Shown here one piece after another: positions 1 to 64,000 of a stretch of 64,000 bases of DNA. A program made the translations under genes and the position numbers. The DNA comes from Nitrospirales bacterium. GTDB taxonomy: Bacteria > Nitrospirota > Nitrospiria > Nitrospirales > UBA8639. The stretch is from NCBI GenBank assembly GCA_965223295.1, contig CBDCWC010000003.1:1856001-1920000 (forward strand), read 5' to 3'. The notes beneath the pieces are model-generated. The model was not told the DNA's origin, did no database searches, and saw only the letters and a program-made list of their open reading frames with translations. Each line of letters opens with the position of its first letter. The first letter of the stretch is position 1.

Positions 1-328
1 CCAGGTGTCTAAGGTTGCAGACTTTGGTGTGTTTGTTGAATTGGAAGGGGGCGTGGAAGGGTTGATTCATGTCAGTGAGATCGGACAAGACCTGCAGGAA
101 CACCTGGAAGAAAAATTTGTGGTTGGGCAGGAAGTGGTGGCGAAAATTGTGAAGGTGGATTGTGAAGATCGAAAAATTGCGCTCAGTCTTTGGGAGCATT
201 TAAAAGACGTTGAGCAAAACGAGGTAGAGGAATTTAATAGCAGCCAAGGAACTGTCGATCAAAGTTTGGGTCGCGTGGCTCAAACGTCCGAAGACGAGGG
301 GGAAACCCCAGAGTCTCACGGATCGTGA
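1..328 (+). CDS. rpsA: 30S ribosomal protein S1, 3' part (truncated by window edge)
   Basis: S1 repeat motif FGVFVELEGGVEGLIHVSE...KIALS; upstream of sppA-ihfB. Confidence 0.9.
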   Translation, partial: QVSKVADFGVFVELEGGVEGLIHVSEIGQDLQEHLEEKFVVGQEVVAKIVKVDCEDRKIALSLWEHLKDVEQNEVEEFNSSQGTVDQSLGRVAQTSEDEGETPESHGS

Positions 329-359
329 TAAACGTTGTTGCCGAGTGGAGTGAGTTCTA

Positions 360-1238
360 ATGAGTGAAGGCTATCCTCGTTGGAAGCGTGTGTTCTGGAT
401 GCTTCTTGCAGGCGTGACCCTGTTTTTGATTGGGAAGGCTCTACTGCCGGAGTTACTACTAGCAGGGAAAGAAGGGGTCGCGATCGTTCGAGTTGAGGGT
501 CCTATCCTTGATTCCCAGCAAACGATTACAGAGCTTCAAGCTTTTGCCGATGATCCATTGGTCAAGGCCATTGTTGTGAGAATAGACAGCCCGGGTGGAG
601 GCGTTGCACCTTCTCAAGAAATCTATAATGCGGTTAAGCGAGTCAGAAAAGAGCAAAATAAAACGGTGGTGGCCTCGATGGGGACAGTTGCGGCCTCGGG
701 GGGCTATTACATTGCGGTGGGCACGGATAGGATTTTGGCCAATCCTGGGACGCTCACCGGAAGCATTGGTGTGATCATGCAGATGGCGAACTTTCAAGAA
801 TTGTTAGACAAAGTTGGCGTGAAAAGTGTCGTGGTTAAGACGGGGAAGTTTAAAGATCTAGGGTCGCCTTTTCGACCAATGAGTGAAGAAGATCAGGAAA
901 TCTTGGAAGGGGTGATGAATGATACGTTGAGCCAATTCATTGAAGCGGTTGCAGATGGACGTTCGTTGGATCCCGCAGAGGTGGAACTCTTAGCCGACGG
1001 TCGTGTATTTACAGGACGACAAGCCAAATCAGTGTTGCTGGTGGATGAAATTGGTGATTTACACGATGCCATTCATTTAGCTGGTGAATTGAGTGGTATT
1101 GAAGGCACACCCCGGGTGATGGAAACCACCAAACCGTTTTCATTCCAAGAGTTTCTTGAGAGTACGTTTCTAGGAAATGTCCGAGGGTTAACCCCCTCTA
1201 GGTTTTCCGCCCCTTTGCTCTATCTATGGGTGGCATAG
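360..1238 (+). CDS. sppA: Signal peptide peptidase SppA (S49, short form)
   Basis: N-terminal TM; RIDSPGG, AASGGYY, TGSIGV motifs. Confidence 0.93.
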   Translation: MSEGYPRWKRVFWMLLAGVTLFLIGKALLPELLLAGKEGVAIVRVEGPILDSQQTITELQAFADDPLVKAIVVRIDSPGGGVAPSQEIYNAVKRVRKEQNKTVVASMGTVAASGGYYIAVGTDRILANPGTLTGSIGVIMQMANFQELLDKVGVKSVVVKTGKFKDLGSPFRPMSEEDQEILEGVMNDTLSQFIEAVADGRSLDPAEVELLADGRVFTGRQAKSVLLVDEIGDLHDAIHLAGELSGIEGTPRVMETTKPFSFQEFLESTFLGNVRGLTPSRFSAPLLYLWVA

Positions 1239-1257
1239 CTAAATCAAGGAGGATTGG

Positions 1258-1554
1258 ATGACAAAAGCGGATCTCATCGAAAGATTGGCGGAAAAGGCTC
1301 CCCAATTAAGTCGACGACAAGCCGAGTTGGTAGTCAACACTATTTTTGATTCAATCCGTGACTCATTGAAGCGCGGCGAAAAGACTGAAATACGAGGATT
1401 TGGGAGTTTCCGGTTGCGTCATCGTCAAACGAAAGAGGGGCGTAATCCCAAAACAGGAGAATCGGTATCGGTTCCCGAAAAATGGATGCCATTCTTTAAA
1501 GCGGGCAAAGAGATTAAAGAATTACTCAATCCTGAAGAACAAACAGCGTTGTGA
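1258..1554 (+). CDS. ihfB: Integration host factor beta / HU family
   Basis: MTKADLI, EIRGFGSF, GRNPKTGE; rpsA-ihfB context. Confidence 0.85.
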   Translation: MTKADLIERLAEKAPQLSRRQAELVVNTIFDSIRDSLKRGEKTEIRGFGSFRLRHRQTKEGRNPKTGESVSVPEKWMPFFKAGKEIKELLNPEEQTAL

Positions 1555-1557
1555 CCT

Positions 1558-2544
1558 ATGTCGGATTCTGAGTCATCACCAACGGTCCAAGATATTTCTT
1601 GGACGGAAGATGCGCTTTTGCGATTAGAGCGTGCGCCGATTTTTTTACAAGGAATGGTTCGCCGGCTGGCGGAAAAAAAAGCTAAAGAACTCGGTTATGT
1701 GGAGATAACCGTTGATACTCTGGACAAATTTAAGAACCAAATGATGGGGCAAATGGGTGGGGAGGCAGGAATGTCTCAAGCTGTCGCTGATATGGCTTCT
1801 GGCAAGCTACCCTGGACTGCCGAAGCTAAGAAACGACTAGAAACCATTCCAGAATTCATGCGAAGTATGATTGCGAATATTGCTGAGGATGTTGCCCGAG
1901 AGCGCGGGCATATGGAAGTGAATGTTGAGTTGTTTGAAAAGGTTGAAGCCTTAGGAGATATTCAAGAGCAAGCGGCTCTTCCGTTAGAATGGACAGAAGA
2001 AGCCTTGGCTTTGCTGCACCAAAAAATTGAACATTCTCCACCGATGGCGAAGGAGTTTGTGGCAGATATGTTGAAACATGATGCCGAAGACCTTGCTCGT
2101 GAACAAGGAATCATGCACATAGATGCTGAATCTCTTCAGCGTCTTTGGGAGGCCCCGCAATCACAAGTGGCTTGGGCTGATGATGCGTGGAAACGTCTTC
2201 AAACCTCTCCGGATTTTGTCCGGAGCGGAATCCGAAAAGCCGCCGAGCGTCGGGCGCGAAAGCTGGGTCTTCAGGAAATTGATTCGGAACATTTGACGGT
2301 GTTTCGAAATGAAGCCATGATGAAAGCCGTCAAACGTATTCGAGCGTTTGGATATAAAGAGCTCACGTTTGATGCCTTTGATGATGCGCTCGGTAAGGTC
2401 AAACGGTTAAAAGGCAATGAGCAAGCTGAACACCGCTTAGAAGAAATCCGAGACTATATGAAAACCAAGCCCGATGTCGGGGTTTTGGGTGAAGAGCTTA
2501 TGGGTCGTTTCCGGTCCTATTTAAAAGGGGAGGGAAAATTATAA
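1558..2544 (+). CDS. Protein with four tandem PCP_red-like (BchB/ChlB C-terminal type) helical repeats
   Basis: Four repeats W(T/A)xxA..RL...P.F.R......E..A...G...I. Confidence 0.7.
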   Translation: MSDSESSPTVQDISWTEDALLRLERAPIFLQGMVRRLAEKKAKELGYVEITVDTLDKFKNQMMGQMGGEAGMSQAVADMASGKLPWTAEAKKRLETIPEFMRSMIANIAEDVARERGHMEVNVELFEKVEALGDIQEQAALPLEWTEEALALLHQKIEHSPPMAKEFVADMLKHDAEDLAREQGIMHIDAESLQRLWEAPQSQVAWADDAWKRLQTSPDFVRSGIRKAAERRARKLGLQEIDSEHLTVFRNEAMMKAVKRIRAFGYKELTFDAFDDALGKVKRLKGNEQAEHRLEEIRDYMKTKPDVGVLGEELMGRFRSYLKGEGKL

Positions 2545-2606
2545 ATCTGTTTCTCCTGGGCCTTGTCGCTATTTGACTTTTTCTGCTCGCTCTTTTTATG
2601 TATTTC

Positions 2607-3245
2607 CTACCTCTTGCTTGTAAGATTCGCTCCTTCTTTTGCCAGTTGATCCACGGTCTCATTTTCGGGATTTCCCGAATGAGCTTTGATTTTTACCCAA
2701 TGAATGGTAATTCCTGAGGCGTTCACGGCTTCGGCATAAAATTGGGTAAACGGCAACTTCGCTCGCCAGGCTCCAGTCGCCCAGCTTTCTAAGCCTTGAT
2801 AATCATAATGCAACGAAACTTCTTGAATACCATTTGACTGGCACCAGTCTAATGCTTTCAAAATTCCAAAAATTTCTCCTGCTACATTTCGATGAACATG
2901 GGCTTCAGGGGGAATATCATTTCCCATATCGCGGTATATCTCTTTCCCATCTTTCTTCACCAGTAAGCCCCATCCAATATGGAGCGAACCGTCATCTTGT
3001 GGGACGCATGATCCATCAACCCAAATTGCAATGTTAGAATGAGAAGATAATTGTAAAGTTGGCTCCGGGTTATCAGAAGGGTGATCTATATCAGCAAGAA
3101 AGGCATCAGCTTCCTCTCTGGTAGGGAAAGCTTTATAGACGGCTCCAGGAAATTTGAAGACTTGTTTTCGGCAAGCCTCCCAACTTGTAAAGACTCCAGT
3201 GGTGCGTCCTCGACGGACTGCGTAATACTTCATCGTTGGTGACAT
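2607..3245 (-). CDS. rnhA: Ribonuclease HI with N-terminal hybrid-binding (viroplasmin) domain
   Basis: YYAVRRGRTTGVFTSW; VDGS, NVAGE, DY, KAHSGNPENETVDQLAK. Confidence 0.9.
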   Translation of the reverse strand: MSPTMKYYAVRRGRTTGVFTSWEACRKQVFKFPGAVYKAFPTREEADAFLADIDHPSDNPEPTLQLSSHSNIAIWVDGSCVPQDDGSLHIGWGLLVKKDGKEIYRDMGNDIPPEAHVHRNVAGEIFGILKALDWCQSNGIQEVSLHYDYQGLESWATGAWRAKLPFTQFYAEAVNASGITIHWVKIKAHSGNPENETVDQLAKEGANLTSKR

Positions 3246-3281
3246 CGGAATGTCCGAAGTTAGCGAACTTCTCTGTTGAGA

Positions 3282-4487
3282 CTAGTCGCCAGGGCCACTC
3301 AATGCTTTGATTTTGGCTTCCGCAATGGCTGCGTGAGTGGCTTCATCTGGATTGTCTCCAACGAGTGCCAGAAAGGTTTCGTATTCTTGAATCGCGCGTT
3401 TAGGGTTCATCAACTCAAATGCCCTGGCCAAATTGAATCGGGCTTGTGGGTAAGCGGGTTGCAAGGCTAAAGCTTTTTCATAGGCTTGGATGCCTGCCGG
3501 GACTCTTTCCAATTTGACCAGGACGTTTCCATAGCTGTTGAGGATATTAGCCGCATAAGGCTGAATATCTAATGCGGTCTCGATAGACGCTTTTGCGTCA
3601 GACAATTGCCCCAGATCTGAGAAAGCGAGTCCGAGGCGATGATGGGCTTCGGCTCGTTGTTTTGAATCAGTCAAGCCATGGTTAATGGCCCTTTGATAGG
3701 CATCTCGTGCGATGTCAGGATGTCTGGTCCCACACGAGGCAAATAGTGCAATCTCTCCTCTCGCGAATTGTTGCAGAGCTAGAAACCTTGCGTCCGTTGA
3801 TAAAGCTGGGGCTGAAACAGAGAGATTTTTTTGATCAGGATCTGGTGTCGTTGTCAGATAAGAAAGAAATCGTGAGTGACTGCCATCCAAGAGTGATTCA
3901 TAGGGGTCGAGAACCAAGACGGCCATGATGAGACGGTCGTCCTCATCAGGCCTATGACGAAGATAATATTGATGAGTGGTCGTGGCTTCTCCTGTGCGGT
4001 ATAGCGTGGCTGAATCAGGAACCTGTCCTTCAAGAAGTTCGGATGAGGTCAGGTAAAATTCCCGGGTTGGGGGTAATTGGGAAAGAGTGTTTCTTAGGGT
4101 AGGATAATCATCCAAGTCGAGCCCATCTGGGAATACGGTGATGACTCCTACGAGTGTCTCGTCTTCATTGAAGATAACCCATTGCCCTTGTTTAATTGGA
4201 GCAATGAGTTCTTGGAAATGTTCAATGCCTTTTCCCCATGGAGATTCCTGGCTTTTGGTTTTCAACAAACTTTTTTGAGCCTCAGCTTTTGTCTGACAAA
4301 GATGGGCTTGCCCTAAGAGGTTCAGATCACTTGCTGACGGAGGCAATGAGGATGGTGGGGGAGCGGTTGTACAATGTGTTAGGAGTAAGAGCGTACATGC
4401 TCCTATGTTTTTCAGTAGCCGCAAGAACACTCGGCGGTGTTGGAAATGTTGGATTGGGACCGTACTCATGGCGAATAGGCTACCCAC
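3282..4487 (-). CDS. TPR-containing putative lipoprotein
   Basis: Lipobox-like LLLLTHC; C-terminal TPRs (AHHRLGLA, NSYGNVL, ARFNLA); start uncertain. Confidence 0.7.
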   Translation of the reverse strand: MGSLFAMSTVPIQHFQHRRVFLRLLKNIGACTLLLLTHCTTAPPPSSLPPSASDLNLLGQAHLCQTKAEAQKSLLKTKSQESPWGKGIEHFQELIAPIKQGQWVIFNEDETLVGVITVFPDGLDLDDYPTLRNTLSQLPPTREFYLTSSELLEGQVPDSATLYRTGEATTTHQYYLRHRPDEDDRLIMAVLVLDPYESLLDGSHSRFLSYLTTTPDPDQKNLSVSAPALSTDARFLALQQFARGEIALFASCGTRHPDIARDAYQRAINHGLTDSKQRAEAHHRLGLAFSDLGQLSDAKASIETALDIQPYAANILNSYGNVLVKLERVPAGIQAYEKALALQPAYPQARFNLARAFELMNPKRAIQEYETFLALVGDNPDEATHAAIAEAKIKALSGPGD

Positions 4488-4541
4488 ATGATTGTCCGTA
4501 TTTCGAAAAATGAAGGATTGAGAATAGAGGTATTTGTACTC

Positions 4542-4616
4542 TGGTGGGCGATACTGGGATCGAACCAGTGGCCTCTGCCGTGTGAAGGCAGCGCTCTCCC
4601 ACTGAGCTAATCGCCC
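4542..4616 (-). tRNA. tRNA-Val(CAC)
   Basis: Reverse complement GGGCGATTAGCTCAG...CTGCCTT-CAC-ACGGCAG...GGTTCGATCC...CCA. Confidence 0.95.
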
Positions 4617-4752
4617 AAAGCCCTCAATCTATCACATTGTTAGAAGGGGAGCAATTAATTGTAACGGGTCAAGCTTGCTTCAATCTTGACGCTCCAGGAA
4701 ACGGTGGAGTAGGCTGAAATCAAGTGTTTGCACCATATAAAGGAGGTGGAGA

Positions 4753-4956
4753 ATGGACAAGCAAGATCGAAAGCATGAGTCCAAAAAGCCAAGCGCTCCT
4801 CAAGAGACTGAAGACATCAAGGCCAATCCCAAGGTGGCTGAAACTGGGCAACGATTAAAAGAAGAAATGGATGACTTAGTTGACGAGATTGATAAAGTCC
4901 TCGAAGAAAATGCCGCTGAGTTTGTGAAAAACTACGTGCAAAAAGGCGGGGAATAG
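4753..4956 (+). CDS. ubact: Prokaryotic ubiquitin-like modifier (UBact/Pup family)
   Basis: Disordered N-terminus, then DEIDKVLEENAAEFVKNYVQKGGE; strong SD AAGGAGG. Confidence 0.88.
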   Translation: MDKQDRKHESKKPSAPQETEDIKANPKVAETGQRLKEEMDDLVDEIDKVLEENAAEFVKNYVQKGGE

Positions 4957-5052
4957 CTTCTAGGTTTTTAAAAGGTGCTCGTTGCCCGCACATCTGTCCT
5001 TCCTAATTGCTGTATTACCTGTTTATTGCATAACCCTCGTTTAGTCTTACGT

Positions 5053-5084
5053 CGTCATTCCCGACATTTTTAATCGGGAATCCA
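5053..5084. repeat. REP-like palindrome (GTCATTCCCG...CGGGAATCC type)
   Basis: CGTCATTCCCGA-CATTTTTAA-TCGGGAATCCA, 8-bp perfect stem; single copy here. Confidence 0.6.
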
Positions 5085-5288
5085 TCTTAGTGTTCCTCAT
5101 AAACATCCAAACAATTTTTGTGTAGCTGGGTTTGGCCCCAGCCTCTATTGAATCCGATGTGGTCGCTCATTGCTGTTTGGGATATGAACATGATCTCGAT
5201 ATGAGGGAATATTCAGCAATTTCTTTGGTTTTTTGCTATGATTTTTTAGTATAAGCAGGGGTAGTATTGTAGATGCTGTGGGAAGCCT

Positions 5289-7466
5289 ATGAGTGTTGTA
5301 CAACTGACAGACATTGAACAGTTGATGGAACAAGTTGTTGCGTATGATCCTGAGGCTGATACGAGCCTGATTCGTCGGGCTTATGAATACTCAGTGAAAG
5401 CGCATGAAGGACAAATGCGTCAAACTGGAGAACCCTATGTGCAGCATCCATTAGCCGTTGCAGGCATTTTGACATTTTTAAAACTTGATGTGACGGCCAT
5501 TGCTGCGGGGCTGCTTCATGACACGCTTGAAGATACGGTTGCGACCCAGGAAGACTTGGAACAGGAGTTTGGAGCGGACGTAGTGCGGCTGGTTGAAGGG
5601 GTGACAAAGATTGGTCAGATTCCCTTTAAAACGTATGAAGAGAAGCAGGCAGAAAATTTTCGAAAAATGGTGCTGTCCATGGCGGATGATATTCGCGTGG
5701 TCTTCATCAAACTGGCCGATCGCCTTCATAATATGCAGACCTTGGATGCGTTGTCGGACGAAAAACGGAAAAAAATCGCTCAAGAAACGATGGAGATTTA
5801 TGCTCCCTTAGCGAACCGGCTTGGCATGAGCTGGATCAAGCAAGAATTAGAGGATTTATGTTTTCAGTATCTCCAACCGGAATCTTGTTCTTTTTTGAAA
5901 TTGCGGTTGGCAAAAAAAGATATTGAGCGGCAAGCGTATATTCAATCGCTCATTCATGTGGCTCAGAAAGCTCTTGCTGAGCAGGGCCTGTCTGGCCAAA
6001 TCGATGGGCGTCCGAAACATCTCTATAGTATTTATCAAAAAATGGAGCGGCGTTCGGTGGCATTTGATGAAATCTATGATCTAACGGCCATTCGCATTGT
6101 GACGGACTCCAAAATGAATTGCTATGCCGTATTGGGCCTCATTCATTCAATTTGGCCTCCGGTGCCCGGTCGGTTTAAGGACTATGTAGCCACGCCACGG
6201 GCGAATCTCTATCAGTCTTTGCATACGACGGTTGTGGGCCCTCAAGGAGAATATGTGGAGTTTCAGATTCGAACGGCTGAAATGCATCGGATTAATGAAT
6301 ATGGGGTGGCGGCGCATTGGCTGTATAAGGAGCCGGGGAATGCTCGAAAGAATGATGAGAAAGTGTTTAGCTGGCTTCGTCAGTTTGTGGAATGGCACAA
6401 AGACCTTTCAGATAATCGACAGTTCATGGATTCGGTCAAATTAGACCTCTTCCACGATGTGGTCTTTGTCTTTACTCCTAAGGGCGAAGTGCGGGAAGTT
6501 CCGGTTGGCTCGACCCCATTGGATTTAGCTTATGCGATTCACACTGAAATTGGCGATCATTGTGTGGGGGCAAAAATTAACGGGAAGCTAGCTCCCCTTC
6601 GCTATCAATTACATAGTGGGGATATGGTGGAAATTCTGACATCCCCCTCGCAGGTTCCTCATCGTGGGTGGCTAAAGTTCGTTCGAACCTCAAAAGCCAA
6701 AACAAAAATCAAGCATTGGTTTAAAGTGGAAGAACAAAAGCGAGCTCTCGAGCTTGGGAGTCGTCTCTTGGAGCAAGAGTTTCGTCGGCAAGCTTTCTCT
6801 CTAGAGGAATCATTGAAGTCTGAACGTCTGTTGTCGATGGCCAAAGTGAAGGGCTGTGAAACCGTCGATGAACTCCTTCGTTTGGTTGGGTTTGGGCGGC
6901 TGGCTCCAGATCAAATTGTGGGTCATTTTAAAGAAGAGCAACAACAATCCGCTCCTTTACCTGCCTCAAGTGAGACGGCTTCACCTCAACGCAAGATCCC
7001 AGCGCTTCTTCATGATGGACCTGTAAAATTTGGAGGCGCCAAAGATGTTCTTATGCAGCTTTCAAAATGCTGTAATCCGGTTCCAGGGGAAATTATTCGT
7101 GGGTATATTACGCGAGGGCGAGGGTTATCAATTCATGCTGCCGATTGTCCAAACTTCCAATCGTTGGAATGGGACCAAAGCCGACTTGTCGAGGTGGAAT
7201 GGGATCCAGCGGTTGAAGGGCCTCATTCGGTAGACGTTTCAGTCGTTACTCTGGATCGTCCAGGAATGCTCGCCAAAGTGTCTTCCGGAATCTCCAAAAA
7301 TCAGGCGAATATCACGAAAGCCGAAATGTCAACCAGGGAGGATCAAAAAGCCGTTTTGGATTTTGCACTTGAAGTGAAGAATACGGCACATCTCGAACTG
7401 ATTCTGCAGGACATTCAACGTGTCGATGGCATTCTTTCTGCCAAACGTGTTAGAGGGTGGTCTTAA
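5289..7466 (+). CDS. rel: Bifunctional (p)ppGpp synthetase/hydrolase (long RSH)
   Basis: Intact HD (LLHDT), synthetase GRPKHLYS/RFKD/EFQIRT, TGS, Cys cluster, ACT. Confidence 0.95.
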   Translation: MSVVQLTDIEQLMEQVVAYDPEADTSLIRRAYEYSVKAHEGQMRQTGEPYVQHPLAVAGILTFLKLDVTAIAAGLLHDTLEDTVATQEDLEQEFGADVVRLVEGVTKIGQIPFKTYEEKQAENFRKMVLSMADDIRVVFIKLADRLHNMQTLDALSDEKRKKIAQETMEIYAPLANRLGMSWIKQELEDLCFQYLQPESCSFLKLRLAKKDIERQAYIQSLIHVAQKALAEQGLSGQIDGRPKHLYSIYQKMERRSVAFDEIYDLTAIRIVTDSKMNCYAVLGLIHSIWPPVPGRFKDYVATPRANLYQSLHTTVVGPQGEYVEFQIRTAEMHRINEYGVAAHWLYKEPGNARKNDEKVFSWLRQFVEWHKDLSDNRQFMDSVKLDLFHDVVFVFTPKGEVREVPVGSTPLDLAYAIHTEIGDHCVGAKINGKLAPLRYQLHSGDMVEILTSPSQVPHRGWLKFVRTSKAKTKIKHWFKVEEQKRALELGSRLLEQEFRRQAFSLEESLKSERLLSMAKVKGCETVDELLRLVGFGRLAPDQIVGHFKEEQQQSAPLPASSETASPQRKIPALLHDGPVKFGGAKDVLMQLSKCCNPVPGEIIRGYITRGRGLSIHAADCPNFQSLEWDQSRLVEVEWDPAVEGPHSVDVSVVTLDRPGMLAKVSSGISKNQANITKAEMSTREDQKAVLDFALEVKNTAHLELILQDIQRVDGILSAKRVRGWS

Positions 7467-7496
7467 TTTACTTGGGTGGGCGAAAGAATGAGAAAT

Positions 7497-8000
7497 TTAG
7501 TAGGGGAAGCTCATGGGAGGAAGGTCAATCACGAGCTGGCTACCGATTGACAAGTCAAGCTTTTCAGTCATGCCAGCGTTTAGTTCAAGGACCTGCAGCG
7601 ACTTGATAGGGGCCCCATATCGAGGGCATCCATCGTCCTTTCGAGTACAAATGGGAACATGTGGTTCCAGGTAAACAATGGTCCCAGATTCATCTAGCCA
7701 GAGCATATCGAGCGGAATCAGGGTGTTCTTCATCCAAAAGTTGTGGTCTCCCGGTTCAGGGAAGAGAAAAAGCATTCCCCGATCGGGGGCCATGGAACCC
7801 CGAAACATCAATCCTTTTGCACGTTTATCCGGAGAATCTGCGATTTCTACAAAGATCGTGGACCCATTTGGGGTGACAATCGTGCCCAAGCCATTCCCTG
7901 ATGGTGAAATTGATTGTCCATTCACTATTTGGAAGGTCAGGGGTAATGCACCAACAATGAATCCCATGATCAATCCTAGGAGAACCATTCTTGAGGTCAT
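7497..8000 (-). CDS. DUF192 family protein
   Basis: VEIAD...RAKGLMFR...GMLF...FWMKNTLIPLDM...VLELNAG. Confidence 0.88.
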   Translation of the reverse strand: MTSRMVLLGLIMGFIVGALPLTFQIVNGQSISPSGNGLGTIVTPNGSTIFVEIADSPDKRAKGLMFRGSMAPDRGMLFLFPEPGDHNFWMKNTLIPLDMLWLDESGTIVYLEPHVPICTRKDDGCPRYGAPIKSLQVLELNAGMTEKLDLSIGSQLVIDLPPMSFPY

Positions 8001-8023
8001 GTCGTGCTCAACGTAAATATCAT

Positions 8024-8210
8024 GGGCCTGTTGAAAAAAACCGCCAGCAGCGTTCTCGCCATTGTTCCGTGCTCAGGTATTGCCAGTACGCTCCGTGGGC
8101 AAACATGGCTGTGGCCTTGCTGAGACATTTTGAACAGCCCCGATGTTGTTGATGGCGAACCGCTTCCGGGCGAAATATGGCCCTTGATATCTTCATTATT
8201 CACCACTCCC
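8024..8210 (-). mobile_element. MITE family 1, copy A
   Basis: GGGCCTGTTGAAAA...TTATTCACCACTCCC; flanks ATCAT/GTCAT; homologous to copies B-F. Confidence 0.8.
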
Positions 8211-8344
8211 GTCATAGGAAAATGGAACAGGCGCATGAAGGTTCCTTTCCTGTCGCTTGAGATCCAGCAATGTGTCTTGTATGAAAGGTATTTGTCAAAT
8301 GTCCTCTTGTTCTCGCATCGCTTGGAAAAGAGTAATCTTCGGTC

Positions 8345-8373
8345 TTGACCTAAACTACTCAGAAAATTATAAT
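8345..8373 (+). promoter_or_regulatory. sigma70 promoter of tRNA-tuf operon
   Basis: TTGACC-N17-TATAAT. Confidence 0.75.
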
Positions 8374-8570
8374 ATTCTGTTTACAGGTAGAGTAGGTTTA
8401 ATTTTCCGCTCCTGTAGGTAGAGACAAACCTTTTAGTATTGGTTGTTGAATGGGATCACTGGGAGAGGATTGTTGCCTTGCCTGCCTTCTCGTCACGTAG
8501 ATCTTCATCTAGTTTCCATGATGTAACTCAAAGACGGTTTAGGTAGAAAACGGCCCTACATTGGTCAAAT

Positions 8571-8655
8571 GGGCAGGTACCCAAGTGGTCAACGGGGGCA
8601 GACTGTAAATCTGCTGCCATCGGCTTCCAAGGTTCGAACCCTTGCCTGCCCACCA
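8571..8655 (+). tRNA. tRNA-Tyr(GTA)
   Basis: GCAGACT-GTA-AATCTGC, long variable arm, GGTTCGAA, CCA. Confidence 0.95.
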
Positions 8656-8799
8656 TGCCCAGCAGATTGTGAATGCAAGGGTTATACGAAAAGTAGGGAA
8701 GTGAGTTTGAGTGCTGTAGGAATCGAGAAAAGATGACGCGTATATTCTTAGGCAAAACATTGGTACCTGGTGAATAGCAAGAATGATTATATGAACTCT

Positions 8800-8874
8800 G
8801 CGGGCGTAGCTCAGTGGTAGAGTTCCAGCCTTCCAAGCTGGCTGTCGTGGGTTCAAATCCCATCGCCCGCTCCA
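8800..8874 (+). tRNA. tRNA-Gly(TCC)
   Basis: GCGGGCGTAGCTCAG...CCAGCCT-TCC-AAGCTGG...CCA. Confidence 0.95.
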
Positions 8875-8942
8875 AATTTAACGTCATGTTTGGCTCGTAT
8901 GAGCCGTTGGCGACAGGGGTTGTGTGGATGAGTAAGTTTCAT

Positions 8943-9018
8943 GCCCATGTAGCTCAGTTGGTAGAGCACGTCCTTGGTAAGGACGAGGTCACGCGTTCGA
9001 TCCGCGTCGTGGGCTCCA
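8943..9018 (+). tRNA. tRNA-Thr(GGT)
   Basis: GCCCATGTAGCTCAG...CGTCCTT-GGT-AAGGACG...CCA. Confidence 0.95.
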
Positions 9019-9080
9019 TTTGAGTACTTCTGTAAGTGTATTGAGGTATAGATCTGTAATCCTGACTAAGGAGAGATAGG

Positions 9081-10286
9081 ATGGCGAAGGCGAAATTTGA
9101 GCGGAAGAAGCCGCATTTAAATGTGGGGACGATTGGGCATGTGGATCATGGCAAGACGACGCTCACCTCGGCGTTAACCAAAGTCATGGGGGATTTAGGG
9201 AAAGCCTCGTATGTGCCCTATGACGACGTGGCCAAGGCGAGCGAGAGTCAAGGGCGGCGGGATCCCACCAAAATCCTCACGATTGCCATCTCGCATGTGG
9301 AGTATGAAACCGACAACCGGCATTACGCGCATGTGGACTGTCCGGGGCATGCGGACTATGTCAAAAACATGATCACGGGGGCGGCGCAAATGGACGGGGC
9401 CATCTTGGTGGTCAGTGCGGCGGATGGGCCGATGCCGCAAACGCGGGAGCATATCCTCTTAGCGCGGCAAGTGGGGGTACCCTACATCGTCGTCTTCTTG
9501 AACAAAGCGGATAAGGTGGAAGACAAAGAATTGCTGGAGTTAGTGGAATTAGAAGTGCGGGAATTGCTCACCAAGTATGGCTTTCCCGGCGATGATGTGC
9601 CGGTGGTCATCGGATCAGCCATCAAAGCCATCGAAGGCGACAGCAGCGACATTGGGATCGCCTCGATCACGAAGTTATTAGAGGCGGTGGATACGTACAT
9701 TCCCACGCCCGAACGAGCCATCGACAAGGCCTTTCTCATGCCAATAGAAGATGTATTTACCATCAGTGGCCGGGGGACGGTGGTCACAGGCCGAGTGGAG
9801 CGGGGCAAGGTCAAGGTGGGGGATGAAATTGAGATTGTGGGGTTACGGGCCACGCAGGCGACCATTGTCACAGGGGTGGAAATGTTCCGGAAGGTGTTAG
9901 ATGATGGGCAAGCGGGCGATAACATTGGGGCCTTGTTGCGGGGTACGAAGAAAGAGGACGTGGAGCGGGGGATGGTGTTGGCCAAGCCGAAGTCGATCAC
10001 GCCGCATACGAAGTTCAAGGCGGAAGTGTATGTGTTGACGAAAGAAGAAGGGGGCCGGCATACGCCGTTTTTCAATGGGTATCGCCCGCAGTTTTACTTC
10101 CGGACGACGGATGTGACGGGGGTGGTGCAGTTGAATGAAGGGGTGGAGATGGTGATGCCGGGGGATAACGTGTCGTTTGCGGGGGAGTTGATTGCGCCGA
10201 TTGCGATGGAGCAGGGGGTGCGGTTTGCCGTGCGCGAAGGGGGCCGAACCGTGGGGGCCGGGGTTGTCACCGAAATTGTTGAGTAA
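9081..10286 (+). CDS. tuf: Elongation factor Tu (intact copy)
   Basis: [20 protein letters not shown], full C-terminus. Confidence 0.98.
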
Positions 10287-10307
10287 GAATGTTATAGAGG
10301 TGTAGCT

Positions 10308-10457
10308 ATGCGAGTGATTATTTCTCTGGCTTGTGGAGATTGCAAGCGACGAAATTATTCTACAATGAAAAACAAGAAGAACGATCCTGATCGTCTGGAA
10401 ATGAAAAAGTTTTGCCGGCATTGCCGAAAACATGTCCCCCATAAAGAGGTGAAGTGA
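10308..10457 (+). CDS. rpmG: 50S ribosomal protein L33 (Zn-ribbon form)
   Basis: Hand translation [17 protein letters not shown]...[17 protein letters not shown]; below ORF-track cutoff. Confidence 0.95.
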
Positions 10458-10497
10458 TTTGTTTGTGGGCAGAAACCTTTTGGGTTTGAGCCTGTGA

Positions 10498-10573
10498 AGG
10501 GGCATAGTGTCAACGGTTAGCACGTCGGTCTCCAAAACCGAAAGTCCGGGTTCGAATCCTGGTGCCCCTGCCA
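10498..10573 (+). tRNA. tRNA-Trp(CCA)
   Basis: AGGGGCATAG...TCGGTCT-CCA-AAACCGA...GGTTCGAATCC...CCA; rpmG-trnW-secE synteny. Confidence 0.93.
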
Positions 10574-10650
10574 TAGACGTTTATGAGGGCTAATTGATTG
10601 GGGGCCGATCAAGAGCATTGTTGGAAATAATCTGTTAGCAAGGTTCAAGC

Positions 10651-10845
10651 ATGTTTAAAAAAGCCTGGTCTACTATTACGGAATTTTTGTCTGATGTTCG
10701 CAGTGAACTGAAGAAGATTTCCTATCCCACAAAATCCGAAACAATTGGTTCGACAACGGTCGTATTGCTGTTTTGTATGATCATGTCGATGTATTTATCG
10801 GTTGTTGACTCATTTCTCGTGTGGTTAATCAGCAAGATTGTCTAA
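10651..10845 (+). CDS. secE: Preprotein translocase SecE
   Basis: ELKKISYP motif plus TM; synteny. Confidence 0.93.
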   Translation: MFKKAWSTITEFLSDVRSELKKISYPTKSETIGSTTVVLLFCMIMSMYLSVVDSFLVWLISKIV

Positions 10846-10847
10846 CG

Positions 10848-11037
10848 GGTGGTGTTGAATAATGAAGACATCAAAGGCCATATTTCGCCAGGAAGCTCTT
10901 GGCGATCATCAGCGTCGGGTTGGTTTAAAAAGTCCGTCCAGCAAGGCCGCAGCCATTGTTGCGCGCGGAGCGTACTGGCAGTACGTGAGCACGGGAAAAT
11001 GGTGAGAACGCCGCTGGCGGATTTTTTCAACAGACTC
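10848..11037 (+). mobile_element. MITE family 1, copy B
   Basis: GGTGGTGTTGAATAA...TTTTTTCAACAGACTC; perfect 5-bp flanking repeat TAACG. Confidence 0.85.
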
Positions 11038-11057
11038 TAACGGAAAGAAAGGGATTC

Positions 11058-11594
11058 ATGGCGAGCCATTGGTATGTCATCCACACCTATGCCGGATTTG
11101 AGGGGAGAGTGCGAACGGGTATAGTTGAACGCGCCAATCAGTTGGGATTGGGAGAAATGGTTGGGCAGGTACTTGTTCCCACTGAGGATGTTGTGGAATT
11201 TAAGGAAGGAAAACGGCGGGCGTCCAAAAGAAAGTTTTTCCCAGGCTATGTCCTGCTTGAAGCAAATGGGCCGATTAGTGACGAGGTCGTCATGATGATA
11301 AAAGAGACGCCAAAGGTAACAGGATTTGTAGGAGGGGGAACTCGGCCAATTCCATTGGATCCAGAAGAAGTGTCAACTCTTCTGAGTCAACTCGAATCTG
11401 GAGTTTCGGCTCCAAGAGAGCTGGCAAGTTTTGCAAAGGGTGACAATGTCAGAATAGTTGATGGTCCATTTTTGGGCTTTAATGGAATGGTCGATGAAGT
11501 CGATCAAGACCATGGAAGAGTGAAGGCGTTGGTTAGTATTTTTGGGCGGTCAACTCCGGTGGAGTTGGCGTTTTCCCAAGTTGAGCGAGGATAG
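11058..11594 (+). CDS. nusG: Transcription factor NusG
   Basis: WYVIHTYAGFE, FFPGYV, KOW GPFLGFNG, IFGRSTPVEL. Confidence 0.97.
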   Translation: MASHWYVIHTYAGFEGRVRTGIVERANQLGLGEMVGQVLVPTEDVVEFKEGKRRASKRKFFPGYVLLEANGPISDEVVMMIKETPKVTGFVGGGTRPIPLDPEEVSTLLSQLESGVSAPRELASFAKGDNVRIVDGPFLGFNGMVDEVDQDHGRVKALVSIFGRSTPVELAFSQVERG

Positions 11595-11670
11595 AGTGAT
11601 AGGCTCTATGCTTCTTTGTTGTTGTAATGGAGCGTGATGAGAGCGTTAGCAATAAAAGGTAGGTGAATTT

Positions 11671-12096
11671 ATGGCCAAAGAAGTAACCAGTCAAATTAAA
11701 TTACAAATTCCGGCTGGAAAAGCCAATCCTGCTCCTCCTGTTGGCCCTTCCTTGGGGCAGCATGGCGTGAATATTATGGAATTTTGTAAGCAATTTAACG
11801 CGAAGACGCAGAAGCAGGAAGGCAGCATTATTCCTGTTGTGATTTCGGTATATAAAGATAGAAGTTTTAGTTTTATTATGAAAACGCCGCCAGCGTCAGA
11901 CCTGTTGAAAAAGGCTGCTGGTGTGATTAAAGGTTCTGGTATCCCACATAAAAGCAAGGTCGGGAAAATTACGCAGGCGCAATTAGAAGAGATTGCGAAA
12001 ATAAAGGCAGAAGATTTGAACGCCAGCGATATTCCTGCCGCCATGCAAGTGATTGCTGGGACTGCGCGGAGTATGGGTATCACGGTAGAAGGATAA
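11671..12096 (+). CDS. rplK: 50S ribosomal protein L11
   Basis: [23 protein letters not shown]. Confidence 0.97.
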
Positions 12097-12131
12097 ATCT
12101 TTCCAGGATTTTTAAATAGAGGGTATGAATT

Positions 12132-12824
12132 GTGGGGAAAAAATTTAAAGAAGCCTTAAAAAAGGTGTCAAAGTCAGAATATTCGTTGGAAGAAGCCAGT
12201 GCATTAGTCAAGGAGTCTGCTTTTGCCAAGTTTGATGAATCTGTTGAAATGGCCTTGTCGCTTGGAGTCGACCCAAAGCGAGCAGATCAAATGGTACGTG
12301 GGACAACGGTCTTGCCTCATGGCACTGGGAAAAAGACTCGGATTTTGGTGATTGCCAAAGGTGAAAAGGAGCAGGAAGCTAGGGAGGCTGGTGCTGATTT
12401 TGCCGGGAATGAGGATCTTCTGCAGAAAATTCAGGATGGGTGGTTGGATTTTGATTCAATGATTGCCACTCCTGACATGATGGGTTCCGTGGGAAAGTTG
12501 GGAAAGGTTTTGGGGCCACGAGGGTTGATGCCAAATCCCAAAACGGGAACGGTGACATTTGAGGTAGGCAAAGCCATTCAGGAGATTCGGAAAGGCCGTG
12601 TGGAATATAAAGTTGATAAGGCTGGAAATGTGCATGTGCCAGTCGGAAAAGTCTCGTTTCAGGCTCAGCAAATCACCGACAATGTCAAGACGGTGTTTGA
12701 TTCCATCATGAAGGCCAAGCCTTCTTCCAGTAAAGGGAAGTATGTCAAGAGTGCGACGTTGTCGAGCACGATGGGGCCAGGGATTCGTCTGGATAGTGTG
12801 GCTCTTGCCAAGCAAGTTGGGTGA
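12132..12824 (+). CDS. rplA: 50S ribosomal protein L1
   Basis: [28 protein letters not shown]. Confidence 0.97.
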
Positions 12825-12853
12825 AATTTTAATCTTCGCAGGTGGGTTGGAGT

Positions 12854-13792
12854 ATGAAAAAATCTGATAAAGCAGAAGTTGTGTCAACCTTGCACGAACG
12901 GTTTGCTCGGGCGCGAATTGCTATTGTGACGGAATGTGCGGGAATGCCCGTCAATCAGGTCAATGATTTGCGAAAAAAGCTTCGTCAGGCTCAGGCGCAT
13001 TTGCATGTCGTTAAAAATACGTTAGCAGTTCGAGCCATCAGTGAGACTCCGCTGGTTCCGTTGCAACCCTTGCTTAAAGGGCAGTCCGTCATGGTCATTG
13101 GCTATGATGATCCGGTGTTGCCGACGAAAGTCGTACGCGATTTTATTAAAGCAGAAAAATGTGAAAAGAATTTGCAAATTAAGGGAGCAGTTCTAGATGG
13201 TGACGAGTTGGATCCTGCTCGGTTGTCCTCGGTGGCGGATTTGCCGTCAAAATCAGAATTGCTTGCCATGTTATTGTCAGCCTTTCAGGGCCCTATTCGA
13301 GGATTTGTTGTAGGGCTCAATCAGATAGTTAGAGGGTTTGTTGCAGTACTTGCGGCGATTCAGGAAAACAAAAGTAAGAAAGGAGAAGGAGAAATGGCTA
13401 CGAAGGAAGCAAAGCTGTCAAAAGAGGATATTATTAACGGGGTATCCAACTTGAGTGTGTTGGAGCTTTCAGAATTGGTGAAAGAATTAGAAGAGAAGTT
13501 TGGAGTAACGGCGGCAGCTCCTGTGGGAGTGGCTGTGGCGGCTTCGGGGGCTGCGGCAGCGCCTGCTGGAGAGGAAAAGACAGAGTTTGATGTAGTTTTG
13601 ACAGGAGCCCCGGCAGACAAAAAGATTCAGGCTATTAAGGTTGTCCGTGAAATTACGGGATTAGGTTTAAAAGAGGCTAAAGATTTGGTGGAAGGCGTGC
13701 CCAAGCCTGTGAAAGAAGGAGCGTCAAAGGAAGAGGCTGAGGCAATTCAGAAGAAGCTGCAGGAGGTTGGAGCGACGGTGGAAGTAAAATAG
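12854..13792 (+). CDS. rplJ: L10 domain (12854-13393) read in frame into L7/L12: apparent L10-L12 fusion ORF
   Basis: LRKKLR...VVKNTL...LPSKSELL (L10); no stop before the L12 part. Confidence 0.85.
13394..13792 (+). CDS. rplL: 50S ribosomal protein L7/L12 from internal start
   Basis: SD-like AGGAGAAGGAG directly before ATG 13394; [29 protein letters not shown]. Confidence 0.88.
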
Positions 13793-13863
13793 GTTTGCTG
13801 CGCCAATGAATTGCTTGGAGCCAGTCGGGCTCGGCTAGCTGTTAATCCATCAAGGAGATCTGA

Positions 13864-16800
13864 ATGCCACAATCAGCCTTTGAGGGCAGTGTACAACGAC
13901 ATAGTTTTTCGAAGATTCGCACCCATATTGTGATTCCTGATTTAGTTGAAGTTCAGCGTCGTTCCTATGAGGAGTTCTTGCAGGCGGAAACGCTACCTGA
14001 CCGACGTGCTGAGAAGGGGTTGCATGCTGCCTTTAAAAGTGTGTTCCCCATCATGGATTACAACAATTCAGCCATTTTGGAGTTTTCGAGTTATTCGTTG
14101 GGAACTCCAAAATACGATATTCGGGAATGTATTGAACAGGGAATGACTTTTGCGGCTCCCTTAAAGCTCCGTGTACGGTTGGTGGTCTTCGATCAGCAGG
14201 ATAAAGCGGTGAAAAACCGGGTGTTGGATGTTCGAGAGCAAGAGGTGTATGTCGGTGAGCTGCCGCTCATGACTGATCGGGGTACTTTTATCGTGAATGG
14301 GACGGAGCGCGTGGCTGTGAGCCAATTGCACCGGTCTCCAGGTCCATCATTTGGTCATGATAAGGGACGAACGCATTCCAGTGGCAAGGTGTTATTTTCT
14401 GGAAGGATTATTCCGTATCGTGGCTCTTGGTTAGATTTTGAATATGATGCCCGCGATATTCTATATGTCCGTATTGATCGCCGCCGAAAAATGCCCGCTA
14501 CGATTTTGCTCAAAGGTTTTGGTTTTAGTACAGATGATCTTTTGAAGATGTATTACCCTGTGGAGGAAGTTCGGGTCAGTAAGGGGATGTTGCTTCGCAA
14601 GTTGGATCCGGCGATTCATACTGGGTTGCGTGCCCCAACCGATTTAGTGGATAAAAGTTCAGGGGATGTATTGGCTAAAGAAGGTATGAAGTTAAATAAA
14701 ACCCTCATGGCTCGTGTGCGATCCGGAGGGATAAAGGAAATTTCTATTAAACCGGAAGATCTCGTGGGGAGGGCTGTCTTAACCGAACTCGTGGATTCGG
14801 AAAGCCAGGAAGTGATCTTGGAGAAGAATCAGCGTTTGACAGCCCCAGTCTTAGAGCAGATCCTGGAAGGTCGCGTAGAGTCTTTTAAAGTCATTTATTT
14901 GGATAGTCCAACTACCAGCCCTGTTATTTTGGATACCTTGGAGGCAGAACGCACCAATTCTAAAGAAGAAGCGTGGGTGGAAATTTATAAGCGGCTTCGT
15001 CCCGGAGAAATGCCCTCAATCGAATCAGCTAAGCTGTTATTTGAGAATCTTTTCCTTAATCCCAAGCGCTATGACCTGTCTCCCGTTGGTCGCTTGAAAA
15101 TGAATAAGCGATTTAACTTAGACTTGTCGTTAGAGCAACGAACATTGTCGGCTCAAGATATTGTTGAAGTGGTGCGGTGTTTGGTCGATCTCAAGGCTGG
15201 TAAAGGTGAAGTAGATGACATCGATCATTTAGGGAATCGGCGCGTGCGCTCTGTGGGGGAGCTATTGGAAAATCAAATTCGAATCGGTTTGGCAAGAATG
15301 GAGCGTAGCATTAAAGAGCGCATGAATCTTTTAGATATGGACACAGTGCTGCCGCATGACCTTATTAATGCTAAGCCTATAGTGGCAGCCATTAAGGAAT
15401 TTTTTGCAGGCAGTCAATTGTCTCAATTTATGGACCAAACGAATCCTTTGGCAGAAATTACGCATAAGCGGCGTCTATCTGCCTTGGGTCCTGGAGGTCT
15501 GACTCGAGAGCGAGCCGGTTTCGAGGTTCGTGATGTTCATCCGTCGCACTATAGCCGCATATGCCCGATTGAAACGCCAGAAGGCCCGAATATTGGGTTG
15601 ATCACATCTCTGGCGACCTATGCTCGGATTAACGAATTTGGCTTTATTGAGGCACCTTTTAGAAAAGTGCGAAAAGGTCGTGTGTCTGATGATGTGGAAT
15701 TTCTCTCGCCGATAGATGGTGATCAGGTTGTCATTGCCCAGGCCAATACTGCAATGAGTAAGGACGGGGCTCTTACCTCTGAGACGATTACCGCGCGGGA
15801 AGCGGGGGAGTTTGTCACGACCACGCCTGATACCGTCGATTATCTTGATGTTTCTCCAAAACAGGTTGTGAGTGTGGCGACAGCGCTCATTCCATTTTTG
15901 GAGCATGATGATGCCAATCGCGCGCTCATGGGTTCCAATATGCAGCGGCAAGCCGTTCCAACGGTTAAAAGTGAATCGCCTTTGGTTGGGACCGGAATGG
16001 AAGCCGTGGTGGCCAGGGATTCAGGGTATTTGGCTATTGCCCAGCGAGATGGAATTGTCGAGTCCGTGGATGCTCGACGAATTGTGGTTCGAGCTGGCAG
16101 TAAAGAAAAAGACGTGCAGAAAAAGAGTTCCCGAATTCTCGACACCTATGATTTAGTGAAATTTCAACGTACCAATCAAAATACCTGTATTATTCAGACG
16201 CCTATCGTACGAGTAGGGCAACCGGTGAAGAAGGGGCAAGTGTTGGCGGATGGGCCGTCGATGGATCGTGGAGAATTGGCTTTGGGTAAAAATGTTCTGG
16301 TCGCCTTTATGCCTTGGGGCGGCTACAACTATGAGGACGCCATACTATTGAGTGAAAAATTAGTGCGAGAAGATACCTTCACGTCTATTCATATTGAAGA
16401 ATTTGAAGTTGAAGCGCGAGATACCAAGTTAGGGAAAGAGGAGATTACAAGAGATATTCCAAACTTGGGAGAAGAGGCTCTTCGCAATTTGGATGAAAGT
16501 GGAATTGTTCGCATTGGAGCGGAAGTGAAGCCTGGAGATATTTTGGTTGGCAAGGTCACGCCTAAGGGGGAGACTCAGTTGACCCCTGAAGAAAAGCTTC
16601 TGCGAGCCATTTTTGGAGAGAAAGCGGGAGATGTGAAGGATACGTCTTTGCAAGTTCCTCCGGGCATCGAGGGAATTGTGGTTGATGTTAAAATATTTTC
16701 CCGTAAAGGGGTCGATAAAGATGAGCGATCTCGTACGATCGAAACCGATGATCGTGTGAAGGTGGAGCGTGACTATCAAGAGGAATTGCGGATTATCGAA

Positions 16801-17829
16801 GAAGAGCGGAATCGTAAGATTCGCAAGTTATTGTTAGGACAGTTTGTTGGGCGGGATTTGATGGACCCTGATAGCGGTGAAGTCATTCTGAAGAAAAAAG
16901 GCCGTATTACCGCGGATGTACTCCGGAAGCTCACAGATGATGATGCGAGGCGGGTCATTTTAGCTGATGCCGAGGAGCAGAAAAAACTTGATGAAATCGA
17001 ACGAGAAGCCAAAGATCAAATTGAAATTCTGCAAACGGAGTATGACGAGAAGGTGGGGCGGCTGCGTCGAGGGGACGAGTTGCCGCCAGGAGTGATCAAG
17101 CTGGTCAAAGTGTATTTAGCGATTAAGCGGAAAATTGCGGTTGGGGACAAAATGGCCGGCCGACATGGGAATAAAGGTGTGGTGTCTCGGATCATGCCGG
17201 AAGAAGATATGCCGCATCTTCCGGACGGAACTCCTGTCGAAATTGTCTTGAACCCGTTGGGCGTACCTTCCAGGATGAATGTTGGGCAAATTTTGGAGAC
17301 TCATCTGGGGTGGGCCTCTCATGCTTTGGGTATTAAGGTCGAAACTCCTGTTTTTGATGGAGCATCGGAAAAAGAGATCAAGGACCTCTTAGCGAAGGCG
17401 AATTTACCTGAGTCTGGTCAATCTATCGTGTATGATGGTAGGACGGGCGAGCCCTTTAAGAGTCCCGTCACGGTTGGATACATGTATATGCTGAAGCTGC
17501 ATCATTTGGTGGATGATAAAATTCATGCGCGGTCCATTGGGCCTTATTCTTTGGTCACGCAGCAGCCCTTGGGTGGGAAAGCGCAATTCGGTGGTCAACG
17601 CTTGGGAGAAATGGAGGTCTGGGCGTTACAAGCCTATGGGGCGGCTTCCACGCTGCAGGAATTTCTCACTGTCAAATCTGATGATGTCCCGGGGCGTTCC
17701 CGTATGTATGAGGCCATTGTGAAAGGGGAAAATTTCCTCGAGCCTGGCTTGCCTGAGTCCTTTAATGTGTTAGTAAAAGAGTTGCAGAGTTTAGGGTTGG
17801 ATGTGGAGCTGATTAAATCTGCGGAATAG
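13864..17829 (+). CDS. rpoB: RNA polymerase beta
   Basis: [25 protein letters not shown] and other conserved blocks. Confidence 0.99.
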
Positions 17830-17881
17830 CCGAGTATGTTAATCGTGACCATTCACCATCCATATAACTGGAGGATTGCAC

Positions 17882-20800
17882 TTGGATAGTATCTATTCGC
17901 TCTTTGAAAAACCTCGTGACGCTGTTTCATTTGATGCGATGCGCATTCGTATCGCTTCACCGGAAAAGATTCGTTCCTGGTCTTATGGTGAGGTGAAAAA
18001 GCCTGAGACTATTAACTACCGGTCTTTTAAGCCCGAACGTGATGGGCTGTTTTGTGCAAAAATCTTTGGCCCGACAAAAGATTGGGAATGTAATTGCGGT
18101 AAATATAAGCGGATGAAACACAGGGGTATTGTCTGCGATAAATGCGGTGTGGAAGTCATTCAATCCAAAGTCCGTCGTGAGCGGATGGGGCATATAGAGC
18201 TAGCTGCTCCGGTCGCACATATCTGGTTTTTGAAAGGCGTCCCGAGCCGTATAGGTATTCTTCTAGACATGAGTCTCAAGCAATTGGAAAAAATTCTCTA
18301 TTTTGAGGCGTATGTCGTCTTGGATCCTGGCAATACCGATCTCAAAGAGCGGGAGTTGTTAACGGAGGAGCGATATCGAGAATGTGTGGAGGAGCATGGA
18401 GCGACGTCTTTTAAGGTCGGTATTGGAGCTGAAGCGATTCGTGAGCTCCTGAGAACCGTAGACATTGAGGCTCTATGGGATGAGCGGCATGACAAAATTA
18501 AAAGTACGACGTCTGTTGCCGTTGGGAAAAAGCTAACCAAACGTTTAAAAGTTATTGAAGCGTTTCATAAGTCCGGGAATAATCCGGAATGGATGATCAT
18601 GGACGCCATCCCGGTCTTACCTCCAGAGTTACGTCCCCTGGTTCCCTTAGATGGAGGACGCTTTGCAACTTCTGACCTGAACGATCTGTACCGGCGTGTG
18701 ATCAACCGGAATAATCGTTTGAAGAGGCTGGTGGAGCTAAAGGCTCCAGGGGTTATTATTCGTAATGAAATGCGGATGCTGCAAGAGGCGGTCGATGCCT
18801 TGTTCGATAACGGCCGTCGAGGGCGCGTGATTCGTGGCGCGAATAAGCGGCCGTTGAAATCCTTGAGCGATATGCTGAAGGGTAAGCAAGGGCGGTTCCG
18901 GCAAAACCTTTTGGGTAAACGTGTGGATTATTCTGGACGGTCGGTCATTGTGGTTGGGCCTGAACTTCGGCTCAATCAATGTGGGCTGCCCAAGAAAATG
19001 GCCCTGGAACTCTTTAAGCCGTTTATTTTTCACAAGCTGGAAGAGCGTGGCGCAGCGACGACTATCAAGAGTGCAAAGCGATTGGTTGAAAAAGAGCGTC
19101 CGGAAGTTTGGGATGTTTTAGATGAAGTGATTCGCGAGCATCCGGTCATGTTGAATCGCGCGCCAACTCTTCACCGGTTAGGTATCCAGGCCTTTGATCC
19201 TATTTTAGTTGAAGGGAAGGCAATTAGACTGCACCCGCTTGTCTGTGCGGCGTTCAACGCGGACTTTGATGGAGACCAAATGGCCGTGCATGTTCCGCTT
19301 TCAGTCGAAGCGCAGATTGAGGCGCGAGTGCTGATGATGGCAGCCAATAATATCTTGTCTCCAGCCAACGGGCGCCCACTGGCTATTCCTTCTCAAGATA
19401 TGGTCTTGGGTTGCTACTGGTTAACGAATAACCGTGACGGCGCACGAGGGGAAGGGAAGGTCTTTTCTTCAGTTGAAGAAGTTCGTATTGCCTATGATTC
19501 GAGTGAAATTGAAGAGCAGTCGGCAATTAAAGTTCGCATTGGTGATGAGTTAGTTGAGACGACGGTAGGGCGTGTCCTTTTGTCGGAAATCTTGCCGTCG
19601 AATATGGCCTTTTCGCATGCTAATCAGTTAATGACGAAAAAGGAGCTCACCAAATTGGTAGACCGCGTATACCGATTGGCTGGGCTTCATGACGCCGTGG
19701 TTATGCTGGATCGGTTGAAGGATTTGGGATTTCTTTATGCGACGAAGGCTGGTGTGTCAATTTGTATCGATAATATGCATATTCCATCCAGTAAGAGCGA
19801 TTTGATTAGTCGCGCGCAAAGTGATGTCAGTGCCGTGCAAAATCAATATAGTGAAGGTCTTATTACCAATGGCGAGCGGTATAACAAGGTCATTGATATC
19901 TGGGCTCATGTGAGTGAGCAAGTCGCCATTGCGATGATGAAAGAAATTAGTCAGGGTGATGGTCGAGGTGAAACAGAAGGTCTCAATCCAATTTATATGA
20001 TGGCTGACTCAGGCGCGCGAGGGAGTTCTCAGCAAATTCGGCAATTGGGCGGCATGCGTGGATTGATGGCCAAGCCGTCTGGGGAAATTATTGAAACGCC
20101 CATTACCGCGAATTTCCGTGAAGGACTGACCGTATTGCAGTACTTTATTTCCACCCACGGAGCGCGAAAGGGTTTAGCAGATACCGCATTGAAGACGGCT
20201 AATTCAGGTTACCTAACTCGACGGCTCGTGGATGCGGCCCAAGACGTGATTATCAGTGAGCCCGATTGTATGACCACCAATGGGATTATCGTATCGGCGC
20301 TGGTTGAAGGTGGCGAAGTCATTCAATCATTGGACGAACGAATTCTCGGTCGCCTAACGGCTGAAGATGTTCATGACCCTGTGACACAAGAAATCTTGGT
20401 CAAGGCTCATGAGGAATGTGATGAAGAGTTGTGCAAGACGATTGTTGAGGCAGGTATCGACCATATTAAAATTCGTTCTGTCTTGACCTGCCAATCACGT
20501 TGGGGTGTCTGTGCAAAATGTTATGGACGGGATCTGGCTCGTGGGCGCCTGGTGGAAAAGGGCGAGCCGGTTGGTGTCATTGCCGCTCAGTCAATTGGGG
20601 AACCCGGAACGCAGTTGACGATGAGAACATTCCACATTGGTGGAACGGCCAGTAAAGTGGTTGAGCAAACGGTTCTCGAGGCAAAGCATCCAGGAACGAT
20701 TAAGTTTCTGAGTTTTGATGCCAAAAAGAATGCGGATGTCCATAATGCCAGTATGGCGGTCAAAACCCAGCAAGGCGATTGGGTGGTCATGGTCAGAAAT

Positions 20801-22033
20801 GCCAAGATTGCCGTGTTTGATGAAACCGGCCGTGAGCGTGAAAAGTATCCACTGGTATACGGCGCAAAAATCAAGGTAAAGGATGGTGGAAAAGTTGATG
20901 TTGGGCAAAAGTTCGTGGAATGGGACCCTTATTCCTTAACGATTTTGACGGAAGTGGGTGGGAAGGTGGCCTTGGGTGATATTGCCGAAGGGGTTACGAT
21001 TAAAGATGAAGTGGATGAAGTGACCGGCTTGTCTCGGCGTGTTGTGATTGAGCAAGCTGGAACGAATCTTCGTCCTCGGCTATCGGTGAAGGATGATTCG
21101 GGAAAGACGGCGAAATTAAGTTCGGGATCTCCGGCGCGGTATCTTCTTCCTGTTGGAGCGCATATCTTTGTAGAAAAAGGTTCAACCGTGTATCCGGGAG
21201 ATGTGTTAGCGAAGATTCCTCGAGAAACTACAAAAACAAAAGATATTACAGGTGGTTTGCCAAGGGTGGCCGAGCTCTTTGAAGCAAGAAAACCCAAAAT
21301 GCATGCCGTGGTCAGCGAAATTGATGGTGAAGTGTCCTTTGGGGGATTTGTGAAGGGTCTTCGCAAGGTGACTGTGGATAATAAGATTGGCGATGTCAAG
21401 GAGTATCTTATTCCTCGCGGGCGTCATGTGAATGTGCATGAAGGTGATTGGGTGCGTGCGGGTGAGCCGTTGATGGATGGTTCGGCTAATCCACATGATA
21501 TTCTTAGCGTCTTAGGTCCTCGTGAATTGCAGAAATATTTGGTGAACGAAGTGCAGGAAGTGTATCGCTTGCAGGGCGTAGTGATTAATGATAAGCACAT
21601 TGAAGTGATCACTCGGCAGATGTTGAAAAAAATTCGTATTGAAGATGCAGGGGATACATCGTTCTTGCCGGGAACGCAGGTCAATAAATTTGTCTTTGAT
21701 GATGAAAATGAGCAGGTCATGTCAGATGGTGGGAAGCCTGCCCTTGGTAAGCCGGTGCTGCTAGGTATTACAAAGGCTTCGTTAAGCACTGATAGCTTTA
21801 TTTCCGGAGCTTCATTCCAAGAGACCACAAGAGTTCTTACTGAAGCGGCGATTAATGGCAGAACCGATGAGCTCAGAGGTCTGAAGGAAAATGTGATCGT
21901 TGGACGGCTTATCCCGGCAGGGACGGGTTGGGGTGAATACCGGGAAACATTTGTTCCGCTTCCGGTTGAAGAACAGCCTTCATCTCTTGAGGAAGATGCG
22001 GGTCTTGAGCAGGGGCAATTATCAAGAAACTAA
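17882..22033 (+). CDS. rpoC: RNA polymerase beta'
   Basis: [12 protein letters not shown] start chosen behind GGAGG. Confidence 0.98.
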
Positions 22034-22069
22034 TTTGTCATGTTGTTGATGGAAAGCTGTGTGTTCCTA

Positions 22070-22098
22070 TTGACAGTTAGTGCGTGAATCTATAACAT
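22070..22098 (+). promoter_or_regulatory. sigma70 promoter of str operon
   Basis: TTGACA-N17-TAACAT upstream of rpsL. Confidence 0.65.
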
Positions 22099-22159
22099 CG
22101 GCTGGTTGTCCCAAAGGAAAAGTTTTGTCTGAGTTTTTCATTCTGAATCTAGGAATATC

Positions 22160-22531
22160 ATGCCGACAGTCAATCAATTAGTCCGCGTGGGCCGAAAGGC
22201 AATCAAGGCCAAAAGTAAGAGTTCGGCGTTAAATCAATGCCCCCAGAGAAGAGGTGTGTGTCTTCGTGTGTATACCACCACTCCCAAAAAGCCAAATTCT
22301 GCTTTACGGAAGGTGGCCAGGGTTCGCTTGACGACGGGTTTGGAGGTGACGGCGTATATCCCAGGCATGGGACATAATTTGCAAGAGCATTCGATTGTGT
22401 TGGTAAGGGGTGGACGCGTAAAGGATCTTCCCGGTGTTCGATATCATATGGTCCGTGGCGCCTTGGATGCCGTAGGGGTAGCAAATCGAAAGCAGGGTCG
22501 GTCGAAGTATGGAGCTAAGCGACCCAAGTAA
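22160..22531 (+). CDS. rpsL: 30S ribosomal protein S12
   Basis: [21 protein letters not shown]. Confidence 0.98.
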
Positions 22532-22591
22532 TCCTTCCTGTATCTTTGGGGCAAGACTGATTAATTCATATTAAAAATTTGGAACTGTAGC

Positions 22592-23062
22592 ATGCCACGT
22601 AGGCCACTTGTACTTCGTCATAAGGTTGTTCAGGATTCCCGTTACAAAGACCCTGTTGTTGGAAGGTTTTTGAATATTCTTTTGCGGGATGGAAAAAAGA
22701 GCACGGCTGAACGTGTCTGTTATGGAGCGTTTGATATCGTGAAGGATAAAACGGGTGATGAGCCTCTGAAGGTTTTTCATGCCGCTCTTGGTAACGTGAA
22801 GCCAATGGTGGAGGTGAAGTCTCGGCGTGTTGGTGGAGCATCGTATCAGGTTCCGGTAGAGATTCGCCCGGTTCGTCAGATTGCGCTGGCTTTACGTTGG
22901 ATAAAGCAAAGTGCTGTGTCGCGAAGCGGGAAAAGCATGAGAGAGAAACTGGCGGCGGAGTTGATGGATGCCGCGAGTAATAATGGATCCGCAGTAAAAA
23001 AGCGTGACGAAACTCATCGGATGGCAGAAGCCAACAGAGCTTTTGCGCATTATCGGTGGTAG
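22592..23062 (+). CDS. rpsG: 30S ribosomal protein S7
   Basis: SRRVGGASYQVP, AEANRAFAHYRW. Confidence 0.98.
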   Translation: MPRRPLVLRHKVVQDSRYKDPVVGRFLNILLRDGKKSTAERVCYGAFDIVKDKTGDEPLKVFHAALGNVKPMVEVKSRRVGGASYQVPVEIRPVRQIALALRWIKQSAVSRSGKSMREKLAAELMDAASNNGSAVKKRDETHRMAEANRAFAHYRW

Positions 23063-23170
23063 GTTTGGCTGAATATGCTGCAGTTGACTTGCTGTAAATA
23101 GGGGCCGTGGGTTTCTCTGTTGGTCTCTTGATGGGCAAAGTCTTGTGCAGCATTGTTGTGTGAGGGGTTT

Positions 23171-25252
23171 GTGGCGGTCGATACTTCACTCAGTAACACA
23201 AGAAATATCGGGATTATGGCGCATATAGACGCCGGGAAAACTACGACGACTGAGCGTATTTTGTATTATACCGGCGTGTCTCATAAAATTGGTGAGGTGC
23301 ATGAAGGTGCCGCGACCATGGATTGGATGGAGCAAGAGCGGGAGCGTGGCATTACCATTACTTCTGCTGCGACAACATGCTCGTGGAACAATAGTATTAT
23401 TAATATTATTGATACTCCAGGGCATGTCGATTTCACCATTGAAGTGGAGCGTTCCCTTCGGGTGTTAGACGGAGCCGTGGCTGCATTTGACTCAGTTCAG
23501 GGCGTTGAGCCGCAATCTGAGACCGTGTGGCGTCAAGCTGATAAGTATCAGGTTCCGCGCATCGCCTTTATGAATAAAATGGACCGGGTGGGGGCAGATT
23601 TCTTTGCCAGTGTGCAGTCGTTGATTGATCGTCTTGGCGCAAAGCCTGTTCCTGTGCAGTTGCCTTTTGGGAAAGAGGATGGTTTTAGGGGGGTCATTGA
23701 TTTAGTCTCCATGAAGGCGCTCATTTTTGATGATGAAACTCTTGGTGCGGCTTTCGTGACAGAAGAGGTCCCTGCAGATTATGTCGAGCAAGCCAACGAG
23801 TATCGCGAAAAAATGCTGGATGCTGTTGTGGAGTTTGATGAAGCGGTGATGGAGCGTTATTTAGGTGGCGAGTCTCTGAGTGTTGATGAAATAAAGGGAG
23901 CTATTCGTCAGGGGACAATTGACCTGAAGATTACCCCAGTGCTTTGCGGGTCCGCCTTTAAGAATAAGGGTGTTCAGCCGTTGTTGGATGCTGTTGTTGA
24001 TTTTTTGCCTTCCCCTCTTGATCTTCCTCCTGTCCAGGGCGTTGATCCAGGGGATGAGTCTCAGGTTACTCGAAAGGCTGATGCTGATGAGCCGTTTGCT
24101 GCTTTGGCCTTTAAAATTATGTCTGATCCATTTTCAGGGCAATTGACGTATTTTCGAGTCTATTCTGGCAAGCTGAGTGCTGGATCATATGTGTATAACG
24201 TTGGCAAGGGAAAGAAAGAGCGTGTTGGCCGGTTGCTGAAGATGCACGCCAATAAGCGAGAAGAGATTGGTGAGGTGTCGGCAGGTGATATTGCTGCGGC
24301 CGTTGGACTGAAGGATACAAGGACAGGGGATACTCTGTGCGATGAAAAGCATCCAATCTTGCTGGAAGTGATTAAGTTTCCTGAGCCGGTTATTTCTTTA
24401 GCGGTCGAACCTAAGACGAAGCAGGATTTGGATAAACTTGGATATTCTTTGGAAAAGCTTGCTCAGGAAGATCCTTCATTTCAAGTGCAATCAGATGAAG
24501 AGACTGGCCAGACAATCATTTCTGGTATGGGAGAATTGCATTTGGAGATTATTGTTGACCGGCTTCTTCGTGAATTTAAGGTTCAGGCAAACGTTGGAAA
24601 GCCTCAGGTTGCCTATCGTGAAACAATTCGTGGTACAGCCGAAGCCGAAGCGAAGTATGTAAAGCAAACTGGAGGGCGTGGGCAGTATGGTCATGTGTGG
24701 CTCCGTGTTGAGTCAGCAGAGCCTGGGACTGGCCTCGAGTTTATTAATAAGATTGTCGGTGGTGCTGTCCCAAAAGAATTTATTGGTCCGGTTGAGAAGG
24801 GTGTAAAGGAAAGAATGGAAAGTGGGATTTTGGCTGGATATCCCATGAGAGATCTTCGTGTTACCTTGTTCGATGGTTCTTTCCATGAAGTTGATTCCAG
24901 CGAGATGGCGTTTAAGATTGCAGGTTCTATGGCTTTGGTGAGTGCATGTCAGAAGGCCGACTTGGTCTTGCTGGAGCCTGTGATGAAGGTTGAAGTGTTA
25001 GTTCCTCAGGAATTTATGGGAGATATCATCGGGGATTTAAATGGCCGACGTGGGAAGATTCATGGAATGAAGGCGAGGGGTGGGTCTCAGGTCGTGGATG
25101 CGGCTGTCCCGCTAAGCGAAATGTTCGGGTATTCTACGGATTTGCGATCAAAGACTCAGGGGCGTGCGACGTATAGCATGGAATTTGAGTCGTATGAAGT
25201 GGTTCCTAAGTTGATGGCCCAGCAAATTATCAAAAAGAATCAAGGGGAATAA
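23171..25252 (+). CDS. fusA: Elongation factor G
   Basis: [24 protein letters not shown] start approximate. Confidence 0.97.
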
Positions 25253-25310
25253 GGCCTCTCTGTATAAACTATTCTTTTATGGAATAACAGTGACTTGAGG
25301 AGGAAAGAGG

Positions 25311-26515
25311 ATGGCGAAGGCGAAATTTGAGCGGAAGAAGCCGCATTTAAATGTGGGGACGATTGGGCATGTGGATCATGGCAAGACGACGCTCACCTCG
25401 GCGTTAACCAAAGTCATGGGGGATTTAGGGAAAGCCTCGTATGTGCCCTATGACGACGTGGCCAAGGCGAGCGAGAGTCAAGGGCGGCGGGATCCCACCA
25501 AAATCCTCACGATTGCCATCTCGCATGTGGAGTATGAAACCGACAACCGGCATTACGCGCATGTGGACTGTCCGGGGCATGCGGACTATGTCAAAAACAT
25601 GATCACGGGGGCGGCGCAAATGGACGGGGCCATCTTGGTGGTCAGTGCGGCGGATGGGCCGATGCCGCAAACGCGGGAGCATATCCTCTTAGCGCGGCAA
25701 GTGGGGGTACCCTACATCGTCGTCTTCTTGAACAAAGCGGATAAGGTGGAAGACAAAGAATTGCTGGAGTTAGTGGAATTAGAAGTGCGGGAATTGCTCA
25801 CCAAGTATGGCTTTCCCGGCGATGATGTGCCGGTGGTCATCGGATCAGCCATCAAAGCCATCGAAGGCGACAGCAGCGACATTGGGATCGCCTCGATCAC
25901 GAAGTTATTAGAGGCGGTGGATACGTACATTCCCACGCCCGAACGAGCCATCGACAAGGCCTTTCTCATGCCAATAGAAGATGTATTTACCATCAGTGGC
26001 CGGGGGACGGTGGTCACAGGCCGAGTGGAGCGGGGCAAGGTCAAGGTGGGGGATGAAATTGAGATTGTGGGGTTACGGGCCACGCAGGCGACCATTGTCA
26101 CAGGGGTGGAAATGTTCCGGAAGGTGTTAGATGATGGGCAAGCGGGCGATAACATTGGGGCCTTGTTGCGGGGTACGAAGAAAGAGGACGTGGAGCGGGG
26201 GATGGTGTTGGCCAAGCCGAAGTCGATCACGCCGCATACGAAGTTCAAGGCGGAAGTGTATGTGTTGACGAAAGAAGAAGGGGCCGGCATACGCCGTTTT
26301 TCAATGGGTATCGCCCGCAGTTTTACTTCCGGACGACGGATGTGACGGGGGTGGTGCAGTTGAATGAAGGGGTGGAGATGGTGATGCCGGGGGATAACGT
26401 GTCGTTTGCGGGGGAGTTGATTGCGCCGATTGCGATGGAGCAGGGGGTGCGGTTTGCCGTGCGCGAAGGGGGCCGAACCGTGGGGGCCGGGGTTGTCACC
26501 GAAATTGTTGAGTAA
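25311..26515 (+). pseudogene. tuf: Second EF-Tu gene with a 1-nt deletion in a G run at ~26280-26283 (real frameshift or sequencing error)
   Basis: Appears identical to 9081-10286 except GAAGGGGCC vs GAAGGGGGCC; 1205 vs 1206 nt. Confidence 0.75.
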
Positions 26516-26548
26516 ATTCTATTAGGAAAGAGGAAAGGGTAGGTTTTT

Positions 26549-26860
26549 GTGGATCGAGACCGCAGAATTCGAATACGTTTAAAGGGGTTTGACTACCGTG
26601 TGCTTGATCAATCCGTTCGAGAGATTGTGGACACGGTCAGGCGTAGTGGAGCCCTAATAGCTGGCCCTGTTCCTTTGCCTACCCGAATAGAGAAGTATAC
26701 TGTGCAACGTTCTACTCATGTTGACAAGAAGTCGCGTGAACAATTTGAAATTCGTACCCATAAGCGTTTGTTGGATATTATGGAGCCGACTCCAGAAACT
26801 ATGGACGCATTGATGAAGTTGAACTTAGCAGCTGGTGTTGATGTTGAAATAAAATTGTAA
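26549..26860 (+). CDS. rpsJ: 30S ribosomal protein S10
   Basis: [20 protein letters not shown]. Confidence 0.97.
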
Positions 26861-26923
26861 GTTTTTAGTTAAGTTCGTGAAGGTGGGACATCATTATTGA
26901 CGGAATTTTGAGTAGGAAAAAAT

Positions 26924-27541
26924 ATGATTAGCGGGCTAGTGGGTAGAAAATTAGGAATGATACAGGTCTTTGATGAGGCAAGGCGTCTCGTCCCTGTTAC
27001 CGTTGTGCAGGCGGGGCCTTGTGGGATTGTTCAGGTAAAAGAGAAGGGGCGTGATGGGTATGAGTCGGTTCAGGTTGGGTTTGAAGAAGTTCCTGAGCGA
27101 AAGCTGAATAAGCCAGAATTGGGGCATTTGCGGAAAGCGAATGATCGGCGTTGGAAGTACTTAAAAGAATTTCATGCGGATGGAAAAGTTGAGTTGGGTG
27201 CGCTGGTTACCGTAGATTTGTTCTCTAAGGGAGACCAGGTCAAGATACAGGGTGTTTCAAAGGGGAAGGGCTTTCAGGGTGTGATGAAGCGTCATAATTA
27301 CGGAGGTGGACCGGCGACTCACGGATCGATGTTTCATCGAGCACCGGGCGCTGTCGGGCAGTGTTCCTATCCTTCTCGAGTGTTTAAGAACAAGACGTTG
27401 CCTGGGCAAATGGGAAGTAAGCGAATTACTGTAAAGGGGCTGAAGATTGTAGATGTTAGATCTGAGGAAAACATTTTGTTGGTTTCAGGCTCGATACCGG
27501 GTGCTAATGGTGCAATGGTTGTGATTAGGAAGGCTGGATAA
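26924..27541 (+). CDS. rplC: 50S ribosomal protein L3
   Basis: SKGKGFQGVMKRH; S10 operon order. Confidence 0.97.
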   Translation: MISGLVGRKLGMIQVFDEARRLVPVTVVQAGPCGIVQVKEKGRDGYESVQVGFEEVPERKLNKPELGHLRKANDRRWKYLKEFHADGKVELGALVTVDLFSKGDQVKIQGVSKGKGFQGVMKRHNYGGGPATHGSMFHRAPGAVGQCSYPSRVFKNKTLPGQMGSKRITVKGLKIVDVRSEENILLVSGSIPGANGAMVVIRKAG

Positions 27542-27550
27542 GGAATTCGT

Positions 27551-28171
27551 ATGGGTGCTTTGCCAGTATTAGGAGCTGATGGGCAGAAGATTGATTCTGT
27601 TGAGTTGAGCAACGAGGTCTTTGGCTCATCCATTAATGAAGTGCTGGTCCATCGGGCAGTTGTGATGCAGAGAGCGTCTGCTCGTCAGGGTACGGCGTCA
27701 ACGAAAGGTCGTGGGGAAGTCCGAGGGTCCGGGAAAAAGCCATGGAAGCAGAAGCATACTGGGAGAGCCAGGGCTGGTTCTGCTCGTTCTCCAATCTGGA
27801 GGCATGGTGGGATAGTGTTTGGGCCTACGCCAAGATCTTATGGATATCCTCTTCCTAAGAAGATGTATCGTTCTGCTTTAAAGGCAGCCTTGTCAGATAA
27901 GGCTGCCGCTGGGGGTGTCGTCGTCGTCGATTTATCTTTACCGGAAATGAAAACGAAAGCGTTGGTTCAAACGCTTTCCCGAGTAGGGGTGAGTGGGAAG
28001 GCCCTGTTGGTCGTGGAAGAAGGGGCCGTTGACCTGGTGAGGATTGGGAAAAACGTTCAGTGGTTAAAGGTTCTGCATGCAAAGGATTTGAATGTGTATG
28101 ATCTTTTGTGGTGTGAGAAGCTCGTGGTGACTCGAGGAGAGTTGCAAAAAATCCAGGAAATTTGGGTGTAA
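27551..28171 (+). CDS. rplD: 50S ribosomal protein L4
   Basis: KPWKQKHTGRARAGS. Confidence 0.97.
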   Translation: MGALPVLGADGQKIDSVELSNEVFGSSINEVLVHRAVVMQRASARQGTASTKGRGEVRGSGKKPWKQKHTGRARAGSARSPIWRHGGIVFGPTPRSYGYPLPKKMYRSALKAALSDKAAAGGVVVVDLSLPEMKTKALVQTLSRVGVSGKALLVVEEGAVDLVRIGKNVQWLKVLHAKDLNVYDLLWCEKLVVTRGELQKIQEIWV

Positions 28172-28172
28172 T

Positions 28173-28460
28173 ATGAATCCACATGATGTCCTCATTCGAC
28201 CATTATTAACGGAGAAAATTACAGCTATTCGCGAAATTAAGAATAGTGTGGCTTTTGCGGTCGACCGTCGAGCCACGCGCGTTGACGTTCGACATGCAGT
28301 GGAAAAAGTATTTAGCGTTAAGGTGGCTTCGGTGAATGTCATCAACGTGAGAGGGAAGAAAAAGCGTCAGGGGCGGTATTTGGGTAAGAGGGCAGATTGG
28401 CGAAAAGCGTTGGTTACATTAAAAGAAGGTGAAAAAATTGAATTGTACGAAAGTGCGTAG
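28173..28460 (+). CDS. rplW: 50S ribosomal protein L23
   Basis: RPLLTEK, WRKALVTL. Confidence 0.96.
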   Translation: MNPHDVLIRPLLTEKITAIREIKNSVAFAVDRRATRVDVRHAVEKVFSVKVASVNVINVRGKKKRQGRYLGKRADWRKALVTLKEGEKIELYESA

Positions 28461-28519
28461 TAAAGAAATCAGCTTGTCATTTCAAGTTAATGCCTATTTT
28501 TTAGGAAAGTCGTTAAGTC

Positions 28520-29359
28520 ATGCCAATTAAGGAATATAACCCGACATCGCCAGGTCGACGTGGAATGTCGGCAGTGACAAAAGAAGGATTGGCCCCGAAT
28601 CAGCCTGCAAAAAGTCTAACAAAAACCATTTCTCCATCTGGTGGGAGGAACAATGCGGGTCGAATAACGGTTCGTTTCCGAGGCGGTGGGCATAAGCGCC
28701 GTTACCGAAAAATTGATTTTAAGAGAGATAAGGTTGGCGTCCCTGCCAAGGTGGCTCGCATTGAATATGATCCGAATCGGACAGCTCGTATTGCCCTGTT
28801 GCATTATTCTGATGGAGAAAAGCGATATATTCTGGCTCCTCAAGGGCTAGCGGTTGGTGATGCTGTCAGGTCAGGTTCTCAAAGTGAAGTGAAGGCGGGC
28901 AATGCTCTTCCTCTTATGGAAATGCCTTTGGGTGTGGTGATCCATAATATTGAATTAAAGCCAGGTAAGGGGGCGCAGTTAGCCAGAAGTGCCGGGGTTT
29001 CCGCGCAGGTTATGGGCAGAGATCAAGGTTATGTTCAGGTGCGTTTGGCTTCTGGAGAAATGCGAAAAATTTTAGGAACCTGTATGGCCACAGTCGGTCA
29101 GGTCGGGAATTCTGATCATAATAATGTGACCGTGGGAAAAGCCGGGCGTTCCCGTTGGTTAGGCAGGAAGCCTCATGTGCGCGGGGTGGTCATGAATCCG
29201 GTTGATCATCCACATGGCGGGGGTGAAGGAAAGGCTGGTGCGGGCAATCCTCATCCGGTTTCTCCGTGGGGGCAACCTGCAAAGGGTTTTAAAACCCGTA
29301 AGCCAAGAAATCAAAGTACACGTTATATCATTGCGAGTCGCAAGAAAAAGTCTCGATAG
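28520..29359 (+). CDS. rplB: 50S ribosomal protein L2
   Basis: [19 protein letters not shown]. Confidence 0.98.
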
Positions 29360-29373
29360 ATTGAGGGGGAACG

Positions 29374-29661
29374 ATGCCTAGGTCAGTTCATAAGGGTCCA
29401 TTTGTTGACGAACATCTTCTCAAAAAAATTGAGAAGGCAAGGGACTCGAGAGAGTCCAGGGTCATTAAAACATGGTCTCGTCGTTCCACGATTACCCCCG
29501 ATATGATTGGTCTGACCTTTGCTGTGCATAATGGGAAAAAGTTTATTCCGGTGTTTATTACGGACAATATGGTTGGGCATAAACTTGGAGAGTTTTCTCC
29601 CACCCGGTTGTTTAAAGGGCATAGTGCGGCAAAGAGCGAAAAGGGTGTGGCGCTTAAGTAA
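29374..29661 (+). CDS. rpsS: 30S ribosomal protein S19
   Basis: KTWSRRS, GHKLGEF. Confidence 0.97.
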
Positions 29662-29715
29662 GTCGTTCGTGGCTCAGGTGTTTCTTATCATGAATTTTGA
29701 AGAGTAGAGATTGAT

Positions 29716-30054
29716 ATGGCTGAAGCAAAAGCAATTCTGCGTAATGTAAGATTGGCTCCACGGAAGGCGAGGTTAGTCGTGGATATGGTAAGGGGTCGTA
29801 ATGCGGCAGAAGCCTTAACCCTTCTCAAATTTACGCCACGTTCTGCAGCGAGAGTTGTTGAGCAGTTGCTATCTTCTGCGGTGGCCAATGCAGGGCAAAA
29901 GGATTTAGGGGAGCCTGAGGGCTTGAAGGTCTCAACCGCTTATGTTGATGGTGGGCCAGTTCTCAAAAGATTTCAACCGCGTTCAATGGGAAGAGCCAGT
30001 CCCATTAAAAAGCGGACAAGCCATATTACCATTGTGGTCAGTCCGGTGAGTTAA
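29716..30054 (+). CDS. rplV: 50S ribosomal protein L22
   Basis: PRKARLV, SAVANA, KRTSHI. Confidence 0.97.
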   Translation: MAEAKAILRNVRLAPRKARLVVDMVRGRNAAEALTLLKFTPRSAARVVEQLLSSAVANAGQKDLGEPEGLKVSTAYVDGGPVLKRFQPRSMGRASPIKKRTSHITIVVSPVS

Positions 30055-30105
30055 AAGAGCTGTCAGTGGTAGTTGTAAATGAGAGTTAGGTAAGGAGAAC
30101 GATTC

Positions 30106-30771
30106 ATGGGTCAAAAGACGCACCCCTATGGCTTCCGGTTAGGGTACACCCGCACATGGAGGTCAAGGTGGTATGCTAAGAAAGATTATGCCACGTTGCT
30201 TCATCAAGATTTGTCGATTCGGACCTTGGTGAAAAAGCGGCTCTATCATGCCGGAATATCCAGTGTGGAAATTGAGCGGTCTGGTAATCAATTGAAATTG
30301 ATTATTCATACAGCTCGTCCTGGAATCATTATTGGGCGAAAAGGCGCCGAGGTTGATAAATTGAAGGCTTCCTTGGAAAAAGATTATGGCAATGAAGTCT
30401 TTGTGACGGTGAAAGAAATAAAAAAGCCAGAAATCGATGCGCAATTAGTCGCTGAAAATATCGCCACTCAGTTGGAAAAGCGCGTGTCCTTTCGTCGTGC
30501 ATTGAAGCGTAGTGTAGCTTCGGCACTTCGTCTCGGGGCATTAGGGATTAAGGTGTACTGTGCTGGTCGGCTAGGCGGGCACGAGATCGCCAGGACGGAA
30601 TGGTATCGTGAGGGGCGAGTGCCTCTGCATACCCTCCGAGCTGATGTCGAGTATGGTTTTGCTGAGGCTAAAACGGCAATGGGTCAGATAGGGGTCAAAG
30701 CCTGGATCTTTAAAGGGGATGCACAGATTCCTTCGTTAGAAAAATCCGAACCGTCCTTAGGGTTTTTATAA
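30106..30771 (+). CDS. rpsC: 30S ribosomal protein S3
   Basis: [18 protein letters not shown]. Confidence 0.97.
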
Positions 30772-30805
30772 GAAATTTTTATTTTGGTATTGGAGAATTG
30801 GCAGA

Positions 30806-31228
30806 ATGTTAGCGCCAAAACGTATAAAGTTTCGTAAGGTTCAAAAGGGCCGTATGAGAGGGAAGGCTTACCGTGGTGGAGAAGTCTCTCATGGACAATT
30901 TGGTCTTAAGGCAATGGAACCAGGGCGGATCACGGCCAGGCAAATTGAGGCAGCTCGTATTGCCATGACTCGTCATGTCAAGCGCGGCGGAAGAATTTGG
31001 ACCAGAATATTCCCAGATAAACCGATTACCAAAAAACCAGCAGAAGTAAGAATGGGTAAGGGAAAAGGGAATCCTGAATACTGGGCAGCCGTCGTAAAGT
31101 CAGGGCGAATTTTATTTGAGATGGATGATGTCTCTCAAGCCGTAGCAGAGGAAGCGTTCCGATTAGCTGGTCATAAGCTTCCTGTTTTAACGAAATTTGT
31201 CGTTCGTGGTGAGATTCCGGTTTTATAG
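30806..31228 (+). CDS. rplP: 50S ribosomal protein L16
   Basis: [15 protein letters not shown]. Confidence 0.97.
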
Positions 31229-31246
31229 GTTTAAGGGACATGTTCC

Positions 31247-31435
31247 ATGCAAATTGATGAATTAGAAGGATTAGAAAAATCTGAATTAGTGGAAAAAGTT
31301 AATCAATTAAAACAGGAGCTTTTTCACTTCCGTTCACAGTTGGCTATGGGCCGAATCGAAAATCCCATGAAAATACGAGAAACGAAGCGAAATATTGCGC
31401 GGGTTCATACGATCCTTCGTCAAAAAAATACCTAA
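31247..31435 (+). CDS. rpmC: 50S ribosomal protein L29
   Basis: ELFHFR, RNIARVHT; operon position. Confidence 0.95.
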   Translation: MQIDELEGLEKSELVEKVNQLKQELFHFRSQLAMGRIENPMKIRETKRNIARVHTILRQKNT

Positions 31436-31463
31436 AAATGTTTTTCCTGAAAGTTAGAAATTT

Positions 31464-31718
31464 ATGACACAAATCCGATCAGCCCCTCGTGCGCTCACAG
31501 GCAAAGTTGTGAGTAATAAAATGCAGAAGACCGTTGTTGTGGAAGTGACACGAATTGAGCGTCATGCTCTTTATGGAAAAGTGATCCGGCGTAAGAGCAA
31601 GATGAAGGCACACGATGAGAAAAGTGAATGCAAGATGGGCGATCAAGTGAAAATTGTTTATTCTCGCCCGCTCAGCAAAGACAAGCATTGGCGTGTCGCT
31701 GAAGTCTGTGGAAAATGA
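31464..31718 (+). CDS. rpsQ: 30S ribosomal protein S17
   Basis: [20 protein letters not shown]. Confidence 0.96.
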
Positions 31719-31777
31719 CTTTTCAGTCTACGCATAAAAGAAGGTATTCTTCGCGGTTATTTTTTTAGAGCTGAATC

Positions 31778-32146
31778 ATGATTCAAAATTACACCTATCT
31801 TGACGTTGCAGATAATTCTGGTGCTAAAAGCGTGCGTTGTTTTCATGTGTTGGGCGGGACCAGAAGGCGTTACGGCTCCTTGGGCGATCTCATTGTTGTT
31901 TCGGTGAGAGAAGCTATTCCAAGAGCATCAGTGAAAAAAGGCGATGTGATGAAGGCCGTTATCGTCCGAACGAAAAAGGGGTCTCGGCGCGAGGATGGAT
32001 CGCATATTAAATTTGATCGAAATGCCTGTGTATTGGTCAATGCTCAAGGCGACCCTGTGGGTACTCGCATTTTCGGGCCAGTCGCAAGAGAGCTTCGAAA
32101 GAAGAAGTATATGAAAATTATTTCTCTGGCTCCTGAGGTTATTTAG
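31778..32146 (+). CDS. rplN: 50S ribosomal protein L14
   Basis: [15 protein letters not shown]. Confidence 0.98.
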
Positions 32147-32149
32147 ATT

Positions 32150-32488
32150 ATGATGCCAGCTAGAAAAAGTCGAATAAAAAAAGGCGATACGGTAGTAGTG
32201 ATTGCCGGTAAAGAGCGTGGCAAAACCGGGAAAGTCTTGCAGGTGATTACCAAGGGTGGTCGTGTCACGGTTGAAAAGCTTAATTTAATTAAGCGTCATA
32301 CAAAGCCTAATGCCAAAAATAAACAAGGCGGGATTCTGGAACGGGAAGGGCCAATCGCCATTTCCAATGTCATGGCCTATTGTGAATCTGTGCAAAAGCC
32401 ATCTCGTATCAAGATGAAGACGTTCGATGATGGACGGAAAATGAGGGTGTATCAAAAAGCCCCAACTGAAGTATTGGATAAAAGCTAA
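32150..32488 (+). CDS. rplX: 50S ribosomal protein L24
   Basis: [22 protein letters not shown]. Confidence 0.96.
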
Positions 32489-33120
32489 TGCCATCTCAAG
32501 CCTCCAAAAAAGAAGTATCGAAAGCTAAAGGTAAGGAGTCAGCCACCAAGACTGAGACTGCGGCTCCGCCAAATTATGAGCCTCGTCTAAAGGTGATGTT
32601 TCGGGAAAAAGTTCTTCCGGCCATGATGAAAGAGTTTGGGTATCGTAATCCTATGCAAGTTCCACGAATTGAACGGATTGTCTTAAATGTCGGGATGGGC
32701 GAAGCCGTTCAAAATGTGAAATTGTTGGAAAGTGCTGCTTCAGAGTTAGAGCAAATTACCGGACAGAAGCCAGTGCTCACAAGAGCGAAAAAAGCCATTG
32801 CTGGCTTTAAGCTTCGCGAAGGAGTGCCTATTGGTGTCAAGGTCACGTTGCGTGGCGCTCGGATGCATGAGTTTATGGATAGGTTGGTTGCTGTGGCGTT
32901 GCCACGTATTCGAGACTTTCGGGGTATCTCCCCTAAGGCGTTTGATGGTCGTGGTAATTACACGTTGGGCTTAAAAGAGCAGTTGACGTTTCCAGAAATT
33001 AAATACGATGACATCGCATCTATCCATGGGATGGATATTACGTTTGTAACTTCAGCCAAACGTAATGATGAAGCCAAAGCATTATTGGCTCACTTAGGGA
33101 TGCCGTTTCGAGCATCCTAG
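32488..33120 (+). CDS. rplE: 50S ribosomal protein L5 (with N-terminal extension)
   Basis: [22 protein letters not shown]. Confidence 0.97.
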
Positions 33121-33137
33121 AAGGGGAAGGCGTAGTT

Positions 33138-33323
33138 GTGTCAAGGTTAGCACTAAAGAATAAAGCAAAACGGGAGCCTAAATTTCCTTGCCGTCAATAT
33201 AATCGATGCCCCTGTTGTGGGCGTGTCAGGGGATTCTTGCGGAGATTCCGTATGTGTCGTATCTGTTTCCGTTTTCTGAGTTTGCGCGGCGATATCCCTG
33301 GTGTGACCAAATCAAGTTGGTAA
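33138..33323 (+). CDS. rpsZ: 30S ribosomal protein S14 type Z
   Basis: 61 aa; RCPCCGR...[12 protein letters not shown]. Confidence 0.95.
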
Positions 33324-33378
33324 GGCGAAAGACTAATTTTTTTGATGTGAGAAGTGTTTTCAAGCGAGGCGTTGAATC

Positions 33379-33783
33379 ATGTCGATGACTGATCCGATTT
33401 CAGATTTATTTGTCCGCATTCAAAATGCCGGACGGCGTGGCCATGAATTGGTCAAGATCCCTGCCTCGAGGGTGAAGGGAGAAATCCTCCGAATTTTGAA
33501 AGATGAAGGATTCATTCGAGATTATGAGTCTATCAGCACGGAAGCTCATCCAACACTACTGGTGTCATTGCGCTACTTTCCAGGTCGTCAAAAACAGTCC
33601 TTTATTACAGGCATGAAGCGAATAAGCAAGCCCGGTTGTCGAGTGTTTGCTGGGAAGAATGAAATACCAAGAGTGATGAAAGGTTTGGGTGTGGCTATAC
33701 TCACCACTGATCGCGGGCTATTAACAGATGAGCAATGTCGCACGATGAAAGTTGGTGGTGAAATTGTCTGCCATGTCTGGTAA
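33379..33783 (+). CDS. rpsH: 30S ribosomal protein S8
   Basis: TDPISD, RISKPG, VGGE. Confidence 0.97.
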   Translation: MSMTDPISDLFVRIQNAGRRGHELVKIPASRVKGEILRILKDEGFIRDYESISTEAHPTLLVSLRYFPGRQKQSFITGMKRISKPGCRVFAGKNEIPRVMKGLGVAILTTDRGLLTDEQCRTMKVGGEIVCHVW

Positions 33784-33833
33784 ATCATGTGCCTTCATAA
33801 TCATTCTTTTTATGGGAAGTAAATAGGATTACA

Positions 33834-34373
33834 ATGTCGAGAATTGGAAGAAAGCCGATACCAATCCCATCTGGAGTAGAAGTGAAGGTGAATAATGCCC
33901 AAGTGATAGTGAAGGGCCCGCTCGGCCAACTCGAATGGTCGTTAGCTCCTGGAATTCAAGCTCAGGTTGAAAATGATGTGGTCTCTGTATCCCGCGAAGG
34001 GGATTCGGTGAAGCTGAAAGCTATGCATGGTTTAACCAGAGCAGAAATCGCCAATCTTATTGCTGGGGTGAAGGAAGGGTATAAGAGGGACCTGGAAGTG
34101 ATGGGAGTTGGATATCGCGCGCAGGTTCAGGGTGATTCGTTGAGTTTTACTTTGGGGTATGCCCATCCAGTTTCCTTAAAGTTGCCTAAGGGGGTTGACG
34201 CGTCTGTTGATAAGCAAACGCTGATTTCGCTTAAAGGAATCGATAAGCGCGCGGTATCACAGATTGCTGCGCAAATTAGAGAGTTGAAAATTCCAGATGT
34301 GTATAAGCATAAAGGTATTAAATATGACGGTGAAGTTTTATTGAAGAAGGCTGGCAAGGCTGGGAAGAAATAG
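33834..34373 (+). CDS. rplF: 50S ribosomal protein L6
   Basis: MSRIGRKP, PDVYKHKGIKY. Confidence 0.97.
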   Translation: MSRIGRKPIPIPSGVEVKVNNAQVIVKGPLGQLEWSLAPGIQAQVENDVVSVSREGDSVKLKAMHGLTRAEIANLIAGVKEGYKRDLEVMGVGYRAQVQGDSLSFTLGYAHPVSLKLPKGVDASVDKQTLISLKGIDKRAVSQIAAQIRELKIPDVYKHKGIKYDGEVLLKKAGKAGKK

Positions 34374-34382
34374 GGTGCAGTT

Positions 34383-34748
34383 GTGAATATTTTGGAAAAA
34401 CGTAAGAAACTTGGGAAACGAAGCCGTCGGGTTCGCCTTCGTATTGTGGGTTTGTCGACGCGCCCGAGATTGAGTGTGTTTCGAAGTAATTCTCATATCT
34501 ATGCTCAGATCATTGACGATGTGGATGGAAAAACCATTGTTTCTGCTTCATCCTGTGACCCTGGATTGAAAGATCGTATCAAGTCAGGAGGAAACGTTGA
34601 AGCGGCAAAGATCGTTGGTGAAACAATTGCGGAGCGTGCGAAAGCCATACCAGTAGAGTTGGTTGTGTTTGATCGTGGTGGAAGGTTGTATCACGGCAGG
34701 GTTAAGGCTTTGGCTGAGGCGGCTCGGTCGGCTGGCTTAAAATTCTAA
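34383..34748 (+). CDS. rplR: 50S ribosomal protein L18
   Basis: [20 protein letters not shown]. Confidence 0.97.
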
Positions 34749-34792
34749 TGGGCTTGTTCTCAAAAATTTGAGGAAGGGAAGGATTCACGCCT

Positions 34793-35287
34793 GTGAGGGT
34801 CAATGTTGAAGAGCTTAATTTGAAAGATAAGCCAGTGGTGATTAATCGCGTGGCGAAAGTCGTCAAAGGCGGGAAGCGATTTTCTTTCTCGGCCCTCGTT
34901 GTCGTTGGTGACGGAGAAGGGTGGGTGGGTGTTGGAAAAGGCAAGGCAGCCGAAGTCCCATCAGCGATTGCAAAAGCTGTGGAACATGCAAAAAAAAATC
35001 TCATACGCATTCCTTTGAAATCTAATTCAATCCCTCATGAAGTGCATGGATACTTTGGAGGAGAACATATCTTACTGAAGCCTGCCAAGCAGGGGACTGG
35101 AATTATTGCTGGTGGGGCTGTGAGGTCACTGTTAGAGGTTGCAGGGACACAGAATGTTGTGGCCAAGACTTTGGGACGTGGCAATCCATTTAATGCCGTA
35201 CGTGCTACGATTCAAGGTCTCCGGCAGCTCAGAGATCCTCAGGAAGTGCGGGCTATGAGGCAAGCTCCTATCAATGCTGATGAATAA
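34793..35287 (+). CDS. rpsE: 30S ribosomal protein S5
   Basis: RVAKVVKGGKRFSF, GTGIIAGG. Confidence 0.97.
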   Translation: MRVNVEELNLKDKPVVINRVAKVVKGGKRFSFSALVVVGDGEGWVGVGKGKAAEVPSAIAKAVEHAKKNLIRIPLKSNSIPHEVHGYFGGEHILLKPAKQGTGIIAGGAVRSLLEVAGTQNVVAKTLGRGNPFNAVRATIQGLRQLRDPQEVRAMRQAPINADE

Positions 35288-35327
35288 ATTTATTGCTCTC
35301 TAGGCGTGAGGTAAACGAGATAATACT

Positions 35328-35516
35328 ATGGCCGCCCTATCACAACTATCAATTATGTTAAAGCGAAGCCCTATCGGGCATCCTCAAAAAGTACGCCTTT
35401 TTTTGAAGGGATTGGGTTTGCGAAAGATTGGGCAGAGGGTCATTCGCCCCGATACGGACCAAGTTCGAGGTTTGGTCACAAAGGTTCGGCATATGGTTGA
35501 GGTTTCAAACACATGA
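35328..35516 (+). CDS. rpmD: 50S ribosomal protein L30
   Basis: RSPIG, LGLRK; position. Confidence 0.93.
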   Translation: MAALSQLSIMLKRSPIGHPQKVRLFLKGLGLRKIGQRVIRPDTDQVRGLVTKVRHMVEVSNT

Positions 35517-35962
35517 AGCTTCATGACTTACATCCTTCGCCTGGTTCCAAAACAAAAAAGAAACGTCTGGGGCGTGGTCCGGGGTCCGGGCGTGGAAAAA
35601 CTTCTGGCAAGGGGCATAAAGGATTGCTGGCCCGCTCTGGCCGTGCTAATCAAATTGGTTTTGAGGGAGGGCAAATGCCTTTGGCCCGCCGGTTGCCGAA
35701 GCGGGGATTTACCAATACGTTTCGAATTGATTATACGGTTGTTAATATTCAAACCCTTTCGGCTTACGAAAAAGTCACTGATTTTACGACAACTGTCTTG
35801 AGGGAATTAGGTCTTTTGAAGGGAAGAAATACGCGAGTCAAGATTCTTGGTGAAGGTGATATAGCCAGACCTATTGTGGTCGAAGCCCATAAATTTAGTG
35901 AATCTGCCATTCAGAAAATTGAAAAGGTCGGTGGGCAAGCCAAGGTGATTGGCCGTGCTTGA
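35513..35962 (+). CDS. rplO: 50S ribosomal protein L15
   Basis: [21 protein letters not shown]. Confidence 0.97.
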
Positions 35963-37268
35963 ACGGCTTGCGACAAGCCTTCAAAATATTTTTAAAATTC
36001 CCGAGTTGCGCAGCCGGGTACTGTTTACCTTGGCTATGTTGGCGGTCTACAGGGTTGGGGCCCATATCCCTACTCCTGGGATCAATAACGAAGAGCTTTT
36101 TAAATTTTTGACAGAACGTGGGGGAGCCCTCATGGGCTTCCTGGATATTTTTTCTGGAGGGGCATTATCACGGCTGACGATTTTTGCGCTGGGCATCATG
36201 CCCTATATCAGTGCTTCTATTATCTTGCAACTGCTGACGGTTGTTGTCCCGCATTTATCGAAATTAGCAAAGGAAGGTGAACGAGGCAGAAAGACCATCA
36301 TCCAATATACTCGTTATGGAACGATTGTCATTGCCTTTATCCAGGGTTTCGGTATTGCCCTTGGCCTTGAAGGCATGAACGAAGGAGCGTTCGTTCTGGA
36401 ACACGGGTGGGGTTTCCGGTTCATGACTGTCATTACCTTAGTGGCTGGGACGGCCTTCCTCATGTGGTTAGGGGAACAAATTACCGAACGAGGTGTTGGT
36501 AATGGAATTTCGCTGATTATTTTTTCAGGCATCGTCGCCAGCCTTCCCAGTGCTATTGTCCAAACGTTTGAATTATATAAAGTTGGACAAATTAGCCTGC
36601 TACTCTTAATTGTTCTTGGGGTGGTCATGCTGGCCGTCATGGCGGCCATAGTCTTTTTAGAAAGCGGTCGGCGGAAAATTGCGGTGCAGTATGCCAAACG
36701 GGTGGTTGGGCGTCGTGTGTATGGAGGACAAAATACCCATATTCCTTTAAAAATTAACACAGCCGGGGTCATTCCCCCTATTTTTGCTTCTTCAATTATT
36801 GCGTTTCCGGCAACCATTACAAGTTTTATTCAGGTGCCGTGGGTGCAGTCATTTGGAGCACAATTAGCCCCAGGTTCGTTGCTGTATACGATGATGTATG
36901 TCGGGCTGATTATTTTCTTTTGTTTCTTTTACACGGCTGTAGTGTTAAATCCCGTCGATATGGCTGACAACATGAAGAAATATGGCGGCTTCATTCCTGG
37001 CATTCGGCCAGGGCAGAAGACGGCTGATTTTATTTATAAGGTGTTAACCAGAATTACGTTTGCCGGAGCGATCTATCTGGCGATTGTGTGCGTCATACCG
37101 GAATTGTTGATCTATAAATTGAATATGCCGTTTTACTTTGGTGGAACGTCGTTATTGATTGTAATTGGGGTAGGCCTGGATACGGCTCAGCAAATTGAGA
37201 ATCATATGCTAATGCGTAACTATGATGGATTTCTTGGCAAAGGCCCGTTAAAAGGAAGAAGTGGCTAG
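35955..37268 (+). CDS. secY: Preprotein translocase SecY
   Basis: FALGIMPYISASII, GNGISL, IPGIRPG, GGTSLLI; GTG start chosen behind AAGGTG. Confidence 0.97.
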   Translation: MLERLATSLQNIFKIPELRSRVLFTLAMLAVYRVGAHIPTPGINNEELFKFLTERGGALMGFLDIFSGGALSRLTIFALGIMPYISASIILQLLTVVVPHLSKLAKEGERGRKTIIQYTRYGTIVIAFIQGFGIALGLEGMNEGAFVLEHGWGFRFMTVITLVAGTAFLMWLGEQITERGVGNGISLIIFSGIVASLPSAIVQTFELYKVGQISLLLLIVLGVVMLAVMAAIVFLESGRRKIAVQYAKRVVGRRVYGGQNTHIPLKINTAGVIPPIFASSIIAFPATITSFIQVPWVQSFGAQLAPGSLLYTMMYVGLIIFFCFFYTAVVLNPVDMADNMKKYGGFIPGIRPGQKTADFIYKVLTRITFAGAIYLAIVCVIPELLIYKLNMPFYFGGTSLLIVIGVGLDTAQQIENHMLMRNYDGFLGKGPLKGRSG

Positions 37269-37271
37269 CGT

Positions 37272-37928
37272 ATGAGGGTCATTTTTCTTGGGCCTCCTGG
37301 AGTGGGTAAAGGCACACAGGCCGACTTTATTGCGCAAAAGTACGAGATATCGAAGTTGTCGACCGGGGATTTACTTCGAGAAAGTGTGGCTAAGGGAACT
37401 GCATTAGGCCAAGAAGCCAAAGGTTTTATGACTCGAGGTGAATTGGTGCCAGATGCTGTTGTTATTGGTTTGGTTGAGCAAAAGCTTAGCTCCAAAGAAT
37501 GTGAAAATGGATTTCTTCTTGATGGATTTCCTCGGACTGTGGCGCAGGCTGATCAGCTGTCCTCTTTTTTATCTTCGTCGGGAAAGGACCTCGATCGCGT
37601 AGTGTATTTTTCCCTGTCTCAGGATGAGATTGTACGCCGAATTAGCGGGCGACGGAGTTGTCCGGAATGTAAAGCGGTGTATCACCTTGAATCTGTCCCG
37701 CCAAAACAGGATGGGGTGTGTGATGTCTGCGGAACGTCTTTGGTGCAACGCAATGATGATAAACCCGAAACTATTGAATCACGCTTGGCGGTCTATCAAG
37801 AGCAAACGGCTCCCTTGATTGAGTATTACAAGAAACAACATGTTCTGAGTGAATTGGATGGTGCAGGTTTGGTGGCCGATGTGCAAAAACGGCTAGTGGC
37901 TCTTTTGGCACAGCCAAGAGTAGAATGA
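37272..37928 (+). CDS. adk: Adenylate kinase (Zn-lid type)
   Basis: GPPGVGKGTQ, LDGFPR, CPEC...CDVC. Confidence 0.97.
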   Translation: MRVIFLGPPGVGKGTQADFIAQKYEISKLSTGDLLRESVAKGTALGQEAKGFMTRGELVPDAVVIGLVEQKLSSKECENGFLLDGFPRTVAQADQLSSFLSSSGKDLDRVVYFSLSQDEIVRRISGRRSCPECKAVYHLESVPPKQDGVCDVCGTSLVQRNDDKPETIESRLAVYQEQTAPLIEYYKKQHVLSELDGAGLVADVQKRLVALLAQPRVE

Positions 37929-38677
37929 TTATTCTTAAAACGCTTGAAGAAATTGAACTAATTGCTCAAGCCAGTAAAATTGTTGCTGAATGTCATAAAG
38001 TTTTGATCCAAGAAGTAAAGCCAGGAATGACCACATTGGATTTAGATGCCTTAACAGAAACATGTATTCGTGATTTTGGCGCAACACCCGCGTTTAAAGG
38101 CTATCGAAACTATCCAAAGACTTTGTGTGCCTCGGTAAATGAGCAGGTTGTCCATGGTATACCGTCGAAGCGGGTTCTGAAGGATGGCGATATTATTGGC
38201 TTGGATGTTGGGGCTATTGTTGAAGGATTTTATGGCGATGGGGCGGTGACGGTATCAGTTGGAGAAGTTCAACCTCCCATTCGCCAATTAATCCAAGTCA
38301 CGCAAGAGTCGTTGTCAAAAGGATTAGAACAAGCAAGGGTGGGAAAGCGACTGTCTGATATTTCTGCAGCCATACAGGCGCATGTTGAGCGACATGGGTT
38401 TTCGGTTGTGCGTGACTTTGTTGGGCATGGGATAGGCCGTCAGTTGCATGAAGAGCCGCAAGTGCCCAATTATGGAAAGCCCGGGCAAGGTCCTCGGTTG
38501 AAAGCCGGTATGGCTCTGGCTATTGAGCCGATGGTGAACATGGGAGAGGCTGGAGTGAAAGTTTTGAATGATGGGTGGACTGCTGTGACGAGTGATGGGT
38601 CACTTTCAGCCCATTTCGAGCACACGATTGCAATTGAGCCGTCAGGGCCTCCACGGGTTCTGACCGCGTCTGCCTAA
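37925..38677 (+). CDS. map: Methionine aminopeptidase type I
   Basis: VVHGIP, GHGIG..LHEEP, IEPM, SAHFEHT. Confidence 0.97.
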
Positions 38678-38700
38678 AAGGGGCAAGAGGTGCCAGTCTG

Positions 38701-38919
38701 ATGGGTAAAGAAGATATCATTGAAGTGCAGGGATCAGTCACGGAAACGTTACCGAATGCCATGTTTCGTGTGCAACTTGAGAATGGGCATAAACTGTTAG
38801 CTCATATTTCAGGTAAAATGCGTATGCATTTTATTCGTATTTTGCCTGGAGATAAGGTCACCGTAGAAATGTCTCCCTATGATCTGACACGTGGGCGGAT
38901 TACGTATCGTTTTAAATAG
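38701..38919 (+). CDS. infA: Translation initiation factor IF-1
   Basis: [24 protein letters not shown]. Confidence 0.98.
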
Positions 38920-38930
38920 AAGGTGATGTC

Positions 38931-39044
38931 GTGAAAGTGAAGTCATCAGTGAAGCCGATTTGTGCTAAATGCAGTGTGATCCGGCGAAAAGGTGTTGTCC
39001 GGGTACTCTGTTCTAATCCTCGGCATAAACAGCGCCAAGGTTGA
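38931..39044 (+). CDS. rpmJ: 50S ribosomal protein L36
   Basis: Hand translation [37 protein letters not shown]. Confidence 0.95.
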
Positions 39045-39101
39045 GAAGCCCTTTTAGGCAAAGACAATTAAAGACATGCCTTTAACAAAGGATTAAGAAT
39101 C

Positions 39102-39473
39102 ATGGCTCGTATTGCAGGTGTAGAACTTCCAGTTGGGAAGCGCGTTGACGTGGGTTTGACCTATATTTTTGGCATTGGTCCGGCTCGAGCTGCCGAAATT
39201 TTACGGAAAACAGGTGTGGCGTTTGATACCAGGATCAAAGATCTCCAGGAAGATGAAATTGTAAAGTTACGCGAAGCCATCGATCAAGATCACGAGGTCG
39301 AAGGGGATCTTCGCAAAGAAGTTTCGATGAGCATTAAACGACTAATGGACATCGGAACGTATCGTGGGCTTCGACATCGGAAGGGACTTCCAGCTAGGGG
39401 ACAACGGACGAAGACCAATGCTCGGACAAGAAAAGGCCGTCGAGGAGCTATTGGTGGAAAGACGAAACGCTAA
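39102..39473 (+). CDS. rpsM: 30S ribosomal protein S13
   Basis: [21 protein letters not shown]. Confidence 0.97.
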
Positions 39474-39495
39474 AGCCGGGTGAAAGGGATAGTTC

Positions 39496-39879
39496 ATGAG
39501 TGTGAAAAAGGGGAAAAAAAGAGAACGAAAAGTTGTGCAAGTTGGTATTGTTCACATTATGGCATCGTTTAATAACACCATTGTGACGATTACGGATATG
39601 TCCGGAGGGGCTGTCTCTTGGGCAAGTGCTGGGAGTCAGGGATTTAAGGGGTCAAGAAAAAGTACTCCGTTTGCGGCAACTCGCGCTGGAGAAGTTGCTG
39701 CCAAAAAAGCCATGGAATTTGGGCTTCGTCAAGTTGATGTGTATGTCAATGGTCCAGGTTCCGGACGCGAGGCAGCCGTCCGTGCCTTGCAGTCTGTTGG
39801 CTTACGTGTGAATTTAATACGAGATGTGACACCGATTCCTCATAATGGCTGTCGGCCTCCAAAGCGGCGACGAGTCTAG
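39496..39879 (+). CDS. rpsK: 30S ribosomal protein S11
   Basis: [25 protein letters not shown]. Confidence 0.98.
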
Positions 39880-39945
39880 ACCATTCAGCAATGATACATA
39901 CAGCAAGTCAATTATCTAGGATTTTGAGATAGGGGGAGAACGGGT

Positions 39946-40575
39946 ATGGCCAAATATACTGGGCCTGTCTGTCGGTTATGTCGACGTGAAGGTGTCAAGT
40001 TATTTCTCAAAGGCATTAGGTGTATGTCTGAAAAGTGCGCGATTGAGCGTCGGAGTTACCCACCTGGCCAGCATGGGCAATCCCGGAGAACTCGAGCGAC
40101 CGAGTATGGAACACAGCTGAGAGAAAAGCAAAAGCTTCGACGCGTGTATGGTATGCAAGAGCGTCAATTTCTGAAAACCTATCATCTGGCTGTCCGTCGA
40201 AAAGGTGTCACAGGCGAACATTTGTTAAGCCTTCTTGAGCGACGTCTTGACAACGTGGTGTATCGTCTTGGTTTTGCGGCCTCTCGTGGACAAGCACGGC
40301 AGCTGGTCAATCATGGCCATTTGTTGGTGAATGGGCGAAAAGTCACGATTCCTTCCATGACCATGAATGTTGGTGATTTAGTGGAAGTGCGAGAGAAAAG
40401 TCGTCAGCTGGTTCCTGTCCAAGCTGCTCTTGAGGTGGCTGAGGGGCGAGGGGTTCCTAACTGGTTGGACGTGGAACGCAATGTGTTAAAAGGGACCATC
40501 CAAGCTCTACCCACGAAGGAAGACATTGATGTGTTGGTGAATGAACAAGTCGTGGTGGAGTTGTATTCACGCTAA
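39946..40575 (+). CDS. rpsD: 30S ribosomal protein S4
   Basis: [25 protein letters not shown]. Confidence 0.97.
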
Positions 40576-40671
40576 ATGAATGGAATAGTTTATGAGCAGC
40601 GATAATGATACAGAGGCATCGGGCCAGGCAATGTCCCAGCATTGGGATCAAGAAAGGGAGACGCGGTCCTT

Positions 40672-41658
40672 ATGATTAAAAGCATGAAGGATTTCCAACT
40701 ACCCACGAAGCTGGAATTGGAAAAAGATACGGCTTCGTCCACGTATGGCAAATTCATTGCTGAACCCTTTGAGCGGGGGTTTGGGACGACAATCGGGAAT
40801 GCGCTTCGCCGGGTGCTACTTTCATCGCTTCCTGGCGCAGCCGTGACTTCAGTAAAGATTGAGGGAGTGTTCCATGAATTTTCCACAATTCCGGGTGTGA
40901 CGGAGGATGTCACGATCCTGATTCTCAATATTAAGGGATTGCGGTTACGGTTATATTCTGAAAAGGCCAAGGCGATACGCATGAAAAAGAAAGGTCCTGG
41001 AGAAGTGAAGGCTGGGGACCTTGCGGTAGACTCGGAAGTCACCATTTTAAATCCTGATCTGCATATTGCGACCTTGGATAAAGATGGGGTGTTGGACATG
41101 GAGCTGATCGTGAAGCCTGGGCGCGGGTATGTTCCGGCTGAACGTAACAAAGAAGAGGGGCTTCCTATTGGAGTCATTCCGGTGGATTCAGTGTTTTCTC
41201 CTATTAAACGTGTGAATTTTAGTGTCGAGAGTGCGCGTGTGGGCCGAATAACGGATTATGACAAGTTACTTCTTGAAGTATGGACGGATGATAGTATTAG
41301 CCCACAAGAAGCGGTCACGGCAGCTGGAAGTATTTTGCGAGATCATTTAGATATTTGTCTTCCAGCAGAGGATTCTGGGGAACCAGTTCAAGAAGATAGT
41401 AGCGAGGAGGCCAAGTCTCAAGTCAATCAACACTTGTTCCGGAGTGTCAATGAGTTGGAGCTCTCGGTTCGTGCAGCTAATTGTCTGAAAAACGCTAACA
41501 TTAAAAGTATCGGAGAGTTGGTGCAACGAAGTGAAAATGAGATGCTCAAAACCAAGAATTTTGGGAAAAAGTCTCTAAATGAGATCAAAGAGGTACTGGC
41601 AGAAATGGGGTTGGAATTAGGTACGAAAGTGAATGAAATCGTGGAATCCCAATCCTGA
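40672..41658 (+). CDS. rpoA: RNA polymerase alpha
   Basis: [37 protein letters not shown] behind AGGGAG. Confidence 0.97.
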
Positions 41659-41681
41659 AATTTGCAAAGGATGGTGGTGTC

Positions 41682-42083
41682 GTGCGTCATAGAAAACGTG
41701 GAAGACAATTAGGACGTAATACAAAGCATCGCCTAGCGGTGTTTCGAAATTTGGCGACCTCACTGGTCGAGCATGAGCGAATTGAAACAACAGAAGCGAA
41801 AGCCAAAGAATTGCGTGGAATCACAGACCGGCTGATTACACTTGGCAAACAGGGCACGCTCCATGCTCGGCGAGGTGCGTTGCGAGTATTGCGAACGAAA
41901 GATGCCGTTTCAAAGCTCTTTGATGATGTGGCTAAACGGTTTCCAGATCGTCATGGAGGTTATACCCGCATCATCAAGACCAGGCAACGTCCTGGAGATG
42001 CGGCAAAGTTAGTGGCTATTGAATTGGTCGAATCTGGTGGCGAATCTCAGTCGTCATCTGTGACAACAGAGTCTCAAGAGTAG
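41682..42083 (+). CDS. rplQ: 50S ribosomal protein L17
   Basis: [19 protein letters not shown]. Confidence 0.97.
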
Positions 42084-42263
42084 AACAGATTAGTATATTA
42101 CGTTCTATTTTTCATCTCTCAGATATTCCTTCTCCTCTCGCGGTCGCTCGTCGTCTTTGTGCTAACCGGCTGAGTCGCTCATTTACTTGCTAAAGGCCCT
42201 GTGCTAACATTTTTACTGGGTTTTTTTGCTCTGGTCTTTTCATTTTCTTGAGACTGAGCCACG

Positions 42264-42842
42264 ATGAAAACCTATATTGTACGAATTGTGCTCACAATGA
42301 TCATCATTGTGATGGCCGTGTTTATTGGACTTAGAGTCTTTACTCACATGCAAACAAGGAGCCAGGCAACAGCTTCAGTGCCTTTGCAGGAGCAGCAGGG
42401 AGCAGATGCCTGGATCCAAGGATTTTCCTATCGCCAAACTCGATCGGGTACTACGAAATGGGTTGTCACGGCTGACCAGGCCCAAGTCTTCGAAAAAGAA
42501 CATACCGCCAAATTGCAAACTGTGAGAGTTCAATTATTTGATAAGGCCTTTCAAAAAGAGCTGCTACTGATTACATCTCAAGAAGGTGTCATGAACACAT
42601 CGAATAATGATTTTGATTTGATCAGCCAAGATGAAAAAACGGTGATGACCTTTGAGTCGGGATACCAAGTGTTTTCAGATAGGCTGACGTGGAAGGAAGC
42701 TGAGGGTCAAATAGAAACGGAAGATCCCGTTGTGATCAAAGGAAATGGGCTAGTGCTTAGTGGAACTGGGCTTATTGGATATGCTGAGACAAACGAATTT
42801 CGATTGCTCAGCAACGTTCGTGCGGAGGTATCTTCGCCATAA
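42264..42842 (+). CDS. lptC: LPS export protein LptC
   Basis: Single N-terminal TM and beta-rich domain; lptCAB-rpoN synteny. Confidence 0.75.
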   Translation: MKTYIVRIVLTMIIIVMAVFIGLRVFTHMQTRSQATASVPLQEQQGADAWIQGFSYRQTRSGTTKWVVTADQAQVFEKEHTAKLQTVRVQLFDKAFQKELLLITSQEGVMNTSNNDFDLISQDEKTVMTFESGYQVFSDRLTWKEAEGQIETEDPVVIKGNGLVLSGTGLIGYAETNEFRLLSNVRAEVSSP

Positions 42843-42856
42843 GACATTCGTTGTCA

Positions 42857-43363
42857 ATGTATATGGGTTGGGTCTTCGCTGTCGTGGGTTTTCTCCTCAC
42901 ACCTGTTCTGGGGTGGGGAGGAGGGCAACAAACGACGACGGTGATTACATCGAATAGTATGACAGCGAGTAGTGAGAAAAATCAGGCAATTTTTCGTGAA
43001 AATGTGAAGATGGTTCAGGAGGACCTCGTGGTCCTTTCCGATATGATGATCGTATATTTTGAGGACGTCAATGCATCGGCTCCAGCTTCAGCTGGTCAGC
43101 CTCCTTCTCAAGCCTCACAAAAGGAAATTCTAAATATCGAAGCCAAGGGCGATGTGAAAATTGCGAAAGGCGAAAGCCGTGCAAGATGCCAGCATGCCTT
43201 GTATAACAAGCAGGAAGAACGTCTTGTGCTTCGAGGGTCTCCGGTCGTTTGGCAAGATGGCACACGGGTAAGTGGACGAAAAATTACGATGTATTTGAAA
43301 GAAAATCGAAGTGTTGTTGAAGGGAATACCCGAGTGACCATCGAAGGAGAAGAGGCCAATTAG
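42857..43363 (+). CDS. lptA: LPS transport periplasmic protein LptA (OstA family)
   Basis: Signal peptide; AKGDVKI, LRGSPVVWQ, GRKITM; synteny. Confidence 0.8.
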   Translation: MYMGWVFAVVGFLLTPVLGWGGGQQTTTVITSNSMTASSEKNQAIFRENVKMVQEDLVVLSDMMIVYFEDVNASAPASAGQPPSQASQKEILNIEAKGDVKIAKGESRARCQHALYNKQEERLVLRGSPVVWQDGTRVSGRKITMYLKENRSVVEGNTRVTIEGEEAN

Positions 43364-43526
43364 GAAAGGTGACAAGAAATTCTTTGATTCTGCGTCTGCG
43401 TTTGAAATGGCACTTGAAGGATGAATCTGTAAAGAGTTTGATAGCAAGTTGCTGCATGTTTGTTTGTCAACCAGTGATTGAGGTTAATGTTCAGGTTCGT
43501 TCTGTTATGTAGGTGTAGTATTGTCT

Positions 43527-44276
43527 ATGGCTGAAGGTCAGCAACATGCTTCTCATAAAATTTCCGCAAAGGGTCTTCAAAAAAGTTTCAAAAGACGGCA
43601 AGTGGTTCGGGGTGTCAGTGTGGAATTATTGGGAGGAGAAGTGGTGGGCTTGCTTGGTCCAAATGGTGCCGGAAAGACTACGATCTTTGACATGGTGGTG
43701 GGGCTCTGTCAGCCTGATCAGGGAAGTATTTTTCTTAACCAAGACAATATTACTCACCTTCCCATGTATAAACGTGCCAGACGCGGGATTGGGTATCTGC
43801 CCCAGGAGGCCTCAATTTTTCGGCGACTCTCGGTTGAGGATAATGTCTTGGCCGTCCTAGAAACTCTTAACCTCTCATCAGGCCAGCGCAAGTCTCGCTT
43901 GGATGCGTTATTAGAAGAACTCAATCTCTCTAGACTCCGTACGGAGGCTTCCTATACTTTGTCTGGAGGAGAGCGGCGTCGTTTAGAGATCACTCGGGCA
44001 TTAGCCACTAATCCAAAATTTCTTCTCCTTGATGAGCCATTTGCCGGAATTGATCCCATTGCGGTCGGTGATATTCAAGACATTCTCACGAACTTGAAAA
44101 AGAAAGATATTGGTATCCTTATTACTGATCATAATGTCCAAGACACGCTTTCCATTACTGACCGAGCCTATATAATAAGTGATGGGACGATTTTGGAGAG
44201 CGGTGCGCCTGAAGTGATTGTACAGAGTCCGAAGGCTCGAGCCGTCTACCTCGGTGAGCGTTTTAAAATGTCTTGA
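43527..44276 (+). CDS. lptB: LPS export ABC ATPase LptB
   Basis: GPNGAGKTT, YLPQEASIF, LSGGERRR, DEPFAGIDP, ITDHNV. Confidence 0.95.
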   Translation: MAEGQQHASHKISAKGLQKSFKRRQVVRGVSVELLGGEVVGLLGPNGAGKTTIFDMVVGLCQPDQGSIFLNQDNITHLPMYKRARRGIGYLPQEASIFRRLSVEDNVLAVLETLNLSSGQRKSRLDALLEELNLSRLRTEASYTLSGGERRRLEITRALATNPKFLLLDEPFAGIDPIAVGDIQDILTNLKKKDIGILITDHNVQDTLSITDRAYIISDGTILESGAPEVIVQSPKARAVYLGERFKMS

Positions 44277-44298
44277 TCGTTTGAGATAATTATTCCCT

Positions 44299-45816
44299 AT
44301 GGATCTTCGCTTAGATTTACGTCTCTCTCAAAAGCTGGTGATGACGCCCCAGCTGCAACAAGCTATCAAGTTGTTGCAATTGTCTCGATTGGAACTGCAA
44401 CAAACGTTAGAGCAGCATTTGGTCGAGAATCCTTTGTTAGAAGACCTGGCGTTAGAAACACAAGAAGAAGAAACGGTGAGTTCTGAAGAAAGTGAAGGGC
44501 CGGTTAAAGCGACTGATGCTGAAAATAGTGAATCCGGAGAGTCTGATGATTCTCAGATACCCACGAAAGAAATTGAGCCACTGACTTCTGAAGAATGGGA
44601 TAATATTTTAGGAAATGATTGGCGACCAGCTCAACGTGACCAAATAGGACCAGGAGACGAGGAATTTCCCTCGTATGAGCAGACCCTCACAAAACCCACC
44701 TCACTGGAAGAGCATTTGGAATGGCAGTTGCGGCTTTCTTCTCTGGAGGGACCCGACCGAGATATTGCGCGACTCATCATTGGCAATTTAGATGAAGATG
44801 GATACTTACGCGTGCCGCTGGCAGAATTTCAAGATGATGCCCAATGTTCTGTTGAAAAACTGGAGGAGGTGCTCCAGCAGATTCAGACCTTTGATCCGCC
44901 AGGTGTTGCAGCGAGGGATTTACCTGAATGTTTGCTGATTCAATTAAAAATTCTCCGTCAGGATGAGTCGGGTATTGAAAAAACATTTCCCTCAGCGTTT
45001 TCGATGGAAGTCGTGTCAGGAGTCATTCGTCACCATTTAGTGGATCTCCAGAAAAAACGATATCAAGTTGTGGCAAAGGCTTTGGATGTGACCGTGGATG
45101 AGGTGTACGAAGCTGTACATGTGATTGAAGGGTTGGAGCCCAAACCTGGTCGTCCATTTTCTATGGACAGTAACTCAATCATCATTCCTGATGTCTATGT
45201 CGTAAAATATGAGGGAGAATGGGTAGTATTATTGAATGAAGATGGACTGCCACGGTTGAGGATTAGCCCATATTACCGACGCTTACTGTCGAATTCTGGT
45301 GAGGATGCAGGAACGACGAAAACGTATTTGGAAGAGAAGCTGAAAGGTGCACAATGGATAATTCGAAGTATTGATCAACGGAATAAGACCATTGTCAAGG
45401 TTGTGACCAGTCTCATTAAGTTTCAAGAAGCCTTTCTTGAAAAAGGGATACAGTATCTGCGTCCGTTGGTGTTGAAACAGGTGGCGGATGATGTCGGGAT
45501 GCATGAATCTACAATTAGCCGGGTTACCACCAATAAGTATGTTCATTGTCCGCAAGGTATTTTAGAACTCAAATTCTTTTTTAATGCTGGGATCCAGCGG
45601 GCTGATAATCGTGGGGAAGATATGTCTTCCATCACCGTGCGGGAGATGATCCGCGAAATGGTGGCTCAGGAGGAAGCAAGTAGCCCATTGAAAGATCAAG
45701 AAATTGTGAGCCGGCTCAAACAGAAAAATATCTTGATTGCTCGTCGAACGGTGGCTAAATATCGTGCGGAATTGCATATTGCTTCTGCGAGTCAGCGAAA
45801 ACGTATTCCCACCTAA
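44299..45816 (+). CDS. rpoN: RNA polymerase sigma-54 factor
   Basis: MTPQLQQAIKLLQL, MHESTISR, ARRTVAKYR box. Confidence 0.97.
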   Translation: MDLRLDLRLSQKLVMTPQLQQAIKLLQLSRLELQQTLEQHLVENPLLEDLALETQEEETVSSEESEGPVKATDAENSESGESDDSQIPTKEIEPLTSEEWDNILGNDWRPAQRDQIGPGDEEFPSYEQTLTKPTSLEEHLEWQLRLSSLEGPDRDIARLIIGNLDEDGYLRVPLAEFQDDAQCSVEKLEEVLQQIQTFDPPGVAARDLPECLLIQLKILRQDESGIEKTFPSAFSMEVVSGVIRHHLVDLQKKRYQVVAKALDVTVDEVYEAVHVIEGLEPKPGRPFSMDSNSIIIPDVYVVKYEGEWVVLLNEDGLPRLRISPYYRRLLSNSGEDAGTTKTYLEEKLKGAQWIIRSIDQRNKTIVKVVTSLIKFQEAFLEKGIQYLRPLVLKQVADDVGMHESTISRVTTNKYVHCPQGILELKFFFNAGIQRADNRGEDMSSITVREMIREMVAQEEASSPLKDQEIVSRLKQKNILIARRTVAKYRAELHIASASQRKRIPT

Positions 45817-45894
45817 ATTAGAGTAAAATAATAGAATGCATTCATAAGTTGTGTGACGAAACAAGGATCATTCGTACATGGTAAAATCATATTC

Positions 45895-46084
45895 GGGATT
45901 GTTGAATAATGATGGTAGCAACGGCCACATTTCGTCTCTGCGACGTCACATGTCAGAGGCTCGGGGCTGTTCAAAAGAGTCTGTCCAGCAAGGCCGCAGC
46001 CATTTTTGCGCGCGGAGCGTACTGGTCGTACGTGAGCACGGAAAAAGGGCGAGAACGCCGTTGGCGGCTTTTTTCAACAGACCA
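45895..46084 (+). mobile_element. MITE family 1, copy C
   Basis: GGGATTGTTGAATAA...TTTTTTCAACAGACCA; flanks TATTC/TTTTC. Confidence 0.8.
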
Positions 46085-46128
46085 TTTTCTAATGTTGGAT
46101 AATTCCTTGCCGGTTCAGGTGTATTCTG

Positions 46129-47049
46129 ATGATCGCTGAGATTTCTCACAACCCAATTGAAAATAGTGGATTGCCCCTTCAATTCATGATGGTGACCGGT
46201 ACCTCTGGATCGGGTAAAACCCAAGCTCTCAAGTGTCTAGAAGATTTAGGGTATTTTTGTGTCGATAACCTTCCTCCGGCTCTCTTTCAAAAATTCACAG
46301 AACTTTGTACGCAACCAGGCAAAGATGTGAAGAAGGTAGCGTTGGGAATTGATATTCGTGAACGAGCGTTTTTTGATGATTTGTTAAGCAATTTAGAAGC
46401 CTTACAAAATAATGGATCTCAGGTGGAACTATTATTTTTGGAAGCTCAGGATGACATTTTGGTGAGGCGGTTTTCTGAGTCACGTCGGCCCCACCCGCTT
46501 CTTCCCGAGAGACCGGTCATTGAAGGGATTCAATTAGAACGCGAACGATTATCGGGTCTCCGAAATCGAGCGCACCGGGTATTGGATACCTCAGAGTTTT
46601 CCGTTCATGATCTGAAGGCCTGGATGATCAAGCATTATCGAGAACGAGATGATGAACAAGCCTTAAAAATTAATCTTTTGAGTTTTGGATATAAATTTGG
46701 AATCCCAGTTGATGCGGATTTAGTTTTTGATGTTCGATTCTTACGAAACCCTCATTTTGTTCCAGATCTTCAACCGCTCACGGGAGAAAATCCTGAGATT
46801 CAGCAATTTGTCTTGGGCAATAAAGAAGGCAAAGACTTTTTGAAGCATTTACAAGAACTCTTTGCGTTTTTACTTCCATTATTTGAGAGGGAACAACGGA
46901 GTTATCTCAGTATTGCCTTTGGGTGTACCGGAGGCCGGCATCGTTCAGTTTCCATGGCCGTGTATATGAAGGATATTCTTAAGACATTGGGCTATGAAGT
47001 GACTCTTCGTCATAGAGAAATCCAAGAGGAAACTGTAGGAACGACGTAA
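46129..47049 (+). CDS. rapZ: RNase adapter RapZ (YvcJ family P-loop protein)
   Basis: GTSGSGKT, CVDNLP, SFGYKFG, DVRFLRNP, GCTGGRHRS. Confidence 0.95.
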   Translation: MIAEISHNPIENSGLPLQFMMVTGTSGSGKTQALKCLEDLGYFCVDNLPPALFQKFTELCTQPGKDVKKVALGIDIRERAFFDDLLSNLEALQNNGSQVELLFLEAQDDILVRRFSESRRPHPLLPERPVIEGIQLERERLSGLRNRAHRVLDTSEFSVHDLKAWMIKHYRERDDEQALKINLLSFGYKFGIPVDADLVFDVRFLRNPHFVPDLQPLTGENPEIQQFVLGNKEGKDFLKHLQELFAFLLPLFEREQRSYLSIAFGCTGGRHRSVSMAVYMKDILKTLGYEVTLRHREIQEETVGTT

Positions 47050-47337
47050 GGGTATTGTTGGTACACGAAAAATCGAGAACGGAATTCCGTCTCCTTCCAG
47101 CGATTAGCTTTTTCCTGCCTTGTTAGCGTCTGCACGCCTTATCCTGTTCTTTTTTCAACAGGCCTTAACTTGAAATTGAATGATTCATCAGTCCCTATTG
47201 CTGCTTATTGTACGTCCTTCCTTCGGGTTATTAGCCTAGCTTTGTCATAGTACATATATCTAGGTATAAGCTAGGCATCATATTGACTGATAGTAAATGT
47301 GAATGATGCCCGCTACAACTAGGGCTAAGGGTAAAGA

Positions 47338-48420
47338 ATGAGTCCATCCACCATGATTGTAAAAAAACACAATTGGCAACAAATGGTTCGGGCTATTTCA
47401 GCACGTTGGGGATGGGTGTCAAAGGGAGTTGGTATTGATGTTGGATCGCATATGGTGAAGGCGGTAGCTTTACAAGCTGATGGCAACCGATTGTCCTTAC
47501 GGGATTTCTCGACTCAGCATGTTAGTGGAAAATCGTTTGAGAGTGATGAAGCGTCTATAGGGTTGCTCAAGGTTATTCGACAAAAAGTATCGGTTCCTTT
47601 ACATGCGGTAGGAATCTCTCTCTCGGGACCATCGGTGTTTGTGAAATCACTGAATCTGCCGGTGATGACAGAGGCAGATCTTCGCGAGCATTTATCCTTG
47701 GAACTCGACCGGTATATCGCCTTAGAGGTTGAAGACGTATTCTGGGATGTTTACCATCGAAAATCCATTCATGAGCGTCACGAAGATCAACAGGAACATT
47801 TTCTTGTTGTGGCCAAAAAAGAATATGTCGCACGCCAGATAGATCGTTTTCGTCAATGTGGAATGACTGTCTCATTTGTGGATGCGGATATATTTGCGCT
47901 CGTTAATATGGTGACATACAACTATGGGAACGATGGTTCATGGTTACTCGTCCATTTAGGGCCAAGTGGAATCCTCATGGTGGGTCTTCTTGGAGGAGAG
48001 CCGGTGTATATTCGAAAAGGCTCGTACATGGCTGAATGGTACGGAGGTCTCTTGAATCAGGTCCTTCTCTATCAAACTGGAATGGATTCCGGAAAAGAAC
48101 TTGGAGCATCGGAGCTGCTCCTATTAGAAGAGTTTTATCAAGAAATTTGCGATCGAATTCGTGAAACATTAGAAGCACTTTCGGATGTGTCAGCGGCCCC
48201 GGTCGAGAAAGGCATTTTGTTGTCAGGTGGGTATGCCGGTGCGCCAGATATGGCAATGAAATTGGCATCGGCCTTGGAAATGCCGGTGAATATCGTAAAT
48301 CCTTTTCAAAAGATATCAGTTCTTCAAGCGATTCAAGAGGATTCAGCCTTTCAACTCATGGTCCCTGTGTTAGGAGTGGCCGTCGGCGTTGCACTACGAG
48401 GGGTGGTCCTTCATGATTGA
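47338..48420 (+). CDS. pilM: Type IV pilus assembly protein PilM
   Basis: VGIDVGSHMVK, DADIFAL, LLSGG, NPFQKI, GVALRG. Confidence 0.85.
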   Translation: MSPSTMIVKKHNWQQMVRAISARWGWVSKGVGIDVGSHMVKAVALQADGNRLSLRDFSTQHVSGKSFESDEASIGLLKVIRQKVSVPLHAVGISLSGPSVFVKSLNLPVMTEADLREHLSLELDRYIALEVEDVFWDVYHRKSIHERHEDQQEHFLVVAKKEYVARQIDRFRQCGMTVSFVDADIFALVNMVTYNYGNDGSWLLVHLGPSGILMVGLLGGEPVYIRKGSYMAEWYGGLLNQVLLYQTGMDSGKELGASELLLLEEFYQEICDRIRETLEALSDVSAAPVEKGILLSGGYAGAPDMAMKLASALEMPVNIVNPFQKISVLQAIQEDSAFQLMVPVLGVAVGVALRGVVLHD

Positions 48421-48979
48421 AATCAACCTTGCTCGTCAATTACAACCTGACGGCTTGGGCCGTACTTCTGGAAAATGGGGCTATGGGGTGATCTGTACAG
48501 TGCTCTGTTTGGCGCTGGGGGCGACAAGTTGGTGGTGGACTCAGTTCAAACAACAAGAACTACAATCCTTGCTACAAGAAAAACAGGCCCATACGCAATC
48601 TTCTCGTGATATTCAAGCCACTCTCTCCCGTCTAGAACAGTATCAACAAGACAAACTTATTCTTCGTACATCGTTTGACGAAATAGAGGCACACGAGGTC
48701 AATAGCCGGCAGCCTATGATCTTGCTACATGGTGTCAGTCAGAGTGTGGCTGGTCTGGATATTTGGTTGAACCGTATTCAAATGGTTGATCAGACCGTTG
48801 AGTTGCGAGGGCAATCGGTTACCATGCAAGAGATCGGAAAGTATGTCGATGCTCTAGAGAATCATGATGTGATTACCTCGTTGCCCAGCGTTGAAATTAT
48901 TGATCAAGAGAGTCAAAGTAAAGGGGCAGATTTTCTCTTTGTTCTTCGTTTCACGTTAAAGCCAAAGATGGAATCATGA
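48413..48979 (+). CDS. pilN: Type IV pilus assembly protein PilN
   Basis: MIEINL PilM-binding motif, TM, coiled coil, IWL. Confidence 0.8.
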   Translation: MIEINLARQLQPDGLGRTSGKWGYGVICTVLCLALGATSWWWTQFKQQELQSLLQEKQAHTQSSRDIQATLSRLEQYQQDKLILRTSFDEIEAHEVNSRQPMILLHGVSQSVAGLDIWLNRIQMVDQTVELRGQSVTMQEIGKYVDALENHDVITSLPSVEIIDQESQSKGADFLFVLRFTLKPKMES

Positions 48980-49569
48980 ATAATTTGTGGCAGCAGACCC
49001 CAACTTGGCAGCGGTCGGTGTTCATTGGGTTGGCGGTGATGTTCGTGATAGTGGGAATACATGCCTGGCTATGGAGTCCTCTAAATCAGTCCATTGCTCT
49101 GATCACTCACGATATTGCAGTCTTGAAACAAGAGAATGAGGAGTCTTCGAGGAAAATAGCCCTATTGAAAGAGGTTGAGCACGAGGTTGTACAATTGCGA
49201 GAAAAATTGTTGCCTCATCTTCATCAACTGTCAGATAAGGTGGAGCCTCAAGTATATCGAAGAGCTATCGTTGAAATTGGGAAACGGACAGGTGTGACGG
49301 TTCGTCTGTGGAAACCTACACATTCAGTGGCAGATGGCGAAATTCGAAAATCTCCGCTTGCTATTGAAGTAAGGGTTGAGGGGAAATTTTACGATACGGT
49401 TCAGTTTCTAGAAGGACTACTGAAGGAGGCATGGATTGAGACCGTCAACCCTCTCGTGCTGACACGAAAACATCAAGCTGGGGATTCCGCTGTGGTGACG
49501 ACGGATTTCATGATTCATGGTACCGGAGCCATAGGGCTACAACAGGCTAAAGAGGCGCTCAAAACATAG
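48976..49569 (+). CDS. pilO: Type IV pilus assembly protein PilO
   Basis: TM, coiled coil, IEVRVEGKFYDTVQFL; order. Confidence 0.75.
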   Translation: MNNLWQQTPTWQRSVFIGLAVMFVIVGIHAWLWSPLNQSIALITHDIAVLKQENEESSRKIALLKEVEHEVVQLREKLLPHLHQLSDKVEPQVYRRAIVEIGKRTGVTVRLWKPTHSVADGEIRKSPLAIEVRVEGKFYDTVQFLEGLLKEAWIETVNPLVLTRKHQAGDSAVVTTDFMIHGTGAIGLQQAKEALKT

Positions 49570-49612
49570 TGCCATGGACAAAGGAATTTGAGATGACCTT
49601 TCCTGGAGTGAG

Positions 49613-50167
49613 ATGTTAGACAAAGGGGGGAGCAGCTGGGTTATGAGCGGCACCAAAATTCCTTGTCTAAAAACCTCGAGATTTCTGGGGTCCGTTATTT
49701 GTATACTTTTGATCGTTTCAACCGTAGAAGGAAAAGTTCAAAAATTTTCTTTAGAATATTCCCAATGTAAAGAGGCCTTGGTTCAACGAACCAAGGCCTA
49801 TGACCATGTAGAGAACCGCCAAGATCCGTTTAGGCCGCTAACAACACGTCCCTCTGCCTCACGAGTTCCAAGGAAGTCTCAGTCTGAGATCAGGACCATT
49901 CTCCCAAAACCAAAACACGAGAGGCCAAACTGGAAGTTGTTGGGAGTTATTTCTGGTCAACAAGGGCGCGAGGCTGTGATACAGATTTCATCAGGAGAGC
50001 GAATGTTTGTAAGGCCAGGGTTAGTGATTCCCCGGTCTGGGTGGAAAGTTAAGGCAATTCGTGAAAAGGATCTGCTGTTAGAATTCTTCTCGCCAACCTC
50101 TTCTGGAACGGAGCCAGCGCAATCAAGAACGGTTATTCTGTCCTTCTCAGTTCTTGGACAATCTTGA
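49613..50167 (+). CDS. pilP: PilP-like protein
   Basis: RQDPFRP, WKLLGVI...AVIQ; position after pilO; start uncertain. Confidence 0.6.
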   Translation: MLDKGGSSWVMSGTKIPCLKTSRFLGSVICILLIVSTVEGKVQKFSLEYSQCKEALVQRTKAYDHVENRQDPFRPLTTRPSASRVPRKSQSEIRTILPKPKHERPNWKLLGVISGQQGREAVIQISSGERMFVRPGLVIPRSGWKVKAIREKDLLLEFFSPTSSGTEPAQSRTVILSFSVLGQS

Positions 50168-50168
50168 G

Positions 50169-50347
50169 GGGTCTGTTGAAAAAAGCCGCCAGCGGCGTTC
50201 TGGCTCTTTTTCCGTGCTTACGTACTACCAGTACGCTCCGCGCGCAAAAATGGCTGCGGCCTTGCTGAACGGAGACCAGAGGCCTCTGACATGTGGCGTC
50301 GCAGAGACGAAATGTGGCTGTTGATATCATCATTATTGAACAGCCCC
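50169..50347 (-). mobile_element. MITE family 1, copy D
   Basis: GGGTCTGTTGAAAAAA...TTATTGAACAGCCCC; flanks TTGAG/TTGAT. Confidence 0.8.
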
Positions 50348-50470
50348 TTGATAAAAATTCTGGTTGAGAAAGGCCAGAAAAACCTTCATAATCTCTTACC
50401 CTGATTGGGGTTTCAACCGACGAGCGTTTTCTAGGTTAAGGTCTTTTACTTATTAGTGGTAAGGATTGTT

Positions 50471-51631
50471 ATGTTGAGATATTTAAATGCAGGGGAATCA
50501 CATGGGCGGGGTCTGATGGCAGTGGTGGAAGGTGTGCCGTCTGGCCTGCCGGTCACGGCTGATGCGATTAATGTTGATCTTATTCGTCGACAGGGTGGGT
50601 ATGGACGTGGCGGACGGATGCGTATTGAAAAAGATCGAATCGAATTTATCTGCGGTGTTCGCAAAGGGAAAACATTAGGCAATCCGCTTGGCCTCTTGAT
50701 TTGGAATAAAGATTGGGAAAATTGGAAAGAGATCATGGCCTCCGAGCCTGGGCCACCTCCGACGGAACGAGTCGTGACGCGTCCGCGTCCTGGACATGCA
50801 GATTTGGTTGGAGCCATAAAGTATGGGCATCGAGATATTCGGAACGTTTTAGAAAAGGCCAGCGCCCGTGAGACGGCCATTCGCGTGGCAATCGGTGGAG
50901 TCGCCAAGGCGCTTTTAGCCCAGTTTAATATGCAGGTTGTGAGTTATACCATGGACATTGGGGGTGTGGTGGCTCCTTCCCAGGTTGATCCGCTTGCGGC
51001 ATATCAAGAAGCTGAACAATCAGACGTGAGATGTCCGGATCCTGAAGCCGCGAAAAAGATGGTTGAGCATATTCGCGGGGCCAAACACAAAGGGGATTCA
51101 CTGGGAGGAATATTTGAAGTCGTTGTGACAAATCCTCCAGTTGGATTGGGAACCTATGTCCAATGGGATCGACGGCTAACGGCGAGATTGGCGATGGCAG
51201 CCATGAGTATTCAAGCCATGAAAGGCGTGGAAATTGGAATGGGTTTTGAATCGGCGCGTCGCTATGGGTCAGAAGTTCATGATGATATTTATTTTGATCA
51301 AACCGCCGGTAAATTCATTCGGAAGACCAATAACGCAGGGGGCTTAGAAGGGGGTATCACGAATGGTCAACCTATTATCGTACGTGTCGCCATGAAACCC
51401 ATTGCCACCTTGTATAGCCCAAAAGACAGTGTGGATATTGAGACCAAAGAACCCTTTGAAGCGACTGTTGAACGATCAGATATTTGTACGGTCCCTGCCG
51501 CCGGAGTCGTGGGTGAAGCCGTCATTGCTTATGAGATGGCCAATGCCATGATTGAAAAGTTTGGTGGCGATACTCTTGAGGAGATGAAACGGAATTATCA
51601 AGCCTATCAGGAGTACGTCAGCTCATTTTAA
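50471..51631 (+). CDS. aroC: Chorismate synthase
   Basis: AGESHG, PRPGHAD, SARETA, MKPIAT, ERSD. Confidence 0.97.
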   Translation: MLRYLNAGESHGRGLMAVVEGVPSGLPVTADAINVDLIRRQGGYGRGGRMRIEKDRIEFICGVRKGKTLGNPLGLLIWNKDWENWKEIMASEPGPPPTERVVTRPRPGHADLVGAIKYGHRDIRNVLEKASARETAIRVAIGGVAKALLAQFNMQVVSYTMDIGGVVAPSQVDPLAAYQEAEQSDVRCPDPEAAKKMVEHIRGAKHKGDSLGGIFEVVVTNPPVGLGTYVQWDRRLTARLAMAAMSIQAMKGVEIGMGFESARRYGSEVHDDIYFDQTAGKFIRKTNNAGGLEGGITNGQPIIVRVAMKPIATLYSPKDSVDIETKEPFEATVERSDICTVPAAGVVGEAVIAYEMANAMIEKFGGDTLEEMKRNYQAYQEYVSSF

Positions 51632-51710
51632 TGGTGCGTGGAAAATTGTGTTCGTCGATCGTCAAAGCTATCCAATCGATTTGTAATCCTTTTCACCTGA
51701 CCTGCCTTCA

Positions 51711-52880
51711 ATGACGACTGTACCTGCCTCTCATCGTGTTCCAGTAGCTTTAGGTGATCGGAGCTATGAGATTCTGATTCAACCAGGTCTTTTAAGCCAC
51801 ATTGGCGATATTCTCCAAAGTATTGACTGTGCTGGACGTGTGGCCATCGTGACCAATCCTGTGGTGAATCAACTATATGGTCGCGTGGTACTCCGTGGGT
51901 TGCGAAAGGGCGGATTTTCCCCGTTCGTTATTCTGATTCCAGATGGAGAGAAGGCTAAAACCGTGCAGTGGTTGGCCAAAATTTTTGATGCGCTTGTGGC
52001 TCAACGGCTGGAACGTCAGGACACGATCTTGGCTTTGGGAGGAGGTGTTACCGGTGACGTGGCAGGGTTCGCGGCTTCGACCTACTTGCGAGGCATTCCT
52101 TTTGTTCAAGTGCCGACCACTCTGGTGGCGCAAGTGGATTCAAGTGTTGGTGGAAAAACCGGAGTCAATCATCCTCAAGGGAAGAACTTAATTGGAGCAT
52201 TTTATCAGCCTAAGACAGTGGTGATTGATCCGCATGTACTCAAAACACTGCCTTCCCGTCAATGGATTGCCGGTTTGGCCGAAGTCATTAAATATGGCGT
52301 AATTGCCGACAAACTATTTTTTGACTATCTTGAGCAACATGTAGACGAAATACGAAATCAGGCTGATGATGCAATGCTTCATGTCTTTCGACGCTGTTGT
52401 GAAATTAAAGCTGACGTGGTGGGGAGTGATGAACGGGAGGCAGGCAGAAGACGAATTTTGAATTATGGACATACCGTAGGTCATGCTTTGGAAGCTTGGG
52501 GACGCTATAGAAAATGGATTCATGGCGAAGCGGTGGGGCTTGGGATGGTTCAAGAAGCTTCTATAGGCCAGTATTTAGGAACGTGTGCAAGCGATGTGGT
52601 TGAACGGCAAGTTGATCTTATCAAAAGGGTGGGGTTGCCTACCGTCATTCCAAAACAAGTGAAATTTCGTGATCTGTGGCAGGCTATGCAACACGATAAA
52701 AAAGTGATCAAAGGGGATATTCATTGTGTTTTGCCTCAGGGAATTGGTGAGGTGTGTGTGGTGCCATTAGTTCGTGAATCTCTACGGAAATGGTTTTCAC
52801 GTCAACCGCCATCTTCTTCAAGATTCGAGAAAAGGATTCGACAATCTTCATCTCGTTCACGACCATCACACAAAAAATAA
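51711..52880 (+). CDS. aroB: 3-dehydroquinate synthase
   Basis: GGGVTGDVAGF, DSSVGGKTG, LNYGHT, HGEAV. Confidence 0.97.
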   Translation: MTTVPASHRVPVALGDRSYEILIQPGLLSHIGDILQSIDCAGRVAIVTNPVVNQLYGRVVLRGLRKGGFSPFVILIPDGEKAKTVQWLAKIFDALVAQRLERQDTILALGGGVTGDVAGFAASTYLRGIPFVQVPTTLVAQVDSSVGGKTGVNHPQGKNLIGAFYQPKTVVIDPHVLKTLPSRQWIAGLAEVIKYGVIADKLFFDYLEQHVDEIRNQADDAMLHVFRRCCEIKADVVGSDEREAGRRRILNYGHTVGHALEAWGRYRKWIHGEAVGLGMVQEASIGQYLGTCASDVVERQVDLIKRVGLPTVIPKQVKFRDLWQAMQHDKKVIKGDIHCVLPQGIGEVCVVPLVRESLRKWFSRQPPSSSRFEKRIRQSSSRSRPSHKK

Positions 52881-52881
52881 C

Positions 52882-54138
52882 ATGGCACGTGCCAAGCAAT
52901 TGACCGGAGAAGAACTGAAACAGCAGGTGCGGGAACGTACTCGTGAGATTCATATTCTTCATCGCATTAGCCAGTCGATTAGTAGTACGTTGGAATTGTC
53001 GACCGTCTTAAAAGAAATTGTCGAGGTGGTGGTTGAAGTGACGAAAGCTGATGCCTGTCTGTTGTATCTACTTTCTGAAAATAGGGAAGAGTTAATTTTA
53101 CGTGCATCAAAGAATCCACATCCGCGATTAATTGGCCGCATTGCTATCGGATTGGGCGAAGGGATTACGGGATGGGTTGCCCGTGAGAAAGTGCCCGTGG
53201 TTATTCCTCGACATGCGAGTGACGACGCCCGGTTTAAATTCTTTCATCGTTTGCCCGAGGATCGTTATCAAGCCTTTGTGTCCGTTCCTATTATCAGTAA
53301 GGGTGAAATTATTGGTGTCATTAACGTCCAACATAAACGTTCCAAGCGTTATACCGAGGAAAGGCTTGCTCTGCTCCTGGCTATTGCCAATCAGGTAGGA
53401 GGAGCCATTGCGAATGCCAGATTATTTGATGAGATGCGCGAGAAAGCTCGCCGTCTTGAAACGCTTTCTCAAGTGTCGGAAACGGTGGCGTCAGACAGAT
53501 TGATTGAAGATGTCTTACAACTAATTGTCACGATGACGGCACAGTTAATGAACTCCAAGATTTGTTCCATTATGCTTGTCGACCAAAATACTGGGGAGCT
53601 TCGAATTTCAGCCACTCAGAGCTTGAGTGATGCCTATCGGCAAAAGCCCCCTTTGAAAGTCGGACAAAGCATGAGTGGACGGGCTGTCCAAGAGCAACGA
53701 CCTGTGTATGTGCCAGATGTGACGGCAGAAGGCGGATATTTTTATCGTGACCTCGCGAAGCAGGAAGGGTTGCACTCGTTGCTTTCAGTTCCTATGTTGA
53801 TCAAAAATACGGTGATTGGAGTCGTGAATGTCTATACTTCGACGCATCACGTTTTTTCTGAAGAAGAGGTCAAGACACTGCAGGTTATTGCAAACCAATC
53901 TGCCGTAGCTATTGAACATACGCGATTGCTAGAAAAATCTTTTGAGATGCAAGAGGCCTTAGAAGTTCGCAAACAAGTAGAAAGGGCAAAGGGTTTTCTC
54001 ATGGCATCAAAAAGGTTATCCGAACCCGAGGCTTTTAGGCTGATGCAACGGCAGAGTATGAATTTAAGAAAATCAATGCGTGAAATCGCTGATGCTATCA
54101 TTCTGGCCGAAGAACTTCAGCAAGCAACACGGCCGTAG
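52882..54138 (+). CDS. GAF-GAF-ANTAR RNA-binding antiterminator
   Basis: Two GAF domains (GEGITGWVA...SVPI; GQSMSGRAV...SVPM) and C-terminal ANTAR signature RKQVERAKGFLM...SEPEAF...SM..RKSMREIA. Confidence 0.9.
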   Translation: MARAKQLTGEELKQQVRERTREIHILHRISQSISSTLELSTVLKEIVEVVVEVTKADACLLYLLSENREELILRASKNPHPRLIGRIAIGLGEGITGWVAREKVPVVIPRHASDDARFKFFHRLPEDRYQAFVSVPIISKGEIIGVINVQHKRSKRYTEERLALLLAIANQVGGAIANARLFDEMREKARRLETLSQVSETVASDRLIEDVLQLIVTMTAQLMNSKICSIMLVDQNTGELRISATQSLSDAYRQKPPLKVGQSMSGRAVQEQRPVYVPDVTAEGGYFYRDLAKQEGLHSLLSVPMLIKNTVIGVVNVYTSTHHVFSEEEVKTLQVIANQSAVAIEHTRLLEKSFEMQEALEVRKQVERAKGFLMASKRLSEPEAFRLMQRQSMNLRKSMREIADAIILAEELQQATRP

Positions 54139-54187
54139 AGAAGATGAATTGTCATGTTTAGAGGCTTACATCGTGGTGATGGGAAGT

Positions 54188-54216
54188 TTGAAGAGTGAAG
54201 TGGGGACTTGTATAAT
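54188..54216 (+). promoter_or_regulatory. sigma70 promoter of nadE-glnD
   Basis: TTGAAG-N17-TATAAT, 10 nt before first ANTAR hairpin. Confidence 0.75.
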
Positions 54217-54226
54217 CGTTAACGTG

Positions 54227-54284
54227 GGTGACAATGAAGTCGCCGTCTTACAGTGAATGAACACACATAGGACAACGGCGTCCT
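54227..54284 (+). promoter_or_regulatory. ANTAR-target RNA: tandem hexaloop hairpins
   Basis: GGTGAC-AATGAA-GTCGCC; GTG-AATGAA-CAC; AGGAC-AACGGC-GTCCT; every loop has A1 and G4. Confidence 0.85.
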
Positions 54285-54315
54285 CGGTTCCTTTTGGAAC
54301 AGAGGACGTTTTTTT
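54279..54315 (+). terminator. Intrinsic terminator/attenuator overlapping the last ANTAR hairpin
   Basis: CGTCCTC-GGTTCC-TTTT-GGAAC-A-GAGGACG followed by T7, directly before nadE ATG. Confidence 0.85.
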
Positions 54316-56118
54316 ATGATGAAACTACGACTAGCCATGGCTCAAATGAATGCCGTTGTTGGTGATCTTGAGGGAAATACTCGGGCTATTTGTCGATGGA
54401 TTCGTGAGGCTCAAAAAGCGAAAGCCGATGTCATTGTATTCCCCGAATTGGCTGTGGCGGGATATCCTCCCGAAGATCTTCTTCTCATGCCGCAGTTTCT
54501 TCGAGATGTCCACCGAAAGCAACAACAAATTGCTAAGGCATCCAAGGGTCTGATGACGGTCGTCGGAAGTGTTGGCATGCCTACGAAAACAAACCTACGG
54601 ACCAAAATCAAATCTAGTCCGACGACTTCTGTCGAATTACAAAAGCCATTGAATGTTGCATGGATATTTGGAAAAGGTCGATTAGTCGGGAGTTATGCCA
54701 AGCAGAATCTTCCCAATTATGGGGTCTTTGATGAACAGCGGTATTTTCAGGAAGGCAAAGGGAATCCAATTTTTTGCTTAGGGCCGATTCGAGTAGGCAT
54801 CAATATTTGCGAGGATATTTGGTTTCCCAATGGGCCAGTTAGCGGGCAAGTGACGATGGGAGGCGCGCACATTATCTTGAATATGAATGCTTCACCCTAT
54901 CATATTGGAAAAACACGTTCTCGACGACGTATGTTGGTAGAACGTGCGAAAACCCACAGAGTGTTTATGAGTTATACGAATATGGTAGGGGGACAGGATG
55001 AATTAGTTTTTGATGGGAATAGCATCGTACTTGACCCTCAAGGACAACTAATCGCTCAAGCAAAGGCCTTTGAAGAAGATCTGATCCTTGCTGATTTAGA
55101 GATTCCTAACGCAGCGCAACAACAACTCGATCGGTTGCGAAAATCTTCGCCTGCAAAAAAAAAGGCGAGGATTTCCTTCATCAGCATTCCTTGGAAACAT
55201 GTCGATTCGAAAGAGTTCCTTCCTTCGGCAACAAAAATGTCACGATCCATGGGCGAATTGGAGGAAGTTTATCGAGCCTTAGTGCTGGGCGTGAAAGACT
55301 ACGTCAGAAAAAATTCGTTCTCTAAGGTTTTGATTGGGATCAGTGGAGGTATTGATTCAGCGTTGACCGCGCTCATTGCCCGGGATGCTCTGGGTGCCGC
55401 TGCGGTCGTGGGCGTGATGATGCCATCTCCTTACACTTCGTCAATCAGCAAGTACGATTCAAAAGTCCTGGCAAATAACTTAGAAATTGAACTGTTGACG
55501 ATCCCCATTACGAACCTCTTTAAACCTTTCCTGCGTGAGTTACACACGTTTTTTAACGGGTACCCTTTAAACACTACGGAAGAAAATTTGCAGGCCCGTA
55601 TTCGAGGTACTCTGTTAATGGCCCTTTCAAATAAGTTTGGCTATCTTGTTTTGACGACAGGCAATAAGAGCGAAATGAGTGTGGGGTATGCCACGTTGTA
55701 TGGGGATATGGCGGGTGGTTTTGCCGTGATTAAAGATATTCCTAAAATGCGTGTGTACCAGTTAGCACGATGGAGGAGTGAATATGAAGGGTCAGGTTTT
55801 GACCGAGTGAGATTTCCAGAAAGAATTCATGTGCGGGCTCCGTCCGCAGAATTACGAGCGAATCAGGAAGATCAGGATTCATTGCCGCCCTACTCTGAGT
55901 TAGATCCTATTCTAGAGGCCTATGTTGAACGAAATTTTTCAAAAAGTCGTATTGTACAGTTAGGCTACTCTGCTCGAACTGTGCAAAAAGTGATACGGCT
56001 TGTAGATAGCAATGAATACAAACGTCGCCAGGCACCAATAGGTATTAAGATCACGGCTCGGGCTCTAGGAAAGGATCGACGGATGCCAATTACCAATCGA
56101 TATGTTCCAAAGAAATGA
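54316..56118 (+). CDS. nadE: Glutamine-dependent NAD+ synthetase
   Basis: Nitrilase domain (FPEL, KQNLPNY, ICEDIW) and synthetase (ISGGIDS, ENLQARIRG, TGNKSE, PSAEL). Confidence 0.95.
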   Translation: MMKLRLAMAQMNAVVGDLEGNTRAICRWIREAQKAKADVIVFPELAVAGYPPEDLLLMPQFLRDVHRKQQQIAKASKGLMTVVGSVGMPTKTNLRTKIKSSPTTSVELQKPLNVAWIFGKGRLVGSYAKQNLPNYGVFDEQRYFQEGKGNPIFCLGPIRVGINICEDIWFPNGPVSGQVTMGGAHIILNMNASPYHIGKTRSRRRMLVERAKTHRVFMSYTNMVGGQDELVFDGNSIVLDPQGQLIAQAKAFEEDLILADLEIPNAAQQQLDRLRKSSPAKKKARISFISIPWKHVDSKEFLPSATKMSRSMGELEEVYRALVLGVKDYVRKNSFSKVLIGISGGIDSALTALIARDALGAAAVVGVMMPSPYTSSISKYDSKVLANNLEIELLTIPITNLFKPFLRELHTFFNGYPLNTTEENLQARIRGTLLMALSNKFGYLVLTTGNKSEMSVGYATLYGDMAGGFAVIKDIPKMRVYQLARWRSEYEGSGFDRVRFPERIHVRAPSAELRANQEDQDSLPPYSELDPILEAYVERNFSKSRIVQLGYSARTVQKVIRLVDSNEYKRRQAPIGIKITARALGKDRRMPITNRYVPKK

Positions 56119-58834
56119 TGTCTTTTTAAAGACACATGTCATGACAAATGATCATTCACTTTCTGTGTCTCATTCCGTTGCTGGTTCCCAGAGTCTGGAG
56201 GAACAACGCGAATTTTTGCATGAACGACTGAGGGAAGGAGCATCTGGCGGAGAAATTGTACAAGCATTTTCGGACTTTATGGATGCGCTCTTGATCGGAC
56301 AATTTCGAGAAGTGGTTCAGCAAAGCCATCCTGACATTCGAGCGAATTGGCAGCAATGTTGTTTGGTGGCCATGGGGGGGTATGGCCGTCGAGAGTTGGC
56401 CCCTTATTCGGATATTGATGTGATGGTCTTGACCCAAGGCAATCAATCTGAAGTTGCTGACACCATTTCCAAAGGCGTGTTTCATCATTTATGGGATTTA
56501 GGTTTTCAGGTAGGGCATAGTGTACGTTCCATCGAGGAGTGCCTTGAGATGGGGTTCGCAGATCTTCCAACGTGTACATCGTTGATGGAGTCCAGGTTTT
56601 TAGGTGGCAATCCAGAAGTTTTTCAGGAGTTTCAGAAAAAGTTTAGCCGGCGAATTCTCAAACGACAGGCCAAGCAATTTGTTCTGGGTAAAATAGAGGA
56701 GCGACAAAAGGAATATGCCAAATTTGGGGAAACCGTTTTTTTACTGGAACCCAATATCAAGAAAAGTAAAGGCGGGTTGCGGGATCTCCACTTGATTCAA
56801 TGGGTGGGCCAGGCCCGCTATGAAGCTGGAACCATCCAAGAGTTGTCTAATCGAGGAATATTGGCCTTTCAAGATTATCAAGTGCTGCACGATGCGCAAG
56901 AATTTCTGTGGCGGCTCAGAGGATTTCTGCATTTTGAGGCCAAGAGAGCTCAGGATATTTTGACCTTTGACGATCAAGTTCGACTTGCAGCCATCTATGG
57001 CTTATCGGATCGTCCCAATCTGCTAGCTGTCGAACAGTTTATGCAACAGTATTTTCTCCATACCACTGGATTACATGATCGATGCATCCGATTTCTTGAG
57101 CAGGCAGAGGAACGTTCATGGGTTGAACGAGTGCGGCAGTGGTGGCCTAATGTACTAATTGAGGGGAATTTTCGAATAGAAGATCAAAAGCTGACCATTC
57201 TTCCGGAAAAGTTGCATGATGTTTTGGAAAGCCCTGTTCAACTTCTTCGACTCTTTGAAATTTCCCAAGATCAAGTGGTCCCCATTGAATCAAAGATTTT
57301 GAATGAATTGTCCCAGCATTTAGTCACCGTACCTAATGAACGATTTCATACGAATGAAGTGAGCAGTCTATTTCGGAACATTCTCAATCGTCCTGGTCGG
57401 ATTGGGAAAACGCTAGAAGCTATGCATCAGGCCAGTTTTTTGGAGAAACTTGTTCCTGCCTTTGCCCGAGTTCGGGGACTCATGCAATTTAACCAGTACC
57501 ATAAATATACGGTTGATGAGCATAGTCTGTTAGCCGTGAAAGAAGCTGAGCGATTGCAACAAGATGAAGGGATGATTGGAGAGGTCTATCGTCAGATCCA
57601 AGACAAGGATATTTTACATTTAGCTGTGTTGTTGCATGATTTAGGAAAAGGGCGACCTGGGGATCATAGTAAAATTGGGCAAGAAATTGCCCACAACTTG
57701 GCTGATCGGTTGGAGCTGTCTTCACAAGATCGAGAGGTGTTGGCCTATCTGGTCTTTCACCACTTAGTGATGTCCCATACTGCATTTCGCCGAGATTTAA
57801 ACGACCCTAAAATCATTCTAACTTTTGCAAGGAAAATGAAAACCGTAGAAGTCCTTCAAAAAATGTTCGTCCTGACGGTCGCTGATATTTCAGCCGTGGG
57901 TCCCGAAGTCATGACCAAATGGAAAGAATCACTGTTGGGAGAACTCTATGCCCGTACTTATGAAGTCTTGGTAGAGGGGAATCATTCTTCTCAAGCCACA
58001 GATGAAAAGCTATTCCGACAACCTGTTATGCAGAAAGCGCTTCTTGAAGCCATGGCTACTCTGCGAGGAGAATCTTCTATGCCAATATCGGAATGGCCTT
58101 CATGGGTGGAGGAGCAATGTTCACAATTACCAGATTGGTATATTACCTCCACGCCAGTTGAGCAAATAGCTTCCCATCTTCTTGCCGTGGAAAATTTATC
58201 TTCTACACCAACCCATGTCGAGGGACGATTTAATGAGGAATTAGGCGTTTCAGAATATGTGCTGATTACGCGAGCCCAAGCAAAACCAGGTCTTTTTATG
58301 CAAGCCACCGGAGTGTTAGCTGCCTTCCGGTTAGAAGTGTTGAATGCTCAGATCATGACATTAGCTGATGGCACGGTGCTGGATATTTTTTCTGTGAATG
58401 ATCCTGATTGTGAAGGCCAGCCTTCGTCGTTGCGATTGAGTGAAGTTTCTCAAGAAATCCAGGCAGTGGTGCAGGAAGGATATTCCATCGAGCAAGTTTT
58501 CGGACGCCGACGCCGTATGAGGTTTGGTCGGCAGTTTCCAACTGGACGGCACCCGACTGAAGTGCTCATTCATAATGAAGTCTCTGATGCTTATACGGTC
58601 ATTGATGTCTTTGCGGACGACAAACCCGGGCTCTTATTCGAATTAGCCAAAACATTAGTGAAGCTCGATCTCTCCATCCATATGGCCAGGATTGGTACCC
58701 GCTTGGATCAAGTTGTGGATGTGTTTTATGTGACGACTGGCCAGGGGGACAAAATTCGTTCTGGAGACCAGGAAGAGAAGATTCAGAATACCATTCAGAA
58801 ATCTGTCGAAATCTTTTTGGATGAAGGGTTATAA
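56102..58834 (+). CDS. glnD: [Protein-PII] uridylyltransferase/removase
   Basis: GGYGRRELAPYSDID, GGLRD, YTVDEH, LLHDLGK, two ACT domains; start may be 56141. Confidence 0.95.
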   Translation: MFQRNDVFLKTHVMTNDHSLSVSHSVAGSQSLEEQREFLHERLREGASGGEIVQAFSDFMDALLIGQFREVVQQSHPDIRANWQQCCLVAMGGYGRRELAPYSDIDVMVLTQGNQSEVADTISKGVFHHLWDLGFQVGHSVRSIEECLEMGFADLPTCTSLMESRFLGGNPEVFQEFQKKFSRRILKRQAKQFVLGKIEERQKEYAKFGETVFLLEPNIKKSKGGLRDLHLIQWVGQARYEAGTIQELSNRGILAFQDYQVLHDAQEFLWRLRGFLHFEAKRAQDILTFDDQVRLAAIYGLSDRPNLLAVEQFMQQYFLHTTGLHDRCIRFLEQAEERSWVERVRQWWPNVLIEGNFRIEDQKLTILPEKLHDVLESPVQLLRLFEISQDQVVPIESKILNELSQHLVTVPNERFHTNEVSSLFRNILNRPGRIGKTLEAMHQASFLEKLVPAFARVRGLMQFNQYHKYTVDEHSLLAVKEAERLQQDEGMIGEVYRQIQDKDILHLAVLLHDLGKGRPGDHSKIGQEIAHNLADRLELSSQDREVLAYLVFHHLVMSHTAFRRDLNDPKIILTFARKMKTVEVLQKMFVLTVADISAVGPEVMTKWKESLLGELYARTYEVLVEGNHSSQATDEKLFRQPVMQKALLEAMATLRGESSMPISEWPSWVEEQCSQLPDWYITSTPVEQIASHLLAVENLSSTPTHVEGRFNEELGVSEYVLITRAQAKPGLFMQATGVLAAFRLEVLNAQIMTLADGTVLDIFSVNDPDCEGQPSSLRLSEVSQEIQAVVQEGYSIEQVFGRRRRMRFGRQFPTGRHPTEVLIHNEVSDAYTVIDVFADDKPGLLFELAKTLVKLDLSIHMARIGTRLDQVVDVFYVTTGQGDKIRSGDQEEKIQNTIQKSVEIFLDEGL

Positions 58835-58864
58835 GTGAAGTTTTGTGTTTAGGCCAAAAGTTAT

Positions 58865-59068
58865 CATATTCCCGTGCTCACGTAGGTATCAGTACGCTCC
58901 CTCCGTGCGCAAAAGGCTGCGGCCTTCCCATCGACAGGCTCAGGGCAGGACTGGACGGACCCTTCGATCAACTCAGAGCAGGCTTTTTTGAACAGACCCG
59001 AGGCCGCTGACATGGTACGTTGCAGAGACGAAGTTTGGCTGTTGATATCATCATTATTCAACAAGCCC
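58865..59068 (-). mobile_element. MITE family 1, copy E (one end truncated, two REP-like inserts)
   Basis: CCGTGCTCACG...AGTACGCTCC...TTTTTTGAACAGACCC...TTATTCAACAAGCCC. Confidence 0.7.
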
Positions 59069-59117
59069 AAAACGTAAATCCTTATGTCAAATAAGATGAT
59101 CGTGTGAGAACAGTGTT

Positions 59118-60086
59118 CTATGGTCGATGAGTGAGTTCCCAATCTACTGCTGAATGAATAATTTCTTGGAGCTGGGAGGAGGTGGGTTTCCACGCTAGGG
59201 TGGACATTAGGGAGGAGGGGTCAGCAACCAACTGAGGAGGATCTCCCGGGCGTCGAGGCAGCGTTTCAATCGATGGCGTGACTGAGAGACGTTGGGCGAT
59301 AGCCTGAATCACTTGGAGAACAGAATGACCCCGGCCAGTTCCCACATTGAAATTGTACTGCCCTTTTAGATTGGTAGTCTCGATTGCTCTCACATGTGCG
59401 TCAGCGAGGTCCATGACATGGATATAGTCTCGAATGCAGGTGCCATCAGGTGTTGAGTAGTCACTCCCATATACCTGCACTGGTTTTTCTGAGCGAAGTG
59501 CTCGAATCACTCGAGGGATGAGGTGTTCTTCTGGATCATGCTGCTCGCCGACCTGCCACGACACATTAGCTCCAGAGGCATTAAAATACCGAAGCGCAAT
59601 GGAATTGAACTCCAATGCGCGGGCGCTTGCATGTAAGACTTGCTCAAATCCTAACTTCGAAGCCCCGTAGGGAGAGGTGGGGAGAAGTGCTGAGTGTTCT
59701 TGAATGGGAATTTGCGTTGCATTGCCGTACACAGCTGCCGTGGAAGAAAAGACAAATGACTGAATAGGAAATTGAGCACATGCCGTAAGAAGACTTGTGC
59801 TCGCACCAAGATTATTATTCCAATATTTATCAGGTTTCTGAACAGATTCTCCTACACTGATATACCCACCTAGGTGGATGATGGCCTCTGGGCGATGTTT
59901 TTTAAAGACGGACAGGACATGTTCTGTATCTTCAAGCGCGATTTTCTCAACAGGGAATTCCCCTGCTCGGCTTTCCACGGATGTTCGAAAATCATCAAGA
60001 ATGATAGGATGATGTTGCCGTTCTGCTAATGCACGTACCACATGTGCACCGATATAGCCAGCTCCTCCAGTGACAAGAACTTTCAT
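59118..60086 (-). CDS. galE: UDP-glucose 4-epimerase
   Basis: TGGAGYIG, SSTAAVYG, YGASK, LRYFNA, DGTCIRDYIHV. Confidence 0.93.
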   Translation of the reverse strand: MKVLVTGGAGYIGAHVVRALAERQHHPIILDDFRTSVESRAGEFPVEKIALEDTEHVLSVFKKHRPEAIIHLGGYISVGESVQKPDKYWNNNLGASTSLLTACAQFPIQSFVFSSTAAVYGNATQIPIQEHSALLPTSPYGASKLGFEQVLHASARALEFNSIALRYFNASGANVSWQVGEQHDPEEHLIPRVIRALRSEKPVQVYGSDYSTPDGTCIRDYIHVMDLADAHVRAIETTNLKGQYNFNVGTGRGHSVLQVIQAIAQRLSVTPSIETLPRRPGDPPQLVADPSSLMSTLAWKPTSSQLQEIIHSAVDWELTHRP

Positions 60087-60273
60087 GAAAGAGGTCTCCG
60101 TAAAGAAATACTGTTTCGTGAAGATTTGTAATAGTCGAGTTATTGTTTTCGGTTAATTATGAGGGCAAACTGCCTTTTTGAAAAATCTTGGGCTTAAAGC
60201 TTTCAATCAAGTATGTTTCGCATAGTGGCATCGGTTATGTCTAGCCTGTCTTGCAGTTACTGAAATCTAAGGT

Positions 60274-60473
60274 GGGTCTGTTGAAAAAATCCGCCAGCGG
60301 CGTTTTCACCATTTTCCCGTGCTCACGTGGGTGTCAGTACGCTCCGAGCGAAAAAATGGCTGTGGCCTTCCCTCGACAAGCTCAGAGCAGGACTGAATGG
60401 ACCAGATGACGCCGACATGGTACGTTGCAGATACAAAATTTGGCTGTTGATATCATCATTATTCAACAGTCCC
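60274..60473 (-). mobile_element. MITE family 1, copy F (one REP-like insert)
   Basis: GGGTCTGTTGAAAAAA...TTATTCAACAGTCCC; perfect 5-bp flanking repeat AAGGT. Confidence 0.85.
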
Positions 60474-60703
60474 AAGGTTTTTATGACGGCATTCAACCGT
60501 TGCCTATGACTATGAGGTACAGCTAGATGGTTACGAGAGGAGGTTGTAGGCTAAGAGTTCTTGAGTTTGCTGTTTTATCAAATTTGGGGAATATTCAATA
60601 AAGTAAACACTTTTGTTGACAAGGTGTTGCGCCTCCCGAGGCTCTAAGAAAATCACGAGTTTCATTATCATCTATGCACATAGGTGAGAAAGGAACATTA
60701 TGT

Positions 60704-60846
60704 GGACCCCTCTAAAAACTGTTCTTTTCCCCGATGGCGGCGTCAGCCGCGTGCTCAACTCCTCATGTATCGGCCTATACCCTGCGGTTTTCCGCGCGCC
60801 GCTTCCTTGCCCTCAGAAAAAAAATCTTCAGTTTTTAGAGGTGCCC
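60704..60846. mobile_element. MITE family 2 (143 bp)
   Basis: 18-bp TIR GGACCCCTCTAAAAACTG / CAGTTTTTAGAGGTGCCC (16/18), 4-bp duplication ATGT. Confidence 0.75.
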
Positions 60847-61264
60847 ATGTAGTCTCTCACATAAAGAAAGAAACCAACCGATTCTCTATGGTAACAACCG
60901 GGAGACAGCAAAACTAAAACGTGAAGAGTGGAGCCACCTACTGAATATTGGCCATTGCGATTATTCGCGAGAACCTCAGCTTTTTTATGAACTACCGAAG
61001 AGAAAAATCTTTTCTTCTCGCAAATTTTTTAGGAGCAATCCGTGAGGGCGTTAGTGCTTGTGAGGTAATGGCGATGCCGCAGTCGTTACACAACCAAAAG
61101 GCGCCGGTTGGAGCAAAAGTTGAACTTTGACAATGTGGGCAATGTGGGAATGACATGTCGATTTCCTTTCTTGTAAGAGTTAGGGGGCAGGTAAAGTTTT
61201 ACATTTCTAGCGCTTGTTCCTTGGGCTACCCATTTATCTACTTTTCTTCTTGGTGCCTTCCCCA

Positions 61265-62407
61265 TTACTTTCTTTGGACCGTGGTTAAGACCAGACCTGA
61301 AAAGAGAGGTTGTGAGACAGATGGCCGATTGGAGGGTGGGCAGTGGTCTAGATGTGTAGGAAAAGCAAAGATCATTCTTCCTGTCGTAGTTTGCATATAG
61401 CGTGAGACTTCAACATCAAGAACACGACCGATAGCGGGCGCGCCGTGGTCAATGACAACCATGGTCCCGTCATCCAAATGTGCAACACCTTGTCCTAAGC
61501 CTTGCCCCTCTTTTTGAACGAAGACTCTGATAATTTCGCCAGGTAAAACGAGAGGACGCAAGTGCTAGGTTAATTCATTCACATTTAGCGCTGTCACCTC
61601 TTGAACGTTAGCCACTTTGGCTAAGTTCCAATCGTTGGTCACAATTTTAGCCTGTCGATCTTTTGCAATCGCGATGAGTTGATGGTCGACGGCTAAATCT
61701 TGTGAATGGCGATCATTCACAATCACGACTTCCGGTTGGGAAAGTTGCTGAAGATCATTAAGAATTTCAAGTCCCCGCTTCCCCTTCGTTCGTTTTGAGG
61801 GATCGTCAGAGTCCGCGATGAAGTGAATTTCTCGTAAAACCAGTTCGGGAACGAGGAGCGGGCCTTCTAAAAATCCGGTTCTGCAGAGATAGAGCACTCG
61901 GCCATCTATGATGGCGCTCGAATCCAGCACTTTGGGAACGGAATGGATCGTCACATTCTGAAGGGGTGGACGACTTGAAGACTGATAAGGATTCAGCGAC
62001 GAAACCTGGCTCTCGGGTTGAGAAAAATACAATCCCAAGGTTAACCCGAGGTAAGGAAAAAGAAGGAGGCTAAAAGCTATGGCCCATGGATGAACTGAAG
62101 AATGGCCTAGGAGCCCTAAGGACCACGCTAGAAGGAGGAGACAGGTCCCCATCATGCCTATCATGAGACCTAAACTCCCACAAAAGATAGTAGAACGAGA
62201 ACAGGAGGTCAAATGAGTTTCTAGCCAAAGCACACAACATCCAACTGCAAATCCTAAGAAACCTCCAATTGTCAACCATTCCATTGCCGAAGAGGTAAAG
62301 CTCATAAAGAGTCCAGTAAAGGTACAGACGGTCAGATACGTCAGTCTGCCAATGGACAAAAAAGGATATGTTGAGAAAAGAGCCTTATTGAAGAAAAATT
62401 CTGACAC
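61265..62407 (-). pseudogene. YacL-like membrane PIN/TRAM protein interrupted by in-frame TAG at 61567-61565
   Basis: TM helices, VLDSSAIIDGR, TNDWNL, then NELT*HLRPLVLPGE continuing into TRAM (LDDGTMVV, QTTTGRMIFA) in the same frame. Confidence 0.8.
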
Positions 62408-62425
62408 CGTAGAAATTCCCTATTG

Positions 62426-62974
62426 TTAGCCAATCGTGTGTGACATGTGTTCAATTGCTGTTTGGGAGTCGGTGATCTGAGGGTGGGGACGGTGACCCAC
62501 GGTTGGTTTAGAGACGTACGTTGGCGAGCTCCGTAAAAAATCACTTTTGACAATGTCTAAGGCAGCGGAAACGCCTATCAGATTCAGATCATGAATGAGC
62601 CGAAATCTCAAGCGGTGGCCTTGGTCAAAAATTAAGGTTTCACAACGGTTGAGGCGGAGGGATGGTGTGAGATGGAACATCTTCTGGAGCCGACAGATGG
62701 GGTCGATAAAAAATGGAAGAGAAAAATCTTGCGGGGGACGAGTCCAGCCTTGTCCCAATACGGTATCTGTCGAAACCATAATGGCCAAAGTGGATTCAGA
62801 TTGCTCAAATTCTCGCCCTTGACTCTCCAGAAAATATGCATGAGTTTCCGTTAAGTCTGAAAGACAAATGAGAGCAAGCCCTTTTTCTTGAAAATCAGAC
62901 AGCGAGAGAAAAGAAAATTGGCCTTTGAATATGCAGGGAATTCTGATCGTTGGTGCTTTCATTCCTATCTTCAT
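62426..62974 (-). CDS. Degenerate AhpC/TSA (peroxiredoxin-fold) protein
   Basis: MKIGMKAP...LSLSDF...DP...R.ETLIFD...LRF..IHDL resembles AhpC; SD AAGGAG; no PxxxT/SxxC. Confidence 0.55.
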   Translation of the reverse strand: MKIGMKAPTIRIPCIFKGQFSFLSLSDFQEKGLALICLSDLTETHAYFLESQGREFEQSESTLAIMVSTDTVLGQGWTRPPQDFSLPFFIDPICRLQKMFHLTPSLRLNRCETLIFDQGHRLRFRLIHDLNLIGVSAALDIVKSDFLRSSPTYVSKPTVGHRPHPQITDSQTAIEHMSHTIG

Positions 62975-63072
62975 CAAACGTTCTCCTTCTGGTTTTCCGG
63001 AAAGGGGTTTCTCTGAAGCCATCGTGCGTGTATAAGGGTATTGAACGACTGTGTGAGAATTATTCAGCAAAT

Positions 63073-63312
63073 TTACCAGGGCCCGACCGGGATGTATTCG
63101 GTTGCTCCACAGTTCACGCACCTCATCACAAACCCAGAAAAATGAATGCCGATCACATGTTCACGAATAAACAAGCCAGAACATCGGATACATGATGTCG
63201 TTCGGTAAGAGTCAGATCGTGTTTTTTCAAGCGCGTCCTCGGTGGTGTCAGGAGAATATGCGCTGGCAGTGGGCAGTTGTGAGGCCCGGCCAAGTTTTAT
63301 CGTCTTGTACAT
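63073..63312 (-). CDS. Small CxxC...CxxC zinc-ribbon protein
   Basis: CIRCSG...RCVNCG; SD AAGGGAG before ATG 63312. Confidence 0.6.
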   Translation of the reverse strand: MYKTIKLGRASQLPTASAYSPDTTEDALEKTRSDSYRTTSCIRCSGLFIREHVIGIHFSGFVMRCVNCGATEYIPVGPW

Positions 63313-63335
63313 AAAAGATCTCCCTTGATTGCTCT

Positions 63336-63551
63336 TCACAGGAACTCATTTCCGGATGTATGAGAAGGAGAGAGTTTTTTCGTCAATGTCCAGGTTCGTT
63401 TGCATCGCGGACACCGAATTTCAATGCCCTTGGGGGTTTGTTTTGCGATCAACCGTCCGCAATGACAGCGTAAATCAGTATCCTGTGCGGAAGGTGAATC
63501 TGACCGCGTCGCGTCAATGAGTTTAGAAGGATTTGAATGACTCATTTTCAC
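63336..63551 (-). CDS. Com-like zinc-finger protein
   Basis: DLRCHCGRLIAK...IEIRCPRCKR, similar to the Mu Com family pattern. Confidence 0.65.
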   Translation of the reverse strand: MKMSHSNPSKLIDATRSDSPSAQDTDLRCHCGRLIAKQTPKGIEIRCPRCKRTWTLTKKLSPSHTSGNEFL

Positions 63552-63567
63552 ATTTTATTTTTGGTTT

Positions 63568-63582
63568 TGATTATTATTATCA
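63568..63582. promoter_or_regulatory. Fur-box-like operator
   Basis: TGATTAT-T-ATTATCA, 1 mismatch from TGATAAT-N-ATTATCA; minus-strand TTGACA at 63608-63603. Confidence 0.7.
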
Positions 63583-64000
63583 ATATCAATATAAAGCGTG
63601 ACTGTCAATCAAAAATACATGCGGAAAAGAAGGAAAAAGCATGCTGAAAAGCTAGGCTAGCTTTTTGTGCTTCTTGTTGAAGGTGGGAAAAGGGCTTCTA
63701 GGCTTGAGCAAGGCTTGAGCATGTATAGGATGGGATCCTTAGGGCGCTGTGGATCACTCCAAGCTAGGACAGTATCCAACTGTGCTCAGTGGTGAGAAAT
63801 GATCATTGCGATCATAGAAAAGCTCTGTAGAGACCACTCATCTTTATTAGATCGAAGACCGCAATTACAGGTACCTTATCAGGCCGCATGTGGTCACCCC
63901 TATGTTCATGCTCATACTCTAGAGAAACATGTTGAAGTTCTATGTTGGGCTGTCGAGGGGAAAATAGTTTTTGAGGGAGGATGGCAGAGAAGGTGAAAAG

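Follow-up and report, generated by a model that had tools for sequence, protein, structure and literature searches.

The rplJ-rplL locus

Analysis of the window, which is the whole 64,000-nt stretch of DNA, showed the operon order rplK-rplA-rplJ-rplL-rpoB-rpoC, with rplJ and rplL in one reading frame. At 12854..13792 on the + strand, 312 codons run without a stop from uL10, through a four-residue join, into a complete bL12. The initial annotation had described the L10 frame as open into L12, with 29 nt between rplA and rplJ, and both statements held: no stop occurs from 12854 to the terminator, TAG 13790-13792, and rplA ends at 12824, leaving a spacer at 12825-12853. In the ORF list the gene starts at a GTG and covers 12842..13792 (316 aa); the ATG matching 12854, which gives 312 aa, is used by all 55 analysed relatives. 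The junction reads CAG GAA AAC AAA AGT AAG AAA GGA GAA GGA GAA ATG GCT. The features of the locus are as follows.

12132..12824, + strand: rplA (uL1), operon neighbour 5′ of rplJ (ORF; served as the L1 query)
12825..12853, + strand: rplA-rplJ spacer, 29 nt, with the rplJ ribosome-binding region, predicted to be partly base-paired
12854..13792, + strand: rplJ-rplL single ORF, 312 codons plus TAG, predicted product 33,230 Da
12854..13249, + strand: globular rRNA-binding part of uL10, aa 1-132 (PF00466; AF2 pLDDT about 90)
13250..13381, + strand: uL10 C-terminal helix α8, aa 133-176, bL12-dimer docking site (AF2, 1zav_A alignment)
13379..13385, + strand: internal Shine-Dalgarno (SD) sequence AAAGGAG, in frame as K176-G177-E178, 8 nt 5′ of the internal ATG
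13382..13393, + strand: join peptide G177-E178-G179-E180, translated former intergenic spacer (outgroup junctions; AF2)
13394..13396, + strand: internal in-frame ATG (Met181), putative start of free bL12 (132 aa, 13,649 Da)
13394..13420, + strand: bL12 N-terminal extension MATKEAKLS, predicted to form a tether with the join (about 13 residues, aa 177-189)
13421..13501, + strand: bL12 N-terminal dimerisation and L10-binding domain, aa 190-216 (PF16320; AF2 helices H190-198 and H202-216)
13502..13585, + strand: bL12 Ala/Gly/Pro-rich hinge, aa 217-244 (sequence; AF2 pLDDT <50 for aa 217-255)
13586..13789, + strand: bL12 C-terminal factor-binding domain, aa 245-312 (PF00542, the sole such match in the genome)
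13864..17829, + strand: rpoB, the gene 3′ of rplJ-rplL (ORF list)

Both halves of the frame encode complete domains. Pfam Ribosomal_L10 (PF00466) matched aa 1-98 with 89.2 bits (cut-off 22.8), while Ribosomal_L12_N (PF16320, aa 190-237, 81.3 bits) and Ribosomal_L12 (PF00542, aa 245-312, 100.3 bits) both exceeded their curated cut-offs. The N-terminal dimerisation domain, hinge and C-terminal domain of bL12 are all present, and solved bL12 chains match this part over its full length (E down to 3.5e-35). The uL10 portion comprises aa 1-176. Its aa 4-174 align with T. maritima L10 (chain 1zav_A, 180 residues) over residues 6-179; a precomputed RL10_C annotation (PF27436) is also carried by the fused protein and most of its listed relatives. 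AF2 predicts a helix at aa 133-176 with pLDDT about 88, and α8 of the fused uL10 is, in this model, intact and of Thermotoga length. For aa 177-188 pLDDT falls below 50, and no helix is predicted before aa 190. A complex prediction for aa 148-240, which cover the distal α8, the tether and the L12 N-terminal domain, with three free L12 N-terminal domains scored 0.14 against a mark of 0.32, and counts as evidence in neither direction.

The bL12 N-terminus is 4-7 residues longer than usual, a lengthening specific to the order. Its Met precedes the residue aligned to L188 by 7-9 codons in members of the order and by 1-3 codons in the 12 readable outgroup loci.

The open junction is not a sequencing artefact

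The initial annotation had raised the concern that a base missing from an A run conceals a stop through an error of sequencing or assembly. The arithmetic of this concern was correct, as TAA 13375-13377 lies in the −1 frame and one extra base 5′ of 13375 would bring it into frame. The error itself was not found. Independent contigs from four public runs (two studies) span 13200-13560 with no inserted or deleted letters, so that the suggested check of the reads restored no stop. Runs X1 and X2 possibly derive from the source sample itself, and X3 and X4 represent a slightly different strain with eight substitutions. Moreover, apart from the window only L002 and L031, its two closest relatives, have the −1-frame TAA, and the junction is open in 105 genomes whose junction sequences differ. 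An error has next to no probability on these data, and the fused frame is confirmed as real.

Distribution and origin of the fusion

Stop-free matches spanning the junction were obtained for 39/39 matched relatives (41 searched) and 75/75 matched genomes of the order, Nitrospirales (76 searched). The fused junction was found in a total of 105 distinct genomes from four families, at identities down to 52%, and the three genomes with no match had no L12 domain assembled at all. The initial annotation had allowed that relatives might have separate genes; a junction search across Nitrospirota instead found the fusion in every matched genome of the order. Its unverified suggestion that Nitrospira share the fusion was also correct, as NCBI records named Nitrospira sp. 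contain this fused ORF.

Elsewhere in the phylum, no stop-free junction was seen in 195 matched genomes outside the order. All 48 listed junction-spanning matches from these genomes contained one to four stops, and the other matched genomes gave L10 and L12 as separate matches. Each of the 16 outgroup loci fetched has a stop, then a spacer, then ATG, and in the 13 whose spacer can be read in frame an SD directly precedes the ATG (e.g. CAA TAA AAG GAG GAA AAA GTT ATG). Comparison of the genomes shows rplJ-rplL of the order as a true gene fusion that arose once, at the base of the order. Since the outgroups have a stop, a spacer with an SD and an ATG, it also shows the route, namely loss of the rplJ stop within a short in-frame spacer carrying the SD.

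An open junction across the order is more than chance would give, as loss of this stop is rare in bacteria more broadly. In a sample of 160 loci from two L12-pattern scans, those with rplJ and rplL in the same frame retained the stop in 71/72 and 75/76 cases, leaving one fused locus per scan: L005, from a Nitrospirota MAG, and L203. At the DNA level the junction of L203, a metagenome contig, reads AAA AAA GGA GGG TCA TCA ATG, and the pattern ...G-G/E-x-x-M... recurs in fused ORFs of other lineages. Similar fused frames appear, from their sequences, to occur sporadically in Chloroflexota, Armatimonadota, Bipolaricaulota and Fervidibacterota, with independent origins. For the Fervidibacterota-like fused protein P0151, no DNA match above 40% identity was found in the two scans, in which general L12 peptide patterns dominated.

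Regained stops were compared with a neutral expectation. A stop can be reached from the linker codons by a mean of 5.8 single-base changes, of which 1.8 lie 5′ of the SD core, and the tree of 55 sequences has a length of at least 8.4 substitutions per site. If a regained stop does no harm otherwise and every base change has the same probability, a stop should have been regained about five times or more (8.4 × 1.8/3). None was found among the 105 genomes of the order. Because no reversion was seen in these genomes, the open frame itself appears to be maintained, apparently by selection.

The rplL initiation region is conserved inside the frame

The SD-like string previously noted ahead of ATG 13394 was borne out as AAAGGAG at 13379-13385, with N8 spacing to the ATG. 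The internal ATG is retained in 55/55 fused genes. An SD core lies at −16 to −4 of this codon in 54/55, compared with 47/283 for other in-frame ATGs. The codons that form the SD are themselves restricted, with AAA in 51/55 and GGA in 50/53 Gly codons. At Gly177, GGA occurs 50 times and GGG three times, giving a third-position entropy of 0.31; across 29 strict four-fold columns the lowest value was 1.06 and the median 1.76. Residues beside the internal start vary, position 180 being E in 69% and position 182 being A in 40%. Because the linker is also predicted to be disordered, we infer that the RNA signal is what is constrained, not the peptide. The genome contains a 16S-type tail, GGATCACCTCCTT, bearing the anti-SD.

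Predicted RNA folding followed a similar direction. In the window, the internal initiation region, at −2.5 kcal/mol, is predicted to be essentially unstructured, and the rplJ start gave −8.7 kcal/mol. The internal region folds more weakly than the rplJ start in 39/55 loci, with the opposite in 16/55; medians across the order were −5.1 and −7.6 kcal/mol, respectively, a modest gap among genomes that are kin and not independent. Together, the comparative data show a former rplL initiation region that now lies inside the frame and is still under selection.

These data bear on the literal reading of the ORF, in which the fusion protein is the sole product and the internal ATG merely a methionine codon. 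Some databases do list a single protein of 311-313 aa, named L10 or L7/L12. Such a reading would leave one bL12 per ribosome and a conserved α8 empty, in a genome without any other rplL, and would not explain the conservation of the ATG (55/55), the SD (54/55) and the synonymous sites. We consider it extremely improbable.

Frameshifting or drop-off near the SD could alternatively end uL10 there, so that little or no fusion protein is made. Internal SD sequences pause ribosomes and stimulate frameshifting in prfB and dnaX, and the window has the −1-frame TAA at 13375-13377. That TAA is, however, limited to the window, L002 and L031, and most of the genus reads AAC AAA ACG CAG at this point. An ATGA overlap, found in many members of the genus, is missing both from the window and from the Nitrospira family. 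Neither a slippery site nor an off-frame stop was seen in common among the compared junctions. With no conserved off-frame stop near the SD, recoding was rejected as very improbable.

The spacer upstream of rplJ

It had also been suggested that the 29 nt between rplA and rplJ leave no room for the usual L10 leader. An Rfam scan of 9000-14500 of the window, at E up to 1, returned no leader, only a tRNA and one chance-level match. Spacers of this kind in the order range from 12 to 133 nt, with a median of 29 nt (57 loci), and those in seven outgroup loci from 119 to 191 nt. The suggestion is thus consistent with the length of the spacer and with the Rfam result, but two observations weaken it. 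Spacers of 36 nt or less are common, being found in 21/54 loci of bacteria generally, and the leader was equally undetected by Rfam in 16 outgroup and four ingroup loci at E up to 0.1. The Rfam L10_leader model may not cover the phylum.

Two probable products from one frame

The further proposal, that the locus makes a fusion plus free L12 by internal initiation, is supported comparatively by the order-wide frame, the conserved ATG and SD, and the presence of a sole L12 gene. Only one PF00542 locus was found in the genome, which is 100% complete, so free L12 must come from the fused frame. We consider it probable that two products arise from this frame, a 33.2-kDa L10-L12 protein and, through internal initiation, a 13.6-kDa free L12.

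Ribosomes starting at ATG 12854 would read through to give the 33.2-kDa uL10, in which α8 is followed by a flexible tether of about 13 residues and then by bL12. Those starting at AAAGGAG-N8-ATG (13394) would make free 13.6-kDa bL12, filling the remaining α8 sites. In Thermotoga, L10 helix α8 carries three bL12 dimers. More speculatively, since α8 here is of Thermotoga length, the expected stalk would be [uL10-bL12] plus five free bL12, the tethered copy pairing with a free copy at the distal α8 site. Internal starts would then need to be about five times as frequent as rplJ starts. Ribosomes that began at rplJ and are still elongating cross the internal site and could interfere with initiation there. 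A possible benefit, which is speculative, is that nascent uL10 would bring its own first bL12; a minimum stoichiometry would be guaranteed and uL10 perhaps stabilised.

The tethered bL12 might instead be a seventh, extra copy, with six free copies filling α8 and the tethered one either remaining unpaired or pairing with an additional free copy. The short predicted tether, of about 13 residues, and the P0-like architecture, in which a uL10 homologue has its own factor-recruiting element at the C-terminus, would agree with this arrangement. The N-terminal domain of bL12 is stable when dimerised and docked on α8. The distal segment of α8 beside the tether is the nearest free site, and local concentration would favour docking in cis; the 4-7 residues added to the L12 N-terminus in the order also fit the reaching of a site. 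An extra copy is therefore unlikely.

A polyprotein-like route was also considered, in which the fused chain is cut in the flexible join to yield canonical uL10 and bL12, while the internal start adds bL12. Nothing in the sequence bars cleavage, and the join, predicted to be disordered (aa 177-188, pLDDT <50), would be accessible to it. We know of no protease that cuts an L10-L12 join. There is no conserved peptide motif beyond the residues dictated by the SD, those around Met181 vary, and the joins of other lineages are quite different. Were the canonical state recovered by cleavage, regaining a stop should make no difference to selection, and a stop would be expected among the 105 genomes, where none was seen. 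Taken together, these points make cleavage decidedly unlikely.

The furthest-reaching interpretation is that the order, including Nitrospira, would build its GTPase-recruiting stalk on a covalent uL10-bL12 protein and supply the other bL12 copies from the internal start. The arrangement would be a convergent counterpart of P0, favoured by selection, with fusions elsewhere of independent origin. We put the probability of this reading as a whole at roughly 0.55.

Comparison with known systems

The closest reference is the canonical L7/L12 stalk, uL10(bL12)4 or uL10(bL12)6, as in T. maritima (PDB 1ZAV/1ZAW/1ZAX), which has the same proteins, domain order and operon order. It differs from the locus described here, in which no stop separates rplJ from rplL, one bL12 follows uL10 in the same encoded chain, the initiation signals of rplL sit within the reading frame, and the bL12 N-terminus is 4-7 residues longer.

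Archaeal and eukaryotic P0 is a uL10 homologue with its own stalk-protein tail, besides docking the separate stalk proteins P1/P2. The encoded architecture suggests a likeness, in that the uL10 homologue of the order would also bear its own factor-recruiting element at the C-terminus. The resemblance is convergent and not homologous, since a whole bL12 is appended here and a short acidic P1/P2 tail in P0. bL12 and the P1/P2 tail are of different families. The appended element was identified as bL12 (PF16320/PF00542), with no other family in the scan and no homology to the P1/P2 tail. The fused uL10-bL12 is thus an analogue of the P0-type stalk base, and not a member of that group.

Two proteins are made from one ORF through in-frame internal initiation in E. 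coli infB (IF2 isoforms), clpB and cheA. The rplJ-rplL gene resembles these in having an SD and start in frame inside the ORF, with a short product corresponding to the C-terminal part of the long one. In infB, clpB and cheA the short form is a truncated protein, whereas here it would be a complete ribosomal protein with a separate evolutionary history, and the long form would join two subunits of one complex.

Adjacent subunit genes are naturally fused in Helicobacter rpoB-rpoC. As in rplJ-rplL, the stop was lost between neighbours whose products adjoin in a complex, and the loss was fixed in a clade. The RNA polymerase subunits are present at 1:1 and an internal start is unneeded; the ratio of L10 to L12 is 1:4-6, so an internal start has to be kept in rplJ-rplL.

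Significance and database records

Among the protein elements of the bacterial ribosome, only the L7/L12 stalk is present in several copies. The number of copies required, their possible exchange and the equivalence of the positions are long-standing questions. A natural, clade-wide stalk in which uL10 permanently retains one copy would, if it is real, offer a test case ready for use, as well as a clean example of 1:6 stoichiometry encoded by a single reading frame. Carriers of the fusion include Nitrospira, a globally important genus of nitrifiers. Proteomic searches for Nitrospira should include the junction peptide, which in the Nitrospira family crosses ...K-GEGDM-PATEGK and whose tryptic equivalent in the window is GEGEMATK (aa 177-184), and marker-gene sets that treat rplJ and rplL separately may mishandle Nitrospirales.

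No description of a natural L10-L12 fusion was found in the main text of the openly accessible literature that was searched. The fused ORF is nevertheless already in public databases, where the labels given by different pipelines are mutually inconsistent. The ESM Atlas contains a 'Multifunctional fusion protein' cluster of 137 members, for which Nitrospirota is the commonest phylum. NCBI and JGI name the fused ORF '50S ribosomal protein L10', 'L7/L12' or 'hypothetical protein', and some NCBI records annotate nothing but an L12 of 133 aa that starts at the internal ATG.

A single frame for uL10 and bL12

Analysis of the reading frames showed that rplJ and rplL share a single uninterrupted frame (312 codons, closed by TAG), in which uL10 (aa 1–176) is joined through GEGE to bL12, beginning at Met181. 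The junction peptide is ...[28 protein letters not shown]..., and the codons leading to the bL12 start are AAC AAA AGT AAG AAA GGA GAA GGA GAA ATG. Upstream, rplA ends at 12824, leaving a gap of 29 nt.

Features of the fused locus
12854–13792, +, fused rplJ–rplL frame
aa 1–98, +, uL10 N-terminal domain (Pfam, complete, 89.2 bits)
13379–13385, +, Shine-Dalgarno (SD)-like AAAGGAG, 8 nt upstream of the ATG at 13394
aa 190–237, +, bL12 domain PF16320 (Pfam, 81.3 bits)
aa 245–312, +, bL12 domain PF00542 (Pfam, 100.3 bits)

The initial annotation had described this locus from sequence alone, and on rechecking its statements on frame, domains, junction, SD and 29-nt gap were all correct. It had also cautioned that a homopolymer error might have opened the frame. 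Independent assemblies of four public sequencing runs, taken from two studies, yielded contigs over positions 13200–13560 that show substitutions alone, without any indel. One pair of these runs may come from the source sample; the remaining pair, with 8 substitutions, represents a different strain. These contigs, together with a junction that is open across 105 genomes, refute a sequencing error. A TAA in the –1 frame (13375–13377), just upstream of the internal SD, occurs only in the window and its closest relatives (loci L002 and L031) and is not conserved.

Distribution and origin of the fusion

The fused locus was found in 39 of 41 relatives by whole-genome search, and all 39 matches crossed the junction without a stop (34 at full length, five ended by contig ends). 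Of 301 genomes drawn from the phylum, 76 belonged to the same order; the locus was present in 75 of these, and in none did a stop interrupt the junction (73 matches at full length, two ended by contig ends). With the nine genomes common to both draws counted once, the total is 105 genomes from four families, and protein identity falls to as little as 52%; every relative matched in this junction search is fused. Three unmatched genomes of the order (66%, 59% and 99% complete) lacked an L12 C-terminal domain anywhere, so the locus was simply not assembled there. The order was identified as Nitrospirales from NCBI names on near-identical proteins. Its second family includes records named Nitrospira sp. 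that carry the fused ORF, which bears out the initial annotation's suggestion that Nitrospira share the fusion.

Outside the order, 195 of 225 genomes in the phylum draw gave a match. All 48 listed matches spanning both halves hold 1–4 stop codons, and in the remaining matched genomes L10 and L12 were separate matches, whose best E-values are of the size usual for half-length hits. The 16 fetched outgroup loci all read stop, spacer, ATG, 13 in the rplJ frame and three in another. In the 13 same-frame loci an SD lies immediately upstream of the ATG; very short spacers occur among them (GGA GGT TCA TAA ATG; CAA TAA AAG GAG GAA AAA GTT ATG). This comparison indicates that the fusion is derived and clade-specific within the phylum. 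As the outgroups have a stop and a short in-frame SD spacer, the fused state is the outcome to be expected from losing that stop, and the linker KGEGE is the SD region in translation. Among in-frame rplJ/rplL loci from bacteria at large, the stop was kept in 71/72 and 75/76 evaluable loci of two samples (80 fetched in each). The two exceptions were a Nitrospirota MAG already in the analysed set and an unrelated metagenome contig, L203.

A single mutation would turn most of the linker codons (Lys, Glu, Gly-GGA, Gln) into a stop; genes average 5.8 such routes, of which 1.8 lie before the SD core. Counted over all positions, the gene tree of the 55 sequences has a length of 8.4 substitutions per site; at four-fold sites it is far longer and saturated. 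If rates are equal, neutrality predicts some 5 or more stop gains upstream of the SD alone; none was observed in 105 genomes. On these assumptions, rather than by a formal test, the open frame itself looks selected.

The internal start

Conservation of the internal start was examined in a set of 55 fused genes from the order, all distinct and full-length. The ATG was present in all 55, and an SD core (GGAG, GAGG or AGGA) lay at –16 to –4 in 54, the sole exception having a G5 run; before the other ATG codons that lie in frame in these genes, a core was found in 47 of 283 cases. The Lys176 codon was AAA in 51/55. Gly177 was encoded by GGA 50 times and GGG three times, never by GGC or GGT. Its third-position entropy is 0.31; the 29 strict four-fold columns of the same alignment have a median of 1.76, and none falls below 1.06. 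Residues adjoining Met181 were variable. A disordered peptide with variable neighbours does not account for an invariant ATG and a frozen GGA; a ribosome-binding site does, which indicates that selection acts on the internal start as RNA and not as peptide.

The genome carries a 16S tail of the usual type, bearing CCUCC. For the 60 nt that surround the internal ATG of the window, folding predicts essentially no structure (–2.5 kcal/mol); the start region of rplJ has a fold of –8.7 kcal/mol in which its own SD is paired. Across the order this tendency is modest, with medians of –5.1 and –7.6 kcal/mol, respectively, and the internal site weaker in 39/55. No second L12 gene is present in the complete genome; any free bL12 therefore has to originate in the fused frame. 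That the fusion protein is the sole product is very unlikely.

In many loci of the same genus (L003–L020, L026, L027, L032) a second in-frame ATG lies 7 codons past the internal start (...ETK-M-SKED), a position occupied in the window by CTG (Leu188). The short product of those species could have two alternative N-termini.

Predicted protein anatomy and products

The uL10 part aligns with residues 6–179 of the 180-residue Thermotoga maritima L10 (1zav_A), and E. coli-type L10 chains align only up to about residue 153 of the query. Helix α8, the C-terminal uL10 helix on which bL12 dimers dock, holds three dimers in Thermotoga and two in E. coli. The fusion was modelled with AlphaFold2 from a 45-row alignment (mean pLDDT 70).

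Predicted elements of the AlphaFold2 model
aa 133–176, long helix
aa 177–189, low-confidence stretch (aa 177–188 predicted disordered, pLDDT below 50)
aa 190–198 and 202–216, two helices of the bL12 N-terminal domain
aa 217–244, disordered hinge, followed by the C-terminal domain

Since one helix ends at aa 176 and the next begins at aa 190, the tether from α8 to bL12 would be about 13 residues. The bL12 Met lies 7–9 codons before the residue aligned to L188 in the order, compared with 1–3 in 12 readable outgroup loci. Order bL12 sequences (L003–L058; window 13394–13420) have 4–7 extra N-terminal residues relative to the outgroup (L059–L071), with N-termini MATKEAK, MSATETK or MPATEGK as against MAITK, MSITK and similar. 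Part of the tether length is thus new in the order. Less probably, the fused chain is cut after translation.

The genomic comparisons establish one frame, fixed in the order and descended from a stop with a short spacer, an SD and ATG conserved as nucleotide signal, and a single L12 gene. Initiation at 12854 would yield the uL10–bL12 chain (predicted mass 33,230 Da; tryptic junction peptide GEGEMATK), and initiation at 13394 free bL12 (13,649 Da), as the initial annotation had proposed; recoding that terminates uL10 early would be an unlikely alternative. More speculatively, the tethered bL12 and one free copy could pair on the distal α8 site, giving [uL10-bL12](bL12)5, which would require some five internal starts for each upstream one. 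Less probably, the tethered bL12 is an additional, 'seventh' copy. It is conceivable that bL12 in cis stabilises nascent uL10 or secures a minimum stoichiometry.

The rplA–rplJ spacer

Rfam identified no leader upstream of rplJ in the window, nor a known one in the outgroup loci. The rplA–rplJ spacer has a median of 29 nt in the order (range 12–133, 57 loci) and 119–191 nt in the same-phylum outgroup (7 loci with enough flank), which amounts to a single evolutionary contrast. In other bacteria spacers of ≤36 nt are common (21/54 loci). The short spacer and the fusion co-occur, and we record this without claiming a causal link. A tRNA gene at 10498–10570 (Rfam, 60.9 bits) lies between tuf and secE, an ordinary arrangement.

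Database records and other lineages

The fused ORF is already in public databases under inconsistent automatic names. NCBI records (P0075, P0091, P0108, P0272, P0273, P0353, P0384, P0396) call it variously '50S ribosomal protein L10', '50S ribosomal protein L7/L12' or 'hypothetical protein', and some hold only the 133-aa bL12 from the internal ATG. No description of a natural uL10–bL12 fusion, in Nitrospira or elsewhere, was found in searches of the main text of openly accessible papers. The proteins are known, as are the mechanisms (gene fusion and in-frame internal initiation); what appears new is their combination. Through the predicted fusion protein, a universal part of the ribosome would differ in covalent structure throughout a major clade.

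Among the best 150 hits of a profile-free HMMER search against 1.84 billion cluster representatives, 22 were end-to-end single-stretch matches (297–332 aa, 34–58% identity to the query), one of them from Nitrospirales. The non-Nitrospirales fusions are predicted ORFs, with DNA-level confirmation for L203 only, and singletons could be errors.

Fused ORFs in other lineages
Dehalococcoidia/Chloroflexota, cluster of 4
Armatimonadota, cluster of 3
Bipolaricaulia, named member
Fervidibacterota, cluster of 7, contigs up to 94,962 nt
Unnamed clusters of 16 members and of 2 members (the latter on 12 contigs), and many more singletons

Read by eye, 17 of the 21 non-Nitrospirales sequences have Met at the junction, usually after G-G or E-G, which corresponds to GGAGG translated in frame. 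The fused rplJ–rplL of L203 (601–1518) is of the same design (AAA AAA GGA GGG TCA TCA ATG), with 34% and 60% identity in its two halves. This fusion is independent of that in the order, though as a single contig it may be in error. In the ESM Atlas, a cluster of 137 members, with Nitrospirota as its commonest phylum, bears the automatic name 'Multifunctional fusion protein'; an L10+L12 cluster of 72 members has Bacillota as its commonest phylum. Six further database proteins of 322–1056 aa (P0122, P0128, P0132, P0153, P0133, P0140) carry 4–7 tandem bL12 C-terminal domains without the L12 N-terminal domain, P0132 also with leucine-rich-repeat-variant domains.

Follow-up and report, generated by a model that had tools for sequence, protein, structure and literature searches.

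The leader upstream of nadE-glnD in a Nitrospirales bacterium (GCA_965223295.1, genome of 3.78 Mb) probably functions as a canonical ANTAR antitermination switch, one of two in a small nitrogen regulon that would be served by a GAF-GAF-ANTAR protein encoded next to it. The locus was studied within a 64,000-nt stretch of this genome, referred to here as the window. A first-pass annotation of the same DNA had noted an ANTAR gene with two GAF domains and no receiver domain, followed by a TTGAAG-N17-TATAAT promoter, hairpins with AxxGxx hexaloops, a terminator that takes the 3′ arm of the last hairpin (GTCCT) as its own 5′ arm, and the genes nadE and glnD, and all of these elements were recovered (Table 1). 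Its description of the system as self-contained does not hold, as the regulon comprises two operons and the second leader is far removed from the first.

The regulator, the leader and the genes downstream

The ANTAR domain of the regulator (residues 356-407) scored 70.3 bits against PF03861, for which the cut-off is 27.3, and the protein is the sole match to this family in the 3.78-Mb genome. No receiver domain was detected in a Pfam domain search of the 418-residue ORF, the start codon of which was set by alignment of orthologues. Among PDB sequences, the ANTAR domain matched the ANTAR parts of 1s8n, 6wsh and NasR (4akk). In the AF2 model (mean pLDDT 79.7) GAF-A is followed by a long helix, GAF-B, a second long helix (residues 327-377) and two more helices (381-395 and 399-416). 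The predicted arrangement is a long helical linker running into a three-helix C-terminal ANTAR unit, in keeping with membership of the ANTAR regulators.

The aroB stop codon lies 1 nt ahead of the start of the regulator gene. Upstream of ANTAR orthologues, aroB was likewise found at all of 29 loci (L003-L031) and at 60 of 80 others (L052-L131), and the ANTAR gene is tied to aroB at least as tightly as to the leader. The regulator gene stands at the end of the aroC-aroB operon and its product is probably made constitutively, so that control would be exerted via the binding of a ligand to the GAF domains.

The promoter assigned to the leader was the best among 15 promoter-like sites in 8 kb. The scan itself was no better than shuffles (15 sites found over the 8 kb and 11.9 ± 3.4 expected), and the evidence for the promoter is therefore its conservation, both hexamers being retained with small changes in the intergenic regions of the genus. 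With the transcription start site at its presumed position, as read from the sequence, the leader RNA would be about 90 nt long. The hexaloops of the two hairpins, P1 and P2, carry A at position 1 and G at position 4 (A1 and G4). The terminator that follows is an 11-bp helix with one bulge per arm and a UUUU loop, and its U7 tract ends at the nadE start codon. The GUCCU segment is common to the 3′ arm of P2 and the 5′ arm of the terminator, which makes the two folds mutually exclusive. For the whole leader a folding energy of -40.7 kcal/mol (z = -4.14) was obtained, and none of 200 shuffles was as stable. Folded alone, P1, P2 and the terminator reach -7.9, -5.6 and -18.9 kcal/mol, and the conformer with P1 and the terminator has an energy of -28.2 kcal/mol, compared with -15.6 kcal/mol for that with P1 and P2; the terminator is the default fold of the leader. 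A consensus terminator scan reported hairpin 2 only, and the full, bulged terminator was seen in the leader folds and in a rule-based scan. In searches of Rfam the window had no match at gathering scores and the second leader had none at E ≤ 1; Rfam 15 possibly holds no model of this kind.

Both downstream genes score above equivalog thresholds, nadE with 709.9 bits against NF010588 (cut-off 479) and glnD with 718.2 bits against TIGR01693 (cut-off 519.4). They overlap by 17 nt, and the gene after glnD is convergent. A comparison of start codons placed the nadE start that is conserved among relatives at the second ATG, position 54319. The GAGGA that lies 9 nt ahead of ATG 54316 and 12 nt ahead of ATG 54319 is likely the Shine-Dalgarno sequence of nadE.

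Table 1. Features of the regulator-leader-nadE-glnD locus (positions in the window) and the second leader
Feature	Position	Strand	Remarks
aroC	50456-51631		upstream of aroB
aroB, 3-dehydroquinate synthase	51711-52880	+	Pfam DHQ_synthase, 9.9e-50
GAF-GAF-ANTAR regulator gene	52882-54138	+	418 aa; Pfam GAF (two) and ANTAR
Sigma-70-type promoter of the leader and nadE-glnD	54188-54216	+	TTGAAG-N17-TATAAT; 10/12 matches
Hairpin P1	54227-54244	+	GGUGAC-AAUGAA-GUCGCC; 6-bp stem, hexaloop AAUGAA
Hairpin P2	54269-54284	+	AGGAC-AACGGC-GUCCU; 5-bp stem, hexaloop AACGGC
Segment shared by P2 and terminator	54280-54284	+	GUCCU
Intrinsic terminator	54280-54307	+	GUCCUC-G-GUUCC-UUUU-GGAAC-A-GAGGAC
U7 tract	54309-54315	+	follows the terminator helix
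Putative nadE Shine-Dalgarno sequence	54302-54306	+	GAGGA, inside the terminator 3′ arm; read from sequence
nadE, glutamine-dependent NAD+ synthetase	54316-56118	+	Pfam CN_hydrolase, NAD_synthase
glnD, PII uridylyltransferase/uridylyl-removing enzyme	56102-58834	+	Pfam GlnD_UR_UTase, HD, ACT
Gene after glnD	59118-60086		convergent
Second leader, before porin-PII(glnB/K)-amt-glnA	G000:C2:547103-547240		same design; 1.4 Mb from the nadE leader

Conservation, covariation and distribution of the leaders

The promoter, P2, the terminator and the U-tract are present in all 24 nadE loci of the same genus, and P1 is canonical in 23 of them. Over the alignment of the 24 leaders pairing reaches 92% in P1 and P2, where slid controls give 33-65%, and in the terminator helix 99.2% of cells are paired. 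A tract of U7 to U9 follows the hairpin in these 24 nadE leaders and in 19 amt leaders. Covariation was assessed on 42 aligned elements (23 nadE and 19 amt), in which 94% of cells are paired. Changes on both sides of a pair were counted in 39 cells, compared with 15.4 ± 3.0 in shuffles, and this number was equalled in none of 500 shuffles. All 39 cells are located in P1, where four of the six pairs have changed on both sides among relatives. The P2 stem, GGAC/GUCC, is invariant in all 42 elements, so that no covariation supports it independently, and it could be conserved just as well on account of the terminator. In the P1 loop A1 and G4 are each found in 41 of 42 elements, and in the P2 loop G4 is found in all 42 and A1 in 30, the other 12 having G at this position. 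This combination of conservation and covariation indicates that the leader structure is under selection and is not a chance match. The conservation of the hairpins in relatives, proposed by the first-pass annotation as a check, is thus borne out by retained hairpins and terminator with compensatory changes. One genome of the same genus (L055) is an exception, where the ANTAR, nadE and glnD genes are present, the leader hairpins are absent, and an interspersed repeat stands in their place.

The same annotation had suggested a genome-wide covariance-model search and had guessed at a site before PII-amt-glnA, which is where the second leader was found. With covariance model R1 the two leaders scored 55.4 and 53.6 bits, and the next match in the genome 24.1 bits. 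A rule-based scan of the genome for hairpins and terminator identified P1, P2 and a compact overlapping terminator at these two leaders only. At the second leader, which was found by DNA search in 18 of 24 same-genus genomes, P2 and the terminator likewise share bases and no ANTAR gene lies upstream. The hairpin of such amt-type leaders is situated about 140-400 nt ahead of the first gene. In this genome the second leader is separated from the porin gene by a copy of a repeat, which itself contains a hairpin and a U-run and could interfere with readthrough. It is likely that the two leaders define a small nitrogen regulon of two operons in this genome.

Across the order, 81 genomes were surveyed, 63 with and 18 without an ANTAR orthologue. 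The motif occurs in 38 of the 63 and in none of the 18, counts that are not independent because the compared genomes are related. In genus g2 the orthologue is present in 5 of 18 genomes, and exactly those five carry the motif. The gene downstream of the 29 best-match loci is nadE at 10, a porin gene at 16 and cyanase-amt at 1, with nothing recognised at 2, so that 26 of the 29 lie ahead of either nadE or the nitrogen-cluster porin gene. A match to R1 is missing from 25 of the 63 genomes with an orthologue; these include all 13 orthologue-bearing genomes of family f3, in which the leaders differ, and 10 of the 21 genomes of genus g8. In several Nitrospira genomes nadE begins 8-24 nt after the ANTAR gene and there is no leader, and a related site before cyanase-amt (L159) has no U-run.

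Proposed mechanism and relation to known systems

ANTAR targets have been described as two hexaloop stem-loops with A1 and G4, the second of which overlaps an intrinsic terminator, such that protein binding favours readthrough (Ramesh et al. 2012, PMC3369931). By analogy, the unbound leader RNA would adopt the strong terminator and transcription would end at the U-tract just before nadE, with the 3′ arm of the terminator also burying the nadE ribosome-binding site. When active, the GAF-GAF-ANTAR protein, presumably as a dimer, would hold the weak hairpins P1 and P2 through its ANTAR domains. The terminator could then not form, because P2 would be using the GUCCU segment; RNA polymerase would continue into nadE-glnD and the ribosome-binding site would be freed. 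The same protein would also act on the leader before porin-PII(glnB/K)-amt-glnA.

The anatomy of these leaders is that of the eut leaders controlled by EutV/EutW in Enterococcus faecalis, which have the same dual A1/G4 hexaloops with the second overlapping a terminator (PMC3369931). The regulator here, in contrast, lacks both a receiver domain and a kinase partner and takes its input through two GAF domains, and position 1 of the P2 loop departs from the general motif given in that paper in the 12 elements with G. In other phyla, ANTAR sites have been predicted ahead of the genes for PII, ammonium transporters and glutamine synthetase (PMC3369931). The main text of that source does not list nadE-glnD among the targets ('NAD' and 'uridylyl' each have 0 occurrences). 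The present regulon would extend ANTAR control to NAD synthesis and the PII uridylyltransferase.

Two one-component ANTAR proteins are described as characterised in PMC7496416, NasR of Klebsiella oxytoca (NIT-ANTAR) and PAL (PAS-LOV-ANTAR), in both of which a helical linker likewise connects the sensor to ANTAR. The target of NasR is a nitrogen-assimilation operon, on which it acts by antitermination (PMC7496416). The present protein differs from NasR and PAL in having tandem GAF domains, not NIT or LOV, in having two target operons, not one, and in that its signal is likely general nitrogen status, not nitrate or light. According to Santos et al. (2020, PMC7196632), who also mention an earlier analysis of nadE gene neighbourhoods, PII controls NadE-Gln and so joins NAD+ synthesis to nitrogen signalling. 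That control operates post-translationally by protein contact, whereas co-regulation of nadE and glnD at the RNA level is proposed here.

The literature searched yielded no published description of this ANTAR system, and none of how Nitrospirales sense nitrogen or regulate its assimilation for their own use. These bacteria oxidise nitrite, some oxidise ammonia completely, and they live in oceans, soils and wastewater plants. In Geobacter sulfurreducens the GnfK/GnfR pair, with the REC-ANTAR protein GnfR, reportedly controls nitrogen-metabolism genes by antitermination in a nitrogen-fixation cascade; GnfR differs from the present protein in being a two-component response regulator, of another lineage and with another gene set. 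Since the mechanism is that already established for ANTAR systems, what is gained is a sensor and a regulon that are new, not a new principle. It would amount to a concrete circuit, in which one conserved sensor and two short RNA leaders serve nadE-glnD and porin-PII-amt-glnA, and would provide the large, unstudied GAF-ANTAR class with a first case that has known targets and a plausible ligand.

The candidate signal and competing readings

GAF-A matches the PtsP GAF structure 3ci6 over its full length (E 2.8e-23 by sequence; 32% identity, TM 0.85 on the chain and rmsd 2.2 by fold) and also 3trc (E 1.1e-19), with TM values of 0.85-0.86 on the chain. At the domain level, NCBIfam models for PtsP (NF008283, 2e-40) and NifA (TIGR01817, 5.7e-29) are matched at scores far below their whole-protein cut-offs. 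The NifA GAF binds 2-oxoglutarate. Glutamine and 2-oxoglutarate are both ligands of the PtsP GAF (PMC13104625). In comparison with PtsP (EI-Ntr) and NifA, a second GAF follows here and the output is neither a phosphotransferase nor an AAA+ activator but an RNA-binding ANTAR domain. Judged solely by domain similarity, at scores below the PtsP and NifA family cut-offs, the signal may be the balance of glutamine and 2-oxoglutarate, with activation under nitrogen limitation, and this assignment is tentative. A broader proposal, possible and somewhat more doubtful, is that the protein is the principal regulator of nitrogen status in Nitrospirales, reading glutamine/2-oxoglutarate directly through its PtsP-like GAF, and that antitermination, not promoter control, sets the levels of porin, PII, Amt, glutamine synthetase, GlnD and glutamine-consuming NAD synthesis. 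If true, it would be the first characterised GAF-ANTAR protein and the first nitrogen sensor of such a kind to link a metabolite directly to RNA.

The same protein and RNA sites could instead respond to a cyclic nucleotide, another small molecule or a partner such as PII, an option that we regard as rather unlikely. GAF-B (residues about 190-352) is nearest to cyclic-nucleotide GAFs (5w10, the Lcd1 cAMP GAF, E 3.5e-10), the fold of the tandem GAFs resembles that of PDE2A and CyaB2, both PII and its modifier GlnD are encoded within the regulon, and another ANTAR protein, NasT, is reported to bind c-di-GMP (PMC10783516). GAF-A, however, is far nearer to the PtsP/NifA GAFs (2.8e-23) than to cyclic-nucleotide GAFs (1e-10 to 1e-11), and a direct signal of nitrogen status would suit the targets, which belong to the core genes of nitrogen assimilation.

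It is improbable that the switch is mainly translational, with the nadE ribosome-binding site hidden by the hairpin and exposed once the ANTAR protein binds. The GAGGA within the hairpin 3′ arm, the lack of a U-run at the L159 site and the translational repression reported for actinobacterial ANTAR RNAs (bioRxiv 10.1101/660928) would agree with such a mode, but the conserved U7-U9 tracts of both leader types speak for termination, and the amt-type hairpin is too distant from the first gene to mask its ribosome-binding site. For nadE, transcriptional and translational modes are compatible and not exclusive.

Antitermination by the GAF-GAF-ANTAR protein also has to be weighed against binding of the hairpins by another factor, or an unregulated or metabolite-sensing attenuator, with the ANTAR gene nearby by coincidence. 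The invariance of P2 and the more constant linkage of the ANTAR gene to aroB than to the leader leave room for this, yet the loops retain the exact A1/G4 signature of ANTAR targets, the motif tracks the orthologue (0/18 genomes without it; 5/5 in genus g2), no Rfam family is matched and the small hexaloop hairpins have no ligand pocket, all of which makes it very improbable. That the terminator, the first to follow the ANTAR stop codon, merely ends the aroC-aroB-ANTAR transcript and that the two hairpins arose by chance is scarcely credible, being contradicted by the conserved promoter between the ANTAR gene and the hairpins, by the covariation of P1, and by the recurrence of the dual-hairpin and terminator design at a distant locus that is not preceded by an ANTAR gene.

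The ANTAR-nadE locus and its regulator

The regulator gene is found in a 3.78-Mb Nitrospirales genome of 47% G+C, where the window spans G000:C3:1856001-1920000 and the genes run in the order aroC, aroB, the 418-aa regulator ORF, a 177-nt spacer, nadE, glnD and a convergent epimerase gene. The first-pass annotation had described a GAF-GAF-ANTAR gene without a receiver domain, followed by a promoter, hexaloop hairpins and an overlapping terminator in the spacer before nadE; a domain search of the ORF bore out the former, and all of the latter were found as claimed when the sequence was read (see the table). The 3′ arm of P2, the second hairpin, is the beginning of the terminator 5′ arm, and a putative GAGGA ribosome-binding site is located within the terminator 3′ arm. 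The leader folds with a z of -4.14 relative to shuffles. A look through public sequencing runs for window 53900-55000 listed no RNA data set. nadE encodes the glutamine-dependent type of enzyme, with CN_hydrolase and NAD_synthase domains, and the scores of nadE and of glnD exceed the respective equivalog thresholds. An Rfam scan of the window recognized tRNAs only, five of them clustered at 4545-10570, and a scan of the second leader described below gave no match.

Coordinates of leaders, genes and neighbouring elements (window positions unless a contig or locus is named; energies are for the element alone)
Feature	Position	Details
Regulator ORF	52882-54138	two GAF and C-terminal ANTAR domain (70.3 bits, cut-off 27.3)
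nadE leader, putative promoter	54188-54216	TTGAAG-N17-TATAAT
nadE leader, hairpin P1	54227-54244	GGUGAC-AAUGAA-GUCGCC; -7.9 kcal/mol
nadE leader, hairpin P2	54269-54284	AGGAC-AACGGC-GUCCU; -5.6 kcal/mol
nadE leader, predicted terminator	54280-54307	11 bp, bulged; -18.9 kcal/mol
nadE leader, U7	54309-54315	reaches nadE start
Second leader	G000:C2:547103-547240	before porin-PII-amt-glnA
Second leader, putative promoter		TTGACA-N17-TAAAAA
Second leader, P1		long stem, loop AACGAC
Second leader, P2		GGAC-GAUGAA-GUCC
Second leader, predicted terminator		overlaps P2; U9
glnE-like ORF	L032:7170-7925 (-)	GlnE and GlnD_UR_UTase domains
Best NtrC-like gene	G000:C2:535671-536999	454 bits
Family f3 leaders	L028:2766-2935; L029:170-365 (-); L031:2760-2983	ANTAR-nadE spacer
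Dual-hairpin motif of L159	G104:C14:11266-11320 (-)	38 bits
Interspersed repeat copies	8029-8122; 10912-11032; 45962-46088; 50174-50273; 60279-60369; L032:2330-2475	
tRNA genes	4545-4616 (-); 8571-8652 (+); 8800-8871 (+); 8943-9015 (+); 10498-10570 (+)	

The regulator start, set by orthologue alignment, is 1 nt past the aroB stop codon, and aroB is upstream of the regulator gene in 29/29 loci and in 60 of 80 wider loci. This linkage places the regulator gene at the end of a housekeeping operon and points to a product that is made steadily and controlled at the protein level. In the AF2 model (pLDDT 79.7) GAF-A follows an N-terminal helix and is joined by a long helix to GAF-B, after which come a helix of 50 residues and two more; the final helices form the predicted ANTAR unit, and the predicted tandem GAF fold resembles PDE2A and CyaB2. 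GAF-A is nearest to the PtsP/EI-Ntr GAF domain, both by sequence (3ci6, E 2.8e-23) and by fold (32% identity, TM 0.85), and also matches the NifA model. GAF-B is nearer to cyclic-nucleotide GAFs.

A second leader before porin-PII-amt-glnA

The genome-wide motif search that the same annotation had proposed uncovered a second site, positioned before a PII-amt-glnA cluster. A loose regular expression, in which any two A..G.. hexaloop hairpins at most 35 nt apart were accepted, matched the genome 492 times, with a T-run close by in 54 cases, and was dropped as too unspecific; a rule-based scan and a covariance model of the dual-hairpin motif (R1) were used instead. The second leader was revealed by the core pattern GAC[AG]ANGNNGTC (GAC-RANGNN-GUC, common to both hairpins), which had 78 matches, nearly all within genes. 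The genes 3′ of this leader encode an OmpL-like porin, PII, an ammonium transporter and glutamine synthetase, and its existence would make the system a regulon. With R1 the two leaders score 55.4 and 53.6 bits and the next match 24.1 bits; as both leaders match R1 by construction, what is informative is that no third site turned up. The rule-based scan, which sought a hexaloop hairpin whose 3′ arm opens a stable hairpin with a T-run at its end, together with an upstream partner, returned the same two sites only.

A DNA search matched the second leader in 18/24 same-genus genomes; of the six genomes without a match, five have a completeness of 66-87% and one (G017) of 91%. In each of the 19 copies, the source genome's own included, both hairpins and the terminator are present. 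A glnE-like ORF that closes the nitrogen cluster is convergent to glnA; the scan covered this 251-aa ORF only, where the fetched locus ends. In the source genome a copy of a repeat that has its own hairpin and U-run separates the second-leader terminator from the porin gene. The interspersed repeat, of about 120 nt, carries a GC-rich hairpin with a T-run after it, has 247 blastn matches in the genome (150 on contig C3, 96 on C2 and 1 on C1), and looks like a MITE/REP-type element.

Conservation and distribution within the order

An orthologue of the regulator is encoded in 24/24 sampled same-genus genomes and in two more families of the order, with nadE downstream in 23/23 fetched same-genus loci (L003-L025) and 4/6 loci of other families. 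Conservation of the hairpins in relatives, a further check proposed at the outset, was likewise observed: the P1 and P2 helices are 92% paired over the 24 genus leaders (the window's own included) versus 33-65% with partners slid, and the terminator helix is 99% paired. Promoter hexamers, P2, terminator and U-tract are kept in 24/24 of these leaders, and P1 is aberrant in one (L016). When 23 nadE-type and 19 amt-type elements are aligned (n = 42), 94% of cells are paired, and changes on both sides of a pair occur in 39 cells versus 15.4 ± 3.0 in shuffles, a value reached by 0/500. This covariation is confined to P1, the GGAC/GUCC stem of P2 being invariant. Loop position 1 is A in 41/42 elements for P1 and in 30/42 for P2 (the rest G), and loop position 4 is G in 41/42 and 42/42, respectively; in genera further removed, position 2 of the loop is variable too, with A1 and G4 retained. 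The nadE leader is a real, conserved feature.

There is one ANTAR domain in the whole genome. Among 81 genomes of the order, each at least 90% complete and searched with R1 and the protein, the motif was detected in 38 of the 63 that have the orthologue and in 0 of the 18 that do not; in genus g2 the orthologue is present in 5/18 genomes, and the motif in exactly those five. The sampled genomes are related, so these counts are not independent. The 25 genomes with an orthologue and no R1 match include 13 of family f3 and 10/21 of genus g8, where matches are weak and the R1 search was run with stricter filters. Loci of family f3 match R1 weakly (8-14 bits), and as their leaders are of a different, tandem design, R1 undercounts the motif in this family. 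The first element of the f3 leader is a hairpin whose AAUGAU loop is taken to be a hexaloop (one further pair closes if the fold is left unconstrained). Two long hairpins that resemble terminators come next, one after the other, and the 5′ arm of each overlaps a GAC-hexaloop-GUC mini-hairpin ahead of it. This leader folds at -83.4 kcal/mol, with z = -6.19.

Some loci carry the genes without the leader. One same-genus locus (L055) has an interspersed repeat in the leader's place, and in several Nitrospira genomes the ANTAR-nadE gap is 8-24 nt and holds no leader; such leaderless short gaps are seen at L098, L091 and L109 (Nitrospira lenta and other MAG records). The gene pairing is thus older and wider than the leader. 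Over the 80 wider loci nadE is downstream in 35, and at least one GGAC-type hexaloop hairpin precedes it in 26/35 (hand count).

At the 29 best-hit loci of other genomes, the first recognizable gene downstream of the motif is NadE in 10, the porin of the nitrogen cluster in 16, and cyanate lyase followed by Amt in one, with none in two; ORFs 3′ of the motif in locus L154 matched no Pfam family. The motif before cyanate lyase and an ammonium transporter at L159, in another genus, has no U-run; the site may be a version that acts on translation and one more member of the regulon. At four loci of family f2 (L144, L147, L151 and L162) nadE is directly upstream of a porin-type leader, such that the two target loci are adjacent.

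Proposed mechanism and relation to known ANTAR systems

The conformer combining P1 with the terminator (-28.2 kcal/mol) is predicted to be lower in energy than that combining P1 with P2 (-15.6 kcal/mol), so the default would be termination just before nadE with the ribosome-binding site sequestered. An ANTAR dimer bound to P1 and P2 would keep the terminator from forming and expose the nadE ribosome-binding site; blocking of a terminator by ANTAR proteins on dual hairpins is a published mechanism, as set out in the available text of PMC3369931. The active state would be set by what the GAF domains bind, with the glutamine/2-oxoglutarate balance as the likeliest signal; glutamine and 2-oxoglutarate both bind the PtsP GAF domain and affect it in opposite directions (PMC13104625). 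The direction we infer is readthrough under nitrogen limitation, which fits amt, PII and glnA as targets. When glutamine is scarce, GlnD and the glutamine-using NadE would rise too. At the protein level, NadE-Gln has already been connected with PII signalling (PMC7196632).

Judged by sequence, the RNA and its predicted mechanism are canonical ANTAR, and a 2012 study had predicted ANTAR sites upstream of PII, amt and glnA genes in other phyla (PMC3369931). What is new is the GAF-GAF input, the PtsP-like sensor domain, the nadE-glnD target and the lineage. In its available text the 2012 study states that no PAS- or GAF-ANTAR had been characterized so far (PMC3369931), and the accessible part of a 2020 NasR paper names NasR and PAL only as one-component ANTARs (PMC7496416). 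In the literature searched there was no paper on this ANTAR/nadE-glnD system, a search that did not cover Table S2 of PMC3369931, whose predicted sites may bear on novelty. Papers listed for ANTAR, GAF and antitermination did not mention glnD, those for Nitrospira and ANTAR were unrelated, and GAF-ANTAR received one passing mention.

With the NtrC equivalog TIGR01818, 27 matches were listed in the genome, of which 22 are long and score 256-454 bits. The top-scoring NtrC-like sigma-54 activator stays below the 558.6 equivalog cut-off, and its gene precedes the porin-PII-amt-glnA cluster by about 10 kb.
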